Assembly (NCBI GenBank): GCA_905233345.1 | Contig: CAJODQ010000006.1 | Coordinates: 1-64,000 of the forward strand | DNA: 64,000 bases | DNA from: an uncultured Bacteroidales bacterium | Lineage (GTDB): Bacteria; Bacteroidota; Bacteroidia; Bacteroidales; UBA932 | Reading direction: 5' to 3' | In this document: positions 1 through 64,000 of the stretch, one piece after another | Layout of the letters: every line of letters starts with the position of its first letter | Position numbering within the stretch: position 1 is the stretch's first letter | Notes under the pieces: generated by a model | Database searches by the model: none | Told to the model about the DNA's origin: nothing | Seen by the model: the letters and a program-made list of their open reading frames with translations, nothing else | Translations under genes and position numbers: made by a program

Positions 1-2273
1 CCGCCGAGCGTGACACCGTTCTTGAGGGTGTAGAAAAGGCCGCCGTCCACGATGAAGGTCGCGGGGAGATAGATGTTGTCGGTGATGTTTGTATACCGCT
101 TGTCGGTATAGTTGCCGTTGATGTGGAACGAGAGGTTCTTCAGGGCACCCGTCATGATGGTGTAATCGGCGAAAGCGTAGAAGGTCGTGCGCGGGAAGTT
201 GGTGGCGCGCAGGTTGATTGTACCGTCTTCGTTATAGGTGACCCATGTGGCGTCTTTCGGAATCCAGTCAAGGTAGCTGGCCACGGTACGCATGTCCGAA
301 ACGGCAAGGCCACTGGTGAATTGGAAGCCCTGGAAAGGACGGAGGGTCAGATCGAGGTCAACGCCTTTTGAAGTCTGCTTGCCCACCTGGGCGCGGACGC
401 TCTTGTTGACGACGGACCCGTTTTCTTCGACAGGTTTGTTGCCGATGGTCCTGACAACGTTGTATTTCCGGATGTAGAATACGCTGGCGTTGACGTCAAG
501 CCATTCTGCCAATTCGTAGCGTACGCCGAACTCTCCCTGATAACCCTTTTCCGGCTTGAATACTTCTCCGCCGGCTTCGTCAGGATTGAATTCGTTGCCG
601 TTACGGTCGATGTAAATGTAATTGGGGTTATAGACCGTGGTGTTGGGTTTGAAATAATTGGCCACGGAGCCATAGACCGAAAGGGGTTCCACCGGCTGCC
701 ATACCAGTCCAAGTTTATAAGTCAGCGCACCGGTACGGGTCTCTTTCCATGCGGCGCGGTCGGCTTCTTCATAATGTTGCCTGCCGTCCTTGATGGTGGC
801 TGAAGCATTCTGGTAGTGATAGAAATCGTACCGGAGTCCCACCATCGCTTTGAGTTGCTTGCTGAATGCGATGACATCATGAAGATAGACGCCATTCGTG
901 ATGTAGTTGCGGATAGCCGCAGCCGAAACCTTGCAGTCCCACCAGTCCCGCACTGTGTGAGGATCCTTGAGCGAAACGATTTCACCAAGGCCGGGACCCC
1001 AGACATCGTCTTTGTTGTAACCGTTGTACTGGGTATAGTTGAAGAACTGATAGGTCCAGCCGAAGTTGTAGTTGTGATTCAGGTTTCCGGTATTGAACTT
1101 TCCGCCCAGTTCCAGGACATTGGTGTAGTTGTGACTGTCGGGGTTGAAGCAAAGCGGAGAGCCTGACTTGACGTTTTCAAGGTCGATGTAGGTCGTGGCA
1201 CCGTTGCGGGCGTTGATGTAATACCAGTCATAGACCGGCTGGGTGCTTGTAGGATAGCTTACGTTCTCGACGCACCAGTAATCCAGATTGCTGTGACCGT
1301 AGTTGAAACGTTCGCGAAGCGTCATCCAGTCAGTGATCTTGTGGGTATAGTTGAGCGAGACATCTATGACCCGGCGCTGCATATGGTTGTTGGCATTGTC
1401 GTTGAGAGACAGGTCGTAATCGAAGAACGGGTTGCGTTCACCGCTCTTCTTGAAGATCTGGCCACCGGCCGTATAGACGTCTCCGGGCATGACCGGGGCT
1501 CCGCCGATGTCAGTGGTGTACCGGTCGTCGTTGAAAGAAACGACGCCTTCAAGGTATCCGTTGTCCGTAATTGCTGTCCCCAGGGTGAACAGGCCGCTGA
1601 AATTGTTGACGTTCACTTCGCGATAACCGTCGCCGTTGGCGTAGTGCACGTGTGCACGGTAGTTGACAGGCCCGATCAACTTGCCGCCGAAACCGACTGT
1701 CGCTTCTTTCTGGTTCCAGCTGCCGAGGCTGATGCTGGCGTTTACGGTCTGCTGCGGTGAGGCTTTCTTGCGCACGATATTGATGACACCGCCCATTACG
1801 GAGTGGCCGCTGAGCACGGACGAGGGGCCCTTGAGCACTTCGATGGATTCCACCGAAGAGAGGTCACTGAACGGAACGTTGTTGATCAGGGAACGCTCGT
1901 CACGGATGCCGTCCACGGCAATGACTGCGTCTGTAGTTCCCCGGATGCTGTAGCGTTTGAATGCGCCGAGTTGGTCGGATGTCTGTACGACGCCCGGCAG
2001 ATATTTCACGGCGTCTTCAAGTTGCAGGATATGGTTGCGTTCCAAAGTCTTTGCTTCTATGCGGCTGACCGTGATCGGAAGGTCCTTGATGGGAACGTCG
2101 AGGTTGAGCAATTTTACCTGGTTGTCCTGCAGGGGACGATAATAATAATCATAGATCGCTGCGCTGTCAAGCGAAAACACGGAGTCGACCATGCTTCTTT
2201 GGCGCTCCGGCTGTTGAGCCGATGCTGTGATGGCGCACAAGGCACAGATTGTAAACAGAATGGTTTTTTTCAT
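1..2273 (-). CDS. TonB-dependent receptor (siderophore/corrinoid-type); partial, C-terminus lies beyond the window start
   Basis: Not in the ORF track because it has no in-window stop. Reverse-complement translation from the ATG at 2273 gives MKKTILFTICALCAITASAQQ... (signal peptide), then the plug-domain segment ...LDVPIKDLPITVSRIEAKTLERNHILQLEDAVKYLPGVVQT.... The frame stays open to position 1. It lies 3 nt downstream of the PepSY gene, in the classic PepSY/TBDR operon arrangement. Confidence 0.85.
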   Translation of the reverse strand, partial: MKKTILFTICALCAITASAQQPERQRSMVDSVFSLDSAAIYDYYYRPLQDNQVKLLNLDVPIKDLPITVSRIEAKTLERNHILQLEDAVKYLPGVVQTSDQLGAFKRYSIRGTTDAVIAVDGIRDERSLINNVPFSDLSSVESIEVLKGPSSVLSGHSVMGGVINIVRKKASPQQTVNASISLGSWNQKEATVGFGGKLIGPVNYRAHVHYANGDGYREVNVNNFSGLFTLGTAITDNGYLEGVVSFNDDRYTTDIGGAPVMPGDVYTAGGQIFKKSGERNPFFDYDLSLNDNANNHMQRRVIDVSLNYTHKITDWMTLRERFNYGHSNLDYWCVENVSYPTSTQPVYDWYYINARNGATTYIDLENVKSGSPLCFNPDSHNYTNVLELGGKFNTGNLNHNYNFGWTYQFFNYTQYNGYNKDDVWGPGLGEIVSLKDPHTVRDWWDCKVSAAAIRNYITNGVYLHDVIAFSKQLKAMVGLRYDFYHYQNASATIKDGRQHYEEADRAAWKETRTGALTYKLGLVWQPVEPLSVYGSVANYFKPNTTVYNPNYIYIDRNGNEFNPDEAGGEVFKPEKGYQGEFGVRYELAEWLDVNASVFYIRKYNVVRTIGNKPVEENGSVVNKSVRAQVGKQTSKGVDLDLTLRPFQGFQFTSGLAVSDMRTVASYLDWIPKDATWVTYNEDGTINLRATNFPRTTFYAFADYTIMTGALKNLSFHINGNYTDKRYTNITDNIYLPATFIVDGGLFYTLKNGVTLG

Positions 2274-2275
2274 AC

Positions 2276-3694
2276 TTAGATGCTATTATTAGGTCTGATG
2301 TGTTTCTTTCTGAACAGTTTCCTGATACCGCGGACAATCCATTTGACGCTGAGCACGATACCGGTGACGGAAAGTGCTGTACCGCCGATCATCAGTGTGT
2401 ACATGACTATATTCCATAGCCACGGGCGGTCGGTAAGGAACTTGAAGTCCAGTGTATGGAGTTTGTGGTAGAGCCAGTTGCGGGTGCGGGTGTCATCGTC
2501 GAACCGACGGGTTTCCAGGGTGACGGGATTGTAGTACCAGCGGGTGTGCATATAGTCGTCTACGATGACGCGGTATACGGGAAGCGAGGTTTCAGTGACT
2601 TTTCGTGTATGATAGTCGCGGTCGAATTCGTCAATCAGCTCGACTGTGTAGGGAATGCTGTCGCGGTACTGCCGTTCCATATCGAGGCGTACCATGTCTT
2701 CAGTGATGACAAAGGGGCTGACCCCGTCTGCCTGGGCATCGATGAATACGCGCTCCGTCGGTGTAATAGTCAGGGTATAATATGGATGTCCTCTGAATTC
2801 GCTCCAGGCTATAGTCCGGGTATCCGGATAGGCTGCCAGTGCTGTTCTGTAGTCCAGTGTGTAAAGGCCGGGATCCAGATAGCGGGATTCGCCGCGACGT
2901 CCGCCGGGCGGCCCGTTCCGCTGCTCGGTTTTCGGCGCTTTCTTCAAGAATTCCGGCATGTCAGCCAGCGACATCATGCCGCTGAAGGCGAAAGTAATGG
3001 CAAAAATGCCGAAAGAGAAACCGAGGATGTAGTGCCAGTTATACCACTTCTTCTTATAAGGGGCCGCCTTTTTTTTGCTCTTGACGGCCACGCGGATGGC
3101 CAGGACGAAACCCAGGATTACCATGATGCAACCTATGCCGGCCGCCCATTTCACTGAGTTCAGCCAGAGTTGCTGCTCTTGCCGGAGTTTCGTGAAATAG
3201 ACCCAGTGGGGTATGGCGCCGACCCAGGCCCACACGCGTTCTTTGTGCGAAGTGAACTGCAGCACCCGGCCTGTCTTGGAGCCCAGATAAAGCTGATGCC
3301 GCTCCGGATCGTCAAAATGATACTTGTAGATTGGAAGCTCTTCCCGGTTGCGGCCGAAAGGAATCCATTGGTCCAGCTTTTTCAGCGTGTCGATACGTGC
3401 CACCGGCGCTGTGCACCAACTGCGGAGGGTGGCTTCAAGGGTGTCTTCGACGGGCGTGAACGTCCGGGCGGAAATCGTCCGGTCCCGTTGATTGGCAAGT
3501 ATTTCCGGAAGAATGTCCGTGTCGGGCAGTTCCACGGTGACGAGCGGAGGCAACAACGCCAGCTGCTTGTCAGCGGACGCACGAGGGAAACCGTGATATA
3601 TCATCACGATACCTGTGGAGAACCATAGGAAGAACAATCCACACAACAATACTCCCAGCAACTTGTGCAGGAAAGAAAGTATTTTGTACAACAT
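2276..3694 (-). CDS. PepSY-associated TM helix domain protein (PiuB-like)
   Basis: 472-aa ORF. N-terminal TM helix MLYKILSFLHKLLGVLLCGLFFLWFSTGIVMIYHGF, then internal and C-terminal TM helices typical of the PepSY_TM family. Co-operonic with the TonB-dependent receptor. Confidence 0.85.
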   Translation of the reverse strand: MLYKILSFLHKLLGVLLCGLFFLWFSTGIVMIYHGFPRASADKQLALLPPLVTVELPDTDILPEILANQRDRTISARTFTPVEDTLEATLRSWCTAPVARIDTLKKLDQWIPFGRNREELPIYKYHFDDPERHQLYLGSKTGRVLQFTSHKERVWAWVGAIPHWVYFTKLRQEQQLWLNSVKWAAGIGCIMVILGFVLAIRVAVKSKKKAAPYKKKWYNWHYILGFSFGIFAITFAFSGMMSLADMPEFLKKAPKTEQRNGPPGGRRGESRYLDPGLYTLDYRTALAAYPDTRTIAWSEFRGHPYYTLTITPTERVFIDAQADGVSPFVITEDMVRLDMERQYRDSIPYTVELIDEFDRDYHTRKVTETSLPVYRVIVDDYMHTRWYYNPVTLETRRFDDDTRTRNWLYHKLHTLDFKFLTDRPWLWNIVMYTLMIGGTALSVTGIVLSVKWIVRGIRKLFRKKHIRPNNSI

Positions 3695-3721
3695 GTTTTG
3701 GAATTAAATTCCACGCATACG

Positions 3722-3896
3722 TGAAACAGCACTGACCCGGCGCTTTTCCACCTTATTGCAGACAGGCAGGTCTTCTGACTCGTTCCGCCTCAAGCGTCTT
3801 CCCGGCAAAAGCCAGTGACACAAGAATGCTTGAGGCTTCAAAGGAACATACAGCAGCGGGCACTGCTCCGGATTCACACCGGATTCCCTATTCTTT
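3722..3896 (-). promoter_or_regulatory. Cobalamin (AdoCbl) riboswitch in the 5' leader of the PepSY/TBDR operon
   Basis: The reverse complement contains GGGAATCCGGTGTGAATCCGGAGCAGTGCCCGCTGCTGT ... GTCACTGG ... and the B12 box GAGTCAGAAGACCTGCCTG. It is near-identical to the riboswitch at 17155-17300. It ends ~30 nt before the ATG of the PepSY gene at 3694. Confidence 0.8.
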
Positions 3897-3934
3897 CTCC
3901 ACCGTGGTCACGGCTTCGAACACCTGTTTGCGGA

Positions 3935-3975
3935 GGCAAAAGTAGCATTTTTGGTGCGAAAAAACAAAGGTGAAT
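3935..3975 (-). promoter_or_regulatory. Putative Bacteroidetes sigmaA promoter (-33 TTTG / -7 TAnnTTTG) for the riboswitch-PepSY-TBDR operon
   Basis: Minus-strand reading ...caccTTTGttttttcgcaccaaaaatgcTACTTTTGcctcc... has a TTTG and a TAnnTTTG spaced ~20 nt, immediately upstream of the riboswitch. Confidence 0.4.
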
Positions 3976-4278
3976 TCAATTTAGAAGTGCAACACACTTC
4001 AAAAGTCTGTGGATTCCATTGAAAAGTATAAGGCGATCCATAGGAGGTGCGCGAACAAGTATATGGCCCCTCAGGTTTCTTTCGCAGATGACTATACCGC
4101 CTATTTTTGGCCAGGAAATAAGAAAGTCAGCGTGTTTTACTACAAAGCCAAAGAAACAACCGCCGCATAGACCAATTATTATGAATAGGCGGTGACCAAA
4201 AGGTGACCAAATCTTGGGGATACAAAAAAGAAGACTTTGTATAGTGCTTGAAAATCAGCAACTTACAAGGTCTTCTTG

Positions 4279-4362
4279 TACCCGGAGCCGGGGTCGAACC
4301 GGCACAGCCTCGCGGCCACTGGTGTTTGAGACCAGCGCGTCTACCGATTCCGCCATCCGGGC
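4279..4362 (-). tRNA. tRNA-Leu (anticodon CAA), class II with long variable arm; CCA not encoded
   Basis: Reverse complement GCCCGGATGGCGGAATCGGTAGACGCGCTGGTCTCAAACACCAGTGGCCGCGAGGCTGTGCCGGTTCGACCCCGGCTCCGGGTA. It has a 7-bp acceptor stem, D-arm GCGGAATCGGTAGACGCG (near-identical to E. coli tRNA-Leu), anticodon loop CTCAAAC giving CAA, a long variable arm, and T-loop GGTTCGACC. Confidence 0.9.
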
Positions 4363-4402
4363 CAATCGTAGAGGGTGCAAATGTATGGATTATTGCGCAA
4401 TT

Positions 4403-5185
4403 TTACAAATTTGCCTTTGCCCAGGCGTAGATCAGGAAGTTCTTGTCCGAACCCCAGGCTTCGCGGTACAGCCGGCCCACTTCCGCCAGCCAGGCCTGTG
4501 AGCGCTCGCCGTCGTCGCTGCGCCCCACTTCCGCCGTGCCGCCCGCATCGTAGTACATCTCCCGCGTGGTAGAGCAGATCCGCGCATAGCGGCCCGTATT
4601 GGGCTTCAGCTGATCGTTGGTCAGCGTCAGATAGTATTCCAGCATCTCGTCCGTAGGATGTTTCTCGCGCGTCAGCCAGGTCGAATCGGCCACGTAAACT
4701 GTGACGCCGTCCTTGAACACGTAGGGCTCGTAGAAGCCCGCCGTATACATATCCTCGTACACCACGCCGGAAACCGGAAACTGCGCGCCGCTCTGCCAGC
4801 GGATGAACGCGCACACCTTCTCGATGTCAGCCGGATCCAGCGCCCCCGTGGCGTCGTACACCGCATTGACCACCCAGCGTGCCAGCTGCTCCGGCGAAGG
4901 ATTCAGCATGTAGACAAGGCCGCGCTTCGGCGCACCCAGATAGATATCCTTCCCTGTGTAATACTCCCAGAGCTGGACGGGATAGCCTTCCCAGCCCGGC
5001 AGGTCATCGCGTTCGTCCAGCAGTTTCTCGGCCATGTAAGCGGCCTCCAGCACCGTCGAGCAGCGCGCAGTCAGGGTCGCGAGGGAATCGCGGTAATACC
5101 CTTGGACCACCGGGTCGAGCTTCGGCCCGCGGTCGCAGCTGACCAGCAAAACGAGGGTCAGCAGCAGAAAGAAGTATCTTTTCAT
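4403..5185 (-). CDS. hypothetical lipoprotein (signal peptide + lipobox LLVSC)
   Basis: 260-aa ORF MKRYFFLLLTLVLLVSCDRG.... No recognisable catalytic motifs. Follows aroC on the same strand. Confidence 0.65.
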   Translation of the reverse strand: MKRYFFLLLTLVLLVSCDRGPKLDPVVQGYYRDSLATLTARCSTVLEAAYMAEKLLDERDDLPGWEGYPVQLWEYYTGKDIYLGAPKRGLVYMLNPSPEQLARWVVNAVYDATGALDPADIEKVCAFIRWQSGAQFPVSGVVYEDMYTAGFYEPYVFKDGVTVYVADSTWLTREKHPTDEMLEYYLTLTNDQLKPNTGRYARICSTTREMYYDAGGTAEVGRSDDGERSQAWLAEVGRLYREAWGSDKNFLIYAWAKANL

Positions 5186-6135
5186 AGCATCAGATCGGCA
5201 AAGACACAGGCCGTGACGGCCTCGACAACGGGCGGCACGCGCAACGCGAAACAGACGTCGTGCCGGCCGGGGACGGAATAGTCGACCAGGGCACCCCGGG
5301 TGAAATCGAAGGTACGCTGCGGCTTGCGGATGCTCGGCGTCGGCTTGGCGGCGATGCGGAACACCACGGGATTGCCGTTGGTGATACCGCCGTTGATGCC
5401 GCCGGCCCCGTTACGGGCCGTATGTCCGGCCGCGTCGATAATCGGGTCGTTGTGCTGCGATCCTGTCATCCGGGCCGCCGCGAAACCGTCGCCGAACTCC
5501 ACCCCGCGGATGCCGGGAATGGAAAACAGCGCGTGTGCCAGCAGCGACTCCATGGAATCGAAGAAAGGCTCGCCCAGCCCCACGGGAACGCCGGTGCAGC
5601 GACATTCAATGATGCCGCCCAGCGAATCGCCTTCGCGGATCGCGGCGTCGAGCCGCTCCCCAACCGCCGCCGCATCGGCGAAATCCACACCGCCGACCTC
5701 CAGCAGCCGTGCTTCCACCTGGATGGGCGCGATCAGCTTCTTGGCCACCACGCCAGCTGCCACCAGCGGCAGGGTCATGCGGCCGGAGAACCAGCCGTTG
5801 CGCAGGGAACCATACTTGGCCAGCGACACGAAATCGGCGTGGCCGGGCCGTGGAATGTCGGTGAAATCACGGTAATCGCCGTCGCGATAGTTGCGGTTGG
5901 CGAAAGTAATGGTTAGTGTGCCGTCGCTCGCGCGCCGGTCGTCGATGTCCGGCAGGTCCGCCTCGATGCGGGGCGTGGTGCCCTTGGCGCCGCTTTTGCG
6001 GCGCAGCAGGTCCGCGCGGAAGTCATCGGCATCGAGCGGCAGCGCGGCAGGAACGCCACGGAGGGTAACACCCACATTCGGCGCATGGGACGCACCAAAA
6101 ATTTCGAGCTGGAAGTGTTGGCCGAAAGTATCCAT
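5182..6135 (-). CDS. aroC: chorismate synthase
   Basis: 317 aa. N-terminus FGASHAPNVGVTLRGVPAALPLDADDFRADLLRRKSG matches the chorismate synthase signature region. Glycine-rich C-terminal motifs are present (GAGGINGGITNG). Confidence 0.9.
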   Translation of the reverse strand: MDTFGQHFQLEIFGASHAPNVGVTLRGVPAALPLDADDFRADLLRRKSGAKGTTPRIEADLPDIDDRRASDGTLTITFANRNYRDGDYRDFTDIPRPGHADFVSLAKYGSLRNGWFSGRMTLPLVAAGVVAKKLIAPIQVEARLLEVGGVDFADAAAVGERLDAAIREGDSLGGIIECRCTGVPVGLGEPFFDSMESLLAHALFSIPGIRGVEFGDGFAAARMTGSQHNDPIIDAAGHTARNGAGGINGGITNGNPVVFRIAAKPTPSIRKPQRTFDFTRGALVDYSVPGRHDVCFALRVPPVVEAVTACVFADLML

Positions 6136-6138
6136 ACG

Positions 6139-8103
6139 TCAACGCTTGAGTTGATGGAAAATGTCGAGGAATTCGGGGAAGGACTTGGCGACGCAATCTG
6201 TGTCGTCGATCTTGACAGGTCCTTCGGCGTAAAGCGAAGCCACCAGCAGGGCCATAGCCAGGCGATGGTCGCCGTGCGAGGAGACCGAAGCGCCGAATAG
6301 CCGGTGGTTCTCGTGGCCGTAGATGATCATCTGGTCGCCCGAGGAAGCCGTCTGGACACCCATTTTTCGGAATTCCTCGGCAAAACTGGTGGCCCGGTTG
6401 CTCTCCTTGTTCTTAAGCCGCTCAATACCTACGATTACGCTCTCCCCCTCCGAAAAAACGGCCAACAGGAACAGCGGCGCAAAGAGGTCGGGCGCATCGG
6501 TGATGTCGAAGAAGAAGGGCCGCAGGATGGACTTGCGCACGGTCAGGGTACGCTGGTTGTCAGACACTTCCACGTCCACATTGTTTTCCTTGAAAAGGTC
6601 GTAGATGGCGGCGTCGGACTGGCAGGAATAGGGATCCAGGCCACGAACCGTGACTTCTCCGGCTATGGCGCCGGCCGTCAGGACCATGGCGGCAGCACTC
6701 CAGTCGCGCTCCACCTCCAGCCCCTGCACGGGTGTAATCTGCTGCTTCGGTTCGATGTACCAGGTGCGTTGCAGGAGTTCTTCCACATCCACGTCTTCAT
6801 CCCTCGGCTGGGCTTCTTTCGATAGCTCAGGGCACTCATAGCCCGAAAGCCCGAAGAACGAGGCGATGTAGGTGGTCAGACTGATATACGGTTCGCTGGT
6901 CACATTTTCGATGAGGATGGAGCTCTCCTCGTCGCACTGCGAGAGGGCGAGCAGCATGCCCGAGATCATCTGCGAGCCTTTGTGTCCGGAGACCGTCACG
7001 TCGCCCGGGTGCAGCTGACCCTTGACCCGCACGGGAAGATGGCTGCGGTCGGTAAATTCAAGCCTCAGGCCGAGCTCGCGCAGGGCTTCGCGGTGGTCGT
7101 CGAGCCGGCGGCGCAGCAGGGTCTTTTCGCCCGTGATGAGGATGTCTTCCCGGGCCAGGCCCGCGAGCGGAATGCAAAGGCGCGCCAGCAGGCCGGATTC
7201 GCCTACAAAAAGGGTATTGTCGCGGACGCGGAGCCCGTCGCGGCGGATATTCTGATGCCCTTCGATCGTAAGGGTCGTCCCGTCGAGGGTCACGTCGGCG
7301 TAGAGCGCTTCCGCCACCCGCATAGCAGACGACACGTCTTCGCAGAGGGTCACGTTGTAGAGCTTGGTGGTGCCGGTGGCCAGGGCCGCCAGCAGGATGG
7401 CGCGCTGGGCGAAACTTTTGGAGGCGGGGAGGAAAGCCTCACCGCGGAGTTTGATGGCGCTTTCGGGCAGCAGGTCGAACCAGCTGGGCTGGCCCGGTGC
7501 CGTTGCGCTGGCCCGGGTGGGCGCCACAAACAGGAAGGGCGCGCCCTTTTCGAAAGCGGCAAAGCGCGAAGCGCGGCCCGCTTCACCCATGGCAAAGGCC
7601 AGGAGTTTGCCGGGCGCAAAGTGCTCGTAGAGCGAGAGTACCGTGGCGGCATCTTCCGGCCGCTGCGCCGTGGTAACGATCTTGATGATGTCGGCACCCG
7701 TCTGACGGGCCTGTTCGGCCAGTTCCAGCAGGCGCTCCCGCGAATCGGTATCGTTGTAGTTGTGCCACGATACAATGACCCGGGTGCCATGGTTGAGCGC
7801 CAGGTTCATCAGCCACTGCCGGGAATTCTCCGGAAAGTCGAGCGGAACGTCGATGTAGTCCGCCCCGGCCAGCACGGCGGTCGTGAGCATCTGGGCCGCA
7901 TGCTCCACCTGGGAAGGCAGCGACACATGGCAGGTGGCAATCAGTTGCGATTTCCGCTCACAGGAGAAGATGTCGCGGATTTCGGCTTCGTCGAAGTCGT
8001 TCTCATCGAGCCGCACCTCAACGGCGTCATTGGGCCGGATTTCGGCCAGGAAGCGGCAGTACGAAGCGCTGGCCTGCTTCAGGCTGTAACAGATTCTTCC
8101 CAT
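6139..8103 (-). CDS. aroD/aroA: bifunctional 3-dehydroquinate dehydratase (type I) / 3-phosphoshikimate 1-carboxyvinyltransferase (EPSP synthase) fusion
   Basis: 654 aa. The N-terminal ~220 aa show type I DHQase features (VEVRLDENDF..., ...GADIIKIVTTAQRPEDAATVLSLYEH with the catalytic Lys in IKIV). The C-terminal ~430 aa are EPSP synthase (LPASKSFAQRAILLAALATGTTKLYNV, the LPGSKSxSNR-like motif). Confidence 0.85.
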   Translation of the reverse strand: MGRICYSLKQASASYCRFLAEIRPNDAVEVRLDENDFDEAEIRDIFSCERKSQLIATCHVSLPSQVEHAAQMLTTAVLAGADYIDVPLDFPENSRQWLMNLALNHGTRVIVSWHNYNDTDSRERLLELAEQARQTGADIIKIVTTAQRPEDAATVLSLYEHFAPGKLLAFAMGEAGRASRFAAFEKGAPFLFVAPTRASATAPGQPSWFDLLPESAIKLRGEAFLPASKSFAQRAILLAALATGTTKLYNVTLCEDVSSAMRVAEALYADVTLDGTTLTIEGHQNIRRDGLRVRDNTLFVGESGLLARLCIPLAGLAREDILITGEKTLLRRRLDDHREALRELGLRLEFTDRSHLPVRVKGQLHPGDVTVSGHKGSQMISGMLLALSQCDEESSILIENVTSEPYISLTTYIASFFGLSGYECPELSKEAQPRDEDVDVEELLQRTWYIEPKQQITPVQGLEVERDWSAAAMVLTAGAIAGEVTVRGLDPYSCQSDAAIYDLFKENNVDVEVSDNQRTLTVRKSILRPFFFDITDAPDLFAPLFLLAVFSEGESVIVGIERLKNKESNRATSFAEEFRKMGVQTASSGDQMIIYGHENHRLFGASVSSHGDHRLAMALLVASLYAEGPVKIDDTDCVAKSFPEFLDIFHQLKR

Positions 8104-9044
8104 AGCGTGGCTTGGCCGATGGTTTGGGGGAGTACGTATTTCAGGGTGTCTCCGGTGCGTTTCTTATCCTGGAGGATGGCTGCGCGCAACTCGGCTTCCG
8201 GCACGGGCGGTTCCACGGGCAGGCCGCAGGCGGCGATGTCGCGGCGGATGCGCTCCGCCTCTTCGGGCTGCAGGAGTCCCTTCTCGCAAGCCATCCGGGC
8301 AGCCATCACGATGCCGATGGCCACCGCCTCGCCATGTTCGTACTGCGAAGAGCATTTCTCGATGGCATGGCCGAAGGTGTGCCCCAGGTTGAGCAGCTGG
8401 CGGACGCTGTGATCTTCCGGATCCTGCTCCACCAGCGCGTATTTGATCTCGCCGGCACGGCGGACCAGGTGTTCCGGCACGTGTTCCGGGGTCGGACCGC
8501 TGAACACCCGCACGGCTTCCTCATAGGCTTTTGCGTCGGCCAGGAGGAAGGTCTTGAGCATCTCCGCAGCGCCGCAACGCAGTTCGCGCGCCGGCAGCGT
8601 CTGCAGGAAGTCCGTGTCGATATACACGAACTCGGCCTGGCGGAACGTGCCCACCATGTTCTTGTAGCGGTCGAAGTTCACGCCGTTCTTGCCGCCGATG
8701 GCGGCGTCGACCTGGGCCAGCAGGGTCGTGGGGACCAGGCCGAAGCGGAGGCCGCGCTTGTAGATGGCGGCCACGAAGCCGGTGATGTCGGTGGTGATGC
8801 CGCCGCCCACACCGATCAGGAAAGTATCCCGGTCGGCTTGCAGCGCCAGTAATTCGGAAATTAGGCGCTCCACCGTGGCGAGGGTCTTCTCCTGTTCGGA
8901 GGCGTTCAGCCAAAGGATGGGGCAGCCCCACGCGTCGAGCCGGCCGCTGTCGCGGAAGCAGGCATCGGCGATCAGGATGGTCCCGGTGCGGGGAAAAAGG
9001 TCGGCCACACGGCCGTATGTGATGTTATTTCTCAAGGTCTTCAA
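8079..9044 (-). CDS. aroB: 3-dehydroquinate synthase (start uncertain; TTG at 9044 or 9035, or GTG at 9008)
   Basis: Contains GVGGGITTDITGFVAAIYKRGLRFGLVPTTLLAQVDAAIGGKNGVNF and the metal-binding HTFGHAIE / HGEAVAIG motifs of AroB. The track ORF (to 9239) runs 214 nt into the upstream gene, and that extension (RPACAVTFSAV...) is low-complexity. There is no in-frame ATG near the expected start. Confidence 0.8.
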   Translation of the reverse strand: MKTLRNNITYGRVADLFPRTGTILIADACFRDSGRLDAWGCPILWLNASEQEKTLATVERLISELLALQADRDTFLIGVGGGITTDITGFVAAIYKRGLRFGLVPTTLLAQVDAAIGGKNGVNFDRYKNMVGTFRQAEFVYIDTDFLQTLPARELRCGAAEMLKTFLLADAKAYEEAVRVFSGPTPEHVPEHLVRRAGEIKYALVEQDPEDHSVRQLLNLGHTFGHAIEKCSSQYEHGEAVAIGIVMAARMACEKGLLQPEEAERIRRDIAACGLPVEPPVPEAELRAAILQDKKRTGDTLKYVLPQTIGQATLWEESVTA

Positions 9045-10266
9045 TGCTGCCGGCAACAATGTTGGCGATGCGGGCGCGAAGCTTGCCGGTGCCGCCCGTA
9101 TCGGTGGGGTGAACGCGGTGGGCCAAGAGGATGACCGCGGTCTTGTTGTCGAGGTCCATGATGATGGAAGTGCCGGTGTAGCCCGTATGGCAGATGGTAC
9201 GCGTACGGCTGAAAAGGTCACCGCGCAGGCCGGCCGCATCGCTGCGGTTGTCCCAGCCCAGCGCCCGGCCGATCCAGGGATCGTTGTCGCTCGGCACCGT
9301 GGCCATGGTCTCGACGGTCAGCGGGCTGAGGATGCGCTTGCCGTTGACAGCGCCGCCGTTCATGATGGCCGCGCAGATCACGGACAGGTCTTCGCAGTTC
9401 GAGAACACGCCGGCATTGCCGGAATTGCCGCCATTGGCCAGGCGGGCCAGCGGGTCGTGCACCTCACCCAGCAGCGGCATGCCGTCCGGCTGCACTTCGG
9501 TCGGAGCCACGAGCGGCATCCATTCCGGGTGGCGCTCCTTGGGCATGTAGCCGGTGTGCTTGAGGCCCAGCGCGCCGAACACGTTCTTCTCGGCATAGTC
9601 GCAGAGCTTCTCGCCCGTGATGTTCTGCAGGATGTTCTGTACCGTCACGAAATTGAGGCAGCTGTACATGTAGTCGGTCTTGGGGCGGAAATTGCGCTTG
9701 ATCTCGTTGGCGATGTGCCAGATCAGCGAATCGGGGCTGTTGACGCCGAAGCGCGCCAGATAAGCATTGGTGGCGATATAGGGCGACAGGCCCGAGGTGT
9801 GGGTCATCACGTCCTGGACGGTGATGTCGACTTTCTTGCCGGTTTCGGGATCGACCCAGGGCTTGAAGCCCGGAATATACATGTCCACGTCGTCGGTCAG
9901 GCGCACATAGCCGTTTTCCACCAGCTGCATGAACGAAAGCGTCGTTCCCACGCATTTGCTCACGGAGGCCAGGTCGAAGATGGTCTCCGGGGTCATCGGG
10001 ATGGTGTCGGGCACCACCTGTTTGTTGCCGTAGGCCTTCAGGAAGACGATCTTGTCGCCGCGGACCACCGAGACCACGCAGCCCGGAATATTGCCCTCTT
10101 CGATGGCGCGGGCCACTTCACGGTCGATCTGGTTGAGTTTCGAGGAATTCATCCCCATCGATTCGGGGGTGGCATGTTTCAGGGCGCCTTCGGGAGCGGG
10201 CGCGCAGCAGGCCGCCACAAGGGCGACAGTTGCGATAAAAGAAAATAGCTGTTTCATAGCTGGCAA
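9025..10266 (-). CDS. serine hydrolase, beta-lactamase/esterase family (lipoprotein)
   Basis: 413 aa with signal peptide and Cys (VALVAACCAP). Active-site S-x-x-K motif in FDLASVSKCVGT. Class C beta-lactamase / PBP4-like fold. Confidence 0.85.
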   Translation of the reverse strand: MPAMKQLFSFIATVALVAACCAPAPEGALKHATPESMGMNSSKLNQIDREVARAIEEGNIPGCVVSVVRGDKIVFLKAYGNKQVVPDTIPMTPETIFDLASVSKCVGTTLSFMQLVENGYVRLTDDVDMYIPGFKPWVDPETGKKVDITVQDVMTHTSGLSPYIATNAYLARFGVNSPDSLIWHIANEIKRNFRPKTDYMYSCLNFVTVQNILQNITGEKLCDYAEKNVFGALGLKHTGYMPKERHPEWMPLVAPTEVQPDGMPLLGEVHDPLARLANGGNSGNAGVFSNCEDLSVICAAIMNGGAVNGKRILSPLTVETMATVPSDNDPWIGRALGWDNRSDAAGLRGDLFSRTRTICHTGYTGTSIIMDLDNKTAVILLAHRVHPTDTGGTGKLRARIANIVAGSIEDLEK

Positions 10267-10326
10267 TCGTTTTCTCGATGATCATGCAAAGTTAAAAAAT
10301 CGCTTATTAATTTGAGAACATTTTGT

Positions 10327-10339
10327 ATATTTGTAGGGT
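10327..10339 (+). promoter_or_regulatory. putative promoter -7 element (TATATTTG) for the yegP-like gene
   Basis: ttttgTATATTTGtagg lies ~30 nt upstream of the ATG at 10368 and matches the Bacteroidetes TAnnTTTG -7 consensus. Confidence 0.4.
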
Positions 10340-10367
10340 ATATACAATTTATTCAAATTCTAACGCT

Positions 10368-10697
10368 ATGGCAAAATTTGAGATCACGACGAGAAAGAAC
10401 GGTGAATTCCAGTTCAATCTCAAAGCTTCGAACGGCGAAGTCATCCTCACCAGCGAAGGTTACACCACCAAAGCCGCCTGCCTCAACGGCGCCGAGTCTG
10501 TCAAGAAAAACGCAGTCGACGAAAAACGTTTCGAGAAGATGGTTGCCAAGAACGGCAAACCGTATTTCACGCTGAAGGCTACGAACGGCCAGGTCATCGG
10601 CCAGAGCCAGATGTATGCTTCCGAGCGCAACCGTGACAACGGCATTGCTTCCGTGATGAAGAATGCCCCCGTCGCTGAAATCGTTGAGATGATCTAA
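10368..10697 (+). CDS. YegP/DUF1508 (UPF0339) family protein
   Basis: Two tandem ~50-aa repeats: KFEITTRKNGEFQFNLKASNGEVILTSEGYTTKAACLNGAESV and KPYFTLKATNGQVIGQSQMYASERNRDNGIASV. The track ORF begins at a TTG at 10323; I chose the internal ATG (MAKFEI). Confidence 0.8.
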   Translation: MAKFEITTRKNGEFQFNLKASNGEVILTSEGYTTKAACLNGAESVKKNAVDEKRFEKMVAKNGKPYFTLKATNGQVIGQSQMYASERNRDNGIASVMKNAPVAEIVEMI

Positions 10698-10715
10698 TCC
10701 GCCCGACGGATACGA

Positions 10716-10755
10716 TCAGGCCGGCCTCTTGCGGGGCCGGCCTTCTTTTTGTCGC
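10716..10755 (+). terminator. Rho-independent (possibly bidirectional) terminator between the convergent yegP-like and XRE genes
   Basis: aGGCCGGCCtcttgcgGGGCCGGCCttctttttg: GC-rich hairpin followed by a T-run. Confidence 0.6.
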
Positions 10756-10769
10756 CGTTGCAGCGGTGG

Positions 10770-10976
10770 TCAGTCGGAACGATACTCCAGCAAGTCCCCC
10801 GGCTGGCAGTCCAACGCCTTGCAGATGGCTTCCAGTGTCGTGAAGCGCACCGCTTTGGCCTTGCCAGTCTTGAGGATCGAGAGGTTGGCCGCAGAGATGC
10901 CGATCCGCTGGGCAAGCTCACCGGACGACATCTTTCTGCGGGCCAGCATCACGTCGATGTTGATGATGATCGGCAT
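10770..10976 (-). CDS. XRE-family helix-turn-helix transcriptional regulator (small Cro/CI-type)
   Basis: 68 aa. LARRKMSSGELAQRIGISAANLSILKTGKAKAVRFTTLEAICKALDCQPGDLL is a canonical HTH_XRE. Confidence 0.85.
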   Translation of the reverse strand: MPIIINIDVMLARRKMSSGELAQRIGISAANLSILKTGKAKAVRFTTLEAICKALDCQPGDLLEYRSD

Positions 10977-10979
10977 ACG

Positions 10980-12404
10980 CTACGCTTCTTCCTTGATTTC
11001 TTCCACTTCCTTCGCCGCGGCGGACTTTCCCTTCAGGTAGCCGGGCAGTTCCATGCCGGCGAGTTTGAAGAGGTCTTCCAACGGGGGAACCGATTTCATC
11101 AGGCCTGAGATGAAGTTGGACGTGGCCGTCTTGCCGTCGGCACCGCCGCCACCGTTGTCCCACACCGTCACCTTGTCGATGTTGATGCCCTTCACGGCCT
11201 CGACCTGCGTCTTGACGAGTTCGGGGAGCTTGTCGGTGATGAGCATCGTGATGGCCTGCTGGGCGTCGCCTCCAGCGGCGGAAACCAGCTGTCCAAAACC
11301 CTCTGCCTGCTTGGAGAGGATCTCCAGGGTACCGCGGGCCTGGGCGTCCATCTTGGCGAAGATGGCGTCGGCCTCACCTTTCGCCTTGCGGCGGATCTGC
11401 TCGGCTTCGGCTTCCGCGTCGATGATGGCTTTTTCTTTCTCGATCTGGGCGGCGACCACGATGTTGGCCTGCTGCGTCGCTTTCTCACGCTCGGCACGGG
11501 CCAGCTCGGCGTCGCGCTCGCTCTTGTAGGCCTCTTCGAGGGCCTTGGCGGCCTGCACTTTCTCAGCGGCCACGGCGATGCGGGAAGCTTCTGCCTCTTT
11601 CTCACGACGGGCTGCATCAGACTGGGCAATGGCAATCTTCGAACTGTTTTCACCCTCAACGGCCTTCGCGTTGGCGTCGGCGGTCCGGATACGGGTGTCA
11701 CGCGTGGTCTCGGCGATACGGATGTCCTTGTCCCGGTCGGCCTCGGCCTTACCGATTTCACCGAAACGGTTCTGCTCGGCCACGCTCTTCTTTGCTTCGT
11801 TGATGGCCTTCGCAGCGGCTTCCTTACCGAGGGCTTCGATATAGCCCGATTCGTCGCGGATATCCGTCACGTTCACGTTGATGAGTTTCAGGCCGATCTT
11901 GCGAAGCTCGGCTTCCACATTGGTGGAGACGTTCGCCAGGAACTTGTCGCGGTCGGCGTTGATCTCCTCGATGTCCATCGTCGCGATCACCAGACGCAGC
12001 TGGCCGAAGAGGATATCGGTGGCGATGTTCTGGATCTGGTCGGTAGACAGGCCAAGCAGACGCTCGGCGGCATTGGTCATGTTGTCGGGCTCGGTGGAGA
12101 TACCCACGGTGAAGCGGCACGGCACGTCGACGCGGATGTTCTGCTTCGACAGGGCGTTCGTCAGGTTGCACTCGATCGAGATCGGGGTCAGGTCGAGGAA
12201 CGCATAGCTTTGGAAAACAGGCCAGATGAAAGAAGCACCGCCGTGGATGCAGCGGGCCGACGAGATACCGCCTTCCTTGTTCTTGCCGGTCTTACCATAG
12301 ATAACCAGGATCTTGTCGGAGGGGCAGCGTTTGTAGCGCCGCAGGATGGCGGTGAAGGTCACGAAGACGACCGCCACGAGGATCAGGATCAGATAGAGTT
12401 CCAT
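10980..12404 (-). CDS. flotillin / SPFH (band 7) domain protein (YqiK-like)
   Basis: 474 aa. N-terminal TM helix, SPFH domain, then a long Ala/Glu-rich coiled coil (EAEASRIAVAAEKVQAAKALEEAYKSERDAELARAEREKA...). Confidence 0.85.
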   Translation of the reverse strand: MELYLILILVAVVFVTFTAILRRYKRCPSDKILVIYGKTGKNKEGGISSARCIHGGASFIWPVFQSYAFLDLTPISIECNLTNALSKQNIRVDVPCRFTVGISTEPDNMTNAAERLLGLSTDQIQNIATDILFGQLRLVIATMDIEEINADRDKFLANVSTNVEAELRKIGLKLINVNVTDIRDESGYIEALGKEAAAKAINEAKKSVAEQNRFGEIGKAEADRDKDIRIAETTRDTRIRTADANAKAVEGENSSKIAIAQSDAARREKEAEASRIAVAAEKVQAAKALEEAYKSERDAELARAEREKATQQANIVVAAQIEKEKAIIDAEAEAEQIRRKAKGEADAIFAKMDAQARGTLEILSKQAEGFGQLVSAAGGDAQQAITMLITDKLPELVKTQVEAVKGINIDKVTVWDNGGGGADGKTATSNFISGLMKSVPPLEDLFKLAGMELPGYLKGKSAAAKEVEEIKEEA

Positions 12405-12422
12405 ATTCTTCTCAACAGGTAT

Positions 12423-13034
12423 TTAAATGATTAATGATTCAAGGGGTTCGACAAGCACCGTGTCGGGGCCGATGACTTCGACCACACGGATCGGGGTGTT
12501 CGTCTTGAGGGTGTCACCGTCGGTGACGGCCCGGTATTCGCGCACGGCTTTGTTGATGGAGATCTGGACCTTGCCTTCTCCCTGCCGTTCGCCGGGAATC
12601 GTCAGATAGACGTTGCCGTTGCAGCCCACGGCCGACTTGTAGATGTCGATGTTGCCGGACTGCTGCATGCTGCTCAGCCATTTGAAGAGGTACATCACCA
12701 CGACCACCAGGGCCACGCCGATCAGCGCCGAGACGATCAGCAGCAGCGGAATCGAGTGAATCTTTTCCTGCAGCAGGATGGCCGACCAGCCGAAGCCGAG
12801 GATGAAGTTGACGAAATTGCGGAAGGTCAGCAGATTGGTTCCGCCTTCTACGGTAGCATCGGCTTCTTCGGAATCGAAGCCGGTGTCAACGTCGGTGTCG
12901 ATGCCGCCTTCGCCGGCGTCAGCGCCGATGAAGGTCAGGATGCTTTGGATCAGGAAGATCAGGGAAGCGGTCAGCGTGACGCCCCAGAGAATCTTCATGG
13001 CCACGGAAAGGGATGCCCACCAGGTTGTAATCAT
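12423..13034 (-). CDS. NfeD-like membrane protein (YqiJ-like flotillin partner)
   Basis: TM helices plus a C-terminal OB-fold region (GEGKVQISINKAVREYRAVTDGDTLKTNTPIRVVEVIGPDTVLVEP). Start re-placed at the internal ATG (MITTWW). Lies immediately upstream of flotillin. Confidence 0.8.
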   Translation of the reverse strand: MITTWWASLSVAMKILWGVTLTASLIFLIQSILTFIGADAGEGGIDTDVDTGFDSEEADATVEGGTNLLTFRNFVNFILGFGWSAILLQEKIHSIPLLLIVSALIGVALVVVVMYLFKWLSSMQQSGNIDIYKSAVGCNGNVYLTIPGERQGEGKVQISINKAVREYRAVTDGDTLKTNTPIRVVEVIGPDTVLVEPLESLII

Positions 13035-13140
13035 GTCTGAAAGGATTAATTTTCTGCAAATATACAAAAATTTATCGAAAAACAATAAAAAATTTAAAGA
13101 TTTTCTCGTATCCACAGGTGACTTGGGGGATTTTCCTTTT

Positions 13141-13150
13141 TTTTATATCT
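13141..13150 (+). promoter_or_regulatory. putative -7 promoter element (TATATCTTTG) for the heptose operon
   Basis: ttTATATCTTTGtaagatatattgaaccATG; a TAnnTTTG ~20 nt upstream of the hddA start. A divergent TATATTTG on the other strand lies ~22 nt upstream of the NfeD start. Confidence 0.4.
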
Positions 13151-13169
13151 TTGTAAGATATATTGAACC

Positions 13170-14216
13170 ATGGATACATCTGTCTATTATCGAAGCAAAG
13201 CGCCTTTCCGCCTGGGTATCGCCGGTGGCGGCACCGACGTGTCTCCCTATGCCGACCTGTACGGGGGCGCCGTGCTCAACGTGACCATCGACCGTTTCGC
13301 CTACGCCACGATTATCCCCACCGACAACGGCAAAATCCGCTTCGTCCACGTCAACGACAAAATCGTGCAGGAATACGACGCGGCTCCCTTCATCGAGCCG
13401 GCAGGGCCGCTGGTCCTGCAATGCGGCATCTACAACCGAATTGTCCGACAGTTCAACGACGGAAAACCGCTCTCATTCGAGCTTACCACCCAAATGGACG
13501 TTCCCTCCGGTTCCGGCCTGGGCACTTCCTCCACCCTGGTGGTCGCCATCCTCGGCGCTTTTGTGGAATGGCTCAACCTTCCGCTGGGCAAATACGATAT
13601 CGCGCGGCTGGCCTATGAGATCGAGCGCATCGACCTGGGACTGGCCGGTGGCCGTCAGGACCAGTATGCCGCCACTTTCGGCGGGGTCAACTTCATGGAG
13701 TTCCTGAGCGACGACCGCGTGATCGTCAATCCGCTGAGCATCCCCGACAACATCCTCAACGAATGGGCGCTCAACACCGTGCTGCTCTACACCAACAAGC
13801 GCCGTGAATCGGCCCGCATCATCGAAGAGCAGATGGCCAACGTCAAAAAGAAGAACAACGACTCCGTGGAGGCCATGCACCGGGTGAAGGAAGAGGCGTT
13901 CCGCATGAAGAAAAGCCTGCTCCAGAACAACCTCGGAGACCTGGGTCCCGCCCTCAACACGAGCTGGGTCAATAAGAAGAAGATGGCCGGCGGCATTTCC
14001 AACCCGTACATCGACCAACTCTACGAGACTGCCATCCATGCCGGAGCGACGGGCGGCAAGATCTCGGGCGCCGGTGGCGGCGGCTTTATGTTTTTCTATT
14101 GTCCGGGCAACACCCGGTACGCCGTGGAAGAGGCGCTCCTGGCGCTGCAGGTCGGCGAAGTATATGATTTTGAATTCAGCCAGGGAGGCTTGACAACATG
14201 GACCGTAAACAAGTAA
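13170..14216 (+). CDS. hddA: D-glycero-alpha-D-manno-heptose 7-phosphate kinase (GHMP kinase)
   Basis: 348 aa. GHMP ATP-binding motif PSGSGLGTSSTLVVAILGA, and C-terminal GGKISGAGGGGFMFFY. Co-located with gmhA and hddC/gmhB. Confidence 0.8.
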   Translation: MDTSVYYRSKAPFRLGIAGGGTDVSPYADLYGGAVLNVTIDRFAYATIIPTDNGKIRFVHVNDKIVQEYDAAPFIEPAGPLVLQCGIYNRIVRQFNDGKPLSFELTTQMDVPSGSGLGTSSTLVVAILGAFVEWLNLPLGKYDIARLAYEIERIDLGLAGGRQDQYAATFGGVNFMEFLSDDRVIVNPLSIPDNILNEWALNTVLLYTNKRRESARIIEEQMANVKKKNNDSVEAMHRVKEEAFRMKKSLLQNNLGDLGPALNTSWVNKKKMAGGISNPYIDQLYETAIHAGATGGKISGAGGGGFMFFYCPGNTRYAVEEALLALQVGEVYDFEFSQGGLTTWTVNK

Positions 14217-14788
14217 TTTCTTCCCGCCTGCGGGCGCACATCGATACCCTTTCCCTGCTGGAGCAGGATGAAATCCTCAAAGCAGCCGTAGCCACGGCCG
14301 TCGAAAAGATCGTCGCCTGTTTCCGCAGCGGTGGCCGTGTGTATTTCTGCGGCAACGGCGGCAGCGCCGCCGACGCCCAGCACCTGGCCGCCGAGTTTTC
14401 CGGCCGCTTCTATTTCGACCGCCCCGTGCTCCCCGCCGATGCCCTGCATTGCAACAGCTCCTACCTGACCGCCGTCGCCAACGACTACGGTTATGAAAAA
14501 GTGTTCGCCCGGCTCATCTCGGGCCTGGGCCGCAAAGGCGACATCCTGGTGGGCATTTCCACCTCGGGTAACTCGAAAAACATCCTCCAGGCCTTTGACG
14601 TCTGCAAGGAACAAGGTCTCTATTCCATTGCCCTGACCGGCGCATCCGGCGGCAAGATGCGCGACGCAGCCGACCTGCTGATCAACGTCCCGTCGAACGA
14701 CACGCCCCGTATCCAGGAGGCACACATCACGGTGGGCCACATCATCTGCGAACTGGTCGAAAAGGATATTTTCGGAGAAAAGCAATAA
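14198..14788 (+). CDS. gmhA: phosphoheptose isomerase (SIS domain)
   Basis: 196 aa. GRVYFCGNGGSAADAQHLAAEF ... ISTSGNSKNI are SIS-domain and GmhA signatures. Overlaps the hddA stop (ATG...TAA). Confidence 0.85.
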   Translation: MDRKQVISSRLRAHIDTLSLLEQDEILKAAVATAVEKIVACFRSGGRVYFCGNGGSAADAQHLAAEFSGRFYFDRPVLPADALHCNSSYLTAVANDYGYEKVFARLISGLGRKGDILVGISTSGNSKNILQAFDVCKEQGLYSIALTGASGGKMRDAADLLINVPSNDTPRIQEAHITVGHIICELVEKDIFGEKQ

Positions 14789-15984
14789 TGGAAGCGATCG
14801 TCCTGGCCGGCGGAATGGGAACGCGGCTGCGCAGCGCCGTCCCCGACTTGCCCAAGTGCATGGCACCCGTGGCCGGACGTCCTTTCCTGGCCTGGCTGCT
14901 CGACGACCTCGAAGCGGCGGGCTTCAACCATATTATCCTTTCGCTGGGCTATCGGCACGAGGCCATTGAAGACTGGGTGGCAGCCCGGAAGAACCGGGCG
15001 CGCATCAGCTGCGTCGTGGAAGCCGAGCCCCTGGGAACGGGCGGCGGCGTGCGGCTGGCCCTTCAGAAGGCCGAAGCGCACGATGTTTTCGTGCTGAACG
15101 GCGACACCTGGTTCGGCATGGACTATGCCGCCATGGCGCGTTTCCACCAGCAACAAGGTCTGCCGGCCACGCTCGCCCTCAAGCCCCTGCGTGATTTCGA
15201 CCGCTACGGGGAAGTCTGCTGCACGGCGGAGGGACGCATCACTGCCTTCCGGGAAAAACAGCCCTGTGCGCAGGGCCTGATCAACGGCGGCGTCTACCTG
15301 CTGCAACGCGACGCCCTGGCAGGCTGCCCGGAGCGCTTCTCCCTGGAGCGCGACTTCTTCGAGCCGCTGGCCGCCCGGCAGCAGCTCGCGGGCTTCCGTT
15401 CGGAGGGCTATTTCATCGATATCGGCATCCCCAGTGACTATGCCCGGGCCCAGCGGGACTTCGCTTCCGGCGCGTTCCACCCCTATCCCTACGACGCCCT
15501 GCTGCTCGACCGCGACGGTGTGATCAACGTGCTCCGTCCTGCCGATTATGTGAAGAATATCGGGGAATTCGTGTTCTGCGAAGGGGCGCTCGAAGCCCTG
15601 CGGCTCGTCAATCCCCTGTTCCGGCGCATCGTCATCGTCACCAACCAGCGCGGCGTGGGCCGAGACCTGATGACGGAAGCCGACCTGGAAGAAGTCCACG
15701 CCTGGATGCTGGACCGCATTCGCGAAGCCGGCGGCCGTATCGACAAGATCTACATCTGCACCGACAACGACAACAGCAGCCCGCGCCGCAAGCCCAACAT
15801 CGGCATGGCGCTGGAAGTGCGCGCCGACTATCCCGACGTCGACTTCGACCGCAGCTGGTTCGTGGGTGACAGCGTCTCCGACCTCGAATTCGCCCGCCGC
15901 GCGGGCATTCCGGCCTTCCGCGTCGAAGGAAAGCAGGACCTGCTGGCCTTCGCCCGCCAAACCCTTTCATCCGTCCAATCATGA
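14788..15984 (+). CDS. hddC/gmhB: bifunctional D-glycero-alpha-D-manno-heptose 1-phosphate guanylyltransferase / D,D-heptose 1,7-bisphosphate phosphatase (HddC-GmhB fusion)
   Basis: N-terminus MEAIVLAGGMGTRLRSAVPDLPKCMAPVAGRPFL is a nucleotidyltransferase G-x-G-T-R motif. C-terminus LLLDRDGVINV...VIVTNQRGVGR...FVGDSVSDLEFARRAG carries HAD motifs I-III of GmhB. Confidence 0.8.
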   Translation: MEAIVLAGGMGTRLRSAVPDLPKCMAPVAGRPFLAWLLDDLEAAGFNHIILSLGYRHEAIEDWVAARKNRARISCVVEAEPLGTGGGVRLALQKAEAHDVFVLNGDTWFGMDYAAMARFHQQQGLPATLALKPLRDFDRYGEVCCTAEGRITAFREKQPCAQGLINGGVYLLQRDALAGCPERFSLERDFFEPLAARQQLAGFRSEGYFIDIGIPSDYARAQRDFASGAFHPYPYDALLLDRDGVINVLRPADYVKNIGEFVFCEGALEALRLVNPLFRRIVIVTNQRGVGRDLMTEADLEEVHAWMLDRIREAGGRIDKIYICTDNDNSSPRRKPNIGMALEVRADYPDVDFDRSWFVGDSVSDLEFARRAGIPAFRVEGKQDLLAFARQTLSSVQS

Positions 15985-17111
15985 GAATCGCATACCTTTC
16001 CACTTTCTACCCGTTCCGCGGGGGCATCGCCCAGTTCAACGCCAATCTCCTGGAAGAACTGGGTCGCGAACACACCGTCAAGGCCTTCACCTTCACCCGG
16101 CAGTATCCCAACTTCCTGTTCCCCGGCAAGACCCAGTACGTCACGCCGGAAGACAAGGCCAAACCCGTCGACAGCGAAGCCGTGCTCGACACGGCCAACC
16201 CGTTCAACTGGTGCGCCGCCGCCCGCAAGATCGCCGCTTGGAAACCCGACCTGGTGGTCGTGAAGTACTGGATGAGCTACCTGGCGCCTTCACTGGGCAT
16301 GGTGGCGCGCCGCCTGCGCAAACGCGGCATCCCGACCATCGCCATCCTCGACAATGTGATTCCCCACGAAGCCAAGTTCTTCGACAAGCCTTTCTCGCGC
16401 TGGTTCCTGAAGCAGTGCGGCGGCTGCGTCGCCATGAGCCAGTCGGTGCTGCGCGACATGCAGTCCCTGACGCCCGACAAGCCCTACGTGCTGCAGGCCC
16501 ATCCGCTCTACGACCACTTCGGCCAGAAGATGGACCAGCTGACCGCCCGGAAGGAACTCGGGCTCGATCCGAAGCTCCGCACCCTGCTGTTCTTCGGCCT
16601 GATCCGTGACTACAAGGGCCTGGACCTGCTGATCGACGCCATGCCCCTGCTGGGACCGGACTACCAGCTGGTGATTGCCGGCGAGAGCTATGGCAGTTTC
16701 GAGAAATACGACACCCAGATTGCCGCGTCCGGCTGCGCCGACCGCATCCATGTCTTCAACCGCTACATCGACGACGAGGAAGTGCCCCGCTTTTTCTCCG
16801 CGGCCGACCTTTGCGTGCTGCCCTACAAGAGTGCGACCCAGAGCGGCATCACGGCCATCGCCCTGCACTTCGACGTGCCGCTGGTGGCCACGCCCGTGGG
16901 CGGCCTGGCCGAGAGCGTCGGAGAGCCCGGCCTGGGGGTGATGGCCACCGAGGCCTCAGCCGAAGCCATCGCCGAAGCCATCCGTCATTACTTCGACGGC
17001 AGCCCCGAGGCCTTCGTCACCAACATCCGGGAAGTCAAGCGTACCCAGACCTGGGCTGCTTTCGCCGACGCCGTGCTGCGCGCCGCGCAAATGGCCGGAT
17101 CGACCCGTTGA
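15981..17111 (+). CDS. glycosyltransferase family 4 (GT-B, retaining)
   Basis: 376 aa. The C-terminal half has the GT4 E-x7-E-like region (...LVATPVGGLAESVGEPGLGVMA...). Overlaps the hddC/gmhB stop, so it is probably in the same operon. Confidence 0.8.
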   Translation: MRIAYLSTFYPFRGGIAQFNANLLEELGREHTVKAFTFTRQYPNFLFPGKTQYVTPEDKAKPVDSEAVLDTANPFNWCAAARKIAAWKPDLVVVKYWMSYLAPSLGMVARRLRKRGIPTIAILDNVIPHEAKFFDKPFSRWFLKQCGGCVAMSQSVLRDMQSLTPDKPYVLQAHPLYDHFGQKMDQLTARKELGLDPKLRTLLFFGLIRDYKGLDLLIDAMPLLGPDYQLVIAGESYGSFEKYDTQIAASGCADRIHVFNRYIDDEEVPRFFSAADLCVLPYKSATQSGITAIALHFDVPLVATPVGGLAESVGEPGLGVMATEASAEAIAEAIRHYFDGSPEAFVTNIREVKRTQTWAAFADAVLRAAQMAGSTR

Positions 17112-17140
17112 CTTTTCTGGCTAATTTTCAGAAAAACTGC

Positions 17141-17148
17141 GTATATTT
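17141..17148 (+). promoter_or_regulatory. putative -7 promoter element (TATATTTG) driving the B12 riboswitch/locus
   Basis: gcgTATATTTGtatcgcatcagg lies immediately upstream of the riboswitch. Confidence 0.4.
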
Positions 17149-17154
17149 GTATCG

Positions 17155-17300
17155 CATCAGGTTAAGGGAACCGGGTGAAAATCCCGGACAGTTCCCGCTG
17201 CTGTGAGTTCCAAAGCGTCACGGTATTCTCCGCCACTGGGCGTTGCCTGGGAAGGCGCCGCGTACGGAACGAGTCAGAAGACCTGCCTGCTGCCTTTGTA
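17155..17300 (+). promoter_or_regulatory. Cobalamin (AdoCbl) riboswitch
   Basis: AGGGAACCGGGTGAAAATCCCGGACAGTTCCCGCTGCTGTGAG ... CGCCACTGGGCG ... GGGAAGGCGC ... and the B12 box GAGTCAGAAGACCTGCCTGCTG. It precedes the btu locus. Confidence 0.85.
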
Positions 17301-17339
17301 AATTATGGACCTGCGGCGAATGGGTCGTGATTGACTTTT

Positions 17340-18431
17340 ATGACCAAACTCTTTATACCTATGCGCAAACTATCTCTCCGGGGAGTCCTCGGACTCGCCT
17401 TGGCCATCGTTATGGCCGGAAGCCTGGCTATCAGCTGCAGTATTGATCTTGATTCCCAATACACGCAACTCCAGGAAATTGCTGAAGAAATTCAAAGCAG
17501 CGATGACGGCCTGATCAGCGTCACTTCGCTCACCACGGGCGACTACATCCTCAAATTCAAGGACCGCGGCCGTGTATCCATTCCCGCCATGCCCGGCCAG
17601 GACAACGCCATCAAAAGCGTTATCGAAAGTGACGACGACTTTGTCTTTGTTTTCGCTGACGGCTCGACCATCGCGCTTCCGCGCTACTACGAAACTTATG
17701 TGCTGACTTTCGAAGACAAGGATTACAAAGGTCCGGCCAACACCAGAACCTACTGGAGCTCGATGATCGACGAACCGCAGTACGGCGGTCCCATCCTCTA
17801 TGGAGACGGCTGCACTTGGGCTGACCAGTATAATACCTGGCTCTCCGGCACAGTGCTCCCTTACGACGCTACGACCTGGTCCGGCGGTCTGTCCGGCGGC
17901 GGCATCGCCATCTCCAACTATGGCAACGGCATGCTGGCCGGTGCCGACTACACCCGGCAGCTCGAAGTGTACAACCCGGCTTTGGACGGTGCCGGACGCA
18001 AGGGCTGCGGCAACAACGGTTCCGACAACTTTGCCATTATCTATGACGCAGGCTACTGGGGCACCAATCCGGCCGCAATCACCATGACGGACGGTAAACC
18101 TCGTGTCGTCGAATCGGTCTACGTGAACAACACCTGCTACACGATGAATTTCCTGGTTAACGGCGACGCCTACAATCCGCCCATGGCGGCTGACGGCTAT
18201 TTCAAGGTCGTTGCCACCGGCTATGTCGATAATGAAATCACTGGCACCCTCGATTTCGTCCTTGCCAGCAACGATGAATATGTGACTTACTGGGCCAAAT
18301 GGAGACTGGCCGAACTGGGCGCCGTCGACAAGATCACCTTCATGATCTACGGCTCGGATGATCTGTACGGTGACTGGGGCTTCAACGCACCGGCTTACTT
18401 CGCCATCGACGACATCGCCGTCCGCAAATAA
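17340..18431 (+). CDS. surface lipoprotein, DUF4465-like (candidate BtuH-type corrinoid-binding protein), first gene of the B12 locus
   Basis: Signal peptide and lipobox LAISC. No enzymatic motifs. Position directly after a cobalamin riboswitch and upstream of btuB/btuG. The family assignment rests on context and on my memory of the DUF4465/BtuH description. Confidence 0.6.
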   Translation: MTKLFIPMRKLSLRGVLGLALAIVMAGSLAISCSIDLDSQYTQLQEIAEEIQSSDDGLISVTSLTTGDYILKFKDRGRVSIPAMPGQDNAIKSVIESDDDFVFVFADGSTIALPRYYETYVLTFEDKDYKGPANTRTYWSSMIDEPQYGGPILYGDGCTWADQYNTWLSGTVLPYDATTWSGGLSGGGIAISNYGNGMLAGADYTRQLEVYNPALDGAGRKGCGNNGSDNFAIIYDAGYWGTNPAAITMTDGKPRVVESVYVNNTCYTMNFLVNGDAYNPPMAADGYFKVVATGYVDNEITGTLDFVLASNDEYVTYWAKWRLAELGAVDKITFMIYGSDDLYGDWGFNAPAYFAIDDIAVRK

Positions 18432-18446
18432 GTCTGGAAAGCCTGC

Positions 18447-19985
18447 ATGCGGCGTCTTTCCATATACGTTTTACTGATCGTTTCGCTCTTTGGAGCGAGC
18501 GGGTGTCCACAGGGGGCGGATGAGGGTCTGCCCCCTGTCATCACCCTGCCCGACGGCAACAGCTATTCGGTCGAACGCGGAGAAAGCCTCACGCTTTCTC
18601 CGGTATTTGCCAATCTGACCCCCACCGCCCGGATCCAGTGGCTCCGCAACGGGCAGGTGGTCGGAAGCGGCACCAGCTTCATCTTCCAGGGGGAAGAAGT
18701 GGGAGTTTTCTACTTCACCGTGGAGGTAACCACCGAATATGGAAAGGCAGCCAAAGAAATCCGCATCAACGTCCGACAGGAAGAACAACCTCCGACGCCG
18801 CCGGTCCCTCCGGAGCCACCGGATCCCCCGGGACCGACACCTACGCCGCCAGACTCCACACTCTCACCGGTCCTGCAGGCCGCCTATCTGTTTGAACAGA
18901 AGCAGTATAACGTGTCGCAGGGACGCAGCATCCGCCTGCAGCCCCTGGATATCGACAGCACCCATCATTTCCATTTCGACTGGTTCGTCGACGGAAAGCT
19001 TATGCAGGAAGGCGACGCAGCGCTCTACCGCTTTGAAGCCACGGAGCAGGGCACCCATACGGTGATCCTGCAGGGATCATTGGACGAAGGCGGCGTGCGG
19101 CACGACACGCTTTCGGTCGTGGTCTGCCCGCCGGAAGGCACCTTCCGCCGCGCGTCCTCTGCCACCAGCAGTCCGTATGCCGACCAGGTGCTGCTGTACC
19201 TGCCGGCGCCCGGCCAGTTTATCAATGAAAACTACACGGCCACGACACAGGAGGAAGCCTGCGCCTATGCGGCGGGGCAGCTGAAAGAAAACAAATACGT
19301 CTCCCTCGGCGCTTTCGGCGGAACGCTCGTGCTGGGCTTCGACCACAGCGTCGCCAACGACGGGGCGTACAATTTCGCCGTCAAACACAACGCCTATACC
19401 AACAATTCGGAACCCGGTATCGTCTGGGTCTCTCAGGATGAAAATGGCGACGGCTTGCCCAACGACACCTGGTACGAACTCAAGGGTTCTGAATACGGTC
19501 TTGACGGCACAGTACAGGACTATGCCGTAACCTACTATCGCCCCGCGGCTCCGGGCCAGCCTGTGGCCTGGACCGACAACCGCGGCGGCAGCGGCAGCAT
19601 CGACTACCTGGCGCAATACCACAAACAGGACTACTACTACCCGAACTGGGTCGGAGCGGACCGGTATACGCTCCGCGGCACGCGCCTGGAAGCCCGCAAC
19701 TACGACCAGTCCGGCCGCGGCACTTACTGGGTCAATCCGGACTACGACTGGGGCTATGCCGACAATTTCAACGCCACCGACATGCTGCCCGACGTGGCGA
19801 CAGGCATCACGCGGGGCTGCAACCATTTTAAGATCTCCAACGCCGTGACCTATGACGGCCAGCCGGCGAACCTGCAGTACATCGACTTCGTGAAGGTACA
19901 GACCGGCCTCAACGCCAAGAGCGGCTGGCTCGGCGAAGTGTCGACCGAAGTTTTCCGCGTCATCGACTACAACCTGGTGAAATGA
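18447..19985 (+). CDS. surface lipoprotein with N-terminal Ig-like domain, Pro-rich linker (PPTPPVPPEPPDPPGPTPTPP) and a large C-terminal domain of unknown function
   Basis: 512 aa. Lipoprotein signal LFGASGC. Sits between the BtuH-like gene and btuB under the riboswitch. Confidence 0.65.
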   Translation: MRRLSIYVLLIVSLFGASGCPQGADEGLPPVITLPDGNSYSVERGESLTLSPVFANLTPTARIQWLRNGQVVGSGTSFIFQGEEVGVFYFTVEVTTEYGKAAKEIRINVRQEEQPPTPPVPPEPPDPPGPTPTPPDSTLSPVLQAAYLFEQKQYNVSQGRSIRLQPLDIDSTHHFHFDWFVDGKLMQEGDAALYRFEATEQGTHTVILQGSLDEGGVRHDTLSVVVCPPEGTFRRASSATSSPYADQVLLYLPAPGQFINENYTATTQEEACAYAAGQLKENKYVSLGAFGGTLVLGFDHSVANDGAYNFAVKHNAYTNNSEPGIVWVSQDENGDGLPNDTWYELKGSEYGLDGTVQDYAVTYYRPAAPGQPVAWTDNRGGSGSIDYLAQYHKQDYYYPNWVGADRYTLRGTRLEARNYDQSGRGTYWVNPDYDWGYADNFNATDMLPDVATGITRGCNHFKISNAVTYDGQPANLQYIDFVKVQTGLNAKSGWLGEVSTEVFRVIDYNLVK

Positions 19986-21952
19986 TCCTGACCCTGCTGC
20001 TGATGCTGATGCTGCCGGCCTCGCCGCCAGACACGCTGGCGCTCGACGCCTCCGTGGTGTCCGCGTTCCGCCAGCCCGAAAAGATCATTCCCGCACAGAC
20101 CCTGCAGGGCGAGCAGCTGGAAAAACTCAACGCGCTCTCCGTGGCCGACGCCATCCGCTACTTCTCGGGCGTCCAGATCAAGGACTACGGCGGCATCGGC
20201 GGCCTGAAAACCATCAATGTCCGCAGCATGGGCACCCAGCACGTAGGCGTATTTTATGACGGCATCCAGCTGGGCAACGCCCAGAACGGGCAGATCGACC
20301 TGGGCAAGTATTCGCTCGAAAACATGGAGTCGGTGACCCTCTACAACGGGCAGAAGAGCACCGCTGTGCAGTCGGCCAAGGACTATGCCTCGGCCAGCGC
20401 CGTCTATCTCCAGACCCGAATGCCGGTGTTCAGCGGAAAGCGCCGCACCAACCTGAAAGCCACACTGGCGGGCGGCTCGTTCAGCACCATCAATCCCTCC
20501 GTGCTCTGGGAGCAGAAACTGGGCAACAGCGTCTCGAATTCCTTCAACGCCGAGTTTCTGACCACAAGCGGCAAATACAAGTTTACCTACCGGAAGAAAG
20601 ACGGCTACGACACCACGGCCGTGCGCCAGAACGGCGACGTGCGGGCCCTCCGCATCGAAGAGGGCCTCTTCGGCCGGATTCCGGAAGGGCAGTGGCGCCT
20701 CAAATTCTATTTCTACGATTCAGAGCGCGGCTACCCCGGCGCCTTCGTGCGCGAAGAACCGGGCAAGTTCCGCCACGAAGACCGGCAGTGGGATACGGAT
20801 TTCTTCACCCAGGGTTCCTTCTTCAAGAAATGGGGCGACTACCGCCTCAACGCCAGCTTCAAGTACGCCTACGACTACCTGCACTACCTGTCTGACCCGC
20901 GGCTCGACGTCTCCACGATGTATGTGGACAACCACTACCGGCAGCAGGAAGCCTACCTGTCGGTGGCCCAGTCCTATGATATTTTCAAATGGTGGGACGT
21001 GGACCTGGCGGCAGACTGGCAGTTCAACACGCTTGACGCCGACCTGGTGAACTTCGTGTATCCTTCGCGCAACACCCTGCTGGCAGCGCTGTCCACCTCG
21101 CTGCGCTGGCCGAAGCTCAAGCTGCAGGGCAGCGTACTCTACACCTTCGTCGACGACCAGGCCCGCGAAGCGGGCGCCGCGGCGGAAAGCCGCAGCGTCT
21201 GGACCCCCACCGCCGTGTTGCAGTTCATCCCGTTCCGCGACAAGAACTTCTCCATCCGGGCCTTCTACAAGCGCATTTTCCGCATGCCGACCCTCAACGA
21301 CCTCTACTATACCTTCATCGGCAACAAATACCTGAAGCCCGAGTTCAGCACCCAGTACGACGTGGGCCTCACCTGGGACAAATACTGGACCCGCGGCATC
21401 TTCAAGAAACTGAACCTTACCGTCGACGGCTACTACAACGTGGTGGAGAACAAGATCATCGCCACGCCTGCCTCCAACCAGTTCCAGTGGACGATGGTCA
21501 ACCTCGGCCTGGTGAAGATCCGCGGCATCGACGCGGCCGTCGGCACGGCACTGGCACTGGGCCCCGTCACGGCCGACCTGCGCGCCACCTACACCTACCA
21601 GAAAGCCCAGGACTTCACCGACCCGACGAGTCCCTGGTACGGCGGCCAGATCCCCTACATCCCCTGGCACAGTGGTTCCTTCACCGCTGCGTTCAGCTAC
21701 GCGGGCTGGAACCTCAACTACAGCTTCATCTATACGGGTGAACGCTACGAATCGGTGGCCAACATCCCCGAAAACCATGCCCAACCCTGGTATACCAGCG
21801 ATCTGTCGCTCTCACACAATTTCCCGCTGGGCAAGCACGCGCTTTGCGGCACGCTCGAGGTCAACAACATTTTCAACCAACAATACGAAGTTGTGCAATG
21901 TTATCCGATGCCCGGAACGAATTTTCGATTAATTTTGTCTTTCCTTTTGTAA
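19982..21952 (+). CDS. btuB: TonB-dependent receptor, BtuB-like (vitamin B12/corrinoid outer-membrane transporter)
   Basis: 656 aa. Plug domain (...NALSVADAIRYFSGVQIKDYGGIGGLKTINVRSMGTQHVGVFYDGIQLGNAQNGQIDLGKY...) followed by a beta-barrel ending ...YPMPGTNFRLILSFLL. Small size is typical of BtuB. Immediately followed by a BtuG-like gene. Confidence 0.85.
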   Translation: MILTLLLMLMLPASPPDTLALDASVVSAFRQPEKIIPAQTLQGEQLEKLNALSVADAIRYFSGVQIKDYGGIGGLKTINVRSMGTQHVGVFYDGIQLGNAQNGQIDLGKYSLENMESVTLYNGQKSTAVQSAKDYASASAVYLQTRMPVFSGKRRTNLKATLAGGSFSTINPSVLWEQKLGNSVSNSFNAEFLTTSGKYKFTYRKKDGYDTTAVRQNGDVRALRIEEGLFGRIPEGQWRLKFYFYDSERGYPGAFVREEPGKFRHEDRQWDTDFFTQGSFFKKWGDYRLNASFKYAYDYLHYLSDPRLDVSTMYVDNHYRQQEAYLSVAQSYDIFKWWDVDLAADWQFNTLDADLVNFVYPSRNTLLAALSTSLRWPKLKLQGSVLYTFVDDQAREAGAAAESRSVWTPTAVLQFIPFRDKNFSIRAFYKRIFRMPTLNDLYYTFIGNKYLKPEFSTQYDVGLTWDKYWTRGIFKKLNLTVDGYYNVVENKIIATPASNQFQWTMVNLGLVKIRGIDAAVGTALALGPVTADLRATYTYQKAQDFTDPTSPWYGGQIPYIPWHSGSFTAAFSYAGWNLNYSFIYTGERYESVANIPENHAQPWYTSDLSLSHNFPLGKHALCGTLEVNNIFNQQYEVVQCYPMPGTNFRLILSFLL

Positions 21953-21957
21953 CGAAG

Positions 21958-23100
21958 ATGAAACGTCTCTGCCTGCTGCTGCTTTTGCCGGTCCTCCTGT
22001 TTTCCGGCTGTCGGACCATCGAACCGGTCACTCCGTCTGAAAAGACGGACGTTGGCGGTGGCGACGCGGGCGATATCGCCGGATTCTACCTGCTGAACGA
22101 AGGCAATATGGGCAGCAACAAGTGTACGCTCGACTACTACGACTACGCAAGCGGCATCTACAGGAAGAACATTTATGCAGAGCGCAATCCCGGCGTGGTG
22201 CAGGAACTGGGCGATGTGGGCAACGACCTGCAGATCTATGGCAAGCGGCTCTACGCCGTGGTCAACTGCTCGAACCTCGTGGAGGTGATGGATGCCACCA
22301 CCGCCCGGCACATCGGCCAGGTGTCGGTGCCCAACTGCCGCTATATCGTGTTCAAGGATCAGTATGCTTATGTGAGCTCTTATGCCGGTCCGGTGGAGGT
22401 TGATCCCAACTACCGCCTGGGCTATGTGGCCAAGATCGATACGGCCTCGCTGCGCGTAGTGGACACCTGCGTGGTGGGCTACCAGCCGGAAGAGATGGTC
22501 ATCAAAGGCAACAAACTCTACGTAGCCAACTCAGGCGGCTACCGCGTGCCCGACTATGACAATACGGTGTCCGTCATCGACCTGTCCTCTTTCAAGGAAA
22601 CCAAAAAGATCGAGGTAGCGCCCAACCTGCACCGCATGGAACTCGACGCCTACGGCAAGATCTGGGTATCCAGCCGGGGCGATTACTACGATATCGAGCC
22701 GATGACCTATATCATCGACACCCAAACCGACCAGGTGATCGAATGCATGGAACTGCTCGCCTGCTCCGACATGACCCTCTGCGGCGACTCGCTCTATGTC
22801 TACAACAACGCCTGGAGCTATGTCACGCAGACCAGTGACGTGAACTACGCCATCGTCAACGTCAAGACCCATCAGGTGGTGACGCGCCGCTTCATCACCG
22901 ACGGCACGGAAGCCCAGTTCCAAAATCCCTACGGCATCGCCGTCAACCCCAACACCCGGGAAATCTTTGTGACCGATGCCCGCGACTACATCACCCCGGG
23001 CAAAATCTATTGCTACACACCGGAAGGCCGGCTGAAATGGAGCACCAACACCGGTGACATCCCCTCGCGCATCGCCTTTACGCATCAACGCCTGCAATGA
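21958..23100 (+). CDS. btuG: BtuG-like YncE-type beta-propeller surface lipoprotein (B12-capturing partner of BtuB)
   Basis: Start at the internal ATG (MKRLCLLLLLPVLLFSGC lipobox). Repeated beta-propeller blades (...KLYVANSGGYRVPDYDNTVSVIDL..., ...REIFVTDARDY...). Position directly downstream of btuB. Confidence 0.75.
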   Translation: MKRLCLLLLLPVLLFSGCRTIEPVTPSEKTDVGGGDAGDIAGFYLLNEGNMGSNKCTLDYYDYASGIYRKNIYAERNPGVVQELGDVGNDLQIYGKRLYAVVNCSNLVEVMDATTARHIGQVSVPNCRYIVFKDQYAYVSSYAGPVEVDPNYRLGYVAKIDTASLRVVDTCVVGYQPEEMVIKGNKLYVANSGGYRVPDYDNTVSVIDLSSFKETKKIEVAPNLHRMELDAYGKIWVSSRGDYYDIEPMTYIIDTQTDQVIECMELLACSDMTLCGDSLYVYNNAWSYVTQTSDVNYAIVNVKTHQVVTRRFITDGTEAQFQNPYGIAVNPNTREIFVTDARDYITPGKIYCYTPEGRLKWSTNTGDIPSRIAFTHQRLQ

Positions 23101-24233
23101 GACGGTCGCTGCACATCCTCCCGCTGATCGCCCTCCTCGGGCTGCTGCTCGCCTCCTGCGGAGGCCGGCAGAGCACCGCAAAGCCCGACTTGCGCGCCGC
23201 CGACACCATCCGTTACGCCCGGAACCTCCATATCGAATACTTCGACGACTACGTCTCGGTCCGCATCCGCGACCCCTGGGACACGCTGCGGCAGCGGCAG
23301 CACTATGTGCTGGTCGACCGTACCCGGCCCCTGCCCGCGGGACTGCCGGAAGGCGGCATCGTGATCCGCGTCCCCGTGGAGAAAGCCGTCATCTACACCT
23401 CCGTCCATACCGCCATCGCGGAAGAACTGGGTGCGCTGGACCGCGTCTGCGGCGTCTGCGAGCCGCAGTACATCATCTCGCCGGTGGTGCTGCAGCGCAT
23501 TGACGAAGGCCGCATCGCCGATCTGGGCGTGTCGACCTCACCCAACGTGGAGAAGATCATCGACATCGGTACCGAGATGATCATCGCCTCGCCCTTCGAG
23601 AACAGCGGTTACGGCTCCGCTGAGAAACTCGGCATCCCCATCGTGGAAGCCGCCGACTACATGGAAAATCATCCGCTGGGGCGCACGGAGTGGGTGCTCT
23701 TCTATGGCCTGCTGCTGGGCGAGCGTGAAGCCGCCGAGCAGGTCTTCGCCCGTACCGAGGCCCGTTACAACGAACTCAAGGCCCTGGCTGCGCAGGTGGA
23801 TCATCGCCCCACTGTCGTGTTGGAGCGCCGCTACGGCACTTCCTGGGCGGTCCCGGCTGGTGAGAGCTATATCGGCGTAATGCACGCCGACGCCGGCGCG
23901 GATTATATCTTCCGCTATCTGAAAGGCGCCCGGAGCGTCCACTTCACCTTCGAATCCGTCTTCGACCAGGCCGGCGACGCCGATTTCTGGCTCCTCAAAT
24001 ATGACACCCGCGCGCCGCTGACCTACCGGCTCCTGGCCCAGGAATACGAACCCTACGCCAACTTCCGTCCCTGGAAAGAACGCCGCGTCTTCGCCTGCAA
24101 CACCATCACTTCCACATATTACGATGACATTACCCTCCACCCCGACCGGGTGCTGGAAGACCTGATCGCCATCTATCATCCCGACCTGCTGCCCGGGCAC
24201 GTGCAGCGCTATTATTTCCCGCTCGATGAATAA
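23097..24233 (+). CDS. btuF: ABC transporter periplasmic substrate-binding protein, BtuF/FecB (cluster A, TroA-like) family
   Basis: 378 aa lipoprotein (LLASCGG). Cluster A substrate-binding fold. Followed by FecCD permease and ATPase genes. Confidence 0.8.
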   Translation: MRRSLHILPLIALLGLLLASCGGRQSTAKPDLRAADTIRYARNLHIEYFDDYVSVRIRDPWDTLRQRQHYVLVDRTRPLPAGLPEGGIVIRVPVEKAVIYTSVHTAIAEELGALDRVCGVCEPQYIISPVVLQRIDEGRIADLGVSTSPNVEKIIDIGTEMIIASPFENSGYGSAEKLGIPIVEAADYMENHPLGRTEWVLFYGLLLGEREAAEQVFARTEARYNELKALAAQVDHRPTVVLERRYGTSWAVPAGESYIGVMHADAGADYIFRYLKGARSVHFTFESVFDQAGDADFWLLKYDTRAPLTYRLLAQEYEPYANFRPWKERRVFACNTITSTYYDDITLHPDRVLEDLIAIYHPDLLPGHVQRYYFPLDE

Positions 24234-25233
24234 GCGCAAACTCCAATGGATCTATGCAGGGCTTTCCCTGGCCGTGGTCGCGCTCTTCTGCGGCGGGCTC
24301 TTCTACGGTGCCGTGCACATCCCGTTCAAGGACGTAGTGCAGATCCTTCTGCGCAACTACGAAGGGAAGGAGGCCTGGCAGCACATCGTGCTGGAATCGC
24401 GCCTCCCGCAGACCGTTACCGCCCTGCTGGCCGGCGCTTCGCTCGCCGTCAGCGGCCTGATGCTCCAGACCCTCTTCAAGAACCCGCTGGCCGGACCGTC
24501 GATCCTGGGTATCAGCGACGGCGCCAACCTGGGCGTGGCCATTGCCATGATCTATCTGGGAGCCGCCAGCTACCTGACCACCATCGTGGCCGCACTGATC
24601 GGCGCCTTCGCGGTGCTGCTCATCATCCTGGGCTTCTCGCGGAAAGTGTCGAGCAACGTGATGCTGCTGATTATCGGCATCATGGTCGGCTACCTGGCTT
24701 CGTCGGTCATCGCCATCCTCAACTTCCATGCGTCGGCCGACAAGGTGCATCAGTTCGTGATGTGGGGCATGGGCGATTTCAGTGGTGTTTCGCTCTCGAA
24801 GCTGCCCTGGCTGGCTGGCTTCTCCGTGGCCGGACTCCTCTGCGCCCTGCTGCTCACCAAGCCGCTCAACGCGCTGCTCCTGGGCGACGCCTACGCCGCC
24901 AACCTGGGTGTCAACGTGCGCCGGGCCCGTGTACTCATTCTTATCTGCACCGGCGTGCTGACCGCCGTGGTCACCGCATTCTGCGGGCCCATCTCCTTCA
25001 TCGGGCTGGCCGTGCCGCACATCGCCCGCCTGCTGCTGGGCAGTTCCAACCACCGGCACCTGCTGCCCGTTACGCTGCTGGCCGGCGCCTGTGTCGCCCT
25101 GCTGTGCAGTATGCTGACCGTCCTGCCGGGTTCCGGCAATGTGCTCCCGCTGAGCGCCATCACGCCCATCATCGGCGCACCGGTCATCATCTACGTCATC
25201 GTCAACCGCAAGAATATCCATTACTTCAATTGA
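24226..25233 (+). CDS. btuC: FecCD-family ABC permease (BtuC-like)
   Basis: 335 aa, ~9 TM helices. ...LAGASLAVSGLMLQTLFKNPLAGPSILGISDGANLG... is characteristic of FecCD/BtuC. Confidence 0.9.
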   Translation: MNKRKLQWIYAGLSLAVVALFCGGLFYGAVHIPFKDVVQILLRNYEGKEAWQHIVLESRLPQTVTALLAGASLAVSGLMLQTLFKNPLAGPSILGISDGANLGVAIAMIYLGAASYLTTIVAALIGAFAVLLIILGFSRKVSSNVMLLIIGIMVGYLASSVIAILNFHASADKVHQFVMWGMGDFSGVSLSKLPWLAGFSVAGLLCALLLTKPLNALLLGDAYAANLGVNVRRARVLILICTGVLTAVVTAFCGPISFIGLAVPHIARLLLGSSNHRHLLPVTLLAGACVALLCSMLTVLPGSGNVLPLSAITPIIGAPVIIYVIVNRKNIHYFN

Positions 25234-25234
25234 T

Positions 25235-26038
25235 ATGAAACGCGCCATCGCCATCAGCACCCACCAGCTCAGCATCGGCTACACCGGCCGGGGCGGACGG
25301 CGCGTGATCCATCCGGACCTCGACCTGCAGTTGCTTACGGGCGAAGTCACGGCCCTACTGGGCAGCAACGGCGCCGGCAAGAGCACCCTGCTCAAGACCC
25401 TCTGCGGCTTGCTGCCGTCCCTGCACGGCGACATTTTCATTGAAGGAAAACCCTTGGCCGGCTTCCGCTCCGGCGAACTCGCGACGCGGGTGGGCGTGGT
25501 GCTGACCGAGCGCACCCAGACCGGCGGCATCAGTGTCTACGACCTGGTCTCGCTGGGGCGCTATCCGCACACCGGCTTTTTCGGCACCCTGCGCGAGGAA
25601 GACCACGCCATCATCCAACAGGCCCTCATCACCGTCGGCATCGCCGACAAGGCGCAGCGCTTCATCTCCGAACTGAGCGACGGCGAGCGCCAGAAAGCCT
25701 TCATCGCCAAGGTTCTGGCGCAGGAATGCCCCATCATCCTGCTTGACGAACCCACCGCCTTCCTCGATGTCACCAGCCGCATGGAGACCATGATCACCCT
25801 GCGGCGGCTCGCCCACCGGGAAGGCAAAGCCATCCTGCTTTCCACCCACGACCTCGACACCGCGCTGCAACTGGCCGACAAACTCTGGCTCCAGCCCGCC
25901 AACCCGGCGGAAAACATGATCTGCGGCACGCCCGACCAACTGGTGGCCAATGGCGCCCTGACGCGTTTCTTCGGCAGCAAAACCCTCCGTTTCGATCCCG
26001 AAACCCGGAGGCTCGTTCCCGTCACCCGAAAAAAATAA
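25235..26038 (+). CDS. btuD: ABC transporter ATP-binding protein (BtuD/FecE-like)
   Basis: Walker A LLGSNGAGKST, signature LSDGERQ, Walker B ILLLDEPTAFLD. Confidence 0.9.
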   Translation: MKRAIAISTHQLSIGYTGRGGRRVIHPDLDLQLLTGEVTALLGSNGAGKSTLLKTLCGLLPSLHGDIFIEGKPLAGFRSGELATRVGVVLTERTQTGGISVYDLVSLGRYPHTGFFGTLREEDHAIIQQALITVGIADKAQRFISELSDGERQKAFIAKVLAQECPIILLDEPTAFLDVTSRMETMITLRRLAHREGKAILLSTHDLDTALQLADKLWLQPANPAENMICGTPDQLVANGALTRFFGSKTLRFDPETRRLVPVTRKK

Positions 26039-26112
26039 GAGACCCCCTGTCGGGGATCTCCATCAGCCATCTCAAGCGCTCCATTTGTCATCTCGAGCGC
26101 TGTCGAGAGATC

Positions 26113-26442
26113 TTATTCAGCCTCGATCGGCGTGACCGGAATCTCCGGCACTCCCTCCACGGGAACGCTCTGCTCGATCTGGTTCTTGATGTTGGAATGG
26201 CGCGCGCTCCGCTCGGGGATCACGAAGGTCGCCGCGATGCAGAGAACGATGATCGTAAATGCCAGCGTCCAGGTTGCTTTTTCCAGGAAGTCGGCCGTCT
26301 GACGCACACCGAAGGTCTGGTTGCCGGTAGCGAAGTTGGCTGCCAGTCCGCCGCCCTTCGAGTTCTGGAGAAGAACCACGATGGTCAGGAGAATACTCGC
26401 AATCACGATCAGGATGGAGAGTGTGATATACGCTGCTTGCAT
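26113..26442 (-). CDS. secG: preprotein translocase subunit SecG
   Basis: 109 aa with two TM helices. LLQNSKGGGL...FGVRQTADFLEKATWTLAFTIIVLCIA matches SecG. Confidence 0.8.
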   Translation of the reverse strand: MQAAYITLSILIVIASILLTIVVLLQNSKGGGLAANFATGNQTFGVRQTADFLEKATWTLAFTIIVLCIAATFVIPERSARHSNIKNQIEQSVPVEGVPEIPVTPIEAE

Positions 26443-26445
26443 AGT

Positions 26446-26991
26446 CTATTGTGTTTTTTCTTTTACTTTTTCTATAAGAGCCGCAAAGTAAGCACTTTTT
26501 TCTGGATTTAGCAAAATAAGTTTTTCGTAAATCGCAATGGCTCGGTCATAAAGCTCCTGTTCGGTATAGATACGGGCGAGCGTTTCGCTGACCATGCTGC
26601 CGTCAGCGTCGACCACCACGGTCTCGGCGGGTGCATAGTCCACGCTGCCGGCCCGCGCGCCGAAAACCGGCGTCGTCACGGAGAATCCTTCCGCCTGCAG
26701 GCGATCGAAATCTTCCTGGCCGAAATAGTCGCCGCCCACCACATAATACTGGGGTTTGGCGGGTTCCTGCACCAGCGGCACCGGTTCTTCGGCCGGCACT
26801 TTTCCGGTGAGGATGCGCAGCAGCTCGTCGCGCGAGAGGAAGAAGATGGCGTCGCGTCCGACGGCCCGGCGTAGGGCCTCCTCGTCGTCACCTTGGCGGG
26901 AAAGGGCTTCCCGGCGCGCCACGGTGAACCAGGGATGGTCTTCGAGCAGCTGCTGAAGCCCGGCGGAGGAGAGTTGGGCAAGGTCTACCAT
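26446..26991 (-). CDS. hypothetical protein
   Basis: 181-aa ORF with coding-like composition, tightly packed between the secG and LptE-like genes. No recognisable motif. Confidence 0.55.
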
Positions 26992-27497
26992 TGTGCTACC
27001 GTTGCATTGAAAATGTCATCCACGATTTTCTTGACGATGGTCTCGCAGAGCTGGTTCTCCACCATGTCGAGGGAGTTGTTGGAATCGTAGTCCTCGTAGG
27101 ACGCGAACGACTGCTCCAGGTTGTCTTCCGGATGAAGCACATTGGTGAAGACCACCTTGCAGGTGACGGTCAACCGGTTCATGGCGGCCACTTCATCGGC
27201 CGTAACGGCCGTGGCACGCACATCGTACGACTCGATGGTGACCAGCAGGTTCAGGTCTCCCTCTTCGGATACTTGCTCCAGCCTGGTGAGCTTGCGGTAT
27301 TTGTCGTTGAGTTCTTCGGTCAGCTGGTTTGCCAGGGAGGGATTGACTTTGGTCGCCCGGTTGACCACGGGCTCAATGCAGATGGTCTTGACATCCGACT
27401 GGATGGAGGTGCCGGAGAACGAATAGGAAATCTTGCACCCCGCCAGTAGCGGCAGCAGGGCAATCAGGCAGGCCAGGATGCGGATATGTCGTTTCAT
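26985..27497 (-). CDS. LptE-like lipoprotein (putative LPS-assembly lipoprotein)
   Basis: 170 aa. Lipobox LLAGCKISY. Size and position downstream of the sigma54 regulator follow the Bacteroidetes arrangement as I recall it; the family call is tentative. Confidence 0.55.
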
Positions 27498-28654
27498 TGG
27501 ATGCCGAGTTCTTTGATTTTTCGGTAGAGGGTGCGTTCGGAGATGCCGAGTTCCTCGGCGGCGGGCTTGCGGCGGCCGCCGTTGCGTTCCAGGGCCTTGC
27601 GGATGAGCTCCGCGCTGACGTCCTGGATGGAGACAGGCTCCTCGACCGGCAGCGGGACTTCCGTCGGCACGGCGTTGGTGTGCACGTCTTCCGCACTGAT
27701 GAGCAGTTTGTTGTGGGCGGCCTCTCCGTCCGCCTCGGCGGGCATGTTGTCGAGCCGGGCAGTGAGGACGTCGATGTCCTGCCGCAGCTGGTAGAGGATC
27801 TTGAAGATGATGTCGCGGTCGCTCATGTAGTCGGAGCCGGCGTTGCCGGTACGCACGGGCAGGTTGCCCGCGCCTTCGGCGGGAAGATAGCGGGCCAGCA
27901 CTTCCGCCGAGATGGTGCGGTTGCTCTCGAGCACGGAGATGCGGTTCACCACGCCCTGCAGCTGACGGATGTTGCCGGGCCAGCGGTAGTTCCGCGCCAA
28001 TTCCTGCGCGTCGGGCGTCAGGCGGATGGCTGGCACCATGTTCTGGTCGGCGAAGTCGAGGGCGAATTTGCGGAACAGCAGGACGATGTCGTCTTTCCGC
28101 TCCCGCAGCGGCGGGATGTGGATGGGTACCGTGCAGAGGCGGTAGTAGAGGTCTTCGCGGAACTTGCCGTCGCGTATGGCGTTCAGCAGGTTGACGTTGG
28201 TGGCAGCCACCACGCGGACATCGGTTTTCTGCACCTTGGCGGAACCCACTTTGATGAATTCGCCGGTCTGCAGGACGCGAAGCAGGCGCACCTGGGTCGA
28301 CAGGGGCAGTTCCGCCACCTCGTCGAGGAAGAGGGTGCCGCCGTTGGCTTCTTCGAAATAGCCCTTGCGGGTCTCGATGGCGCCGGTGAAGGAGCCCTTC
28401 TCGTGTCCGAACAGTTCGGAGTCGATGGTCCCTTCGGGGATGCCGCCGCAGTTGAGGGCGAGATAGACATTATGTTTGCGCGCGCTGAACTGGTGGATGA
28501 TCTGGGGAATGACCTCCTTGCCCACGCCGCTTTCGCCGGTGACCAGCACGGAAAGGTTGGTAGGAGCAACCTGGCGGGCGGTTTCGATGGCGCGGTCGAG
28601 TTCCGGATCATTGCCGATGATGCCGAAGCGCTGCTTGATCTGATTCAAATCCAT
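27494..28654 (-). CDS. sigma-54-dependent transcriptional activator (AAA+ EBP with C-terminal Fis-type HTH; no N-terminal sensory domain)
   Basis: Start re-placed at the ATG for MDLNQIK. Walker A VLVTGESGVGKE, GAFTGA-like motif GSFTGA, ESELFGHEKG, C-terminal HTH ...AAEELGISERTLYRKIKELGI. Confidence 0.85.
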   Translation of the reverse strand: MDLNQIKQRFGIIGNDPELDRAIETARQVAPTNLSVLVTGESGVGKEVIPQIIHQFSARKHNVYLALNCGGIPEGTIDSELFGHEKGSFTGAIETRKGYFEEANGGTLFLDEVAELPLSTQVRLLRVLQTGEFIKVGSAKVQKTDVRVVAATNVNLLNAIRDGKFREDLYYRLCTVPIHIPPLRERKDDIVLLFRKFALDFADQNMVPAIRLTPDAQELARNYRWPGNIRQLQGVVNRISVLESNRTISAEVLARYLPAEGAGNLPVRTGNAGSDYMSDRDIIFKILYQLRQDIDVLTARLDNMPAEADGEAAHNKLLISAEDVHTNAVPTEVPLPVEEPVSIQDVSAELIRKALERNGGRRKPAAEELGISERTLYRKIKELGIQ

Positions 28655-28742
28655 ATTTGCAAAGTTACGAAAAAAAGTATTATCTTTGTATGATATTACC
28701 CGTAGTGGCAAAAACCAATAAATTTTCAAATAAACTGTTTAT

Positions 28743-30389
28743 ATGAAAAAAATCTTTTCCAGCATTCTGCTGATCGCAGCCATCTCTTTCGGGCTCGCAT
28801 CCTGCACCAACGCCCAGAAGATGATCGACGCAGCCGACCAGATCGACATCAAGTGCAATCCGGAAGTGCTTGAGGTCATCGCCGGCAACATCGACGCTAC
28901 CGTTTCCGTAACCTTCCCGCCGGAGTACTTCCTCCCGAAGGCTACCCTCGAAGTCACGCCCGTCCTCCTCTATGTCGGCGGTGAAGCCGTTGGCAAACCG
29001 TTCGTCTATCAGGGCGAGAAAGTCACTGACAACTACAAGACCGTCACCAAGGCCGGTGCCACCATTTCCGAGAAGGTCCATTTCGACTATGTCCCGGGCA
29101 TGGAGAAATCCGAACTCGTCGGCCGCGCGAAGGTATATTACAAAGGTAACGAGTATGTGTACCCCGCCGACATCAAGATCGCTGACGGCGCCAACTGCAC
29201 CTACATGCTCGCTGACACCGACGGCAGCTACCACTACATGGCCGACGGCTACCAGGAAGTGATCCCCGAGACCGCTGAGGCCCAGATCATGTACCTGATC
29301 AACAGCTCCGATGTCCGTAACTCCGAGCTCAAGAGCGCCGATGTGAAAGACTTCCAGGAGGCCCTCAAGGCCCTCGCCGCTGACGAGCGCCGCGAAGTCA
29401 AGGGCACCGAGATCGTGGCTTACGCATCTCCGGATGGTCCTGACGCCCTCAACAACCGCCTCTCCGCCAACCGCGAGAAGAGCGCATCCAAGGCCTTCGA
29501 CAAAGTGACCAAGAAGCTCAACACCGGCGATGTGACCACCCGTTCCATCGGCGAAGACTGGGAAGGCTTCCAGGAACTCGTGCAGAACTCCAACATTGAA
29601 GACAAGGAACTCATCCTCCGCGTCCTCTCGATGTACAGCGATCCCAACGTCCGCGAGCGTGAGATCAAGAACATGTCGGCTGTCTACCAGTCGCTGAAGA
29701 CCAACATTCTCCCGCAGCTGCGCCGCGCCCGCTTCATCACCAACGTGGAGTACACCAACTACACCGCTGAAGAACTGGCCGACCTCGTGGAGAACAACAT
29801 CGACGTGCTCGACGAGCCCGCTCTCCTGCGTGCCGCCGCCAATGCCAAGAACATCGACTCCAAGATCGCCATCTACAAACAGGCTGTCAAGAAGTATGGC
29901 ACCGACAAGGCCAAATACAACCTCGGTGTGGCTTACCTCGACAAGGGTGACAACAAAGCCGCCAAGGACGCCTTCGACAAGATGGAGAAGAAGGAAGGCA
30001 ACTGCTACGACAACGTGATGGGTGTCCTCGCCCTCCGCGCCGGCAAACTCGACGAAGCAGCCAAGTGGTTCTCCAAGGTGACCTGCAAGCACGGCAAGAT
30101 CAACCAGGGTACCCTCGACATCCTCAACGGCAAATACAATGACGCCGTCGCCAAACTGGCCGGTACCGGTACGCACAACGAGACCATCTCTTACCTCGTG
30201 ACCAACCAGCTCGACAAGGCTGCCGCCACCATCAAGGGCAACTGCCCGAAGTGCAACTACAAGAAGGCCATCATCGCTGCCCGCAAGGGTGACGTGAACG
30301 CCTACAACGCAGCGATGGAAATCGTCAAGAAAAACGAAAAACTCGCTGACCGCGCTTCCAAAGATGTCGAATTCCTGAAGTACAGATAA
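28743..30389 (+). CDS. large lipoprotein of unknown function with C-terminal TPR-like region
   Basis: 548 aa. Lipobox FGLASCTN. C-terminal helical repeats (...KYNLGVAYLDKGDNKAAKDAFDKMEKKEGN...). Divergent from the sigma54 activator. Confidence 0.7.
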   Translation: MKKIFSSILLIAAISFGLASCTNAQKMIDAADQIDIKCNPEVLEVIAGNIDATVSVTFPPEYFLPKATLEVTPVLLYVGGEAVGKPFVYQGEKVTDNYKTVTKAGATISEKVHFDYVPGMEKSELVGRAKVYYKGNEYVYPADIKIADGANCTYMLADTDGSYHYMADGYQEVIPETAEAQIMYLINSSDVRNSELKSADVKDFQEALKALAADERREVKGTEIVAYASPDGPDALNNRLSANREKSASKAFDKVTKKLNTGDVTTRSIGEDWEGFQELVQNSNIEDKELILRVLSMYSDPNVREREIKNMSAVYQSLKTNILPQLRRARFITNVEYTNYTAEELADLVENNIDVLDEPALLRAAANAKNIDSKIAIYKQAVKKYGTDKAKYNLGVAYLDKGDNKAAKDAFDKMEKKEGNCYDNVMGVLALRAGKLDEAAKWFSKVTCKHGKINQGTLDILNGKYNDAVAKLAGTGTHNETISYLVTNQLDKAAATIKGNCPKCNYKKAIIAARKGDVNAYNAAMEIVKKNEKLADRASKDVEFLKYR

Positions 30390-30409
30390 CAAAAACATTT
30401 TTGTTATAA

Positions 30410-30450
30410 AAAAAGTGACCGGTTGGTGTATCAACCGGTCATTTTTTTAT
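30410..30450 (+). terminator. Rho-independent terminator
   Basis: aaaaaagTGACCGGTTGgtgtatCAACCGGTCAttttttt: perfect 10-bp stem followed by a T-run. An nrdD promoter -7 box TACCTTTG follows. Confidence 0.7.
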
Positions 30451-30532
30451 CTACCTTTGTAAAGGCTGTTGAGGCCATCTCCCCTAAAAAGGACTCTCAC
30501 ACATCACATAACCCCCTGGGGTACTGCACTTT

Positions 30533-32689
30533 ATGGACTATACTAACGACCTTTACATCATCAAAAGGGATGGCAAGCGTGCCCCCTTTTCCATCGAAAA
30601 GATTAAGAACGCCATCCGCAAGGCTTTCCTCGCTTCGGGTAGTTTTGCCACGGAAGAAACCCTGACCAACATCCTCAGCCGCGTCCACATCTCCAATGGG
30701 ATGCATGTTGAGGAGATTCAGAACCAGGTGGAGGTTTCGCTCATGAGCGAGCGCTACTTCGCCGTGGCCAAAGCCTACATGATCTACCGGCAGCACCACA
30801 CCGAAGACCGTGAAGTGCGCGACCGTCTCAACTTCCTGATCGACTACTGCTCGGCCGCGAACCCTGCCACCGGCAGCAAGTACGACGCCAACGCCAATGT
30901 CGAGAAGAAGAACATCGCGACACTCATCGGTGAACTGCCCAAGGCCAGCTTCATCCGCCTCAACCGCCGCATGCTCACCGACCGTATCCGTGAAATGTTC
31001 GGAAAGGAACTGTCCGACCGCTACCTCAGCCTGCTCAACGGACACTTCATCTATAAGAACGACGAAACCAGCCTGGCCAACTACTGCGCCAGCATCACCA
31101 TGTACCCCTGGCTATTGCAGGGCACCATTCCCCTGGGCGGCAACTCCACCCCGCCGACCAACCTCAAGAGCTTCTGCGGCGGCTTCGTGAACCTCGTGTT
31201 CATCGTCTCCAGCATGCTCAGCGGCGCCTGCGCCACGCCGGAATTCCTCATGTACATGAACTACTTCATCGAGATGGAATACGGCGAGGACTACTACCTG
31301 CATGCCGACGACGTGGTGGACCTCTCCCGGAAGCAGCGCACCATCGACAAGGTCATCACCGACTGCTTCGAGCAGATCGTCTATTCCATCAACCAGCCCA
31401 CGGGCGCCCGTAACTTCCAGTCCGTGTTCTGGAACATCTCCTACTACGACCGCTACTACTTCCAGAGCATCTTCGGCGACTTCATCTTCCCCGACGGCAG
31501 CCGCCCGCACTGGGATTCGCTCAACTGGCTGCAGAAACGCTTCATGAAGTGGTTCAACGCCGAGCGTACCAAGACCATCCTCACCTTCCCGGTCGAGACC
31601 ATGGCCCTGCTGACCCGCAACGAAGAAGTGCGTGACGAAGAATACGGCGACTGGACGGCCCAGATGTACAGCGAAGGACACAGCTTCTTCACCTACATGA
31701 GCGACAATGCCGACTCGCTGGCCAGCTGCTGCCGCCTCCGCAACGAGATCCAGGACAACGGTTTCAGCTACACCCTCGGCGCCGGCGGTGTCTCGACGGG
31801 CTCCAAGAGCGTGCTGACCATCAACCTCAACCGCTGCGTGCAGTACGCTTTCAAGAAGGGCATCCCGTACCTGGAATACCTCGAAGAAGTGGTCGACCTG
31901 ATGCACAAGGTGCAGCTCGCCTACAACGAGAACCTGCGCGACCTCATGGAGAAAGGCATGCTGCCGCTCTTCGACGCCGGCTTCATCAACATCGGCCGCC
32001 AGTACCTCACGATCGGCGTGAACGGACTGGTCGAGGCTGCCGAGTTCCTGGGCATCAAGATCACCGACAACCCGGATTATGTGGCCTTCGTGCAGGGTGT
32101 CCTCGGCATGATCGAGCGCCTCAACAAGCAATACCGCACCAAGGACGTGATGTTCAACTGCGAGATGATCCCCGCCGAGAATGTGGGTGTCAAGCACGCC
32201 AAATGGGACAAGGAAGACGGCTACATCGTGCCGCGTGACTGCTACAACAGCTACTTCTACATCGTGGAAGACGAGAACACCAACATCCTCGACAAGTTCC
32301 GTCTCCACGGCTCGAAGTATATCGAGCACCTGACGGGCGGCAGCGCGCTCCACATGAACCTCGAGGAGCACCTGAGCAAGGCCCAGTACCGCCAGCTGCT
32401 GCGCGTCGCGGCCAAGGAGGGTTGCAACTACTTTACCTTCAACATCCCCAACACCATCTGCAACACCTGCGGACACATCGACAAACGTTACCTGCACGAG
32501 TGCCCGAAGTGCGGCAGCCACGACGTGGACTACGCCACCCGCATCATCGGTTACATGAAGCGCGTGAGCAGCTTCTCGCAGCCGCGCCAGAAAGAGGCCG
32601 CCCGCCGCTACTACGCCAACGTCAACAAGACCGAGGCCGAAAAGCAGCCCGCTGAACCGGTTGAAGTGCCGGTAGCGCAGGAGGCTTGA
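30533..32689 (+). CDS. nrdD: anaerobic ribonucleoside-triphosphate reductase (class III RNR)
   Basis: 718 aa. N-terminal ATP-cone, and a C-terminal Zn ribbon CNTCGH...CPKCGS followed by the glycyl-radical motif RIIGY. Confidence 0.9.
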   Translation: MDYTNDLYIIKRDGKRAPFSIEKIKNAIRKAFLASGSFATEETLTNILSRVHISNGMHVEEIQNQVEVSLMSERYFAVAKAYMIYRQHHTEDREVRDRLNFLIDYCSAANPATGSKYDANANVEKKNIATLIGELPKASFIRLNRRMLTDRIREMFGKELSDRYLSLLNGHFIYKNDETSLANYCASITMYPWLLQGTIPLGGNSTPPTNLKSFCGGFVNLVFIVSSMLSGACATPEFLMYMNYFIEMEYGEDYYLHADDVVDLSRKQRTIDKVITDCFEQIVYSINQPTGARNFQSVFWNISYYDRYYFQSIFGDFIFPDGSRPHWDSLNWLQKRFMKWFNAERTKTILTFPVETMALLTRNEEVRDEEYGDWTAQMYSEGHSFFTYMSDNADSLASCCRLRNEIQDNGFSYTLGAGGVSTGSKSVLTINLNRCVQYAFKKGIPYLEYLEEVVDLMHKVQLAYNENLRDLMEKGMLPLFDAGFINIGRQYLTIGVNGLVEAAEFLGIKITDNPDYVAFVQGVLGMIERLNKQYRTKDVMFNCEMIPAENVGVKHAKWDKEDGYIVPRDCYNSYFYIVEDENTNILDKFRLHGSKYIEHLTGGSALHMNLEEHLSKAQYRQLLRVAAKEGCNYFTFNIPNTICNTCGHIDKRYLHECPKCGSHDVDYATRIIGYMKRVSSFSQPRQKEAARRYYANVNKTEAEKQPAEPVEVPVAQEA

Positions 32690-32690
32690 G

Positions 32691-33161
32691 ATGCTGAAGT
32701 TCCACAACTACGACATCGTATTCCAAGAGATACCCGATGAGTTGACGCTCGCCGTCAATCTCACCGGGTGTCCTTGTCATTGCCCGGGGTGCCATAGTCC
32801 GCACCTCTGGGAAGATACCGGCACGCCGCTCGACGCGCCGATGCTGCAGCGCATTTACGAAGAATACGCCGGCGAAGTGACCTGCATCTGTCTGATGGGC
32901 GGCGACGCCGACCCGGCCGCCGTAGAGCGCCTCTGCGCCTATGTCAAGCAGGAGATGGGCTTGCGGAGCGCCTGGTGGTCGGGGCGTCCGGAACTGCCCG
33001 CCGGCATCGACCTGACCCATTTCGACTATGTCAAGACTGGGCCTTACATCGAAGCGCTGGGCGGGCTCAAGAGCCCCAAAACCAACCAGCGCCTCTACCG
33101 CGTGGCGGCAGGAGCGCTGGAGGACATCACTTCGCGGTTCTGGCGATCAGAACATCTCTGA
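32691..33161 (+). CDS. nrdG: anaerobic ribonucleotide reductase activating protein (radical SAM)
   Basis: 156 aa. Cys cluster LTGCPCHCPGCHSP. Directly downstream of nrdD. Confidence 0.85.
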   Translation: MLKFHNYDIVFQEIPDELTLAVNLTGCPCHCPGCHSPHLWEDTGTPLDAPMLQRIYEEYAGEVTCICLMGGDADPAAVERLCAYVKQEMGLRSAWWSGRPELPAGIDLTHFDYVKTGPYIEALGGLKSPKTNQRLYRVAAGALEDITSRFWRSEHL

Positions 33162-34136
33162 CCGGACCAGCCCCATCATCGTCAGCACGATAAACACCAC
33201 CAGGACGATCACCCAGAGCAGGAACAGCACCAGGCCGGGACGCCAGGAAGGTGTCTTCAGATTGAAGATCAGCATGATGCCGGCGTAGATCAGGCCCACC
33301 ACCGGCAGGAAGTACAGCAACACAAGATCCAGCTTGTAGAGGAAGGTTCCGGCCAGCGGCATGGTGAACGGGATCTCGTCGACCAGTTGTTCCCAGCCTT
33401 CCCGGATCATATCCCAGCCGAAGAGTTCCTGTCCGAAAATCGCGGCCACGCCGAAGGTCAGGCCGGCCACGCCCATCAGCAAGAGAAAGACACCAATGAT
33501 GATGCGGAGCACATTGCCCAGCTCGCTGCCGGCCGGCTTGCTGCCGGCGGGCGGGTTGGTCACACCCATCTCCCAGCGCTGCTTCACCGTCTTGGCCTCA
33601 GGCATGGCGATCCAGAGGATGATGTAGGCCAGGATGGCGAAACTGCCGTAACTGTGGACATTCCAGTGGCTGTTGCTCCAGTGGAGCGAGAAGCCCAGAA
33701 GCGTCAGGGCAATGAAAATGATGCGGAACCACACCACGTCGAGCTTGAAATAGGCGGCCAGGCCGCTGCAGACACCGCCCAGCATCTTGTTGGTCGGATC
33801 GCGGTAGAGCCGTTTCTTGCCTTCGCGGCGGTTGTCGCCGGGGACAAATTCGTCCTTCTTGATATCCGGATCCTGGTCCGACTCGATGGCCGAGGGCTTG
33901 CCCAGGGTGGCGATGATGTCGTTGATCTGGGCGACGGAAGCCACACCGTTGTCGGCGCATTTCTCGTAGAGCAGTTCCGCCATCCGCTCCTCGATGCCTT
34001 CCATGATTTCCGAGCCTCCTTCCCGCTGGGAATAGTAGGCTTCCAGTTCGTCAAGATACTGCTTGACGATGGCGTAGGCCTCCACTTCGAGCGTGAAGGC
34101 GTAACCGCCGATACTGACTTTCTCAACTTCTGTCAT
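33147..34136 (-). CDS. PspC-domain membrane protein
   Basis: 329 aa. PspC motif RDPTNKMLGGVCSGLAAYFKLDVVWFRIIFIALTLLG, then additional TM helices. Confidence 0.8.
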   Translation of the reverse strand: MTEVEKVSIGGYAFTLEVEAYAIVKQYLDELEAYYSQREGGSEIMEGIEERMAELLYEKCADNGVASVAQINDIIATLGKPSAIESDQDPDIKKDEFVPGDNRREGKKRLYRDPTNKMLGGVCSGLAAYFKLDVVWFRIIFIALTLLGFSLHWSNSHWNVHSYGSFAILAYIILWIAMPEAKTVKQRWEMGVTNPPAGSKPAGSELGNVLRIIIGVFLLLMGVAGLTFGVAAIFGQELFGWDMIREGWEQLVDEIPFTMPLAGTFLYKLDLVLLYFLPVVGLIYAGIMLIFNLKTPSWRPGLVLFLLWVIVLVVFIVLTMMGLVRSEMF

Positions 34137-34462
34137 TGCTTCAAGGTTTTGATGGTTTCTACCAATTCGTCCCAGGAGGCATCCATCACGCCGAGCAGCG
34201 CGCGGCCGTCCTCACTGATGCAATAATATTTGCGCGGAGGCCCCTGCGGGGACTCTTCCCAGCGGTACGTCAGCGACCCCTGGTTCTTGAGGCGGATGAG
34301 CAGCGGATAGAGGGTGCCTTCCACCACGATCAGACCCGCTGCCTTGAGCGCGTCGATGATCGAGGACGCATAGGCTTCCTGCTTGTCCAGAATGCTCAGG
34401 ATGCAGTATTCCAGCACCCCTTTCCGCATCTGCGAACGCACGTTTTCTACATTGACTTCCAT
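34133..34462 (-). CDS. PadR-family transcriptional regulator
   Basis: Start re-placed at the internal ATG (MEVNVENVRSQMRKGVLEYCILSIL...). Winged-helix PadR signature ...EGTLYPLLIRLKNQGSL.... Confidence 0.85.
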   Translation of the reverse strand: MEVNVENVRSQMRKGVLEYCILSILDKQEAYASSIIDALKAAGLIVVEGTLYPLLIRLKNQGSLTYRWEESPQGPPRKYYCISEDGRALLGVMDASWDELVETIKTLKQ

Positions 34463-34466
34463 GGCT

Positions 34467-35045
34467 TTATTTGCTATTGTCGGTAAAACGGGCCATGTTT
34501 TCGGCATTGGCTTCAATGCCGCGGAGTTCGCACTTCTGGGCCGGGGTCAGGGCCTTGGGGGCCACGATCCAGATGATGATGTAGAGCCAGAAGCCGAAGC
34601 CGCAGCCGATAAGCAGGGCCAGGAAAATGATACGGATCAAGGTCACGTCGATGTCGAAATAAGCCGCCAGGCCGCTGCAGACGCCGCCGATCTTCCGGTT
34701 TTCCACATCGAGATAAAGTTTCTTTACAGGGTTCATGGTTTTTTCCTCCTTTATTTCCTGATAATCGTTGTTGGTAAATTCGGGCTTGCCGTCGGGCATT
34801 CCGAGTTGTGCAGTGATCTGGTTGACCATGTCCAGGCTGACGGTCTGTTGGCCGGATCCCAGATTCTCGAGTAACAGCTCCGCAATGCGGGCTTCGATGT
34901 CGTCCATCACCTCTTGTCCCTGGTCGTCCTTGAGCCGGGTACGGAAGGTGCCGAGATAGTCTTTGAGGCGCTCGTGCGCATCTTCATCAATGATGAAGCT
35001 CTTGCCGCCGATGCCGATGATCAAGGTTTTTTTCATAGTCGTCAT
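34467..35045 (-). CDS. PspC-domain membrane protein
   Basis: 192 aa. C-terminal PspC motif LYLDVENRKIGGVCSGLAAYFDIDVTLIRIIFLAL. The N-terminal region has the same organisation as the first PspC-like gene. Confidence 0.8.
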   Translation of the reverse strand: MTTMKKTLIIGIGGKSFIIDEDAHERLKDYLGTFRTRLKDDQGQEVMDDIEARIAELLLENLGSGQQTVSLDMVNQITAQLGMPDGKPEFTNNDYQEIKEEKTMNPVKKLYLDVENRKIGGVCSGLAAYFDIDVTLIRIIFLALLIGCGFGFWLYIIIWIVAPKALTPAQKCELRGIEANAENMARFTDNSK

Positions 35046-35077
35046 CCCCGACTGGTTCGGGGATCTCTTTTATTTGT

Positions 35078-36397
35078 TTAATACAATTCAATCGGATTTC
35101 CTCTGTAGAAATCAATCAATCCGTTTTGATAAAGGGCTTCGCAGCGGGCCTGGGCCAGATCGGAAACCGCTTTCAGGTATTGGTTTTTGGATTCGTTGAA
35201 CTCCGTGATGGAGGCCTTGCCGTTCTCGTATTTGGCCTGCACCAGCAGGAAGCTCTCTTCGGCAGCCCGTTCCGCCTCGCGGCTGCTCTCATATTTTCGG
35301 TAGGCAGCGATGGCATTGTACCAGGTTTGCTGGATCTCCTTGTAGAGCTGCTTCTTGGTCTGGTCGAGCTGCAGCTGCTGCGACTGGTAGCTGATCTTGG
35401 CGCTGCGCACCTGGTTGCGGTTGCTCATGCGCGAGAAGATCGGAATGCTGAGCGACAGGCCCACGTACTGGCTGAAGTTGTTGGCCAGCTGGTCCAGGAA
35501 CTTCGCACTCGTAGATCCGGAATTGGAATAGTAGTTCGTGCCCAGGCCGCCGCTGAGCGAGAGGGTCGGCAGGTAACCGCCCTTGGCCAGGGCGATGTTC
35601 CGTTCGGCATAGTCCACGCGGGTTTCCTGTGCCTGAATGGCAGGCTTGCAGTTTACGGCCTCGTCGAAAATTTCATCCGGGGTTCCCCAGGGCAGTTCGG
35701 GTTCCAGAAAGACGGGGACCTCAATCGAAAAACCGTCCGGAGAAGGAATTTCCAGCAGCTGAACCAGGTCGAGCTCGGCCAGCTGCAGGCTGTGGTCGGC
35801 CTGCACGGCGGTCAGCCGGCTCTGGGCCAGGGTGGCTTGCTGCTGGGCCACATCGGCCGCGGAAGCCTTGCCGTTGTCGCGCATCTCCGACAGACGGACC
35901 ACCTGCATCGAGTCGATTTCCACCTGGCGGAGGGCTACATCGAGGAGTTCCAGCTTATAGAGGATCTGCACGTAGGCCTGGGCCACAGCTACGCGGATAT
36001 CGTCGCGCACCGTCTCCAGATCTTCGGAGGCCACCTTCAGATTCAGCTTGCTGAGCTCGATGTTGTTCTTGTTGCGCAGGCCTCTGAACAGGGTCATGTC
36101 GGCGCCGAGGCTGAAACCCGTATTCGTGGTATTCGTGTTGGCGTAGGTATTGTCGGCGGTCAGGCCACGTCCGAACGAAAGGTTCTCCGAGGCACTGGCG
36201 GAGACACCGGGCAGGATGTTGGCACGCGCCGTGCTCAGGTCGATTTCGCGCTGCTGCACCGTCAGGGCGCTCTGCTGCACCTTCAGGTTGTGTGCGAGCG
36301 CATATTCAATGCAGTCCTGCAGCGACCAGGGCTTTTCCTGTGCGCCAGCACTCAGTGTGGCGAACAGCAGTGTGGCAAATATTACAATCTTTTTCAT
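35078..36397 (-). CDS. TolC-family outer-membrane efflux protein
   Basis: Start at the internal ATG (MKKIVIFATLLFATLSAGAQ). Two-repeat coiled-coil/beta-barrel organisation of OEP/TolC. Confidence 0.85.
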   Translation of the reverse strand: MKKIVIFATLLFATLSAGAQEKPWSLQDCIEYALAHNLKVQQSALTVQQREIDLSTARANILPGVSASASENLSFGRGLTADNTYANTNTTNTGFSLGADMTLFRGLRNKNNIELSKLNLKVASEDLETVRDDIRVAVAQAYVQILYKLELLDVALRQVEIDSMQVVRLSEMRDNGKASAADVAQQQATLAQSRLTAVQADHSLQLAELDLVQLLEIPSPDGFSIEVPVFLEPELPWGTPDEIFDEAVNCKPAIQAQETRVDYAERNIALAKGGYLPTLSLSGGLGTNYYSNSGSTSAKFLDQLANNFSQYVGLSLSIPIFSRMSNRNQVRSAKISYQSQQLQLDQTKKQLYKEIQQTWYNAIAAYRKYESSREAERAAEESFLLVQAKYENGKASITEFNESKNQYLKAVSDLAQARCEALYQNGLIDFYRGNPIELY

Positions 36398-36398
36398 C

Positions 36399-37490
36399 TT
36401 ATTTCTCCTCGATGATCTGGTTGCCGCGGACCACGTCGCCTTCATTGAGCCCGCTCTTGATTTCGATGTTGATACCGTCGCTGATACCGGTTGTGACCGG
36501 GGTACGGACGAAGCCGTCCGCGCCTTTCAGGTATACGAAGGTCGAATCACCCGAGAACTCGAGTGCGCTCTCCGACACGGCGAGCACCTGCTCCACCTTC
36601 TGCAGTACGATCTCGGCATTGGCGCTGTAGCCCGAACGGATCTGCTGGTTGGGGTCGGCTTTGACGGCGGCCTTGATCTCGAACTGGTTGGCGCCGTTGC
36701 TCTCTACGGCTTTCGGGGAGATGTACTCGAGCATGGCGTCGAAGGAGTAGTCCTGCAGGGCGCCGATGGAGATCTCCACGGGCATGCCCTCGGAGAGGGC
36801 GCCGACCTCCGTCTCGTCGATCTGGCCGTCGAAGATCAGGTCTTTCATGTTGGCCACAGTGGCCACGGTCGTACCGTCGTTCATGGTGTTGGCCTGGATC
36901 ACGGAGTTACCCACTTTCACGGGGATGTCGAGGATCAGGCCGGTGATGGTGGAACGCACCAGCGTCGAGCTCGACTTGGCGTTCGCCTTCGACACACCGT
37001 CGCGTACCACTTCAAGGGCGTCCTGGGCGGCGGCCGCCTCTTCCTTGGCCTGCTGCAGCTTCTGGTTCACCTGATCGTACTCCTCGGCGCTCACCAGATT
37101 CTTTTCGAACAGCGCCTTCTCGCGGTCGAAGTTGGTCTGGGCCTGCTTGAGGTTGATCTCGGCCAGACGTACGCGGCTCTGGGCGGAACTCAGCGAGTTC
37201 ATGTCGGGGATCACCGTCAGCTTGGCGATAACTTCGCCACGTTCCACCGGCTGGCCGGCCTCCTTGTAGAGCTCGGCGATGATGCCGTTGATCTGCGGCT
37301 TGATGTTCACCTCATTGCGCGGAACGATCTTGCCGGTCACCACGGTGGTCCGCTGGATGTCGGTCCGCTCCACGGTCAACTCATGGTAGGACACTTCCTT
37401 CGGCTTGGATTTGACAAAGAGGAAGATGAAGGTTCCCAGAAAGATGATGGCGATCAAGGTAACCACAATGTACTTCAATGCTTTTTTCAT
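36399..37490 (-). CDS. efflux transporter periplasmic adaptor subunit (HlyD/MacA-like membrane fusion protein)
   Basis: 363 aa. N-terminal TM anchor, coiled-coil hairpin, then lipoyl/beta-barrel domains. Confidence 0.85.
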   Translation of the reverse strand: MKKALKYIVVTLIAIIFLGTFIFLFVKSKPKEVSYHELTVERTDIQRTTVVTGKIVPRNEVNIKPQINGIIAELYKEAGQPVERGEVIAKLTVIPDMNSLSSAQSRVRLAEINLKQAQTNFDREKALFEKNLVSAEEYDQVNQKLQQAKEEAAAAQDALEVVRDGVSKANAKSSSTLVRSTITGLILDIPVKVGNSVIQANTMNDGTTVATVANMKDLIFDGQIDETEVGALSEGMPVEISIGALQDYSFDAMLEYISPKAVESNGANQFEIKAAVKADPNQQIRSGYSANAEIVLQKVEQVLAVSESALEFSGDSTFVYLKGADGFVRTPVTTGISDGINIEIKSGLNEGDVVRGNQIIEEK

Positions 37491-37516
37491 ATCGTTGTTT
37501 TTATTTATTTCTTCTA

Positions 37517-38752
37517 TTATTCGTCACGCATCGCGTCGACCGGTTTGATCTTCATCGCACGCATGGCCGGCGCCAGGCCCGCCAGGACCCCCAGCACACT
37601 GAGCAGCAGAGCCGCCAGGATGGCCGTCCAGAAATTGATCTGAAAGACAGGTTTGCCGGAGATCATCTCCACCACATTGAGGATCAGCACCGAGAAGACG
37701 ATACCCGCACTGCCCGCCGCGAGGGTGAGGGACACGCTCTCCCAGATGATCTGCGAGAGGATGTCGCGCGGCACAGCGCCGATGGCCCGGCGGATGCCGA
37801 TTTCCACGGTCCGCTCGCGTACCGTCACCATCATGATGTTGCTCACGCCCACAGCGCCAGCCAGCAGCGTGCCGATGCCCACCAGCCAGATCAGGAAGTT
37901 CACGCCGCGGAACAGGTTGTCCACGATGGAAAAGAGCTGCTCGGTGTTGAGCACCATCAGGGCCTGGTCGTCCGTCGGGTCGAACAGGTGTTCGCGGGCC
38001 ATGATGCTGCGGACACGCGGTTCCAGTGGTTTCATCTTGATCCCGTTTTTGCCCGTCATGCAGATCAGGTCCACGTTCTGGCCCCGCTTGTAGAGTTGAG
38101 CGGCCACCGAGAAGGGAATCATCACCGAATTGTCGGCGCTGCCGTTGATGCTCAGGTTGCCGCTGGAGAAGTCCACGCCGATCACCTGGAGGAACACCGA
38201 GCCTACGCGAATGAATTCGCCGCAGGGGTCGCCGCCCTCCGGGAAGAGGTCGTTGTAGACGCGCTTGCCGATGACACAGACCTTGCGTTCCTGCTCCACG
38301 TCCGCGTCGCTGATGGTTCGGCCGTATTTGATGAGCGGCTGCTCGATCTTGCAGTAGTCGCCGGAGATGCCTTTGACACCGGGGTTGGTGGAATTTCCTT
38401 TATAATAAGCCGTCTGACCCCAGTTGCTTACGATGGGGGCGACGACGTCGAGTTCAGGCATCAGGGCTTTCAGTCTTTCCACGTCCCGGCGGGTCAGCTG
38501 CCAGTAACGGCCTTCCTTCATGCCCTTGTAGGGTTTCGAGGTATTCGCTGAGACGAGCACCATGGTGTTGGAGGCGAAACCCTCGAAATTTTCCGAAAGC
38601 ACATGCTTGAGGCCGTTGCCGCCTCCTACCAGGAACAGCAGCATGAACAGGCCCCAGAAGATGCCGAAGCCGGTCAGGATCGTGCGGCGCTTGTTGCGGA
38701 ACAGCGAATCACCGATCTCGCGCAGGGTATCGAAGTCAAAATAGTGTCTCAT
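37517..38752 (-). CDS. ABC transporter permease, FtsX/MacB-type
   Basis: 411 aa. N-terminal TM, large periplasmic domain, C-terminal 3-TM FtsX domain. Confidence 0.85.
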   Translation of the reverse strand: MRHYFDFDTLREIGDSLFRNKRRTILTGFGIFWGLFMLLFLVGGGNGLKHVLSENFEGFASNTMVLVSANTSKPYKGMKEGRYWQLTRRDVERLKALMPELDVVAPIVSNWGQTAYYKGNSTNPGVKGISGDYCKIEQPLIKYGRTISDADVEQERKVCVIGKRVYNDLFPEGGDPCGEFIRVGSVFLQVIGVDFSSGNLSINGSADNSVMIPFSVAAQLYKRGQNVDLICMTGKNGIKMKPLEPRVRSIMAREHLFDPTDDQALMVLNTEQLFSIVDNLFRGVNFLIWLVGIGTLLAGAVGVSNIMMVTVRERTVEIGIRRAIGAVPRDILSQIIWESVSLTLAAGSAGIVFSVLILNVVEMISGKPVFQINFWTAILAALLLSVLGVLAGLAPAMRAMKIKPVDAMRDE

Positions 38753-38753
38753 C

Positions 38754-40025
38754 TTACTCGGCCCTCAGTGCTTCAATGGGTTTGACTTTGGCAGCCTGCA
38801 TGGCAGGGAAGATGCCCGCGATAGTGCCGGCCACGATCAGGACGACCGTCGCGCCGATGGCTGTGCTCAGGCCAACGGTCGGGTTGTCGAGCATCTTGAT
38901 GCTCTGGCCGAATATTTCCATCCGCGACTGCCCGACCGTCATGTCAAGGATTTGGCAGGCGATCATGCCCAGCAACATGCCGATGTAACCGAAGAAGGCG
39001 GTGATCAGCACGCTCTCCGTCACGATCAGTTTCAGGATGCTGCCCGGCTTGGCGCCGAGGGCCTTGCGGATGCCGAATTCGTGGGTCCGTTCCTTCACGG
39101 TGATCAGCATGATGTTGCTCACGCCCACGATGCCGCTCACCAATGTGAAGAGGCCGATGATCCAGAGGGCCGTCAACAGGATACTTCTGCCCTTGTTCAT
39201 CTGCAGGTTTTGCTTGAAGCGGTTCCAGATCCAGACGGCGCGGCGGTCGTCGGGAGCTGCGCGGTGGGCCGCGTTGAATGTCGTGCGGACCTCATTTTCA
39301 AAGGCGTCGCTCTCGGCTTCGGTCGTCAGCCCGTGGAACGAAAAAGTGATGTCGTCCACTTCGTCGTTCAGGCCGAAGATCGACTTGATGGTCGTATAGG
39401 GTACGTAAAGTTCACGGTCATCCTCGTTCTCCAGGCCATGGCGGACGCCAATAATGGTGAACGCCAGGTTGCCGACCTTGACTTTCTGTCCCAGCAGCTG
39501 GTCGAAGTCCGTGCCGCCGGCCAGGAAGTTCTTGGCATGCAGGTGCGTGATGATAATGACCTTTCTCTTTTCTTTAATGTCTTTGTCATTGATGAACCGG
39601 CCGGCGTCCATCTTGACGCGGTTCATCTCGATATTCTCCGGGAAGGTGCCGTTGAGCATGACGTTGGTGAAATAACGGCGGCCGTAAGTCATGGTATAGC
39701 CGCTCTTGCTGATGAAAGGCGACACCAGGTCGACGCGGTCGGCCAGGGGCCCGGTCTTCAGCAGGTCAGCATCACGATCTGTGAGCGCGATGCGTCGGCC
39801 CTGCTTGAGGCCGTCGTACGGCTTGGAGGTATATCCGCCGCCCACCATCATCGTGTTGGAGGCAAATTCGCCGCCGTCGTTGAGGAACGCATTGAGCAGG
39901 CCGTTGCCGGCGCCCAGCAGCACGATCAGCATGAAGATGCCCCATGCGACGGCCAGGCCGGTCAGACAGGTCCTCACCTTGTTGCGGCGGACGGATTCCC
40001 AAATTTCTATGAAGAGATCGTGCAT
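38754..40025 (-). CDS. ABC transporter permease, FtsX/MacB-type
   Basis: 423 aa paralog of the adjacent permease, with the same topology. Confidence 0.85.
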   Translation of the reverse strand: MHDLFIEIWESVRRNKVRTCLTGLAVAWGIFMLIVLLGAGNGLLNAFLNDGGEFASNTMMVGGGYTSKPYDGLKQGRRIALTDRDADLLKTGPLADRVDLVSPFISKSGYTMTYGRRYFTNVMLNGTFPENIEMNRVKMDAGRFINDKDIKEKRKVIIITHLHAKNFLAGGTDFDQLLGQKVKVGNLAFTIIGVRHGLENEDDRELYVPYTTIKSIFGLNDEVDDITFSFHGLTTEAESDAFENEVRTTFNAAHRAAPDDRRAVWIWNRFKQNLQMNKGRSILLTALWIIGLFTLVSGIVGVSNIMLITVKERTHEFGIRKALGAKPGSILKLIVTESVLITAFFGYIGMLLGMIACQILDMTVGQSRMEIFGQSIKMLDNPTVGLSTAIGATVVLIVAGTIAGIFPAMQAAKVKPIEALRAE

Positions 40026-40028
40026 GGT

Positions 40029-40751
40029 TTATTTCATGATGGTGGTGGTGCCGAACATCGAACTGTGGTGCTGGCGGTTGTCTTCGACGCGCTCGATCAG
40101 GCCGTCTTTGATGTGGACGATCTTGTCGGCGCAGTTGGCCACGCCGCTTTCGTGTGTGACCACAATGATGGTGACGCCGTCTTCGCGATTGAGCTTCGTG
40201 AGGAGTTCCATCACCTCGACGGAGGTCTTGGAATCGAGAGCGCCGGTCGGCTCGTCGGCCAGGATGATTTCGGGCTGGGTGATCAGCGCTCGGGCGATGG
40301 CTACGCGCTGTTTCTGGCCGCCCGACATCTCGTTGGGATAGTGCGAAGCCCAGTCGGTGAGGCCCATCTTCTCCAGATAGCCCATGGCCAGCTCGTGGCG
40401 GCGGTGGCGGTTCATGCCCTGGTAGAAGAGTGGCAGTTCCACGTTCTCGACGGCTGTCTTGAAGCCGATGAGGTTGAAGCTTTGGAACACGAAGCCGATC
40501 ATCTGGTTGCGGTAGGTGGCGCTCTCGCGCTCGCTCAGGTTCTTGATCAGGTGTCCGGCCAGGTGATACTCGCCTTCATCATAGTTATCGAGGATGCCGA
40601 GGATATTGAGCAGGGTCGATTTGCCGGAGCCGGAGGCGCCCATGATCGACACGAACTCGCCTTTCTCGATCTCGAGGTCGATGCCTTTGAGCACGTGCAG
40701 CGGCTGCCCGTTGTCATAGGTCTTGTGGATATTTTTCAGTTCGATTAACAT
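40029..40751 (-). CDS. ABC transporter ATP-binding protein (MacB/LolD-like)
   Basis: Walker A GASGSGKST, signature LSGGQKQR, Walker B ILADEPTGALD. Confidence 0.9.
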   Translation of the reverse strand: MLIELKNIHKTYDNGQPLHVLKGIDLEIEKGEFVSIMGASGSGKSTLLNILGILDNYDEGEYHLAGHLIKNLSERESATYRNQMIGFVFQSFNLIGFKTAVENVELPLFYQGMNRHRRHELAMGYLEKMGLTDWASHYPNEMSGGQKQRVAIARALITQPEIILADEPTGALDSKTSVEVMELLTKLNREDGVTIIVVTHESGVANCADKIVHIKDGLIERVEDNRQHHSSMFGTTTIMK

Positions 40752-40980
40752 AATCTATTCATTCTTCTGCTTCGGCGGGCTTCGCAGCGCTGGTATTTTG
40801 TCCCGGGACCATTTTTCTGGTCCTAGGCCAAAATACCCCGCGCTGCTTAACCTTTCATTTTACCTATTCCTTAATCGTCTTCGTTTGACGATGCAAAGAT
40901 ATATAAAAATTTTAGTACCTTGTATCACAAAGTACCAAAAATTTTAAAATATTTTTTATTCCATAGTTCTATTTGATCAA

Positions 40981-41020
40981 AAAAACGGCCCCACAGAGAA
41001 CTGTGGAGCCGGTCGTTTAT
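40981..41020 (-). terminator. putative Rho-independent terminator downstream of lepA
   Basis: Minus-strand reading ...CCACAGttctCTGTGGggccgttttttt: short stem plus a T-run, in an AT-rich 285-bp intergenic region that also carries the efflux-operon promoter. Confidence 0.45.
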
Positions 41021-41036
41021 GCCTGACGGGCAAAAA

Positions 41037-42824
41037 TCAGTCGAGCTTGAGCACCGCCATGAAGGCCGACTGCGGAACCTCCACCTGGCCGATCTGGCGC
41101 ATGCGCTTCTTGCCGGCTTTCTGCTTTTCGAGCAGCTTGCGCTTGCGGGTGATGTCGCCGCCGTAGCACTTGGCCGTCACATCCTTACGCACCTGGCGCA
41201 CGGTCTCGCGCGCGATAATCTTCGCGCCAATAGCGGCCTGGATGGCAATGTCAAACTGCTGGCGCGGGATCAGTTCCTTGAGTTTCTCGCAGATCTTGCG
41301 GCCGAAATCGTAGGCGTGGTCCTGGTGGATGAGCGTCGACAGGGCGTCGGCCGGCTCGCCGTTGAGCAGGATGTCGAGCTTCACGAGCTTGGCCGGGCGG
41401 AAGCCGATGACATGGTAGTCGAACGAGGCGTAGCCCTTCGAAATGCTCTTGAGCTTGTCGTAAAAGTCGAACACGATCTCCGACAGGGGCATCTCGTAAG
41501 TCAGCTCCACGCGGTCGGCGGTCAGGTAGTGTTCGCTCTTGAGGATACCGCGCTTGTCGAGGCAGAGTTTCATGATGGGCCCGTAGAACTCGCTCTTGCT
41601 GATGACCTGCGCCTGGATGAAAGGTTCTTCGATGTGATCAATGAGCGTGGGGGCCGGCAGGCCGGAGGGGTTGTGCACGTCAATGCACTCGCCCTGCGTC
41701 GTATAGACCTTATACGATACGTTCGGGACCGTGGTCACCACGTCCATGTCGAACTCGCGGAAGAGGCGTTCCTGCACGATCTCCATGTGGAGCAGGCCGA
41801 GGAAGCCGCAGCGGAAGCCGAAGCCCAGTGCCAGCGAACTTTCCGGCTCGAATACCAGCGAGGCGTCGTTGAGCTGGAACTTCTCGAGCGATGCGCGCAG
41901 GTCCTCGTACTGGTCGGCCGTCACGGGGAACATGCCCGCGTAGAGCATGGGCTTGACGTCTTCGAAACCGGCGATGGCCGTCTCGCACGGGCGCGCGACA
42001 TGGGTAATGGTATCGCCCACCTTCACCTCAACGGCGGTCTTGATGCCCGAGATGATGTAGCCCACCGAGCCGCAGGGGATCTCGCCCGTAGGGCAGAGCT
42101 TCATCTTCAGTACACCCACCTCGTCGGCAGTGTACTCCTTACCCGTGTTGACGAACTTCACACGATCGCCTGTGCGGATGGAGCCGTTCTCCACCTTGAA
42201 GTAGGCAATGATGCCGCGGAACGAGTTGAACACCGAGTCGAAGATCAGGGCCTGCAGCGGGGCCTCCGGGTCGCCCTTGGGCGCAGGGATGCGGTCAACG
42301 ATGGCATCGAGGATTGCTTCGACGCCCTCTCCGGTGCGGGCCGAGGCCAGTAGCACGTCGTCGGGCTCGCAGCCCAGCAGGTCCACCACCTGGTCGCGCA
42401 CTACGTCGACCATGGCGGCTTCCATGTCGATCTTGTTGAGCACGGGCACGATCTCCAGGTCGTGCTCGATGGCCAAGTAGAGGTTCGAGATGGTCTGGGC
42501 CTGGATGCCCTGCGTGGCGTCGACCACCAGCAGCGCCCCTTCGCAGGAGGCGATGGCGCGCGACACTTCGTAGGAGAAGTCCACGTGGCCGGGCGTATCG
42601 ATCAGGTTGAAGATATATTTTTCACCGCCGCGGACATATTCCATCTGGATGGGATGGCTCTTGATGGTAATACCTTTTTCTTTCTCCAGATCCATGGAGT
42701 CGAGCACCTGGTTTTCCATTTCCCGTTGGTCGAGCGTATGCGTGCGCTCGAGCATGCGGTCGGCGAGGGTGCTCTTGCCGTGGTCAATGTGGGCGATGAT
42801 GCAGAAGTTGCGGATATTCTTCAT
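41037..42824 (-). CDS. lepA: translation elongation factor 4
   Basis: 595 aa. [26 protein letters not shown] and the LepA-specific C-terminal domain. Confidence 0.92.
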
Positions 42825-42842
42825 GGTGCTGCAAAGATAGAC

Positions 42843-42872
42843 AAAAAAAGCGGCTTTTCAGCCGCTTCCGTC
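42843..42872 (-). terminator. Rho-independent terminator after the ECF sigma / anti-sigma / LTXXQ operon
   Basis: Minus-strand reading AGCGGCTgaaaAGCCGCTttttttt, preceded by a second hairpin ATTCCCGG...CCGGGAAT. A lepA -7 box TATCTTTG follows. Confidence 0.55.
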
Positions 42873-42894
42873 ATTCCCGGCTTGACCGGGAATC

Positions 42895-43416
42895 TCATTT
42901 CTTGTCCCTGCCTTCCTTCGGGGCCGGGCCCTGGGGAGGACGCTGGCCGTTTCCGTTGTGCTTGCGCAGGTTGTTGATCATGCGCTGCTGGAAGGCCTCT
43001 TCGGCCTGGTACAGCTTGGCCACCTTGCGAATGGGCAGCACCTTCTTGAATTTGGGATACCAGTCGGACATCACCTGGTTGGAGGCCTTGTTCGCCTGGA
43101 TGTAGGCGTCGACTTTCTTCTCCAGTTCGGCATCGGAGAGTTCGTCCGCTTTCGAACCGCGGAATTCGCCGAAGGCATCCATCATCGCCTTGTGGGAAAC
43201 CATGGCTTCTTTCCAGCATTGGTTGTACACCGGCCAGAACACCTGGGCCTCCTCGGGCGACAGGTCGAGTTCCTGGGTGATGAACGCGATCTTCTCGGAC
43301 TGAATGCGCTCGAAATCTTTCTTGCGCTGCTCTTCGCTCGGTTTCTGGCCCTGCGGCTGGGCGAAGAGGGTAACCGCCAGGAAAAGGCAGGCGGCGAAAC
43401 TAATGAATCGTTTCAT
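42895..43416 (-). CDS. periplasmic LTXXQ-motif / Spy-CpxP-like protein
   Basis: 173 aa with a signal peptide. Helical and lysine-rich, with spaced Gln/Glu motifs. Last gene of the ECF sigma operon. Confidence 0.55.
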   Translation of the reverse strand: MKRFISFAACLFLAVTLFAQPQGQKPSEEQRKKDFERIQSEKIAFITQELDLSPEEAQVFWPVYNQCWKEAMVSHKAMMDAFGEFRGSKADELSDAELEKKVDAYIQANKASNQVMSDWYPKFKKVLPIRKVAKLYQAEEAFQQRMINNLRKHNGNGQRPPQGPAPKEGRDKK

Positions 43417-43418
43417 GA

Positions 43419-43859
43419 CTAATAGGCTTGTGCGTAAATCTCGGCCAACTCGGAGAAGCTCAGCTCGGAAGCCAGATAGTCCAGGATGGCATCTTCGTCG
43501 AGCTCCGGCTCCTCGGTCGGCCCGGTTTGATAGTAATTGATGAGCGAAGCGGGACGGATCATCTCTTCCTCAGCCGTGGCGTACGAAGCGGACGCGTCGG
43601 TACCAGGTTTGTTCCCCATCGTACGGGTGAGGGATAGCACACCGTAGCCCATGCCGAAAATCAGGGCGAACATCGCGGCGAGGGTCAGCGCCGGCTTCAG
43701 GATCGTCCAGAAACGGACGGTCCGGGAAGCTGCTGGCTTCTCTTCGGCGGCGATGCGGGCCATCAGGCGATCCTCGAAACTGTCGAGGTAACCTTCCGGC
43801 ATCCGGAACGGATTCTCCCGGGCTTCAGGGCTGCTGAGTATGTCTTTCTGTTCGTTCAT
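43419..43859 (-). CDS. putative anti-sigma factor (single TM helix)
   Basis: 146 aa. Central TM helix ILKPALTLAAMFALIFGMGYGVL. Immediately downstream of the ECF sigma factor gene. Confidence 0.55.
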   Translation of the reverse strand: MNEQKDILSSPEARENPFRMPEGYLDSFEDRLMARIAAEEKPAASRTVRFWTILKPALTLAAMFALIFGMGYGVLSLTRTMGNKPGTDASASYATAEEEMIRPASLINYYQTGPTEEPELDEDAILDYLASELSFSELAEIYAQAY

Positions 43860-43891
43860 ACGGTCCTTAGACTATCCAATGGTTCAGAAGT

Positions 43892-44431
43892 TTAAAATTT
43901 CTCATCAATTTCTTCTTTCATCCATGTCTTGATCTTTTCGTAGGCATGGTGATAAGATGCTTTCAGCGCGCCTTCGCTGGTTTCCAGTACATCAGCGATC
44001 TTTTCGTAGGGCATCTCCTCGAAGTAGCGGAGGTTGAACACCGCTTTCTGCTTGGGGGGAAGTTTGGCGATGGCCTTGTGCAGCGATCGCTGGAGTTGGT
44101 CGCCATCGAACCAGGGGTCGGTGGCCAGGCGGGCGGCAGCCTCCAGGTCGAGGTTCCCGCCACGGGTCTGCTGGCGCGAGAGGAAGGTTAGGCTTTCGTT
44201 GGTGGCAATGCGATAGAGCCATGTATAGAGCAGCGCGTCGCCCCGGAAACGGTCGAGCGACTGCCAGACTTTCACAAAAGTGTTCTGCAGGCAGTCGTCG
44301 GTGTCGTCATGGTCGAGCACCATGCGGCGGATGTGCCAATAAAGGCGCTCCTTGTAAGTGGACACAAGTCCACGGAACGCCTTTTCACGCTCGCCGGAAC
44401 GGTAGAGTTGCAGTATTTCGGTATCGGTCAT
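43892..44431 (-). CDS. RNA polymerase sigma-70 factor, ECF subfamily
   Basis: 179 aa. Region 2 (...YKERLYWHIRRMVLDHDDTDDCLQNTFVKVW...) and region 4 (...VFNLRYFEEMPYEKIADVLETSEGALKA...). Confidence 0.85.
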   Translation of the reverse strand: MTDTEILQLYRSGEREKAFRGLVSTYKERLYWHIRRMVLDHDDTDDCLQNTFVKVWQSLDRFRGDALLYTWLYRIATNESLTFLSRQQTRGGNLDLEAAARLATDPWFDGDQLQRSLHKAIAKLPPKQKAVFNLRYFEEMPYEKIADVLETSEGALKASYHHAYEKIKTWMKEEIDEKF

Positions 44432-45372
44432 CGCAGCGACAGCGCCGCCTCGACGATATGCCGTGCGTCAAGTCCGTAGGCAGCCATCAGCTCAGCGGGT
44501 TTACCGCTCTGGCCGAATTGGTCGTCGATGGCCACGAAACGCATCGGGGTCGGGCAGCTGGCAGCCAGCACACCTGCAATAACCTCGCCAAGACCGCCGG
44601 CGATCAGGTGTTCTTCCGCCACGACCACGCGCCCGGTCTTGCGAGCCGAAGCGATGACGGCTTCCTTGTCGAGCGGCTTGATGGTCGCGATGTCGATCAG
44701 GTCGACGCTGATGCCCTGGGCCTCCAACTCTTTGGCAGCCTGGATGGCTTCCCACACGAGGTGGCCGGTGGCAAAGATGGACACGTCCTTGCCGTCGTTC
44801 AGTTGAATGGCCTTGCCGATCTCGAACGGCTGGTCGGCCGGGGTGAAGTTGGGCACGCCCGGACGGCCGAAACGCAGATAGACGGGACCCTTCCAGGCCG
44901 CAGCGGCGAGGGTTGCCGCCTTCGTCTGGTTGTAGTCACAGGGGTTGATGACCACCATGCCCGGCAGCATCCGCATGATGCCGATGTCTTCGAGGGTCTG
45001 GTGGGTGGCGCCATCCTCGCCCAGCGTAATGCCGGCGTGCGAAGCGGCGATCTTCACGTTGGTCTGCGAGTAGCACACCGACTGGCGGATCTGGTCCATT
45101 ACGCGCGCGCTCGCGAAATTGGCAAAGGTGCCGATGAAGGGAATATAGCCCGCAATCGCCAGGCCGGCGGCCATGCCGACCATGTTGGCCTCGGCGATGC
45201 CCACTTCAAAGAAGCGGTCGGGGTGTTCCGCTGCAAACTGGTCCATCTTGAGCGAGCCCTTGAGGTCGGCCGTCAGGCCCACGACCATCGGGTTTCTGTT
45301 GCCCAATTCTGCCAGGGCGGCGCCAAAGCCGGAACGGGTGTCCTTTTTACCGGAATCTATATATTCTTTCAT
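44428..45372 (-). CDS. transketolase, C-terminal (pyrimidine-binding) subunit
   Basis: Start at the internal ATG (MKEYIDSGKKDTRSGFGAALAELG...). Transketolase PYR and C-terminal domains. ATGA overlap with the upstream subunit. Confidence 0.85.
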   Translation of the reverse strand: MKEYIDSGKKDTRSGFGAALAELGNRNPMVVGLTADLKGSLKMDQFAAEHPDRFFEVGIAEANMVGMAAGLAIAGYIPFIGTFANFASARVMDQIRQSVCYSQTNVKIAASHAGITLGEDGATHQTLEDIGIMRMLPGMVVINPCDYNQTKAATLAAAAWKGPVYLRFGRPGVPNFTPADQPFEIGKAIQLNDGKDVSIFATGHLVWEAIQAAKELEAQGISVDLIDIATIKPLDKEAVIASARKTGRVVVAEEHLIAGGLGEVIAGVLAASCPTPMRFVAIDDQFGQSGKPAELMAAYGLDARHIVEAALSLR

Positions 45373-46214
45373 AACGCAAAGTCTCCCATCGTTTCTTCGA
45401 GTTGTTTCATGGCTTCCGCGCACTGTTCCACGGAAGGATTCTTGCCGTGCCACTTGCAGGTGCCGGCCATGAAGTCGACGCCGTGGCCCATCTCCGTATG
45501 CCAGAGGATCATCACCGGCTTGCCTTTGCCCAGCTGGGCGCGGGCGGCCTTAAACGTCTTTTCGATATTCGTGAAGTCATGTCCGTCGCCTTCGAGGACG
45601 GTCCAGCCGAAGGCTTCCCATTTGCTGCGCAGGTCGCCCAGGCCGGCCACCTCTTCGGTCGTGCCGTCGATCTGCTGGTGGTTCCAGTCGGTCATGGCGA
45701 TCAGGTTGTCCACCTTGTGGTGCACGGCCGACATGGCGGCCTCCCAGATCTGCCCTTCTTCCGTCTCACCGTCGCCGATCAGGACATAGACGGTGCGCGG
45801 GTCGCCGCTGAGCTTTTTGCCCAGAGCGGCGCCGATGGCTACAGAAAGCCCCTGACCCAGGGAACCGGCGGCCTGGTTCACGCCCGGCAGGCCTTTTTCC
45901 ACGCAGGGATGGCCCTGCAGCCGGGTGCCGAAGCGGCGGAAGGAGGCCAGCTCGGCGACCGGGAAATAGCCGCGGCGGGCCAGCACGCTATAGAGAACCG
46001 GAGAAATGTGTCCCGCAGAAAGGAAGAACTGGTCGAGTCCCTCTCCACTGCGGCGCCACATCTCCGGAGTCACATTCATTTCTTTGAAAAACAGCTGGGT
46101 CAGGACATCGGTGGCGCTCAGCGATCCGCCCGGGTGGCCCGAAGCGGCGGCTGTAACCATGCGCACGATATCCCTCCGCACCTGCGAAGCGATCTGGGGA
46201 AGTGTATACGTCAT
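45369..46214 (-). CDS. transketolase, N-terminal (TPP-binding) subunit
   Basis: 281 aa. ...GHPGGSLSATDVLTQLFF... and the ...GDGETEEGQIWEA... TPP-binding motif. Confidence 0.85.
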   Translation of the reverse strand: MTYTLPQIASQVRRDIVRMVTAAASGHPGGSLSATDVLTQLFFKEMNVTPEMWRRSGEGLDQFFLSAGHISPVLYSVLARRGYFPVAELASFRRFGTRLQGHPCVEKGLPGVNQAAGSLGQGLSVAIGAALGKKLSGDPRTVYVLIGDGETEEGQIWEAAMSAVHHKVDNLIAMTDWNHQQIDGTTEEVAGLGDLRSKWEAFGWTVLEGDGHDFTNIEKTFKAARAQLGKGKPVMILWHTEMGHGVDFMAGTCKWHGKNPSVEQCAEAMKQLEETMGDFAL

Positions 46215-46294
46215 GGGTGAAGATTGTTTAGGTATGTGCCTTACAAAGGTAAGAAATAATTCGTATCTTCGTGATTCAAGATCGTACTCTCTCT

Positions 46295-47671
46295 ATGAAA
46301 AAAATCCTGCTGATCCTGATGGCCTTTTTGAGCCTGACGTCGGCCCTGGCCCAGCCGGCGCCGCTGCCGGAACAAGTGGTGCTCGTGCAGCGCGCCAACG
46401 TGACGGCGGTGTTCGGCGGACCGACGCAGCCGCAGGGCCGCTCCTACAACAACGCGCCCTCCTTCTTCATCTATCCGGACAGGAAGCTCGACAAGACCGG
46501 CGCCGAAGCACTGGTGGCATCCCTGGACCTGCAGGCCGTGCTGGATGTGAACTTCGGAACGGCATTCGTCATCAATCCAGTCGGCGATGCCTATGCGGCA
46601 GACAAGGACTTCGAGGTCTTCGTGGAACTGTTCAACCGCGCCCGGAGTGGCAACCTGAAAGTCATCGGCTTTGGCAATGGCGCCAGCTTCGTCAACCAGG
46701 TGCTTGCCCTGCGCGCGGCCGATCATATCGCCGGCATCGCCACGGTAGACGGCAAGCCCGCCAAACTTCCCAAAGGGTTCACATCATGGGGTGTCCCGGC
46801 CTTCGTGAGCGGGAAGAATGCCGCCAAAGTGGCGAAAGAATACGAAGCGCTGAACGCGGCCCAGGCCCCTTATGAACCGCTGTTGCAGGTGGTTGTGTCG
46901 TCCGCAAACGAGCCGGGCGCTGTGTTCGCAGAGGCCTGGGAAAAAGTTTTCTCGCGCAATTTCCGCTTCAACAACTACAAGCATACCCACTACGAAGGCG
47001 CGAAATTCGGCCAGTACGGTCCCTATGAACTCGAACCCTATGCCGAATGGGAACCCCTCGGCATTGAGCGCATCGTCGTGGAATATGGCGCCTCGTACCG
47101 GGGCCGCGATCTCAACGGCCCGAAATACCTCTGGTATGAATACTGGCCCAAAGAGCTGAAGGAAGGCGCACCGGCGCACAGCGTGCCGGTGGTCGTGCTG
47201 CTGCACGGCAATACCAACGACCCGCGCACCCAGGCCGAAACCTCGGGCTTCCTGCAGGTAGCGGGCGAAGAGCGCATCTTCCTCGTGGAGATGGAATGGC
47301 AGGGCACGCCCAACTACCAGGCCATGGGCCACGACGGCATTGAGAGCGTACTGGCCATCCTGTTTGAAAAATATCCCCAGCTCGACCCTTCGCGCGTCTA
47401 TGCGCACGGGCTTTCCGCCGGTTCGATGACCGCCACCGCACTGGGTATCAAGAAATCGCACCTGTTCGCCGCCGTGGGCGGCAATTCCGGCGCCCTGTTT
47501 ACCGGCCACTGGATCGGGCCGTTCCCGACTTTCGAAACCATCTGGGCCGAAGCGACCCAGAAACGGGGCTGCGTGGAGACGGCCTACATCTCCGTCTTCG
47601 GCACAATGGACACCACCGTTCCTTACATGACCCCCGACAACTGGCGGGGCAACAGCTACCTCAACGCCTGA
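46295..47671 (+). CDS. secreted alpha/beta-hydrolase (esterase), truncated by an in-frame TGA at 47669-47671
   Basis: Signal peptide MKKILLILMAFLSLTSALA. Nucleophile elbow GLSAGS. The frame continues without shift into the next ORF. Confidence 0.7.
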   Translation: MKKILLILMAFLSLTSALAQPAPLPEQVVLVQRANVTAVFGGPTQPQGRSYNNAPSFFIYPDRKLDKTGAEALVASLDLQAVLDVNFGTAFVINPVGDAYAADKDFEVFVELFNRARSGNLKVIGFGNGASFVNQVLALRAADHIAGIATVDGKPAKLPKGFTSWGVPAFVSGKNAAKVAKEYEALNAAQAPYEPLLQVVVSSANEPGAVFAEAWEKVFSRNFRFNNYKHTHYEGAKFGQYGPYELEPYAEWEPLGIERIVVEYGASYRGRDLNGPKYLWYEYWPKELKEGAPAHSVPVVVLLHGNTNDPRTQAETSGFLQVAGEERIFLVEMEWQGTPNYQAMGHDGIESVLAILFEKYPQLDPSRVYAHGLSAGSMTATALGIKKSHLFAAVGGNSGALFTGHWIGPFPTFETIWAEATQKRGCVETAYISVFGTMDTTVPYMTPDNWRGNSYLNA

Positions 47672-47686
47672 AATGCCTATGAACAG

Positions 47687-47968
47687 ATGAACGGGATGCC
47701 GGTCGTCAGCGAGATGGATTTCGAGAATCATCCGCTCTTCGGACAGCCGCTCCGCGACCGCGAAACGATCCGCACCCACAAGGGCGAAGGCATCGTCATG
47801 GAGACGGGCCAGCTCTACAAGGGCGACATGCCGCTCATCAAACTGGTGGCGGTGGTGGACTACGGCCATTGGAATTTTATTCCTGCCGCTCGCGTCGCAT
47901 GGGATTTCTTCAAACACTACCGCCGCGACCCTGAAACCAAAAAATTGATCTATTCCGCGCGATTTTGA
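47687..47968 (+). CDS. in-frame downstream continuation of the esterase ORF (contains the likely catalytic-His region ...VVDYGHWNF...)
   Basis: Same reading frame as 46295..47671, separated only by one TGA. The peptide resembles the C-terminal end of an alpha/beta hydrolase. Confidence 0.45.
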   Translation: MNGMPVVSEMDFENHPLFGQPLRDRETIRTHKGEGIVMETGQLYKGDMPLIKLVAVVDYGHWNFIPAARVAWDFFKHYRRDPETKKLIYSARF

Positions 47969-48088
47969 ACCATTTTTACCAAGTTTTGTAGCCTTTTGAC
48001 CAGCTTTTTTACCTTTCCCGCTAATTTTGTTCTCGAAATCAGCCGTGAAACAAATTCAATAATTATAAATTTTTAAAGTTTTTGCATC

Positions 48089-49348
48089 ATGAAAAAGAAA
48101 GGTATCATCATTCTGAGCTCCGTAGTCATCCTTTGCGCTCTCGGTCTTCTGTTGTCTCCCCTGATGGACTGGAATGTCGACAGCGACCAGACCAGCGGCA
48201 ACATCGGCAAATCTTCCCGTTTCTCCCGCAAGACCACGACCGAAACCGTCAGTAATGTGGAGGAACTCCTCCTCAACGATGAGGCTTATAAAAATGGTAT
48301 GGTGGCCGCTTACGTGGTCATGCAGACCCGCGCCCAGCAGTTCGACGCCCTCGTGGATATGTCCAATGAGGTGGCCGGCGACATCAGCGACTTCGACGGC
48401 GTGCTCAAGGATATGAATAACGTCCGCCCGATGATCGACAACGTGTGTGCTTCGCTCTCTGAAGCCGGTGACGACCTGAACGCCGCTCTCAGCGGTCAAA
48501 GCCGTCCCGACCTGGCGCAGAACACCATCAACGCATCGCTGGCATACACCACGCTCCAGAAGCAGAACAAGCTGGCCGACCGCTTCATCATCACGGCCGA
48601 CACCTATCTTAATAATAACGAAGGCAACGACCGCCTCAAATTCGTCCGCGACCAGTGGGTGGCTTACCAGCAGATGACCGCCGCCCTTGACAACGACGAG
48701 AAGGCTGCCGCCGCCCTGGCGGAGAAAGGCTACAAGCTGACGCCCGAACAGAGCGCCGCCGCCCTGAATGAATTCGGCATGGCCGATGCCATCAAAATCA
48801 TGAACGGCACCGTGGTAGCCGGCTACGTGGCTATGGACTCCCCGCTGGCCCAAGCCATCACGACCGATATGGTTCAGGATGCGGCCCGCGCCATCGTCAC
48901 GACGGACATGGTCTCCGACCATATCACCTTTGGAGACGCTATCAAGAACGCCACGGGCGATGTGGTTGCCAGCACCATCACGGACGAAATGGTCCGGAAC
49001 GCCACGGGCGACGTGGTTTCCAACATCACGACCGATGCCGTCAAGAACGCCACGGGTGACGTGGTTTCCAATATCACGACCGATGCCGTCCGGAATATCA
49101 CCCAAGATGTGGTCAGTAATGGTATCGTCATGAGAGCCTCCGTATTCTCCGACAAGGACATGGTCAGCAACGCCTTCAACGAGATCGTTGTCAGGAACAG
49201 CATCGTCAACAACGTGACCACCGACATGGTCCGCAATGCCTCGGATGACCTGCGCAGCTCCATGGTCATGAACCAGATCGGCGATGCCATCAAGAACGTG
49301 GCCGTCGGTAATTTCCAAGGCGTCGGCTTCCTGGTGAAAGACTTATAA
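48089..49348 (+). CDS. membrane-anchored repeat protein of unknown function (tandem 16-aa repeats ITTD[AM]V[KR]NATGDVVSN)
   Basis: 419 aa with an N-terminal signal/anchor. The C-terminal third is built from ~8 degenerate copies of a 16-aa unit, seen as a 48-bp tandem DNA repeat at ~48944-49135. Confidence 0.6.
   Translation: MKKKGIIILSSVVILCALGLLLSPLMDWNVDSDQTSGNIGKSSRFSRKTTTETVSNVEELLLNDEAYKNGMVAAYVVMQTRAQQFDALVDMSNEVAGDISDFDGVLKDMNNVRPMIDNVCASLSEAGDDLNAALSGQSRPDLAQNTINASLAYTTLQKQNKLADRFIITADTYLNNNEGNDRLKFVRDQWVAYQQMTAALDNDEKAAAALAEKGYKLTPEQSAAALNEFGMADAIKIMNGTVVAGYVAMDSPLAQAITTDMVQDAARAIVTTDMVSDHITFGDAIKNATGDVVASTITDEMVRNATGDVVSNITTDAVKNATGDVVSNITTDAVRNITQDVVSNGIVMRASVFSDKDMVSNAFNEIVVRNSIVNNVTTDMVRNASDDLRSSMVMNQIGDAIKNVAVGNFQGVGFLVKDL
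48944..49135 (+). repeat. 48-bp coding tandem repeat (~4 clear copies) inside the repeat-protein gene
   Basis: aacgccacgggcgaygtggtttccaayatcacgaccgatgccgtcmrg repeated head-to-tail. Confidence 0.7.
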
Positions 49349-49375
49349 TAGTACCTGTTAATTCCTTCTTCGAAC

Positions 49376-52375
49376 ATGCGTATCCGATTCTTTGTACTGC
49401 TACTGCTGCTGTTCCCGGCCCTGACGCACGGACAGATTCAGACCTACTACCAGTATAAAACCGATGAAGCCCGGCTGGTGTTCTTCGACAAGAACCTCTC
49501 GCGCTACATCCCCCACATGGTACGCATGTTCCAAAACGGCAAGGCGCTTCACGGGCAGATCTGGACAACAGACTCCGTGTATGTCCCGGAAGCGCCCCTG
49601 CTGCTTTTGACGGACTGGGAGGACGACGGCAACGGCGGAGCAACGCCGCTGCCGCGTTCGCTTATTCAGATCGGCATGGCGCCGCTGAACATGTCCTATT
49701 ACATCAACCCATCGAGCGAGCGTTACCGGCAGCTGTTCTGTCACGAATACACGCACATCGTGATGACCGACAAATACAACCGCAAGGACCTGGGCTGGCG
49801 CAAGTTCTTCGGCACCAAAGTCAGTGTCGACAACACCCAGCCCCTCTCCGCCATCTGGAGCGCCGTGACGGTCCCCCGCTGGTATGCCCCCCGCTGGTAT
49901 CAGGAGGGCATTGCCTGTTTCATGGAGACCTGGCTCGGCGGTGGCGTCGGCCGCTCCCTGGGCGGTTACGACGAGATGTATTTCCGCAGCATCGTCGACG
50001 GCGGCGACAAGCTCTTCTCGGTGGTGGGCCTCGAGACGGAAGGCTCCACGATGGACTTCCAGGTGGGTGCCAACGCGTACCTCTACGGCACCCGCTTCGT
50101 CAATTTCCTGGCGAAAGAATACGGATACGAGAATCTGATCAAGTTCTACAACCGGACGGCCGACAGCCGCACCTATTTCGGCAACCAGTTCAAACAGGTC
50201 TACGGCCGCCCGCTCCGCAAAGTCTGGAACGAGTGGAAGGAAGACGAGAAAAAGCACCAGGCGGAGAACCTGGCCGCCATCCGGGAATATCCCCTTACCG
50301 AGACCACGCCCGTGACCCCGGAACCGCTGGGTTCCGTATCACCGCTGGTCTATGACCCCGCCACGGGCAAGGCCTACGCCGCCATGAACGCACCGGGCAG
50401 TTTCGCGCACCTGACCGAGATCGACGTGAACACCGGCAAGCGGCGGAAACTCGTCGATATCTACGGCATCCAGCTCTACAATCCCGCATTCGTAGCCCTG
50501 GACCGCAACGCCCATCGCCTCATCTACACATCAAACAACGCCAAGATGCGCGGCCTCTACGTGTACGACCTCCAGAAAAAGAAAGTCGTCAAGAAGAAGA
50601 ATTTCCAGCGCGTCAACAACATCGTGTATGACAATGTCAACGACTGCCTCTACGGCCTGTTCTCCAATGCCGGCACGCAGTCGATCGTCCGTTTCGACCG
50701 TGATATTGAAAATCCCGAGGTCATCTATGCCTTCCCCTTCGGCGTCAGTGTGTTCGACATTGACATCAGCCACGACGGCAAGATGCTGACCCTCACCCGG
50801 CAGGGCGACAACGGCGAGCACACGCTCCTGCTCTTCCGGACCGACGAACTGGCACAGGCCATTTTCAAGCCCGTGGAGCTGGTAACCTGGGAAGACAGCA
50901 ACCTGGGACAGTTCCGCTTCTCACTCGACGACAAATACCTGATCGGCAGCTCCTACTATACCGGCGTGTCGAACCTCTGGCAGATCAACATCGCCACCCG
51001 CGAGATGGAGATGCTCAGCAACACCGACATCGGCCTCTTCGCCCCGCTGGAATTCGAGCCCGACAAACTCCTGGCGCTTGAATTCGTGCGCGACGGCATG
51101 CGTCCGGTGACGCTCGACCGCAAGATCGTAACCGACGCCAACGCCATCACGCTCTACGGCCAGCGCGCTTTCGAGAACAACGAAAAAGCGCTCACGGAGG
51201 TGGGCCTGCACAAGGAACCCCTGCCCAAGATCGAGTTCGGCGACGTCTACAACAACATCACGCCTTACAACGTTTTCAAGGAGATGCGCTTCGCGGGCGC
51301 CTATCCCATCGTCTCAGGCTTCACCGACACCACGTTCTGGAATCGTGTGACGCCGGTGCTCGGCTACCGCTTCTTCTTCAGCGACCCGGTGGGCCTGAGC
51401 AGCATCAAGCTGGACTTCGGCATTTCGCCCTGGAGCAACCACGACTGGAAGAACAAGTTCCATGTGGACTTCATGTGGAAGTACTACTTCTGGACCCTCA
51501 AGGCCGCCTGGAACCACACTGACTTCTACGACCTGGCCGGCCCGATGCGTGCCAGCCGCAAGGGATACATGGTTACACTGGCCTACGACCACACCAACAC
51601 CATGCTGACACCGTATTCCCGCGGTTGGGGCTTCTCCCTGGGGGCTTACGGCGGCATGGACGCGCTGCCGCTCTATCAGGAGATCGAAGTGGACAAAGAC
51701 ATCAAAGCGCTGCAGACCGCTTCCGTCTACGGCAAGATCTCGAAAACCCGGACGTCCCTGGGCGGCGTGATGCGCGAGCAGGGCTATGAACTGGGCATCC
51801 AGGGCTACGGCTACCTGGCCGACTGGCACTTCTATCCTTCGGTCGAGGCTTCCGCCGATTTCGGCGTGTTGCTTCCGATCGACCGCAATACTTCTTTCTG
51901 GCTCCGTACCGCGGGCGGGCACAATTTCGGCGATCCCAACACGGTCTTCGGCAATACCTATCTGGGTGGCTTCCGCAACAACCGCGTAGACTACCGCAAC
52001 GCCTTCCAGTACCGCACGTCCCTGGCCATGCCGGGCGCGGCCATCGACGCCATCCAGGCACACTCCTATGCCAAGGCGACGGCCGAGCTCAACCTGCGGC
52101 CCATCCGCCTCAACAACTTCGGCGCCCTGTTCTTCTATCCGACCTGGATCCAGTGCTCCTTCTTCGGAACCGGCCTGTCCACCTGGAATCCCGACGTCAG
52201 CAAAACGATCCCGCAGATGTACTACAGCGCCGGCGTGCAGCTGACCACCGAGCTGGTGTTCATGACTTATCTCAAGACCACGCTTTCCTTTGGTTACGGA
52301 CACCTGTTCGCACCGGAAGGATTCAAAGGAGGAAGGCATGGCAATGAATGGATGATCTCACTCAAGTTGCTGTAA
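49376..52375 (+). CDS. large (~1000 aa) outer-membrane-type protein: N-terminal HExxH zinc-metallopeptidase-like domain + beta-propeller region + C-terminal beta-barrel-like domain; unknown family
   Basis: Signal peptide MRIRFFVLLLLLFPALTHG. HEYTH motif (QLFCHEYTHIVMTD), and a possible third ligand in WYQEGIACFMETW. Propeller-like repeats (...LYVYDLQKKKV..., ...TLLLFRTDELAQ...). The C-terminus is rich in alternating aromatic/Gly residues (...GWGFSLGAYGGMDALPLYQEIEV...). Confidence 0.7.
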   Translation: MRIRFFVLLLLLFPALTHGQIQTYYQYKTDEARLVFFDKNLSRYIPHMVRMFQNGKALHGQIWTTDSVYVPEAPLLLLTDWEDDGNGGATPLPRSLIQIGMAPLNMSYYINPSSERYRQLFCHEYTHIVMTDKYNRKDLGWRKFFGTKVSVDNTQPLSAIWSAVTVPRWYAPRWYQEGIACFMETWLGGGVGRSLGGYDEMYFRSIVDGGDKLFSVVGLETEGSTMDFQVGANAYLYGTRFVNFLAKEYGYENLIKFYNRTADSRTYFGNQFKQVYGRPLRKVWNEWKEDEKKHQAENLAAIREYPLTETTPVTPEPLGSVSPLVYDPATGKAYAAMNAPGSFAHLTEIDVNTGKRRKLVDIYGIQLYNPAFVALDRNAHRLIYTSNNAKMRGLYVYDLQKKKVVKKKNFQRVNNIVYDNVNDCLYGLFSNAGTQSIVRFDRDIENPEVIYAFPFGVSVFDIDISHDGKMLTLTRQGDNGEHTLLLFRTDELAQAIFKPVELVTWEDSNLGQFRFSLDDKYLIGSSYYTGVSNLWQINIATREMEMLSNTDIGLFAPLEFEPDKLLALEFVRDGMRPVTLDRKIVTDANAITLYGQRAFENNEKALTEVGLHKEPLPKIEFGDVYNNITPYNVFKEMRFAGAYPIVSGFTDTTFWNRVTPVLGYRFFFSDPVGLSSIKLDFGISPWSNHDWKNKFHVDFMWKYYFWTLKAAWNHTDFYDLAGPMRASRKGYMVTLAYDHTNTMLTPYSRGWGFSLGAYGGMDALPLYQEIEVDKDIKALQTASVYGKISKTRTSLGGVMREQGYELGIQGYGYLADWHFYPSVEASADFGVLLPIDRNTSFWLRTAGGHNFGDPNTVFGNTYLGGFRNNRVDYRNAFQYRTSLAMPGAAIDAIQAHSYAKATAELNLRPIRLNNFGALFFYPTWIQCSFFGTGLSTWNPDVSKTIPQMYYSAGVQLTTELVFMTYLKTTLSFGYGHLFAPEGFKGGRHGNEWMISLKLL

Positions 52376-53409
52376 TGTCGTTCGTCGCTGCCCTTCTCCC
52401 CGTCGCCATCTATATTTTTGTCGTCTATAAGCTCGACAAATTTTCGCTGCTGAGCGTCCAGCGCCTGCTGCTGCTGGTCCTGTGCGGCATGGGCGCGGCG
52501 CTGGTCTGCTTCGGCCTGTTCTGGCTGACCGATCCGCTGCTGCCAGAGCGCGCCTCCGATATCCTCGACCCGATCCTGGAAGAAGCCGTCAAGGCCATTC
52601 CACTCCTAATCCTGGCCCGTCGCAAGAAGATCGTGTTTTTCATCGACAGCGTCATCTGCGGCGCTGCGGTGGGCGGTGGCTTCTCCATCCTGGAAAATCT
52701 GTTTTACCTGCTGCTGGGTGAAGGCATGAGCATGGGCACCGTGCTGTTCCGCGGCCTGGAAGTGGCCCTGATCCACATGGGCTGCAGCGCCATCGTCGCC
52801 GCCGGCCTGATGTTCGCCGTCCGCTTGACGGAACGCCGCAAGGCCGGACTGGATGTCAAGCAAAAAGACGTGCTGATGTCCGTTTTCCTGCTCATTGCAG
52901 CCCCGGCGCTGCATGTCTTCCACAACAGCTTCCACTTCAACCCGCTCTTCCAGTATGTCTTCGTGTTCGGGTCCATGGCCGGGCTGCTGGTGTGGACTTA
53001 TTCCTATGACGGCGACATGATCCACCGCTGGTTGGACAAAGGCCTGGACAAGCAGGTGAGCCTGCTCCATTCCATCCGAGAAGGTCAGTTGGGAGAAACC
53101 AAGACTGGCCAGTTCCTGGTTTCGGTCAAGGATTCCTTCCCGCCGGAAGTCTTTTTCGACATCATCTGCTACGTGCAGCTACACGTGTCGCTTTCCGTGG
53201 CGGCCAAAAGTCGCTTCATGATGCGGGAGATGGGGTTGGCCCTTCCGTTGGAGGAAGAAAAGAAACAACAGTATCTTACGCAGTATCAGGAATATATCGA
53301 TCTGGAGAAAAATCTGGGCAAGAGTGCCCGGATGACGATTGCGCCGGTCGTGAAGTTTTACCCGGCCGACCGTAAATCCCTCGATGACTTGTTGGCCGAG
53401 TGCCGGTAA
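52348..53409 (+). CDS. PrsW-family intramembrane metalloprotease (M82-like); alternative start 52375
   Basis: 353 aa, multi-TM. PrsW signature motifs E-E-x-x-K (LEEAVKAIP), F-x-x-x-E (GGGFSILENLFY) and H-x-x-x-N (VFHNSFHFN). Overlaps the end of the upstream gene. Confidence 0.7.
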   Translation: MDDLTQVAVMSFVAALLPVAIYIFVVYKLDKFSLLSVQRLLLLVLCGMGAALVCFGLFWLTDPLLPERASDILDPILEEAVKAIPLLILARRKKIVFFIDSVICGAAVGGGFSILENLFYLLLGEGMSMGTVLFRGLEVALIHMGCSAIVAAGLMFAVRLTERRKAGLDVKQKDVLMSVFLLIAAPALHVFHNSFHFNPLFQYVFVFGSMAGLLVWTYSYDGDMIHRWLDKGLDKQVSLLHSIREGQLGETKTGQFLVSVKDSFPPEVFFDIICYVQLHVSLSVAAKSRFMMREMGLALPLEEEKKQQYLTQYQEYIDLEKNLGKSARMTIAPVVKFYPADRKSLDDLLAECR

Positions 53410-53458
53410 ACAATCCCGTTTGGTTTTTTGGGCACAAAATCCGAAATTTGTGTCCGAG

Positions 53459-54547
53459 ATGACCTATACTTTTCCGGAAATGATGCTCAGTGCCATGACG
53501 GCGGTCTATGTGGCCGTCAGCGTGGTGGTTGCGGTGGTCCGCTGGGGGCACCGGTGCACGGCCTATGCCAAGCACATGGACTATTATTTTCCGGATTGGA
53601 AAACTTTTATCTACTGCTTCATGTCCAACATCGTGCTCTGTCCGGTCATCTTCCTGCCCGCAGAAACCGATGCGGTCCTGCTGTTGCGCATGATGCTCAT
53701 GCTGGCTTCGCCCTTTCATTGCGCGGTGCTGATTTTCAGTTATTTCGGCCGGATACTCAACGTCACCTGGTGGCGCAAGCCCATCTACGCGCTGACAGCC
53801 ACTTATACGGTGATGGCCCTCATCGCGCTGGTAGTCACCCTCATACCCGGGACGCAGATGCAAGGCGACTTCTTCCGCTGGTTCTTCCTGGTGGGTGACC
53901 TCTTGGCCATGATCTATCTGATCAGTTTTGTCCTGGCCCTGAACATGATCATCCGCGCGCTCCAGCGCTTCTCCGACGAGAACTATTCCAACCCCGATGA
54001 TTTTCCGAAGCAATATACCGAGTTCATTCTCTGGGTGTCGGTCCTGCACCTGATCATGAGCTGGAGTATGGCGTTCAACGGTCGGATCTGGGCCCTTTCC
54101 TTCGGTCTGTTCATCCTGTCCATCCTGGCTGTCGTCCTGCTGATCGGTGCCCTCAACCCGCACCGGACGGTGGAGGTGGACCAGCTGGAAGCAGCGCTCA
54201 ATGCCGAGAAGGAAGAAAAGGCGATGGAAACGGACATCCTCTCGCCGGAACGGAAAGAGGAAATTCTGCTCGCCATCCGCCAGCAGGTGGAAGAGAAAGA
54301 GGGTTTCCTCGACAGCCACCTCACACTCAGCAAATTGTCCCGTGACTGCGGGCTCAACCGCACCTATGTATCCTGGGTGCTGAACGAACGGCTCGGCGGC
54401 TTCTTCTTTTACATCAACCGCTGCCGCATGGCCCACGCGGACAGCTACAAGGCATCGCACCCGCAGGCCGATGTCGACGAGGTTGCGCTCGCTTCGGGTT
54501 TCAACAACCGCCAGTCGTTCTACAACGCCCGCAAGCGCCTCGGTTGA
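53459..54547 (+). CDS. polytopic membrane protein with C-terminal AraC-type HTH DNA-binding domain (membrane-tethered transcriptional regulator); alternative start 53384
   Basis: ~6-7 TM helices, then the cytoplasmic AraC HTH pair LTLSKLSRDCGLNRTYVSWVLNERLGG ... DVDEVALASGFNNRQSFYNARKRLG. Confidence 0.75.
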   Translation: MTYTFPEMMLSAMTAVYVAVSVVVAVVRWGHRCTAYAKHMDYYFPDWKTFIYCFMSNIVLCPVIFLPAETDAVLLLRMMLMLASPFHCAVLIFSYFGRILNVTWWRKPIYALTATYTVMALIALVVTLIPGTQMQGDFFRWFFLVGDLLAMIYLISFVLALNMIIRALQRFSDENYSNPDDFPKQYTEFILWVSVLHLIMSWSMAFNGRIWALSFGLFILSILAVVLLIGALNPHRTVEVDQLEAALNAEKEEKAMETDILSPERKEEILLAIRQQVEEKEGFLDSHLTLSKLSRDCGLNRTYVSWVLNERLGGFFFYINRCRMAHADSYKASHPQADVDEVALASGFNNRQSFYNARKRLG

Positions 54548-54553
54548 TCCAGT

Positions 54554-55363
54554 TTATTTCGGAAGACCAAAAGCCCCTTTGAGTTCGTCCATCTGCGCGT
54601 CGCTCATCCCTTCGGGCTCAAAGCCCATGTTGCGCGCCGCGATATAGATTTGGGCGGCCTTGTTGAGGACGTCCACCTGGTCGAAGGCGTTGAGGATATC
54701 GGTTTCTACGGCAAAGACGCCGTGTTTTTCCCACATCACCACATCGTAATCTTCATCCAGGGCCCGGATGGTCGCTTCAGCCAGCTCGACACTCGAAGGC
54801 ATCAGGTAAGGCACGATGCCCAGGCCACGCGGGCAGAAGGCCCGGGTCTCGGGAATCATCGACCAGAGCATACGCGTGGCAGCGTCTTTTTCGAGCCATT
54901 TCCGGCTGTGGGTCAAGGCCACCAGCTCGATGGGATGCGTATGCAGCGAGGCGCGGTAGGGCGAGCCTTTGGCCAGCAGGTAGTCGTGGACAGCCAGGTG
55001 CGACGGGAGCTCCGAGGTGGGGGCGACGGGCGCATCTGCGACGATCTCGTAGCGGTCACAACCCGGCAGGATGCGGATGATGGAACCGTTGGCCATGGGG
55101 TCGCGGGCCAGGTCGCGCATGCGGCGGCCCGTGCCTTTGCAGTAGAACCAGCAGCCCGCCAGGTGCGGCAATGCCTTGCCGATGGGGCGAGGCTCCGTGA
55201 GGGCCGGCAACGCCCGCATCGCATCGTCGACATAGGCGGTGATGTTGATGGTGATATTGCCGCCGTTACGCTCGGCCCAGCCCTTTTGCCAGAGATAGCC
55301 GGCCACTTCGGCGACTTTGTCGATTTCGGCCTGCAGGGCCGGATGTTGGATTAAGATGTTCAT
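54554..55363 (-). CDS. rhaD: rhamnulose-1-phosphate aldolase (class II aldolase/adducin family)
   Basis: Start at the internal ATG (MNILIQHPALQAEIDKVAEVAGYLWQKGWAERNGGNITI...). Class II aldolase fold. Lies in the rha operon. Confidence 0.85.
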   Translation of the reverse strand: MNILIQHPALQAEIDKVAEVAGYLWQKGWAERNGGNITINITAYVDDAMRALPALTEPRPIGKALPHLAGCWFYCKGTGRRMRDLARDPMANGSIIRILPGCDRYEIVADAPVAPTSELPSHLAVHDYLLAKGSPYRASLHTHPIELVALTHSRKWLEKDAATRMLWSMIPETRAFCPRGLGIVPYLMPSSVELAEATIRALDEDYDVVMWEKHGVFAVETDILNAFDQVDVLNKAAQIYIAARNMGFEPEGMSDAQMDELKGAFGLPK

Positions 55364-56370
55364 ATCAATTGTGGCAAGAAGGTACTGAATATTAACACCG
55401 CCAGACCGATAACCAACACCAGGATGGTTTTCTTCGAGGCTCCCTTCCATTCATGGAGAATAATGCCCCAGACATTGCTGAAAACGACATTGAGGGCCAT
55501 CAGGATACACCAGCTGAAGGTGATCAGCGTCGGGTATTCGCGCAGGAAGCCCTTGCCGAGGCTCAGGCCGAAGAACTGACTGTACCAGAGCAGGCCGGCC
55601 AGGGCACAGAACACCAGGTTGTGGCCCCAAAGGGACTTTTGCCTGTAATCGCCCCATGTCTTGTTTTTCGTGTTCTGGCTGAAGCAATACACGGCGTTTG
55701 TCAGAAAACCGCCGAAGGTCACCAGCAGCGTAGCGGGCAGGCTCTTGAAGATATCGGGGGTAGCTTCCCAAGTCAAAGGTTCACCGAAGCTCAGGCCGAT
55801 GTTGAAGCAGGCGCTCATGAAGCCGGCCAGCAAGGCTACGGCGATGCCCTTCCCGAAGTTGAACTCCTTAACAGCACCGGCTTGACCCGGCATCTCCCGG
55901 GCTTTCATAGCCCCTGCCACGCCGATGATGGCGATGCCGACAAGGGTGACCACCACACCGATGATGACCGAAGAGGTCAGATCATGGGCATGACCCGTAA
56001 AGACGGGGCCAAGGATGGCACCCAGGGCGGAACATGTACCAAGGGCGATGCTCTGACCGAGGGCGACGCCGAGGTAGCGCATGCTCAGGCCAAAGGTCAG
56101 GCCGCCGATGCCCCAGAGGGCGCCGAAGAGGATGGTCAGGAGGCTGGCCTTGGGATTGGCGGCATACATGGCGAAGAGGGATTCGCCAGCCGGGACGGCG
56201 AGGAGGGCGCCCAACAGCGGGAAGATCAGCCAGGCGAAGACGCCCTGGACGATCCAGTAGCTTTCCCAGCTCCAGGATTTGATCTTATTGATCGGCACAT
56301 AGCTGCTGCTCTGGCAGAACGCGCCGATAGCGATGATTAACAGTCCGATGAATATGTTCATAATCAACAT
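55360..56370 (-). CDS. rhaT: L-rhamnose-proton symporter
   Basis: 336 aa, 10 TM helices, RhaT family (...SYWIVQGVFAWLIFPLLGALLAVP...). Confidence 0.85.
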   Translation of the reverse strand: MLIMNIFIGLLIIAIGAFCQSSSYVPINKIKSWSWESYWIVQGVFAWLIFPLLGALLAVPAGESLFAMYAANPKASLLTILFGALWGIGGLTFGLSMRYLGVALGQSIALGTCSALGAILGPVFTGHAHDLTSSVIIGVVVTLVGIAIIGVAGAMKAREMPGQAGAVKEFNFGKGIAVALLAGFMSACFNIGLSFGEPLTWEATPDIFKSLPATLLVTFGGFLTNAVYCFSQNTKNKTWGDYRQKSLWGHNLVFCALAGLLWYSQFFGLSLGKGFLREYPTLITFSWCILMALNVVFSNVWGIILHEWKGASKKTILVLVIGLAVLIFSTFLPQLI

Positions 56371-56436
56371 TTGCGATAAATCTTCCGTTCCGCAGTATAT
56401 AGGGTTTCAACCCTATATACTGTCTCCACTACAGAT

Positions 56437-57687
56437 TTATCTCTTCGATGTTACGTTACGTTCGTATTTCTCGATTTCGGGGATAAAGGCCTCACCCACA
56501 GGGACATTGTTCTTGAGGTTGAAATAGTCGAAGACGGCGCCGAAGGGAAGGGTCTTGGCTTCTTCTAAGAGAGCGAGGCGCTGGAAGCCCTGGCCGGCGT
56601 CTTCGTATTCCCGCAGCTTTTTCAGCGGCTCGAGGAGGGCGCTCAGCAGACATTTCTGCGTGGCGCGGGAGCCGATCACGTAGGCGCCGATGCGGTTGAT
56701 GGCAGCATCGAAATAGTCGAGGCCGATGTGGCTGCGTTGCAGCGCGTCGGCGCGCACAATCTCCTTGAAGAGGTCGAGCGTCTGATCGTTCATGATGGTC
56801 ACATGGTCGGAATCCCAGCGGATGGGACGGCTCACGTGCAGCATCAGCTCGGGCACGAAGAGCAGCAGCGACGCAACCATGTCGGACACATTTTCCGTCA
56901 TCTCATAGTGTCCCGTATCGAGCGTGTACATCAACTTGCGGGTGGCGCAGTAGCCTGCCACGAAGTCGTGCGAGCCCACGGTATAGCTTTCCAGGCCGAT
57001 GCCGAAGAGTTTGGCCTCGAGGCAGGTCTTCATGCCGGGCAGGTCTTCCTTCAGGATTTCGTCCAAGCTCTGGGCGAAGATCTCGCGGTAACGCTTACGC
57101 TCCACAGTCTGGTCCTTGGAACCGTCATGCACCCAGATATTCATGATGCAGGGGTCGCCCTGCGCCTTGCCCATCGCGTCGGCAATGCGGCGGCAGCGCT
57201 TGGTGTGCTCGATCCAGAAGTCCCGGATGCCTTTGTCAGGGTTGGCCAGCGAAAGGTCGCCGCTCTTGGGGTGACCGAACGACGTGGAGTTGAAGTCGAG
57301 CTTCATGTCGTTTTCTTTCGCCCACTGGATCCAGCTCTCGAAATAGCGGACGTCCACCTGGTCGCGGTCTACGAACTTGCCGCCGAAGTCACCGTAGATT
57401 TCGTGGAGGTTGAGGCGGTGGCGGCCGGCGATCAGGCTCTTGGCAAAACGCACGTCAGCGCGCACTTCGTCGATATTGCGGGCGCGGCCCGGATAATTGC
57501 CGGTGGTCTGGATGCCGCCCGACAGGCCGTCTGCACTCTCAAAACCGATGACATCATCGGTCTGCCAGCAGTGCAGGGAAATGGGGGTTTGTTCCAGGAT
57601 TTCGACGGCTTTGTCGGTGTCTACGCCCAGTGCGGCGTAGCGTTCGCGGGCGTATTCATAAGCTTTCAGGATTTCGGAATCTTTCAT
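56437..57687 (-). CDS. rhaA: L-rhamnose isomerase
   Basis: Start at the internal ATG (MKDSEILKAYEYARERYAALGVDTDKAVE...), 416 aa. RhaA TIM-barrel family (...WVHDGSKDQTVERKRYREIF...). Confidence 0.9.
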   Translation of the reverse strand: MKDSEILKAYEYARERYAALGVDTDKAVEILEQTPISLHCWQTDDVIGFESADGLSGGIQTTGNYPGRARNIDEVRADVRFAKSLIAGRHRLNLHEIYGDFGGKFVDRDQVDVRYFESWIQWAKENDMKLDFNSTSFGHPKSGDLSLANPDKGIRDFWIEHTKRCRRIADAMGKAQGDPCIMNIWVHDGSKDQTVERKRYREIFAQSLDEILKEDLPGMKTCLEAKLFGIGLESYTVGSHDFVAGYCATRKLMYTLDTGHYEMTENVSDMVASLLLFVPELMLHVSRPIRWDSDHVTIMNDQTLDLFKEIVRADALQRSHIGLDYFDAAINRIGAYVIGSRATQKCLLSALLEPLKKLREYEDAGQGFQRLALLEEAKTLPFGAVFDYFNLKNNVPVGEAFIPEIEKYERNVTSKR

Positions 57688-57712
57688 ATGTTGTATATGC
57701 GTATTGTTATCT

Positions 57713-57790
57713 AAGTGCTGCAGATGTCCCATTTTTGGGGACATCAACTTCAAAAATGCCTGTATTCGCTGTTGATGTCCCACTTTTTGG
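57713..57790 (-). promoter_or_regulatory. two copies of a ~26-nt palindromic element (GATGTCCCAnTTTTTGGGGACATCAAC) in the rhaB-rhaA intergenic region
   Basis: Copy 1 at 57713-57738, copy 2 at 57761-57790. Each forms an 8-11-bp perfect stem with a U-rich loop. Confidence 0.6.
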
Positions 57791-57794
57791 GACA

Positions 57795-59282
<1,488 letters not shown>

Positions 59283-59283
59283 C

Positions 59284-61428
59284 TTATTTATACTTATACG
59301 CGACCCGCTGGAGGCTCTCGTCTGCCGAACAGCCACCGTAAAGCAGTTCCCATTCGCCCTTTATCGGGACCATGTCGCCGGCTTCGGGCGACCAGGAAAG
59401 GAAGGTCTCCGCCGTGAGGGGAAACTTGACCGTCACCGTCTCGCCGGCCGGGACGAAGACGCGCTGGAAGCTGCGAAGCGACTTGACCGGCCCTTCCGTA
59501 TCGGCCATGCGGCGGATATACAACTGGGCCACCTCGACTGCGTCACGGGAACCGGTATTCGTAATCGGAATTTCGAGCACGCCTCTCCGGACTTTGGCCA
59601 GACCATAGCTAAAAGTCGTATAGCTTAAACCGAACCCGAAGGGGAACACCGGCTCGTCATCCACCATGTAACGGTAGGTGCGGCCTTTCATGGAATAGTC
59701 TTCGAAATCCGGAATCTGCGCGGTGTCCCGGTAGAAGGTAACAGGCAACTTGCCGGACGGAACCACCTCGCCGAAAAGAATCTCGGCCAGCGCCGTGCCG
59801 CCTTCCTCACCCGGATACCAAGCCTGAACGATGGCTTCGCAACTCTCTTTCTCGGGCGCCAGTCCCATGGCAGAGCCGGAGAAATTGACCAGCACCACTT
59901 TCTTGCCGGCGTCATGCAGGCATTGGAGCAACTGCCGCTGCACGGCAGGAAGCTGGATGTCGGTACGGTCGCCACCCCGGAAGCCGGGCAGGTCGACCGG
60001 CATCTCTTCGCCTTCCACCCGCGGCGAAATGCCGCCGGCGAAGACCACGATGTCAATATCTTTCAGCTGTTTCAGCACGTCGGCAATCTCTTGGGCCGAC
60101 AAGGACTCTTTGCGTACGAGCTCGCAGCCCGGGAAGCACACCAGGTCGGGGATCCATTCGCGCATGGCCCCGGCCAGCGTCACGGTCTTTTCGGGAATCG
60201 GGTTATAGTTGCCCCAGAGCATCTCCGCGTCGTCGGCATTGGGTCCGATCAAGGCGATGCGGGCCTTCGGATCGAGCGGCAGCAGCCCGTCGCGATCCTG
60301 CAGCAGGACGATGGATTCACGGGCGATCTGGCGCGCGAGGGCCAGGTGCTCCGGTCCCTCAATGATGTCTTCGGACAGCGCCTCCCAGGGTTGATCGTTC
60401 CCGTCAAGTTCGCCCAGCCGGATCCGGGCGGCGAGCAGGCGGGTCAGCAGCGGATCCAGCTCCGCTTCGTCAAGCACGCCGGCATGTACAGCATCGGCGA
60501 TGTGCCGGTATGATTCCCCGCAGTTGAGGTCCGTACCGGCGCGGACGGCTTCCGCCACGGCGTGTTCCACGTCCGGGCTGTAGCCATGCCTCCCCGGCAT
60601 GAAGAAGTCGTGGATGGCCCAGCAGTCGGAAGTCACCAGGCCCTTGTAGCCCCATTCGCCGCGAAGCACCGTATCGATCAGGAAGAGGCTGGCCGCACAG
60701 GGCTTGCCGCGGAAACGGTTGTACGCCACCATCACTTCCTGTACGTTCGCCTTTGTCACCAGGTCTTTGAAGGCCGGGAGATAGGTCTCGCGCAGATCGC
60801 GGTCGCTCACGTTCGCATCGAAGCTGTGCCGGTTCCATTCGGGGCCGGAATGGACGGCGAAATGCTTGGCGCAGGCATGGGCTTTGAGCACCTCCGCCTC
60901 GGAGGGACCCTGGAGTCCCCGCACCACGGCCATGCCCAGTTGTCCGGTCAAATACGGATCTTCGCCATAGGTTTCCATGCCGCGTCCCCAGCGCGGGTCG
61001 CGGAAGATATTGATATTCGGCGTCCAGAAAGTAATTCCTTCATACCAGTCAGAATGTCCGTCCGCCATCCCGATCCGGTGCTTGACGCGAGCCTCGTCGC
61101 TGACAGCGGTAAAGACCGCTTCGATCAGCGGCGCGTCGAACGAGGCCGCCATGCCGATGGGCTGGGGAAAAGTCGTGGCCTTGCCGTTGCGGGCGACGCC
61201 ATGCAGCGCCTCATTCCACCAGTTGTACGGCAGGATGCCCAGCGATTCCACGCCACCGGCATCGTGTCGCATCAGCGCCTCTTTTTCTTCCAGCGTCATG
61301 TGGGAAATCAGCATCCGGGCCCGCTCTTCGGGCGTGGGGCCAGCGGGGGTGTCGGAAGCTTTGGGTGTCGGATTGTGGGTACAGGCTGCCACCAGGACGG
61401 CGAGCAGCAATAGACGCAAAGGTTTCAT
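59284..61428 (-). CDS. glycoside hydrolase family 3 (beta-glucosidase/beta-xylosidase-like) lipoprotein
   Basis: 714 aa. Lipobox AACTHN. GH3 N-terminal domain (...FWTPNINIFRDPRWGRGMETYGEDP...) and catalytic region (...VTSDCWAI...). Confidence 0.9.
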   Translation of the reverse strand: MKPLRLLLLAVLVAACTHNPTPKASDTPAGPTPEERARMLISHMTLEEKEALMRHDAGGVESLGILPYNWWNEALHGVARNGKATTFPQPIGMAASFDAPLIEAVFTAVSDEARVKHRIGMADGHSDWYEGITFWTPNINIFRDPRWGRGMETYGEDPYLTGQLGMAVVRGLQGPSEAEVLKAHACAKHFAVHSGPEWNRHSFDANVSDRDLRETYLPAFKDLVTKANVQEVMVAYNRFRGKPCAASLFLIDTVLRGEWGYKGLVTSDCWAIHDFFMPGRHGYSPDVEHAVAEAVRAGTDLNCGESYRHIADAVHAGVLDEAELDPLLTRLLAARIRLGELDGNDQPWEALSEDIIEGPEHLALARQIARESIVLLQDRDGLLPLDPKARIALIGPNADDAEMLWGNYNPIPEKTVTLAGAMREWIPDLVCFPGCELVRKESLSAQEIADVLKQLKDIDIVVFAGGISPRVEGEEMPVDLPGFRGGDRTDIQLPAVQRQLLQCLHDAGKKVVLVNFSGSAMGLAPEKESCEAIVQAWYPGEEGGTALAEILFGEVVPSGKLPVTFYRDTAQIPDFEDYSMKGRTYRYMVDDEPVFPFGFGLSYTTFSYGLAKVRRGVLEIPITNTGSRDAVEVAQLYIRRMADTEGPVKSLRSFQRVFVPAGETVTVKFPLTAETFLSWSPEAGDMVPIKGEWELLYGGCSADESLQRVAYKYK

Positions 61429-61483
61429 ATCGCAGGTTGCTGGTCGGACCTACGAAGATACAAAAAAAGTGAACGTCTTGTAC

Positions 61484-62221
<738 letters not shown>

Positions 62222-64000
62222 GACCGGAGGTCAGGGAGCTCAGGGTCGTCGAATACTTGTAGAGTTCTGCGAGGGGAACGCGGGCGCGAAGGATCTGGAA
62301 GCCCTTCTCGGAGTTCATACCCTCGATCATGCCGCGGCGGTTCTGGATGTCGCTCATCACATCACCCATGCAGTCGGCCGGGACCATGACTTCCACCATG
62401 TAGATCGGCTCGAGGATCTTCGGGGCTGCATTCTTGAAGGCCTCACGGAAGGCGTTGCGGCCGGCGATGATGAACGCGATTTCCTTGGAGTCCACCGGGT
62501 GCATCTTACCGTCGTACACGAAGACGCGGATGTCGCGGGCGTAGGATCCCGTGAGCGGGCCTTCCTCCAGACGCTGCTGGATACCTTTCTTGATGGCGGG
62601 CATGAAGCTGGCGTCGATGGCGCCACCGACCACGCAGTTGATGAATTCCCATTTACCACCCCAAGGCAGTTCGAATTCCTCACGGCCCTTGATGTTGAGC
62701 TGGGTCTCTTTGCCGTCGATCTTGAATTTGGCGGTGGTGTCGACACCTTCCACGATCGGCTCGACCACGAGGTGCACCTCACCGAACTGGCCGGCGCCGC
62801 CGGACTGTTTCTTGTGACGGTACATGGCGTTGGCCACCTTCGTGATGGTCTCGCGGTACGGGATCTTCGGGGCGAAGAACTCGACGTCGATCTTATAGTT
62901 GTTGTTGAGGTTCCACTTGAGGATGTTGATCTGCTGCTCGCCCATGCCGTTGATGATGGTCTGCTTCAGCTCGCGGGAGTACTCAACGCGGAGGGTCGGG
63001 TCTTCAGCGCCGGCGCGGTTGAGGGCCTCGCCCAGTTTCTCCTCGTCTTTCTCGTCAACAGCCTTGATGGCGCAACGGTACTTGAACGGCGGGAACGTGA
63101 TCGGATCGACGACTTTGTCGTAACCCGGGGCGTTGAGGGTCTGGTTGGTCTTGACGGCTTTCAGCTTCACGGTGCAACCCATGTCGCCGGCGACCAGCTC
63201 GGTCACTTTCTCTTTCTTCTTGCCGGCCACGGCGTAGAGCGTGGTGATGCGCTCCTTGGTCTCGCTGCCCATGTTGATCACATCCTGGCCTTCCGTAATC
63301 TTGCCCGACATCACCTTGAAGTAGGTGACATCGCCCAGGTGCTGCTCCAGCGCGGTCTTGTAGACGAACAGCGAGGTCTGGCCCTTGGCGTCCAGTGCCG
63401 GAGCCGGGCAGAACTCGGTGACGAACTCCATGAGGCGGCGGACACCCATGTCTTTCTTCGAGCAGATGCAGAACACGGGATAGGTCTCACCCTTGTCGAA
63501 ACCGACGCGGAGGCCCTGGTGCATCTCTTCCTCGGAGAGTTCACCCTCGTCGAAGTATTTCATCATCAGTTCCTCGTCGCCCTCAGCGGCTTTCTCCATC
63601 AGTTCGGCACGCATGTCCTCGGCTTTGCCCTTGAGGTCGGCCGGAATCTCACACTCCTCACAGTTGCCGTTGTCATCCTTGAACTTGTACATCTTCATCT
63701 TCAGCACGTCGACGATGCTGTCGAAGTTCACGCCGGCGTTCACCGGGAACTGGATCACGACCGGCTTGCCGCCGAAGGCCTGGTGCAGGCTGTCGAGGGT
63801 GTTGTCCCAGTTGGCTTTCTCGGTGTCGAGCTGGTTGACGGCGATGATCACCGGTTTGTGGTATTCCTCGGCGTAGCGGCCGTGGATTTCGGTGCCCACC
63901 TCAACACCCTGGCCAGCGTTGACCAGCATGATGGCCGATTCGCAGACATTGAGGCCCAGGACGACGCCTTCCACGAAGTCGTCGGCGCCCGGTGCGTCGA

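Follow-up and report, generated by a model that had tools for sequence, protein, structure and literature searches.

Omp85 proteins are central to outer-membrane biology, and their N-terminal domains are normally periplasmic. We know of no function for the Omp85 subfamilies without POTRA domains and, to our knowledge, the sensing of outer-membrane damage outside Proteobacteria is largely unknown.

The closest described proteins are those of the 'WD40-like Omp85' subfamily listed by Heinz and Lithgow in 2014 (Front Microbiol 5:370, PMC4104836). According to Table S3 of that work, members of this subfamily match BamA/TamA in the barrel, TolB (2w8b, 2ivz) in the propeller and the M1 aminopeptidases 1z5h, 4kxd, 4fgm and 3qnf in the head. 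The subfamily was catalogued only, with the peptidase part appearing only in the supplementary table, and a BamA-BamB fusion was speculated (PMC4104836). The noNterm, Metallo and WD40-like subfamilies have no POTRA domains (PMC4104836). PlpD (type Vd, patatin-POTRA-Omp85) likewise carries an enzyme N-terminal to an Omp85-type barrel and is a precedent for an Omp85 barrel able to export its own N-terminal enzyme (PMC4104836). Among regulatory systems, the nearest is SigW-RsiW-PrsW-RasP of Bacillus subtilis, in which PrsW is the site-1 protease of RsiW (PMC10202637, PMC5358783). In the sigmaE system of Escherichia coli (RseA, RseB, DegS, RseP) a single-pass anti-sigma factor is degraded step by step, which conveys the condition of the outer membrane to an ECF sigma factor, and in cell-surface signalling (TonB-dependent transducer, anti-sigma, ECF sigma) an outer-membrane barrel is a dedicated component of the pathway.

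The locus compared here with these systems lies in the window, a stretch of 64,000 nucleotides from an uncultured Bacteroidales bacterium (contig CAJODQ010000006.1). The architecture of its central protein was already catalogued in 2014, and what is new is the gene context, that is, the pairing with PrsW and with sigma/anti-sigma genes.

The 999-residue protein and its zinc peptidase head

The open reading frame of about 1000 codons noticed in a preliminary description of this DNA was confirmed, with ATG as start codon and TAA as stop codon. The elements recognized in it are the following (all on the plus strand).

49376..52375, plus strand, whole open reading frame, 999 aa (ORF list, translation, AlphaFold2 model, more than 2,800 homologues)
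49376..49432, plus strand, signal peptide, aa 1-19, MRIRFFVLLLLLFPALTHG, read from the translation, Gln at +1
49439..50281, plus strand, predicted gluzincin (clan MA(E)) peptidase domain, aa 22-302
49742..49756, plus strand, HEYTH zinc-binding/catalytic motif, aa 123-127; H123, E124 and H127 invariant
49895..49927, plus strand, WYQEGIACFME, aa 174-184; E177 predicted third zinc ligand (M1 alignment, conservation, spacing)
50075..50089, plus strand, AYLYG, aa 234-238; Y235 or Y237 candidate transition-state Tyr (conservation)
50303..51130, plus strand, six-bladed TolB-like beta-propeller, aa ~310-585
51131..51286, plus strand, helical linker, aa 586-637, no POTRA domain (DSSP of the model)
51287..52372, plus strand, 16-strand Omp85/BamA-type barrel, aa 638-999
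51926..52063, plus strand, 46-residue loop between strands 11 and 12, aa 851-896, at the Omp85 L6 position (model)

Homologues numbered more than 2,800 at E<=1e-3, and 6,129 were retrieved at E<=1e-20 when a distant member from Rhodothermales was used as query; because of these thousands of related sequences, a chance open reading frame is ruled out. The AlphaFold2 model of the full-length protein (pLDDT 90.2, pTM 0.88) consists of a signal peptide, a gluzincin domain, a six-bladed propeller, a linker and a 16-strand Omp85-type barrel, and fold searches with this model backed up both the propeller and the barrel. As modelled, the protein is thus a real outer-membrane protein that carries a gluzincin zinc peptidase with intact catalytic residues, a TolB-like propeller and an Omp85/BamA-type barrel. 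The leader (MRIRFFVLLLLLFPALTHG|QIQ) is of the signal-peptidase-I type, without a lipobox Cys, which agrees with the signal peptide proposed earlier; in the model it forms a helix at aa 2-17, with low pLDDT at residues 16-20.

The HEYTH motif had also been noticed earlier and is indeed present, at aa 123-127 and not at ~133-137, the earlier numbering being off by 10. H123, E124, H127, E177 and E184 were invariant in the alignment of 47 close homologues and at least 90% conserved in relatives down to 22% identity. HExxH followed by W..EGxA was kept in 293 of 296 full-length relatives, and the distance from the second His to the Glu was 50 residues in 277 of those 293, so that the gluzincin-type head proposed from the sequence was upheld. 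The model points to a thermolysin-like fold which, together with HExxH and a downstream Glu as predicted third zinc ligand, places the head in clan MA(E). Tyr residues 235 and 237 are invariant or nearly so in homologue alignments, and a Y-x-Y/F-G motif is located 45-65 residues past the W..EGxA segment in 290/296 relatives; by analogy with M1 enzymes, either residue is a candidate transition-state Tyr.

The M1 aminopeptidases (ERAP1, APN, tricorn factor F3) share with this head the HExxH motif of clan MA(E), a conserved downstream Tyr and the W..EG..F.E helix, whose Glu (E177) aligns with the zinc-binding Glu of the 'WLNEG' motif in the M1 'WLNEGFA' segment. However, the gap between HExxH and this Glu is 49 residues instead of the 18 of M1 enzymes (HExxH-x18-E), and the N-terminal beta-sandwich and C-terminal helical domains of M1 are lacking. 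In M1 enzymes the GxMEN exopeptidase motif sits about 35 residues before HExxH; at this position the protein has a conserved D..D.GNGGA segment (aa 80-89), with GNGGA in place of GxMEN and the Glu missing. Membership of the M1 family was rejected on the basis of the spacing and of GxMEN.

Searches of the whole protein against Pfam, NCBIfam and PDB sequences gave a single match, to Peptidase_MA_2 (PF13485; 20.4 bits, E 4.7e-4, aa 171-288 only), which is below the gathering threshold of 32.4; the homologues scored 22-26 bits, also under this cut-off. No Pfam or NCBIfam family spans the protein. The earlier statement that the domain combination could not be placed in a family therefore holds for these databases but not for the literature, since the WD40-like Omp85 subfamily already lists it (PMC4104836). 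An aminopeptidase-like region, a TolB-like propeller and then an Omp85 barrel follow each other in the model, and its fold-search matches were essentially those given in Table S3 for the subfamily. The protein matches this subfamily by modelled architecture and overlapping taxa (Rhodothermus, Caldithrix, Chlorobi, Cloacimonas, Bacteroidetes and deltaproteobacteria), and not through the listed accessions D0MEQ5, H1XQ58 and B3QRX6. Two differences are that the barrel falls short of Pfam PF01103 and that no mention of PrsW, of the repeat protein or of a sigma/anti-sigma linkage was found in the paper describing the subfamily (PMC4104836).

The architecture, previously considered unusual, is not rare. 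Thousands of sequences were found in Bacteroidota, Ignavibacteriota, Chlorobi, Rhodothermota, Calditrichota, Zixibacteria, KSB1, Latescibacterota, Fibrobacterota, Cloacimonadota, Acidobacteriota and some Proteobacteria. Cultivable organisms such as Xylanibacter ruminicola also have a member of the family.

Propeller, barrel and predicted topology

Both the TolB/PD40-like propeller and the C-terminal outer-membrane barrel suggested by the first reading of the sequence were recovered, the propeller in the AlphaFold2 model and the fold searches and the barrel by structure prediction, which specified it as Omp85/BamA-type. Its 16 strands lie between aa 638 and 999, with pLDDT mostly above 85. Resemblance was found to the Omp85 barrels of the BamA, TamA and FhaC group, and the closest solved structure was BamA, not FhaC. 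The loop at the L6 position carries a conserved GGF(R/G)NNxVD...YR motif, by its position a candidate counterpart of BamA VRGF/Y, in which G864, F866, N869, D872 and R880 were invariant in homologue alignments. At the sequence level, the protein gave no match to the Omp85 barrel profiles PF01103 and PF19143, and a profile of the barrel domain gave none among PDB sequences. Two homologues (P0048 and P0068) scored 24 bits with Omp85_2, just over its cut-off of 23.1, and 11 of 31 barrel domains matched an Omp85 barrel model at E<0.01. A POTRA domain was sought between propeller and barrel by DSSP analysis of the model, and only short helices were found (aa 594-636). This absence does not speak against assignment to the Omp85 superfamily, because the noNterm, Metallo and WD40-like subfamilies are also devoid of POTRA domains.

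A TolB orthologue was rejected, the propeller alone being common to both proteins; the N-terminal alpha/beta domain of TolB is absent and there are no tol-pal genes. The neighbour genes scanned in the window gave no match to Tol-Pal families, and the families matched by the conserved neighbour clusters scanned in related loci were PrsW, sigma and kinase-like (HATPase_c_2) ones, not Tol-Pal.

The preliminary description had presented the protein as secreted and surface-exposed, which was not supported. Exposure at the surface is not the default reading because the N-terminal domains of Omp85-fold proteins normally face the periplasm. In the model, the loops from odd to even strands are long (7, 11, 13, 18, 2, 46, 9 and 11 residues) and the turns from even to odd strands are short (5, 2, 5, 9, 7, 13 and 3 residues), and the long loops at the odd-to-even junctions thus fit with a periplasmic N-terminus. 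From loop lengths and the superfamily rule, the peptidase and the propeller are predicted to face the periplasm. PlpD differs from the protein in this respect, as well as in its POTRA domain and in the nature of its enzyme. A type Vd autotransporter of the PlpD kind was rejected, the head being a gluzincin and both the patatin-like passenger and the POTRA domain being absent.

Operon, PrsW and sigma factor genes

The gene is the second of a tightly packed operon, in the order repeat protein, peptidase-barrel protein, PrsW. The neighbouring genes considered below are the following.

43419..43859, minus strand, candidate anti-sigma, 146 aa, one transmembrane segment, directly after the sigma gene (position and hydrophobic segment)
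43892..44431, minus strand, ECF sigma factor with Sigma70_r2 and r4_2 domains, of the group of sigmas that are operon-linked elsewhere
48089..49348, plus strand, upstream partner, 419 aa, one N-terminal transmembrane helix, juxtamembrane motif SGNIGKSSRFSRK and repetitive tail (translation)
52348..53409, plus strand, PrsW-family intramembrane protease with a C-terminal domain of ~140 aa (PF13367, E 2.4e-16)
53384..54547, plus strand, fourth operon gene, multi-pass membrane protein with a C-terminal AraC-type helix-turn-helix (HTH_18 match, translation)

The adjacent PrsW gene mentioned in the first reading was verified directly downstream (PF13367, E 2.4e-16), its likely start being the ATG at 52375, which overlaps the stop codon of the peptidase-barrel gene as TAATG. 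The PrsW motifs EE..K, F..EN, RG..H and H..N were invariant across 37 homologues. In a gene-context sample of 80 species-level genomes/loci from more than 10 phyla, a PrsW homologue was found within 6 kb of the peptidase-barrel homologue in 73 loci, and immediately downstream on the same strand in 59; 4 of the 7 loci without PrsW have no room for it on the contig. This adjacency, conserved in more than 10 phyla, is not incidental. No connection of Omp85 proteins to PrsW or to ECF sigma factors emerged from searches of the literature.

The upstream gene is separated from the peptidase-barrel gene by 27 nt and contains 48-nt tandem repeats in its tail. Its product shares with the products of the upstream genes at 19 distant loci the motif G(T/S/N)IG..(K/R)(Y/F)R, with G37 invariant in the alignment. 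A strict GTIG regular expression recovered only 18 of 69 loci, but reading and aligning the sequences showed the motif to be more variable yet shared. The three-gene core (repeat protein, peptidase-barrel protein and PrsW) is kept from Bacteroidota to Acidobacteriota. The fourth gene, whose product has several hydrophobic segments, occurred only in the closest relatives, whose loci share roughly 75% identity or above.

In many lineages, genes for an ECF sigma factor of the RpoE/SigW type and an anti-sigma factor resembling RsiW lie upstream of this core. Sigma genes of this type were obtained from 22 sources (21 loci and the window) and anti-sigma-like genes from 18 loci. The profile of the sigma group matched AlgU-like, SigW and RpoE structures, and that of the N-terminal domain encoded by the gene after sigma had Bacillus RsiW as its best PDB match (E 3.9e-10), with the NCBIfam 'anti-sigma factor' model matching 13 of 16 of these genes. 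The zinc-binding Cys/His pattern was absent from the anti-sigma domain of the relatives. In three loci (L057, L065 and L079) a single polypeptide comprises both the anti-sigma domain and the GTIG repeat protein, and no anti-sigma domain was found in the upstream protein of the window.

The sigma/anti-sigma pair of the window is encoded on the other strand, about 5 kb from the operon and past two transketolase genes. An HMM of the operon-linked sigmas matched the window sigma with E 1.4e-37, whereas unrelated ECF sigmas from the loci reached about 1e-6. The 146-aa protein gave no match to families, and its position and hydrophobic segment make it a candidate anti-sigma. Only about 40% of the distant loci had an ECF sigma gene within 6 kb, and therefore sigma control may be lineage-specific and not part of the core function.

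Proposed function and alternative explanations

The gene context, with PrsW and often sigma/anti-sigma genes, suggests an undescribed envelope signalling pathway. The protein may be a periplasm-facing, outer-membrane-tethered peptidase that acts with PrsW in the regulated proteolysis controlling an envelope-stress sigma factor, a reading to which a probability of about 0.5 is given. The barrel would anchor the protein in the outer membrane with peptidase and propeller toward the periplasm, and the propeller would capture, or gate access to, the periplasmic repeat tail of an inner-membrane-anchored protein (anti-sigma or anti-sigma-like). The zinc peptidase would then trim or degrade this tail, PrsW would cleave the same anchored protein at or near the membrane in the fashion of a site-1 protease, and the combined cuts would set the ECF sigma factor free. 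The site-2 protease (RasP/RseP), which follows the site-1 cut in such modules, is normally encoded elsewhere in the genome.

Such a module would be the diderm counterpart of Bacillus SigW-RsiW-PrsW with an extra outer-membrane-tethered protease, which could make the response depend on the condition of the outer membrane. It has in common with the B. subtilis system a PrsW-family protease with conserved catalytic motifs and, in many relatives, an RsiW-like anti-sigma domain clustered with a SigW/RpoE-like ECF sigma. In contrast, the hosts have an outer membrane, the cluster adds a zinc peptidase with propeller anchored in it, no zinc-binding Cys/His pattern is seen in the anti-sigma domain, a repeat tail with the GTIG..KYR motif makes up the periplasmic part and PrsW has an extra C-terminal domain of ~140 aa. 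The relay from the outer membrane and the dedicated barrel recall sigmaE and cell-surface signalling, respectively, but there is no relationship between the proteins. DegS belongs to the serine proteases and the transducer has a TonB-dependent barrel of 22 strands, whereas the barrel here is Omp85-type and itself bears a metallopeptidase.

More tentatively, there may exist an undescribed pathway, present in many phyla, in which the Omp85-anchored peptidase and PrsW destroy an RsiW-like, single-pass, repeat-tailed anti-sigma, switching on an RpoE/SigW-like ECF sigma. If true, the FCB group and Acidobacteriota would have in it their equivalent of the proteobacterial DegS-RseA sigmaE response to outer-membrane stress, and it would be the first function given to a non-POTRA Omp85 subfamily. 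Sensing damage through a dedicated outer-membrane protease coupled to an intramembrane one would also be a new solution. The near-obligate pairing with PrsW and the frequent one with an RsiW-like anti-sigma and an envelope-stress sigma provide a concrete, testable functional hypothesis.

The same genes might instead encode a machinery that exports and matures the upstream repeat protein, in which PrsW frees this protein from its inner-membrane anchor by cutting at GTIG..KYR, the barrel carries the tail through the outer membrane in the manner of two-partner secretion, peptidase and propeller process it and the sigma/anti-sigma genes only regulate expression. The membrane anchor, conserved juxtamembrane motif and highly variable, surface-protein-like repetitive tail of the upstream product would be in keeping with a cargo, Omp85/TpsB barrels such as FhaC translocate partners (PMC4104836) and PrsW domains have been proposed as releasing peptidases of exported proteins (PMC3482391). 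However, the cargo has no evident TPS domain, the barrel protein has no POTRA domain and is closest to BamA, and the RsiW-like cytoplasmic domain on the repeat protein in three loci favours signalling over secretion, so that export is considered unlikely.

There is also a small probability that the protein is a factor for outer-membrane-protein assembly or quality control, a BamA-BamB-like fusion with a built-in BepA-like protease clearing stalled proteins, PrsW and sigma belonging to a shared stress regulon without being mechanistic partners. The BamA-like barrel, a propeller reminiscent of BamB and TolB (PMC4104836), the policing of BAM by periplasmic zinc proteases such as BepA (PMC13067283) and the RpoE/AlgU-like nature of the linked sigma agree with this possibility. 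Against it stand the absence of POTRA domains and the strict adjacency of PrsW with translational coupling over more than 10 phyla, which favours a physical or stepwise partnership over shared regulation alone.

The surface protease of the preliminary description, which would be moved outside by its own barrel in a PlpD-like type V manner and degrade external proteins, has a signal peptide, a protease and a C-terminal barrel on one chain in its favour, as well as the precedent of PlpD (PMC4104836). It is nevertheless very improbable, given that there is neither a POTRA domain nor a patatin-like passenger, that a rigid six-bladed propeller is an unlikely passenger, that its conserved partners reside in the inner membrane and have periplasmic parts and that the pattern of loop lengths fits a periplasmic N-terminus.

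The chance is slighter still that the head is a pseudo-enzyme that only binds a peptide tail, the protein serving as an outer-membrane docking site, as might be suspected from the replacement of the M1 GxMEN by GNGGA and from three relatives (P0067, P0150 and P0152) that do not show the HExxH...W..EG pattern although the remainder of the protein is kept, since retention of the catalytic and zinc-ligand residues in 293/296 relatives across very large evolutionary distances is not expected of a binding-only domain.

Domain architecture of the predicted outer-membrane peptidase

The observation in the preliminary description has been confirmed, and the open reading frame proposed there at positions 49376..52375 of the forward strand is real, running from ATG to TAA over 999 codons. 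The N-terminus of the encoded protein (MRIRFFVLLLLLFPALTHG followed by QIQ) is a signal-peptidase-I leader of typical form in which the lipobox cysteine is absent. More than 2,800 homologues were found in the database, and among the best 120 none bears a name other than 'hypothetical protein'. The nearest ones come from metagenome-assembled genomes of rumen Bacteroidales and Prevotellaceae, with a Xylanibacter ruminicola homologue (74% identity) among the closest.

Pfam analysis of the window protein yielded Peptidase_MA_2 alone, at 20.4 bits and below the cut-off of 32.4, and the NCBIfam scan gave no useful match. A confident AlphaFold2 model (pTM 0.88, mean pLDDT 90.2), built with an alignment covering the family down to 22% identity, has revealed the head, propeller and barrel that had been read from the sequence:

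aa 22-302, alpha/beta head
aa ~310-585, propeller of six blades with four strands each (24 strands)
aa 586-637, short helical linker, in which the model has no POTRA domain
aa 638-999, barrel of 16 long strands

In this model the loop joining barrel strands 11 and 12 has 46 residues. The Pfam family Omp85_2 was marginally over threshold in two close homologues and matched at E<0.01 in 11 of 31 barrel domains. Some relatives, P0122 (1365 aa), P0151 (1211 aa) and P0159 (1226 aa), have an extra 270-350 residues ahead of the peptidase head.

The Omp85/TpsB superfamily has been split into ten subfamilies, one of them designated 'WD40-like', whose members in the supplementary tables contain PD40 repeats, with PF01103 present or not, and each show Phyre2 matches to BamA/TamA and TolB (2w8b, 2ivz) and a 'best aminopeptidase hit', for example 1z5h, 4kxd, 4fgm or 3qnf (Heinz & Lithgow 2014, PMC4104836). 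This three-part architecture is identical to that of the protein studied here and the taxa listed overlap those found in this work; membership in the subfamily is proposed from architecture and taxonomy. A paper of 2024 sums up the subfamily as Omp85 proteins that have 'divergent WD40 and peptidase domains' (PMC11358297). The view in the preliminary description that the architecture is unplaceable and unusual is only partly right: it is very common and has been on record since 2014, but has neither a named family model nor a known function. A BamA-BamB fusion has been speculated for the subfamily (PMC4104836). That the protein takes part in the assembly or quality control of outer-membrane proteins, as the Omp85 barrel might suggest, is unlikely for one encoded as a rule beside a PrsW protease, as described below.

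Conserved gene context

The main new result is the conserved context of this gene. In the window it is the second of four tightly packed genes:

48089..49348, forward strand, 419-aa upstream protein
49376..52375, forward strand, peptidase-propeller-barrel protein
likely ATG start at 52375, forward strand, PrsW-family protease, directly 3' of the preceding gene
53384..54547, forward strand, multi-pass membrane protein with a C-terminal AraC-type helix-turn-helix

The first two genes are separated by 27 nt, the ATG of prsW overlaps the preceding TAA as TAATG, and the fourth gene overlaps the end of prsW by 26 nt. This fourth gene is kept in the closest relatives only, and its product could be a membrane-tethered transcription factor freed by proteolysis.

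A survey of 80 loci, with one genome per species out of at least 589 confirmed relatives, covered Bacteroidota, Ignavibacteriota, Chlorobiaceae, Rhodothermales, Cloacimonadota, Zixibacteria, KSB1, Latescibacterota, Marinimicrobia, Fibrobacteraceae, Eisenbacteria, Acidobacteriota and a few Proteobacteria. A PrsW homologue was located within 6 kb of the relative in 73 loci (four of the other seven end too early to judge), and directly downstream on the same strand in 59 of the 80. These PrsW homologues share 26-86% identity with that of the window over ~330 residues; in 37 locus-linked PrsW proteins the four catalytic motifs are invariant, and a C-terminal domain of ~140 residues is common to all of them.

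When all open reading frames of the distant loci were clustered and the sequences were read, the gene immediately upstream was found in most of these loci to encode a protein with a short basic N-terminus, a single transmembrane helix and, next to the membrane, the conserved motif G(T/S/N)IG..(K/R)(Y/F)R..Q(M/L)(S/T)..D, followed by a variable, often highly repetitive tail (GTIG protein). The upstream gene of the window matches this pattern (SGNIGKSSRFSRK) and includes 48-nt tandem repeats:

48942..49113, three copies within the upstream repeat-protein gene, with a 16-residue unit like TTDAVKNATGDVVSNI

The length of the repeat protein differs among close relatives, with 419 aa in the window and 442 and 484 aa elsewhere.

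Further upstream, many loci contain an ECF sigma gene followed by a gene for a single-pass protein of ~260 aa. The best solved-structure match of the first 100 residues of the latter product was Bacillus RsiW (E 3.9e-10), and 13 of 16 such N-terminal regions matched the NCBIfam 'anti-sigma factor' model. The profile of the operon-linked sigmas matched AlgU-like, SigW and RpoE structures with E values from 1e-48 to 1e-39. In the window, the sigma gene is followed by a gene for a 146-aa single-pass protein, a candidate anti-sigma factor:

43892..44431, reverse strand, ECF sigma (E 1.4e-37 against the HMM of the operon-linked sigmas, compared with ~1e-6 for unrelated ECF sigmas of the loci)
42895..43416, reverse strand, 173-aa protein with a signal peptide and many charged residues, directly after the sigma/candidate anti-sigma pair

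The 173-aa protein had no family match on scan; it may belong to the sigma regulon as a periplasmic component.

In three loci (L057, L065 and L079) the anti-sigma domain, transmembrane helix, GTIG motif and repeat tail form a single polypeptide. Such fusions place the tail in the periplasm and show that the repeat protein may act as the anti-sigma factor itself. That the barrel exports the repeat protein is improbable, as the RsiW-like domain in these fusions speaks for signalling and not for secretion.

In 19 loci an RsbW-like (kinase-like) HATPase_c_2 gene lies immediately upstream of the operon-linked ECF sigma gene, among others in:

L057, 3438-4125
L079, 2875-3587
L065, 2990-3682
L072, 2114-2527

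The gene of ~94 aa adjoining it in L057 encodes a STAS domain, and both genes together suggest a partner-switching input to the sigma factor. An open reading frame of ~94 aa is also found at this position in other loci with HATPase_c_2.

The partnership with PrsW, the GTIG protein and the RsiW-like/ECF sigma pair appears undescribed, since no description was found in the searchable literature, and it makes a testable pathway out of an orphan architecture.

Proposed pathway and active site

In Bacillus, the destruction of RsiW begins with site-1 cleavage by PrsW and leads to SigW activation (PMC10202637, PMC5358783). The conserved cluster resembles this SigW-RsiW-PrsW pathway in diderm form, the added part being a zinc peptidase that an Omp85 barrel would hold at the outer membrane. 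In Bacillus, as reportedly described by Heinrich, Hein and Wiegert in 2009, the RsiW stub is trimmed by extracytoplasmic peptidases before RasP acts. In the proposed diderm pathway, head and propeller would take hold of the anti-sigma or GTIG protein by its periplasmic tail and degrade this tail, with PrsW cutting near the membrane. Established here are the domain identities, the conservation of the catalytic residues and the gene linkage; topology, substrate, sequence of cuts and sigma connection are inferred.

The N-terminal domains of Omp85 proteins normally face the periplasm, and in the AlphaFold2 model the odd-to-even strand junctions of the barrel carry long loops, so that head and propeller would be periplasm-facing. 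Export of the protein by itself to the cell surface, which would place both domains outside, is thus very unlikely.

The HEYTH motif occupies residues 123-127, ten positions earlier than initially described, and WYQEGIACFME residues 174-184. The head-domain profile aligned 'PRWYxEGIAVFxE' to the IRAP segment 'WWNDLWLNEGFATFMEY', in which M1 enzymes carry their third zinc ligand, and E177 is therefore the likely third ligand. Residues H123, E124, H127, E177, Y235 and Y237 vary little or not at all in the family, and HExxH followed by W..EGxA is kept in 293 of 296 full-length relatives, with 50 residues from the second His to the Glu in 277 of these 293. With catalytic and ligand residues so conserved, the head looks like an active gluzincin, and a non-catalytic receptor is the least probable alternative. 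Membership of the M1 family was rejected by a Glu gap of 49 residues instead of 18, by GNGGA in place of GxMEN and by the absence of the flanking M1 domains.

The HExxH...W..EG pattern is missing in the other three full-length relatives (P0067, P0150 and P0152), with HExxH replaced by DRESMQ in P0150 and by NYQTTQ in P0152. These proteins retain propeller and barrel and, from their sequences, may be pseudo-peptidase variants.

Genes flanking the operon

Ordinary metabolic genes flank the operon on both sides, and an additional open reading frame lies in the interval that separates it from the transketolase genes:

44428..46214, reverse strand, split transketolase, with N- and C-terminal halves as separate genes
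46271..47671, forward strand, open reading frame with a PHB-depolymerase/esterase-like C-terminal region (NCBIfam E 1e-16)
54554..57969, reverse strand, rhamnose set (class II aldolase, RhaT, RhaA)

In two close relatives (L001 and L002) the interval between transketolase and operon is merely ~220-260 nt, so the additional open reading frame looks like a lineage-specific insertion.

Follow-up and report, generated by a model that had tools for sequence, protein, structure and literature searches.

To our knowledge, almost all that is known of PrsW proteases comes from the sigma-W and sigma-T pathways of Firmicutes, and the only function characterized for them is regulatory cleavage of an anti-sigma factor. 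The pathways used for comparison here are sigma-W/RsiW/PrsW/RasP of Bacillus subtilis and PrsW/sigma-T/RsiT of Clostridioides difficile. Among membrane-anchored DNA-binding proteins, ToxR, CadC and TcpP are active while in the membrane, and AraC-type domains with two helix-turn-helix (HTH) motifs are membrane-tethered in Vibrio TfoS and at the C-terminus of Bacteroides hybrid two-component systems. Modulators of the CPBP/Abi type include Abx1 and SpdC, whose partners are the histidine kinases CovS and WalK, and the related APH-1 is the scaffold of gamma-secretase. In the TcpP/TcpH and ToxR/ToxS systems, proteases decide the fate of the membrane regulator (PMC11323476, PMC7496328); in Vibrio cholerae TcpP is inactivated by proteolysis and protected by TcpH (PMC11323476).

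The locus described here lies in the window, a 64-kb stretch of DNA from an uncultured Bacteroidales bacterium, in which the original prediction had paired a PrsW-like protease gene with a downstream gene for a membrane-embedded AraC-type regulator. Both open reading frames were found on the + strand, not as a unit of their own but as the last two of four genes in a predicted operon. The first gene, g419 (48089–49348, +), was delimited by ORF and hydropathy and is followed by g999 (49376–52375, +), which lies directly 5' of the protease gene in nearly all loci. The PrsW-family intramembrane protease, with seven transmembrane (TM) helices and a cytoplasmic helical domain termed PrsW-ext, occupies 52375–53409 (+), and the 7-TM protein with a C-terminal AraC-type two-HTH domain occupies 53459–54547 (+). 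All four genes share one strand: 27 nt separate g419 from g999, g999 and the protease gene overlap by 1 nt, and 49 nt separate the protease gene from that of the AraC-type protein. The starts first assumed are probably incorrect: alternative ATG codons exist at 52348 for the protease and at 53384 for the AraC-like protein, but homologue lengths (344–349 aa and about 361–363 aa, respectively) favour 52375 and 53459. Translation of the protease probably begins at an ATG that shares one base with the TAA stop of g999, and the AraC-like protein is probably preceded by a spacer rather than overlapping the protease gene. No ECF sigma/anti-sigma pair was found in the operon by inspection of ORFs and Pfam profile search; the nearest ECF sigma gene (43892–44431) is on the other strand, 4 kb away, with unrelated genes in between.

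The protease matched Pfam PF13367 (PrsW-protease) over residues 72–206 with 60.3 bits (gathering score 23.5, E = 2.4e-16), and its fold is polytopic, helical and CPBP/APH-1-like, as in the PrsW family (MEROPS M82). The motifs originally noticed, EExxK, FxxxE and HxxxN, were all present (E78-E79-x-x-K82, F112-x-x-x-E116 and H189-x-x-x-N193 in the original 353-aa numbering) and held up in a family alignment of 40 sequences at 24–60% identity, where E70, F103, E107, N108 and H180 were invariant and E69, K73, H134 and N184 were conserved at 90% or more (344-aa numbering). These invariant or near-invariant E, H and N residues of the PrsW site argue for a conserved enzyme. The ~130-aa C-terminal extension, described from the outset as cytoplasmic, is likewise real: it is conserved family-wide and was modelled as all-helical (pLDDT 94.6). 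Against the NCBIfam PrsW equivalog NF033739 the protein scored 13.9 bits (cut-off 225), which rules out orthology to B. subtilis PrsW; by its sequence it is a distinct PrsW subfamily with a C-terminal domain. The positive-inside rule and the model place the active site at the periplasmic face and the C-terminal domain in the cytoplasm.

The downstream protein also matched its first description, a membrane-embedded protein ending in an AraC HTH pair. Its AlphaFold model contains seven TM helices, and the two-HTH domain characteristic of AraC/XylS proteins occupies the C-terminal ~100 aa, residues ~263–362, with a sub-threshold Pfam HTH_18 score (25.6 bits, gathering score 33.6). The soluble N-terminal ligand-binding/dimerization domain usual in AraC/XylS proteins is absent. 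By the positive-inside rule the N-terminus is outside and the C-terminus inside, and the predicted topology exposes only loops of 2–7 residues to the periplasm. The longest of these, IPGTQMQ, is highly conserved, with P130, G131, T132, Q133 and G136 invariant or nearly so. The linker from TM7 to the DNA-binding domain is cytoplasmic, variable in length and of low model confidence.

We also examined the two upstream genes. g419 encodes a single-pass protein with an N-terminus of 4 residues in the cytoplasm. It carries the juxtamembrane motif TSGNIGKSSRF on its periplasmic side, a conserved domain of ~200 aa and tandem repeats of 16 aa (48 nt x 3 in the DNA). Homology links it to some anti-sigma factors, in their membrane and periplasmic half. 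The juxtamembrane motif, [SA]G[TND][IM][GAS] in general form, was common to the g419 family and 20 of 23 separate anti-sigma factors, and in three loci (L133, L156, L157) a cytoplasmic anti-sigma domain is fused to the TM segment, motif and repeat domain of g419. The shared motif and the fusions tie a substrate-like protein directly to a regulator, and suggest that g419 is a likelier substrate than the AraC-like protein. Cleavage of the extracytoplasmic part of a membrane-anchored regulator by the protease gains only indirect support from the predicted periplasm-facing site together with this motif. g999 encodes an exported protein of ~1000 aa with a signal peptide, a zinc peptidase domain, a middle region and a C-terminal Omp85-like region (a weak Omp85_2 match was obtained in the L088 homologue). 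The MA-clan zinc peptidase domain carries HEYTH at residues 123–127 and a downstream WYQEG glutamate, and gave weak profile matches to Peptidase_MA_2. HExxH was kept in 113 of 113 g999 homologues and, with the invariant catalytic residues of the PrsW-type protease, leads us to presume that both are active enzymes.

It is with g419 and g999, rather than with the AraC protein, that the protease is constantly associated. The trio was found in essentially all of 80 related species-level genomes, including Muribaculaceae and UBA1751 loci (protease identity 34–36%), with flanking genes that vary between loci, while the 7-TM AraC gene adjoined it in only 19 of the 80. In most related genomes, among them every Prevotella and Xylanibacter locus, no regulator was found within 10 kb of the trio, so its function may need no dedicated regulator. 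Of the environmental loci, 27 had 5.7 kb or more of upstream sequence, and in 24–25 of these an ECF sigma gene stood in the cluster; the environmental loci had been ordered by their similarity to a single sigma-type protease and therefore sample one branch of the family. A single-pass anti-sigma gene followed the ECF sigma gene in 23 of 27 sigma-type loci examined. In four Bacteroidales lineages, four different membrane-anchored AraC-type proteins abut the protease: the 7-TM form of the window clade, a polytopic 369-aa protein in L174 (hhalign aligned the DNA-binding domain only), a 324-aa polytopic protein encoded upstream and overlapping the protease start in L090, and a single-TM 202-aa protein overlapping the protease stop in L086. 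The PrsW subfamily yielded more than 600 matches in one metagenome scan and ~300 clusters (50% identity) with E <1e-10. A literature search found no published description of the g419–g999–PrsW module.

Upstream of g419, at 47962–48000 (+), we identified a predicted operator of the AraC-like regulator consisting of two 21-bp direct-repeat units, AWTTG-N5-TTTTKAC. Its core, TTTTAC-N15-TTTGAC at 47974–48000 (TTTKAC-N15-TTTKAC in general form), is the single occurrence of the pattern in the window, with 0 expected from 100 shuffles. The element preceded g419 by 95–165 nt in 12 of the 13 loci with the AraC gene and in 2 of the 37 without it (Fisher p = 9e-9, in a test that ignores phylogeny, the AraC-positive loci lying in one sector of the protease tree), and its half-sites were 15 nt apart in 26 of 30 cases. 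The Bacteroidetes -7 promoter consensus is TAnnTTTG, and a -7 box of this type, TAATTTTG, was read at 48022–48029 (+). In 21 of 21 promoter-proximal cases across loci, exactly 27 nt lie between the first base of the proximal half-site and that of the -7 box, although the intervening sequence is not conserved. The operator also adjoins an AraC-like homologue in an unrelated gene context (L001), precedes each of two g419 paralogues in L003-type loci, and has a counterpart at the corresponding position in L090, which carries four repeats of its own at ~21-bp spacing. A predicted element of the form associated with AraC-type proteins, direct repeats ~21 bp apart beside the promoter, co-occurs with the gene; because it precedes g419 almost exclusively in loci that have the AraC gene, the AraC-like protein is predicted to autoregulate the operon.

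The ECF pair found with the same gene set, the four AraC forms and the predicted operator make a functional link between the protease and a membrane-anchored regulator well supported on comparative grounds. To this extent the proposal that the protease controls the AraC protein was supported; direct release of the regulator was not. The analysis shows which genes are present and their synteny, the identities of the domains, the conservation of the motifs and the association of operator and regulator gene; which protein is cut, and by what route the regulator is reached, we infer. In the mechanism we propose, the constant core would comprise anti-sigma-like g419, the exported zinc metallopeptidase g999 and, in the inner membrane, a protease of the PrsW family that has a helical cytoplasmic domain, and the place held in environmental relatives by an ECF sigma and its anti-sigma factor would be taken here by a one-component 7-TM/AraC regulator. 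A dimer of the regulator is predicted to bind the two 21-bp repeats over the -33 region and to control the operon and its own gene. On an envelope signal, both proteases would cut g419 at or near its periplasmic juxtamembrane motif, which faces the PrsW site, and loss of g419 would alter the activity of the 7-TM regulator through putative intramembrane contacts. g419 may here play the part of the extracytoplasmic half of the anti-sigma factor in sigma-type modules. We give an even chance to the whole of this explanation taken jointly: that 47962–54547 is one operon of operator/promoter, g419, g999, PrsW-type protease and 7-TM AraC-type regulator, that this operon represents a Bacteroidales version of an envelope-signalling module that is widespread and undescribed, and that it works as outlined. 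The further proposal that a compact GPCR-like 7-TM receptor joined to an AraC domain replaced the ECF pair, its activity being set by a dedicated cascade of g999 outside and the PrsW-type protease in the inner membrane, both acting on g419, is tentative, and we would place it somewhat short of even.

It is also conceivable, though we consider it unlikely, that there is no signalling link at all. g419, g999 and the protease would then be a machine for processing or maturation in the envelope, with its product as the output, and the sigma/anti-sigma pair or AraC protein would merely switch the genes on; the protease might, for example, free g419 from its anchor to act with the g999 outer-membrane protein, the regulator's signal being sensed independently. 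This would fit a trio that stands without an adjacent regulator in most genomes, as well as the tight coupling of g999 and the protease, which overlap at stop and start and in P0269 form a single 1365-aa reading frame. The predicted operator, moreover, speaks for the AraC protein regulating the operon and not for the reverse direction. However, four of the five regulator types neighbouring the module are membrane-anchored (anti-sigma; 1-TM, ~6-TM and 7-TM AraC), a soluble AraC gene being nearby only in L084, and the g419 motif recurs in anti-sigma factors, some of them fused to g419. Regulatory proteolysis of an anti-sigma factor is also, as far as we know, the sole characterized function of PrsW.

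Direct cleavage, in which the PrsW-type protease cuts the 7-TM AraC protein, alone or before a site-2 protease, and the freed domain activates transcription, is in our judgement improbable. In its favour, the two genes lie side by side in one orientation, separated by a short spacer, and membrane AraC proteins recur beside the protease in four lineages, where they occupy the place of the anti-sigma factor, the canonical PrsW substrate. The variable, low-confidence linker, the strongly conserved IPGTQMQ loop and, in L010, a separate soluble 106-aa copy of precisely the post-linker DNA-binding domain encoded in the same operon, which indicates that the free domain is a viable protein, also count in its favour. 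The AraC gene is nevertheless adjacent in a minority of genomes, unlike the essentially constant g419 and g999, and L001 has an AraC-like homologue (52% identity) without the protease. Topology prediction, proposed as a check, also disfavours a direct cut: the catalytic residues are predicted to be periplasmic, where the AraC protein offers only its short loops, and the linker is cytoplasmic. A cut in a periplasmic loop would leave the domain on at least three TM helices; the modelled topology argues against release by a single cut, and proteolytic release of the AraC domain by this protease is not supported. To hold that release usually controls membrane-tethered factors was too strong, given that ToxR, CadC and TcpP reach DNA while membrane-bound.

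Proteolysis might instead be inhibitory, the protease, alone or with g999, degrading the AraC regulator to shut the operon off while g419 protects it in a TcpH-like manner. A regulator and protease within one autoregulated operon would suit negative feedback, and there is precedent for inactivating proteolysis with a protective single-pass partner (PMC11323476), but the topological objection to direct cleavage applies equally, binding of g419 to the regulator is without support, and proteolysis in sigma-type modules is expected to activate rather than repress; we regard this as highly improbable. A scaffold that modulates the 7-TM regulator without proteolysis would agree with the top structural matches of the protease, non-catalytic APH-1B and TMEM147, and with a conserved cytoplasmic domain that could serve as an interaction surface, but the near-complete invariance of the PrsW active site across the 40 divergent sequences makes it barely credible.

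The locus suggests that a PrsW subfamily distinguished by an additional cytoplasmic domain is the constant part of a widespread module, and that sigma/anti-sigma pairs and membrane-anchored AraC proteins have replaced one another as its regulator during evolution. If the proposal of a GPCR-like receptor set by two proteases is true, this would be the first protease of the PrsW family shown to control anything but a sigma factor as regulator, and the five-part module would be described as a whole for the first time. The module occurs commonly in Bacteroidales of the rumen and gut, whose envelope signalling is poorly understood, and it provides a defined predicted operator, a candidate motif for cleavage, and both fused and split natural variants as handles.

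Compared with PrsW of B. subtilis and C. difficile, the protease shares the PF13367 domain and catalytic motifs, and in relatives' loci its gene likewise shares a cluster with those of an ECF sigma and of a single-pass anti-sigma factor. Its predicted extracytoplasmic active site fits the site-1 cleavage of RsiW outside the membrane in B. subtilis. Unlike those proteins, to which it is not orthologous, it has an extra conserved 130-aa cytoplasmic domain and is accompanied by g419 and the g999 zinc peptidase, and here a 7-TM AraC regulator replaces the sigma/anti-sigma pair. As in TcpP/TcpH and ToxR/ToxS of V. cholerae, the gene for a membrane-anchored DNA-binding protein stands together with that for a single-pass periplasmic partner; TcpP and ToxR, however, are single-pass proteins with OmpR-type winged-helix domains, inactivated by proteases encoded elsewhere (Tsp, RseP, DegS), whereas this regulator has seven TM helices and an AraC domain and the proteases belong to the same operon. 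TfoS and the hybrid two-component systems also carry an AraC two-HTH domain on the membrane, from where it is expected to bind DNA, but they combine a large periplasmic sensor with no dedicated protease, in contrast to the compact 7-TM bundle predicted here, which has almost no periplasmic exposure. Finally, Abx1, SpdC and APH-1 belong to the same 7-TM fold superfamily as the protease and have membrane-embedded signalling partners; catalysis is not needed in those proteins, whereas the catalytic residues are invariant in this family.

The original prediction paired a gene for a PrsW-family intramembrane protease with an AraC-type regulator gene directly downstream; both open reading frames are present, but the unit is an operon of four genes and not the pair. 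The four ORFs follow one another on the + strand of the window from 48089 to 54547: g419 (48089-49348), encoding a single-pass, repeat-rich membrane protein; g999 (49376-52375), encoding a putative exported peptidase; the PrsW-like gene (ORF 52348-53409); and the AraC-like gene (ORF 53384-54547). The last two ORFs have the coordinates originally predicted, although their likely starts were moved to 52375 and 53459 because homologues of the protease are 344-349 aa long and those of the AraC-like protein about 361-363 aa. The ATG at 52375 shares one base with the TAA of g999, and a start at 53459 leaves a 49-nt spacer after the protease gene. In the window at 46271-47966, a secreted esterase-like ORF has a stop at 47671, with coding-like sequence running onward in another frame to 47966, and this could reflect a frameshift or a separate short ORF. 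Scanning the window for sigma-70-type promoters and terminators was uninformative on Bacteroidetes sequence.

Conservation of the four window proteins was examined by tblastn against 80 loci, returned by a locus scan using a protease alignment of 12 sequences and one genome per species. These loci were mostly from rumen Bacteroidales, Prevotella and Xylanibacter, with three distant ones (two Muribaculaceae, one UBA1751). g419, g999 and the protease occurred together and in the same order in essentially every one of the 80 loci with contig coverage, L084 and L085 (34-36% protease identity) among them. The seven-TM AraC-like gene lay downstream of the protease in only 19 of the 80; elsewhere the genes after the protease were unrelated and variable, and the flanks of the cluster varied from locus to locus. 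One locus (L001) carries an AraC-like homologue (52% identity) without the protease.

Profile, motifs and fold all place the protease in the PrsW family. It matches the Pfam PrsW-protease profile far over threshold, and the signature motif residues noted in the original prediction are all present and invariant or almost so in 40 family members of 24-60% identity. The predicted C-terminal extension is present as well: the final ~130 residues show conservation throughout the family and are modelled with high confidence (pLDDT 94.6) as a helical domain. Searching the PDB with the protease and g999 sequences gave no match; Foldseek with the protease model against the PDB returned significant matches only to APH-1 and TMEM147, and none to the C-terminal domain. 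A library protein of 1365 aa (P0269) contains a protease homologue and a complete g999 homologue in one frame, in reversed order relative to the operon, the PrsW-type protease with its cytoplasmic domain being joined to the g999 part via the g999 signal peptide. That signal peptide could topologically serve as an eighth TM helix, and P0269 may be genuinely fused or may reflect read-through in gene calling.

The g999 product carries a signal peptide and matches Peptidase_MA_2 weakly, and HExxH is found in 113 of 113 homologues with a conserved glutamate downstream; we read it as an exported zinc peptidase on this sequence evidence. A weak Omp85-type match near the C-terminus of one homologue makes an outer-membrane barrel possible. 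g419 begins with four predicted cytoplasmic residues followed by its single TM helix, and carries a conserved motif 8-16 residues past the helix (SGNIGK in the window, SGTIGG in distant relatives), then a conserved region of ~200 aa and variable tandem repeats. The C-terminal repeats are 16-aa units in the window (48942-49113) and differ in type by lineage among the homologues compared (L105, L133, L156, L175), with 9-aa units (SDAFRQxMA or ADLRAALxN) in environmental homologues and ANAVA runs in L175. Even loci that are nearly identical can differ in the number of repeats, the protein having 330 aa in L174 and 386 aa in L175.

In the model of the AraC-like protein, seven TM helices are followed by a linker of low confidence and a C-terminal domain, 91-93 residues of which fit solved structures of AraC DNA-binding domains to about 2 Å, in agreement with the prediction of a membrane protein ending in an AraC HTH domain. 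Its Pfam score is under threshold, and it has the AraC DNA-binding domain without the customary soluble N-terminal domain. In one locus (L033:5508-6588) the gene is broken into two reading frames; the sequence points to a frameshift or assembly error, and this copy may be a pseudogene. On the - strand, a rhaD-rhaT-rhaA-rhaB cluster (54554-59336; the aldolase and RhaT symporter scanned against Pfam, the other two assigned from ORF size and position) converges on the AraC-like gene, with 6 nt between the stop codons of the latter and rhaD. A role as rhamnose regulator was rejected: the adjacency is not kept in other loci, where the downstream neighbours vary, and the operator described below is absent near rha genes.

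Upstream of g419 we found a predicted operator core, TTTTAC-N15-TTTGAC (47974-48000), within two 21-bp units of AWTTG-N5-TTTTKAC and followed by a Bacteroidetes -7 box, TAATTTTG (48022-48029). The pattern is unique in the window, where none is expected by chance, and occurs 38 times in 1.52 Mb of locus sequence. Twenty-eight occurrences sit 95-165 nt upstream of g419, all except two of them in AraC-positive loci; of the remainder, most precede a second paralogue of g419 or neighbour a further AraC-like gene. Among loci judgeable at both ends, 12 of 13 AraC-positive and 2 of 37 AraC-negative loci had the operator (Fisher p=9e-9, relatedness ignored); the AraC-positive loci fall in one sector of the protease tree, with negatives interleaved. 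Half-site spacing was 15 nt in 26 of 30 cases, and the proximal half-site lay exactly 27 nt from the -7 box in every one of the 21 promoter-proximal cases, although the sequence between them varies. The operator also adjoins the L001 AraC-like homologue, where it precedes an unrelated gene, and in L003-type loci, which have two g419 paralogues, it stands before both. Such a layout of direct repeats and promoter is classical for an AraC-family dimer acting as activator, and the sequence pattern leads us to predict that the AraC-like regulator controls the window operon, its own gene included.

Two loci (L034:5602 and L082:5629) have the operator at the correct 27 nt from the -7 box and no AraC-like gene within 10 kb, which suggests that the regulator gene was relocated elsewhere in these genomes. 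Prevotella-type loci (L047, L049, L038, L083, L068, L052, L062, L065) have neither the AraC gene nor the TTTKAC operator; a different conserved element resembling ATGACATTTGACATCAGAG, with TGACAT repeated, lies 40-70 nt upstream of g419 between its promoter and start codon, and may represent a further operator or an element of a leader RNA.

Other AraC proteins accompany the protease family. A membrane-anchored one abuts the protease gene in three further Bacteroidales lineages: in L174/L175, g999 and the protease are followed after a 2-nt gap by a polytopic 369-aa AraC protein and two g419-like genes; in L090/L091, the start of the protease gene is overlapped by a gene for a polytopic 324-aa AraC protein that runs divergently from g419 and g999, and four repeats particular to L090 (TTTGTGAA, spaced about 21 bp) occupy the place corresponding to the operator; and in L086, the protease stop is overlapped by the gene for a single-TM protein of 202 aa that has an AraC domain. 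In L084 an ordinary soluble AraC gene lies downstream of the protease at a distance of 110 nt. Similarity of the L174, L090 and L086 types to the window protein was detected in the DNA-binding domain alone; hhalign of the window family with the L174 AraC protein likewise aligned this domain only, so that no homology is claimed for the membrane domains.

Environmental relatives, identified from the context of distant protease homologues and a metagenome scan (80 loci, >600 pattern matches), carry the trio clustered with genes for an ECF sigma factor and a single-pass anti-sigma factor, the sigma gene being found in 24-25 of the 27 loci having at least 5.7 kb upstream. In L133, L156 and L157 a separate g419 is absent and the anti-sigma factor itself carries the g419 motif and repeat domain past its TM helix; 20 of 23 separate anti-sigma factors have a short motif of the g419 type at this position (for example IAGTMAGK, VVGTIGKT or LTGTIGLD). 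These fusions and the common motif tie g419 to the anti-sigma factor. The window contains an ECF sigma gene (43892-44431, -) grouped with two further genes on that strand, one for a small single-TM protein (43419-43859) and one for a secreted protein of 173 aa (42895-43416), and separated from the operon by two transketolase-like genes. This sigma gene was rejected as that of the module: it is 4 kb away on the other strand, and a similar one appears in no relatives other than the two closest (L008, L009).

The original prediction held that the protease releases the membrane-tethered AraC regulator by cleavage. Regulators beside the protease family are membrane-anchored in four of five types, the AraC protein is encoded where the canonical PrsW substrate would be, and a free DNA-binding domain is viable as a product. 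The last point comes from L010 (140-582), a close relative (82% protease identity), in which operator and promoter precede a gene for a 106-aa soluble protein that shares 58% identity with the seven-TM regulator's DNA-binding domain and begins directly past the variable linker; g419, g999, the protease and the seven-TM regulator follow. The 106-aa protein resembles a natural 'pre-released' domain. Topology, predicted from model helix positions and Lys/Arg distribution, placed the N-terminus of both protease and AraC-like protein outside and the C-terminus inside, with the catalytic glutamates, histidines and asparagines of the protease at periplasmic helix ends. The AraC-like protein exposes periplasmic loops of 2-7 residues only, and its linker is cytoplasmic. 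The conserved motif common to g419 and the anti-sigma factors lies immediately outside the membrane. Since this motif lies on the side of the membrane where the active site is predicted, and the AraC-like protein is barely exposed there, these models make g419 the more likely direct substrate of the protease, and direct cleavage of the AraC-like protein appears unlikely. The functional link between protease and regulator is well supported; release of the regulator by proteolysis, as its specific mechanism, is not. With g419 as substrate, the AraC-like regulator would sense loss of g419 inside the membrane.

The literature searched on PrsW in connection with AraC, Bacteroidetes, ECF or genomic context gave no account of this arrangement or module. 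In B. subtilis, PrsW makes its site-1 cut in RsiW outside the cytoplasm, and the predicted periplasmic active site of the window protease agrees with this. The window protease is not an orthologue of B. subtilis PrsW. Overall, the window system would work most like the sigma-W/RsiW/PrsW pathway, from which it differs in that the regulator has been exchanged, two further constant partners are present and the protease has an added cytoplasmic domain.
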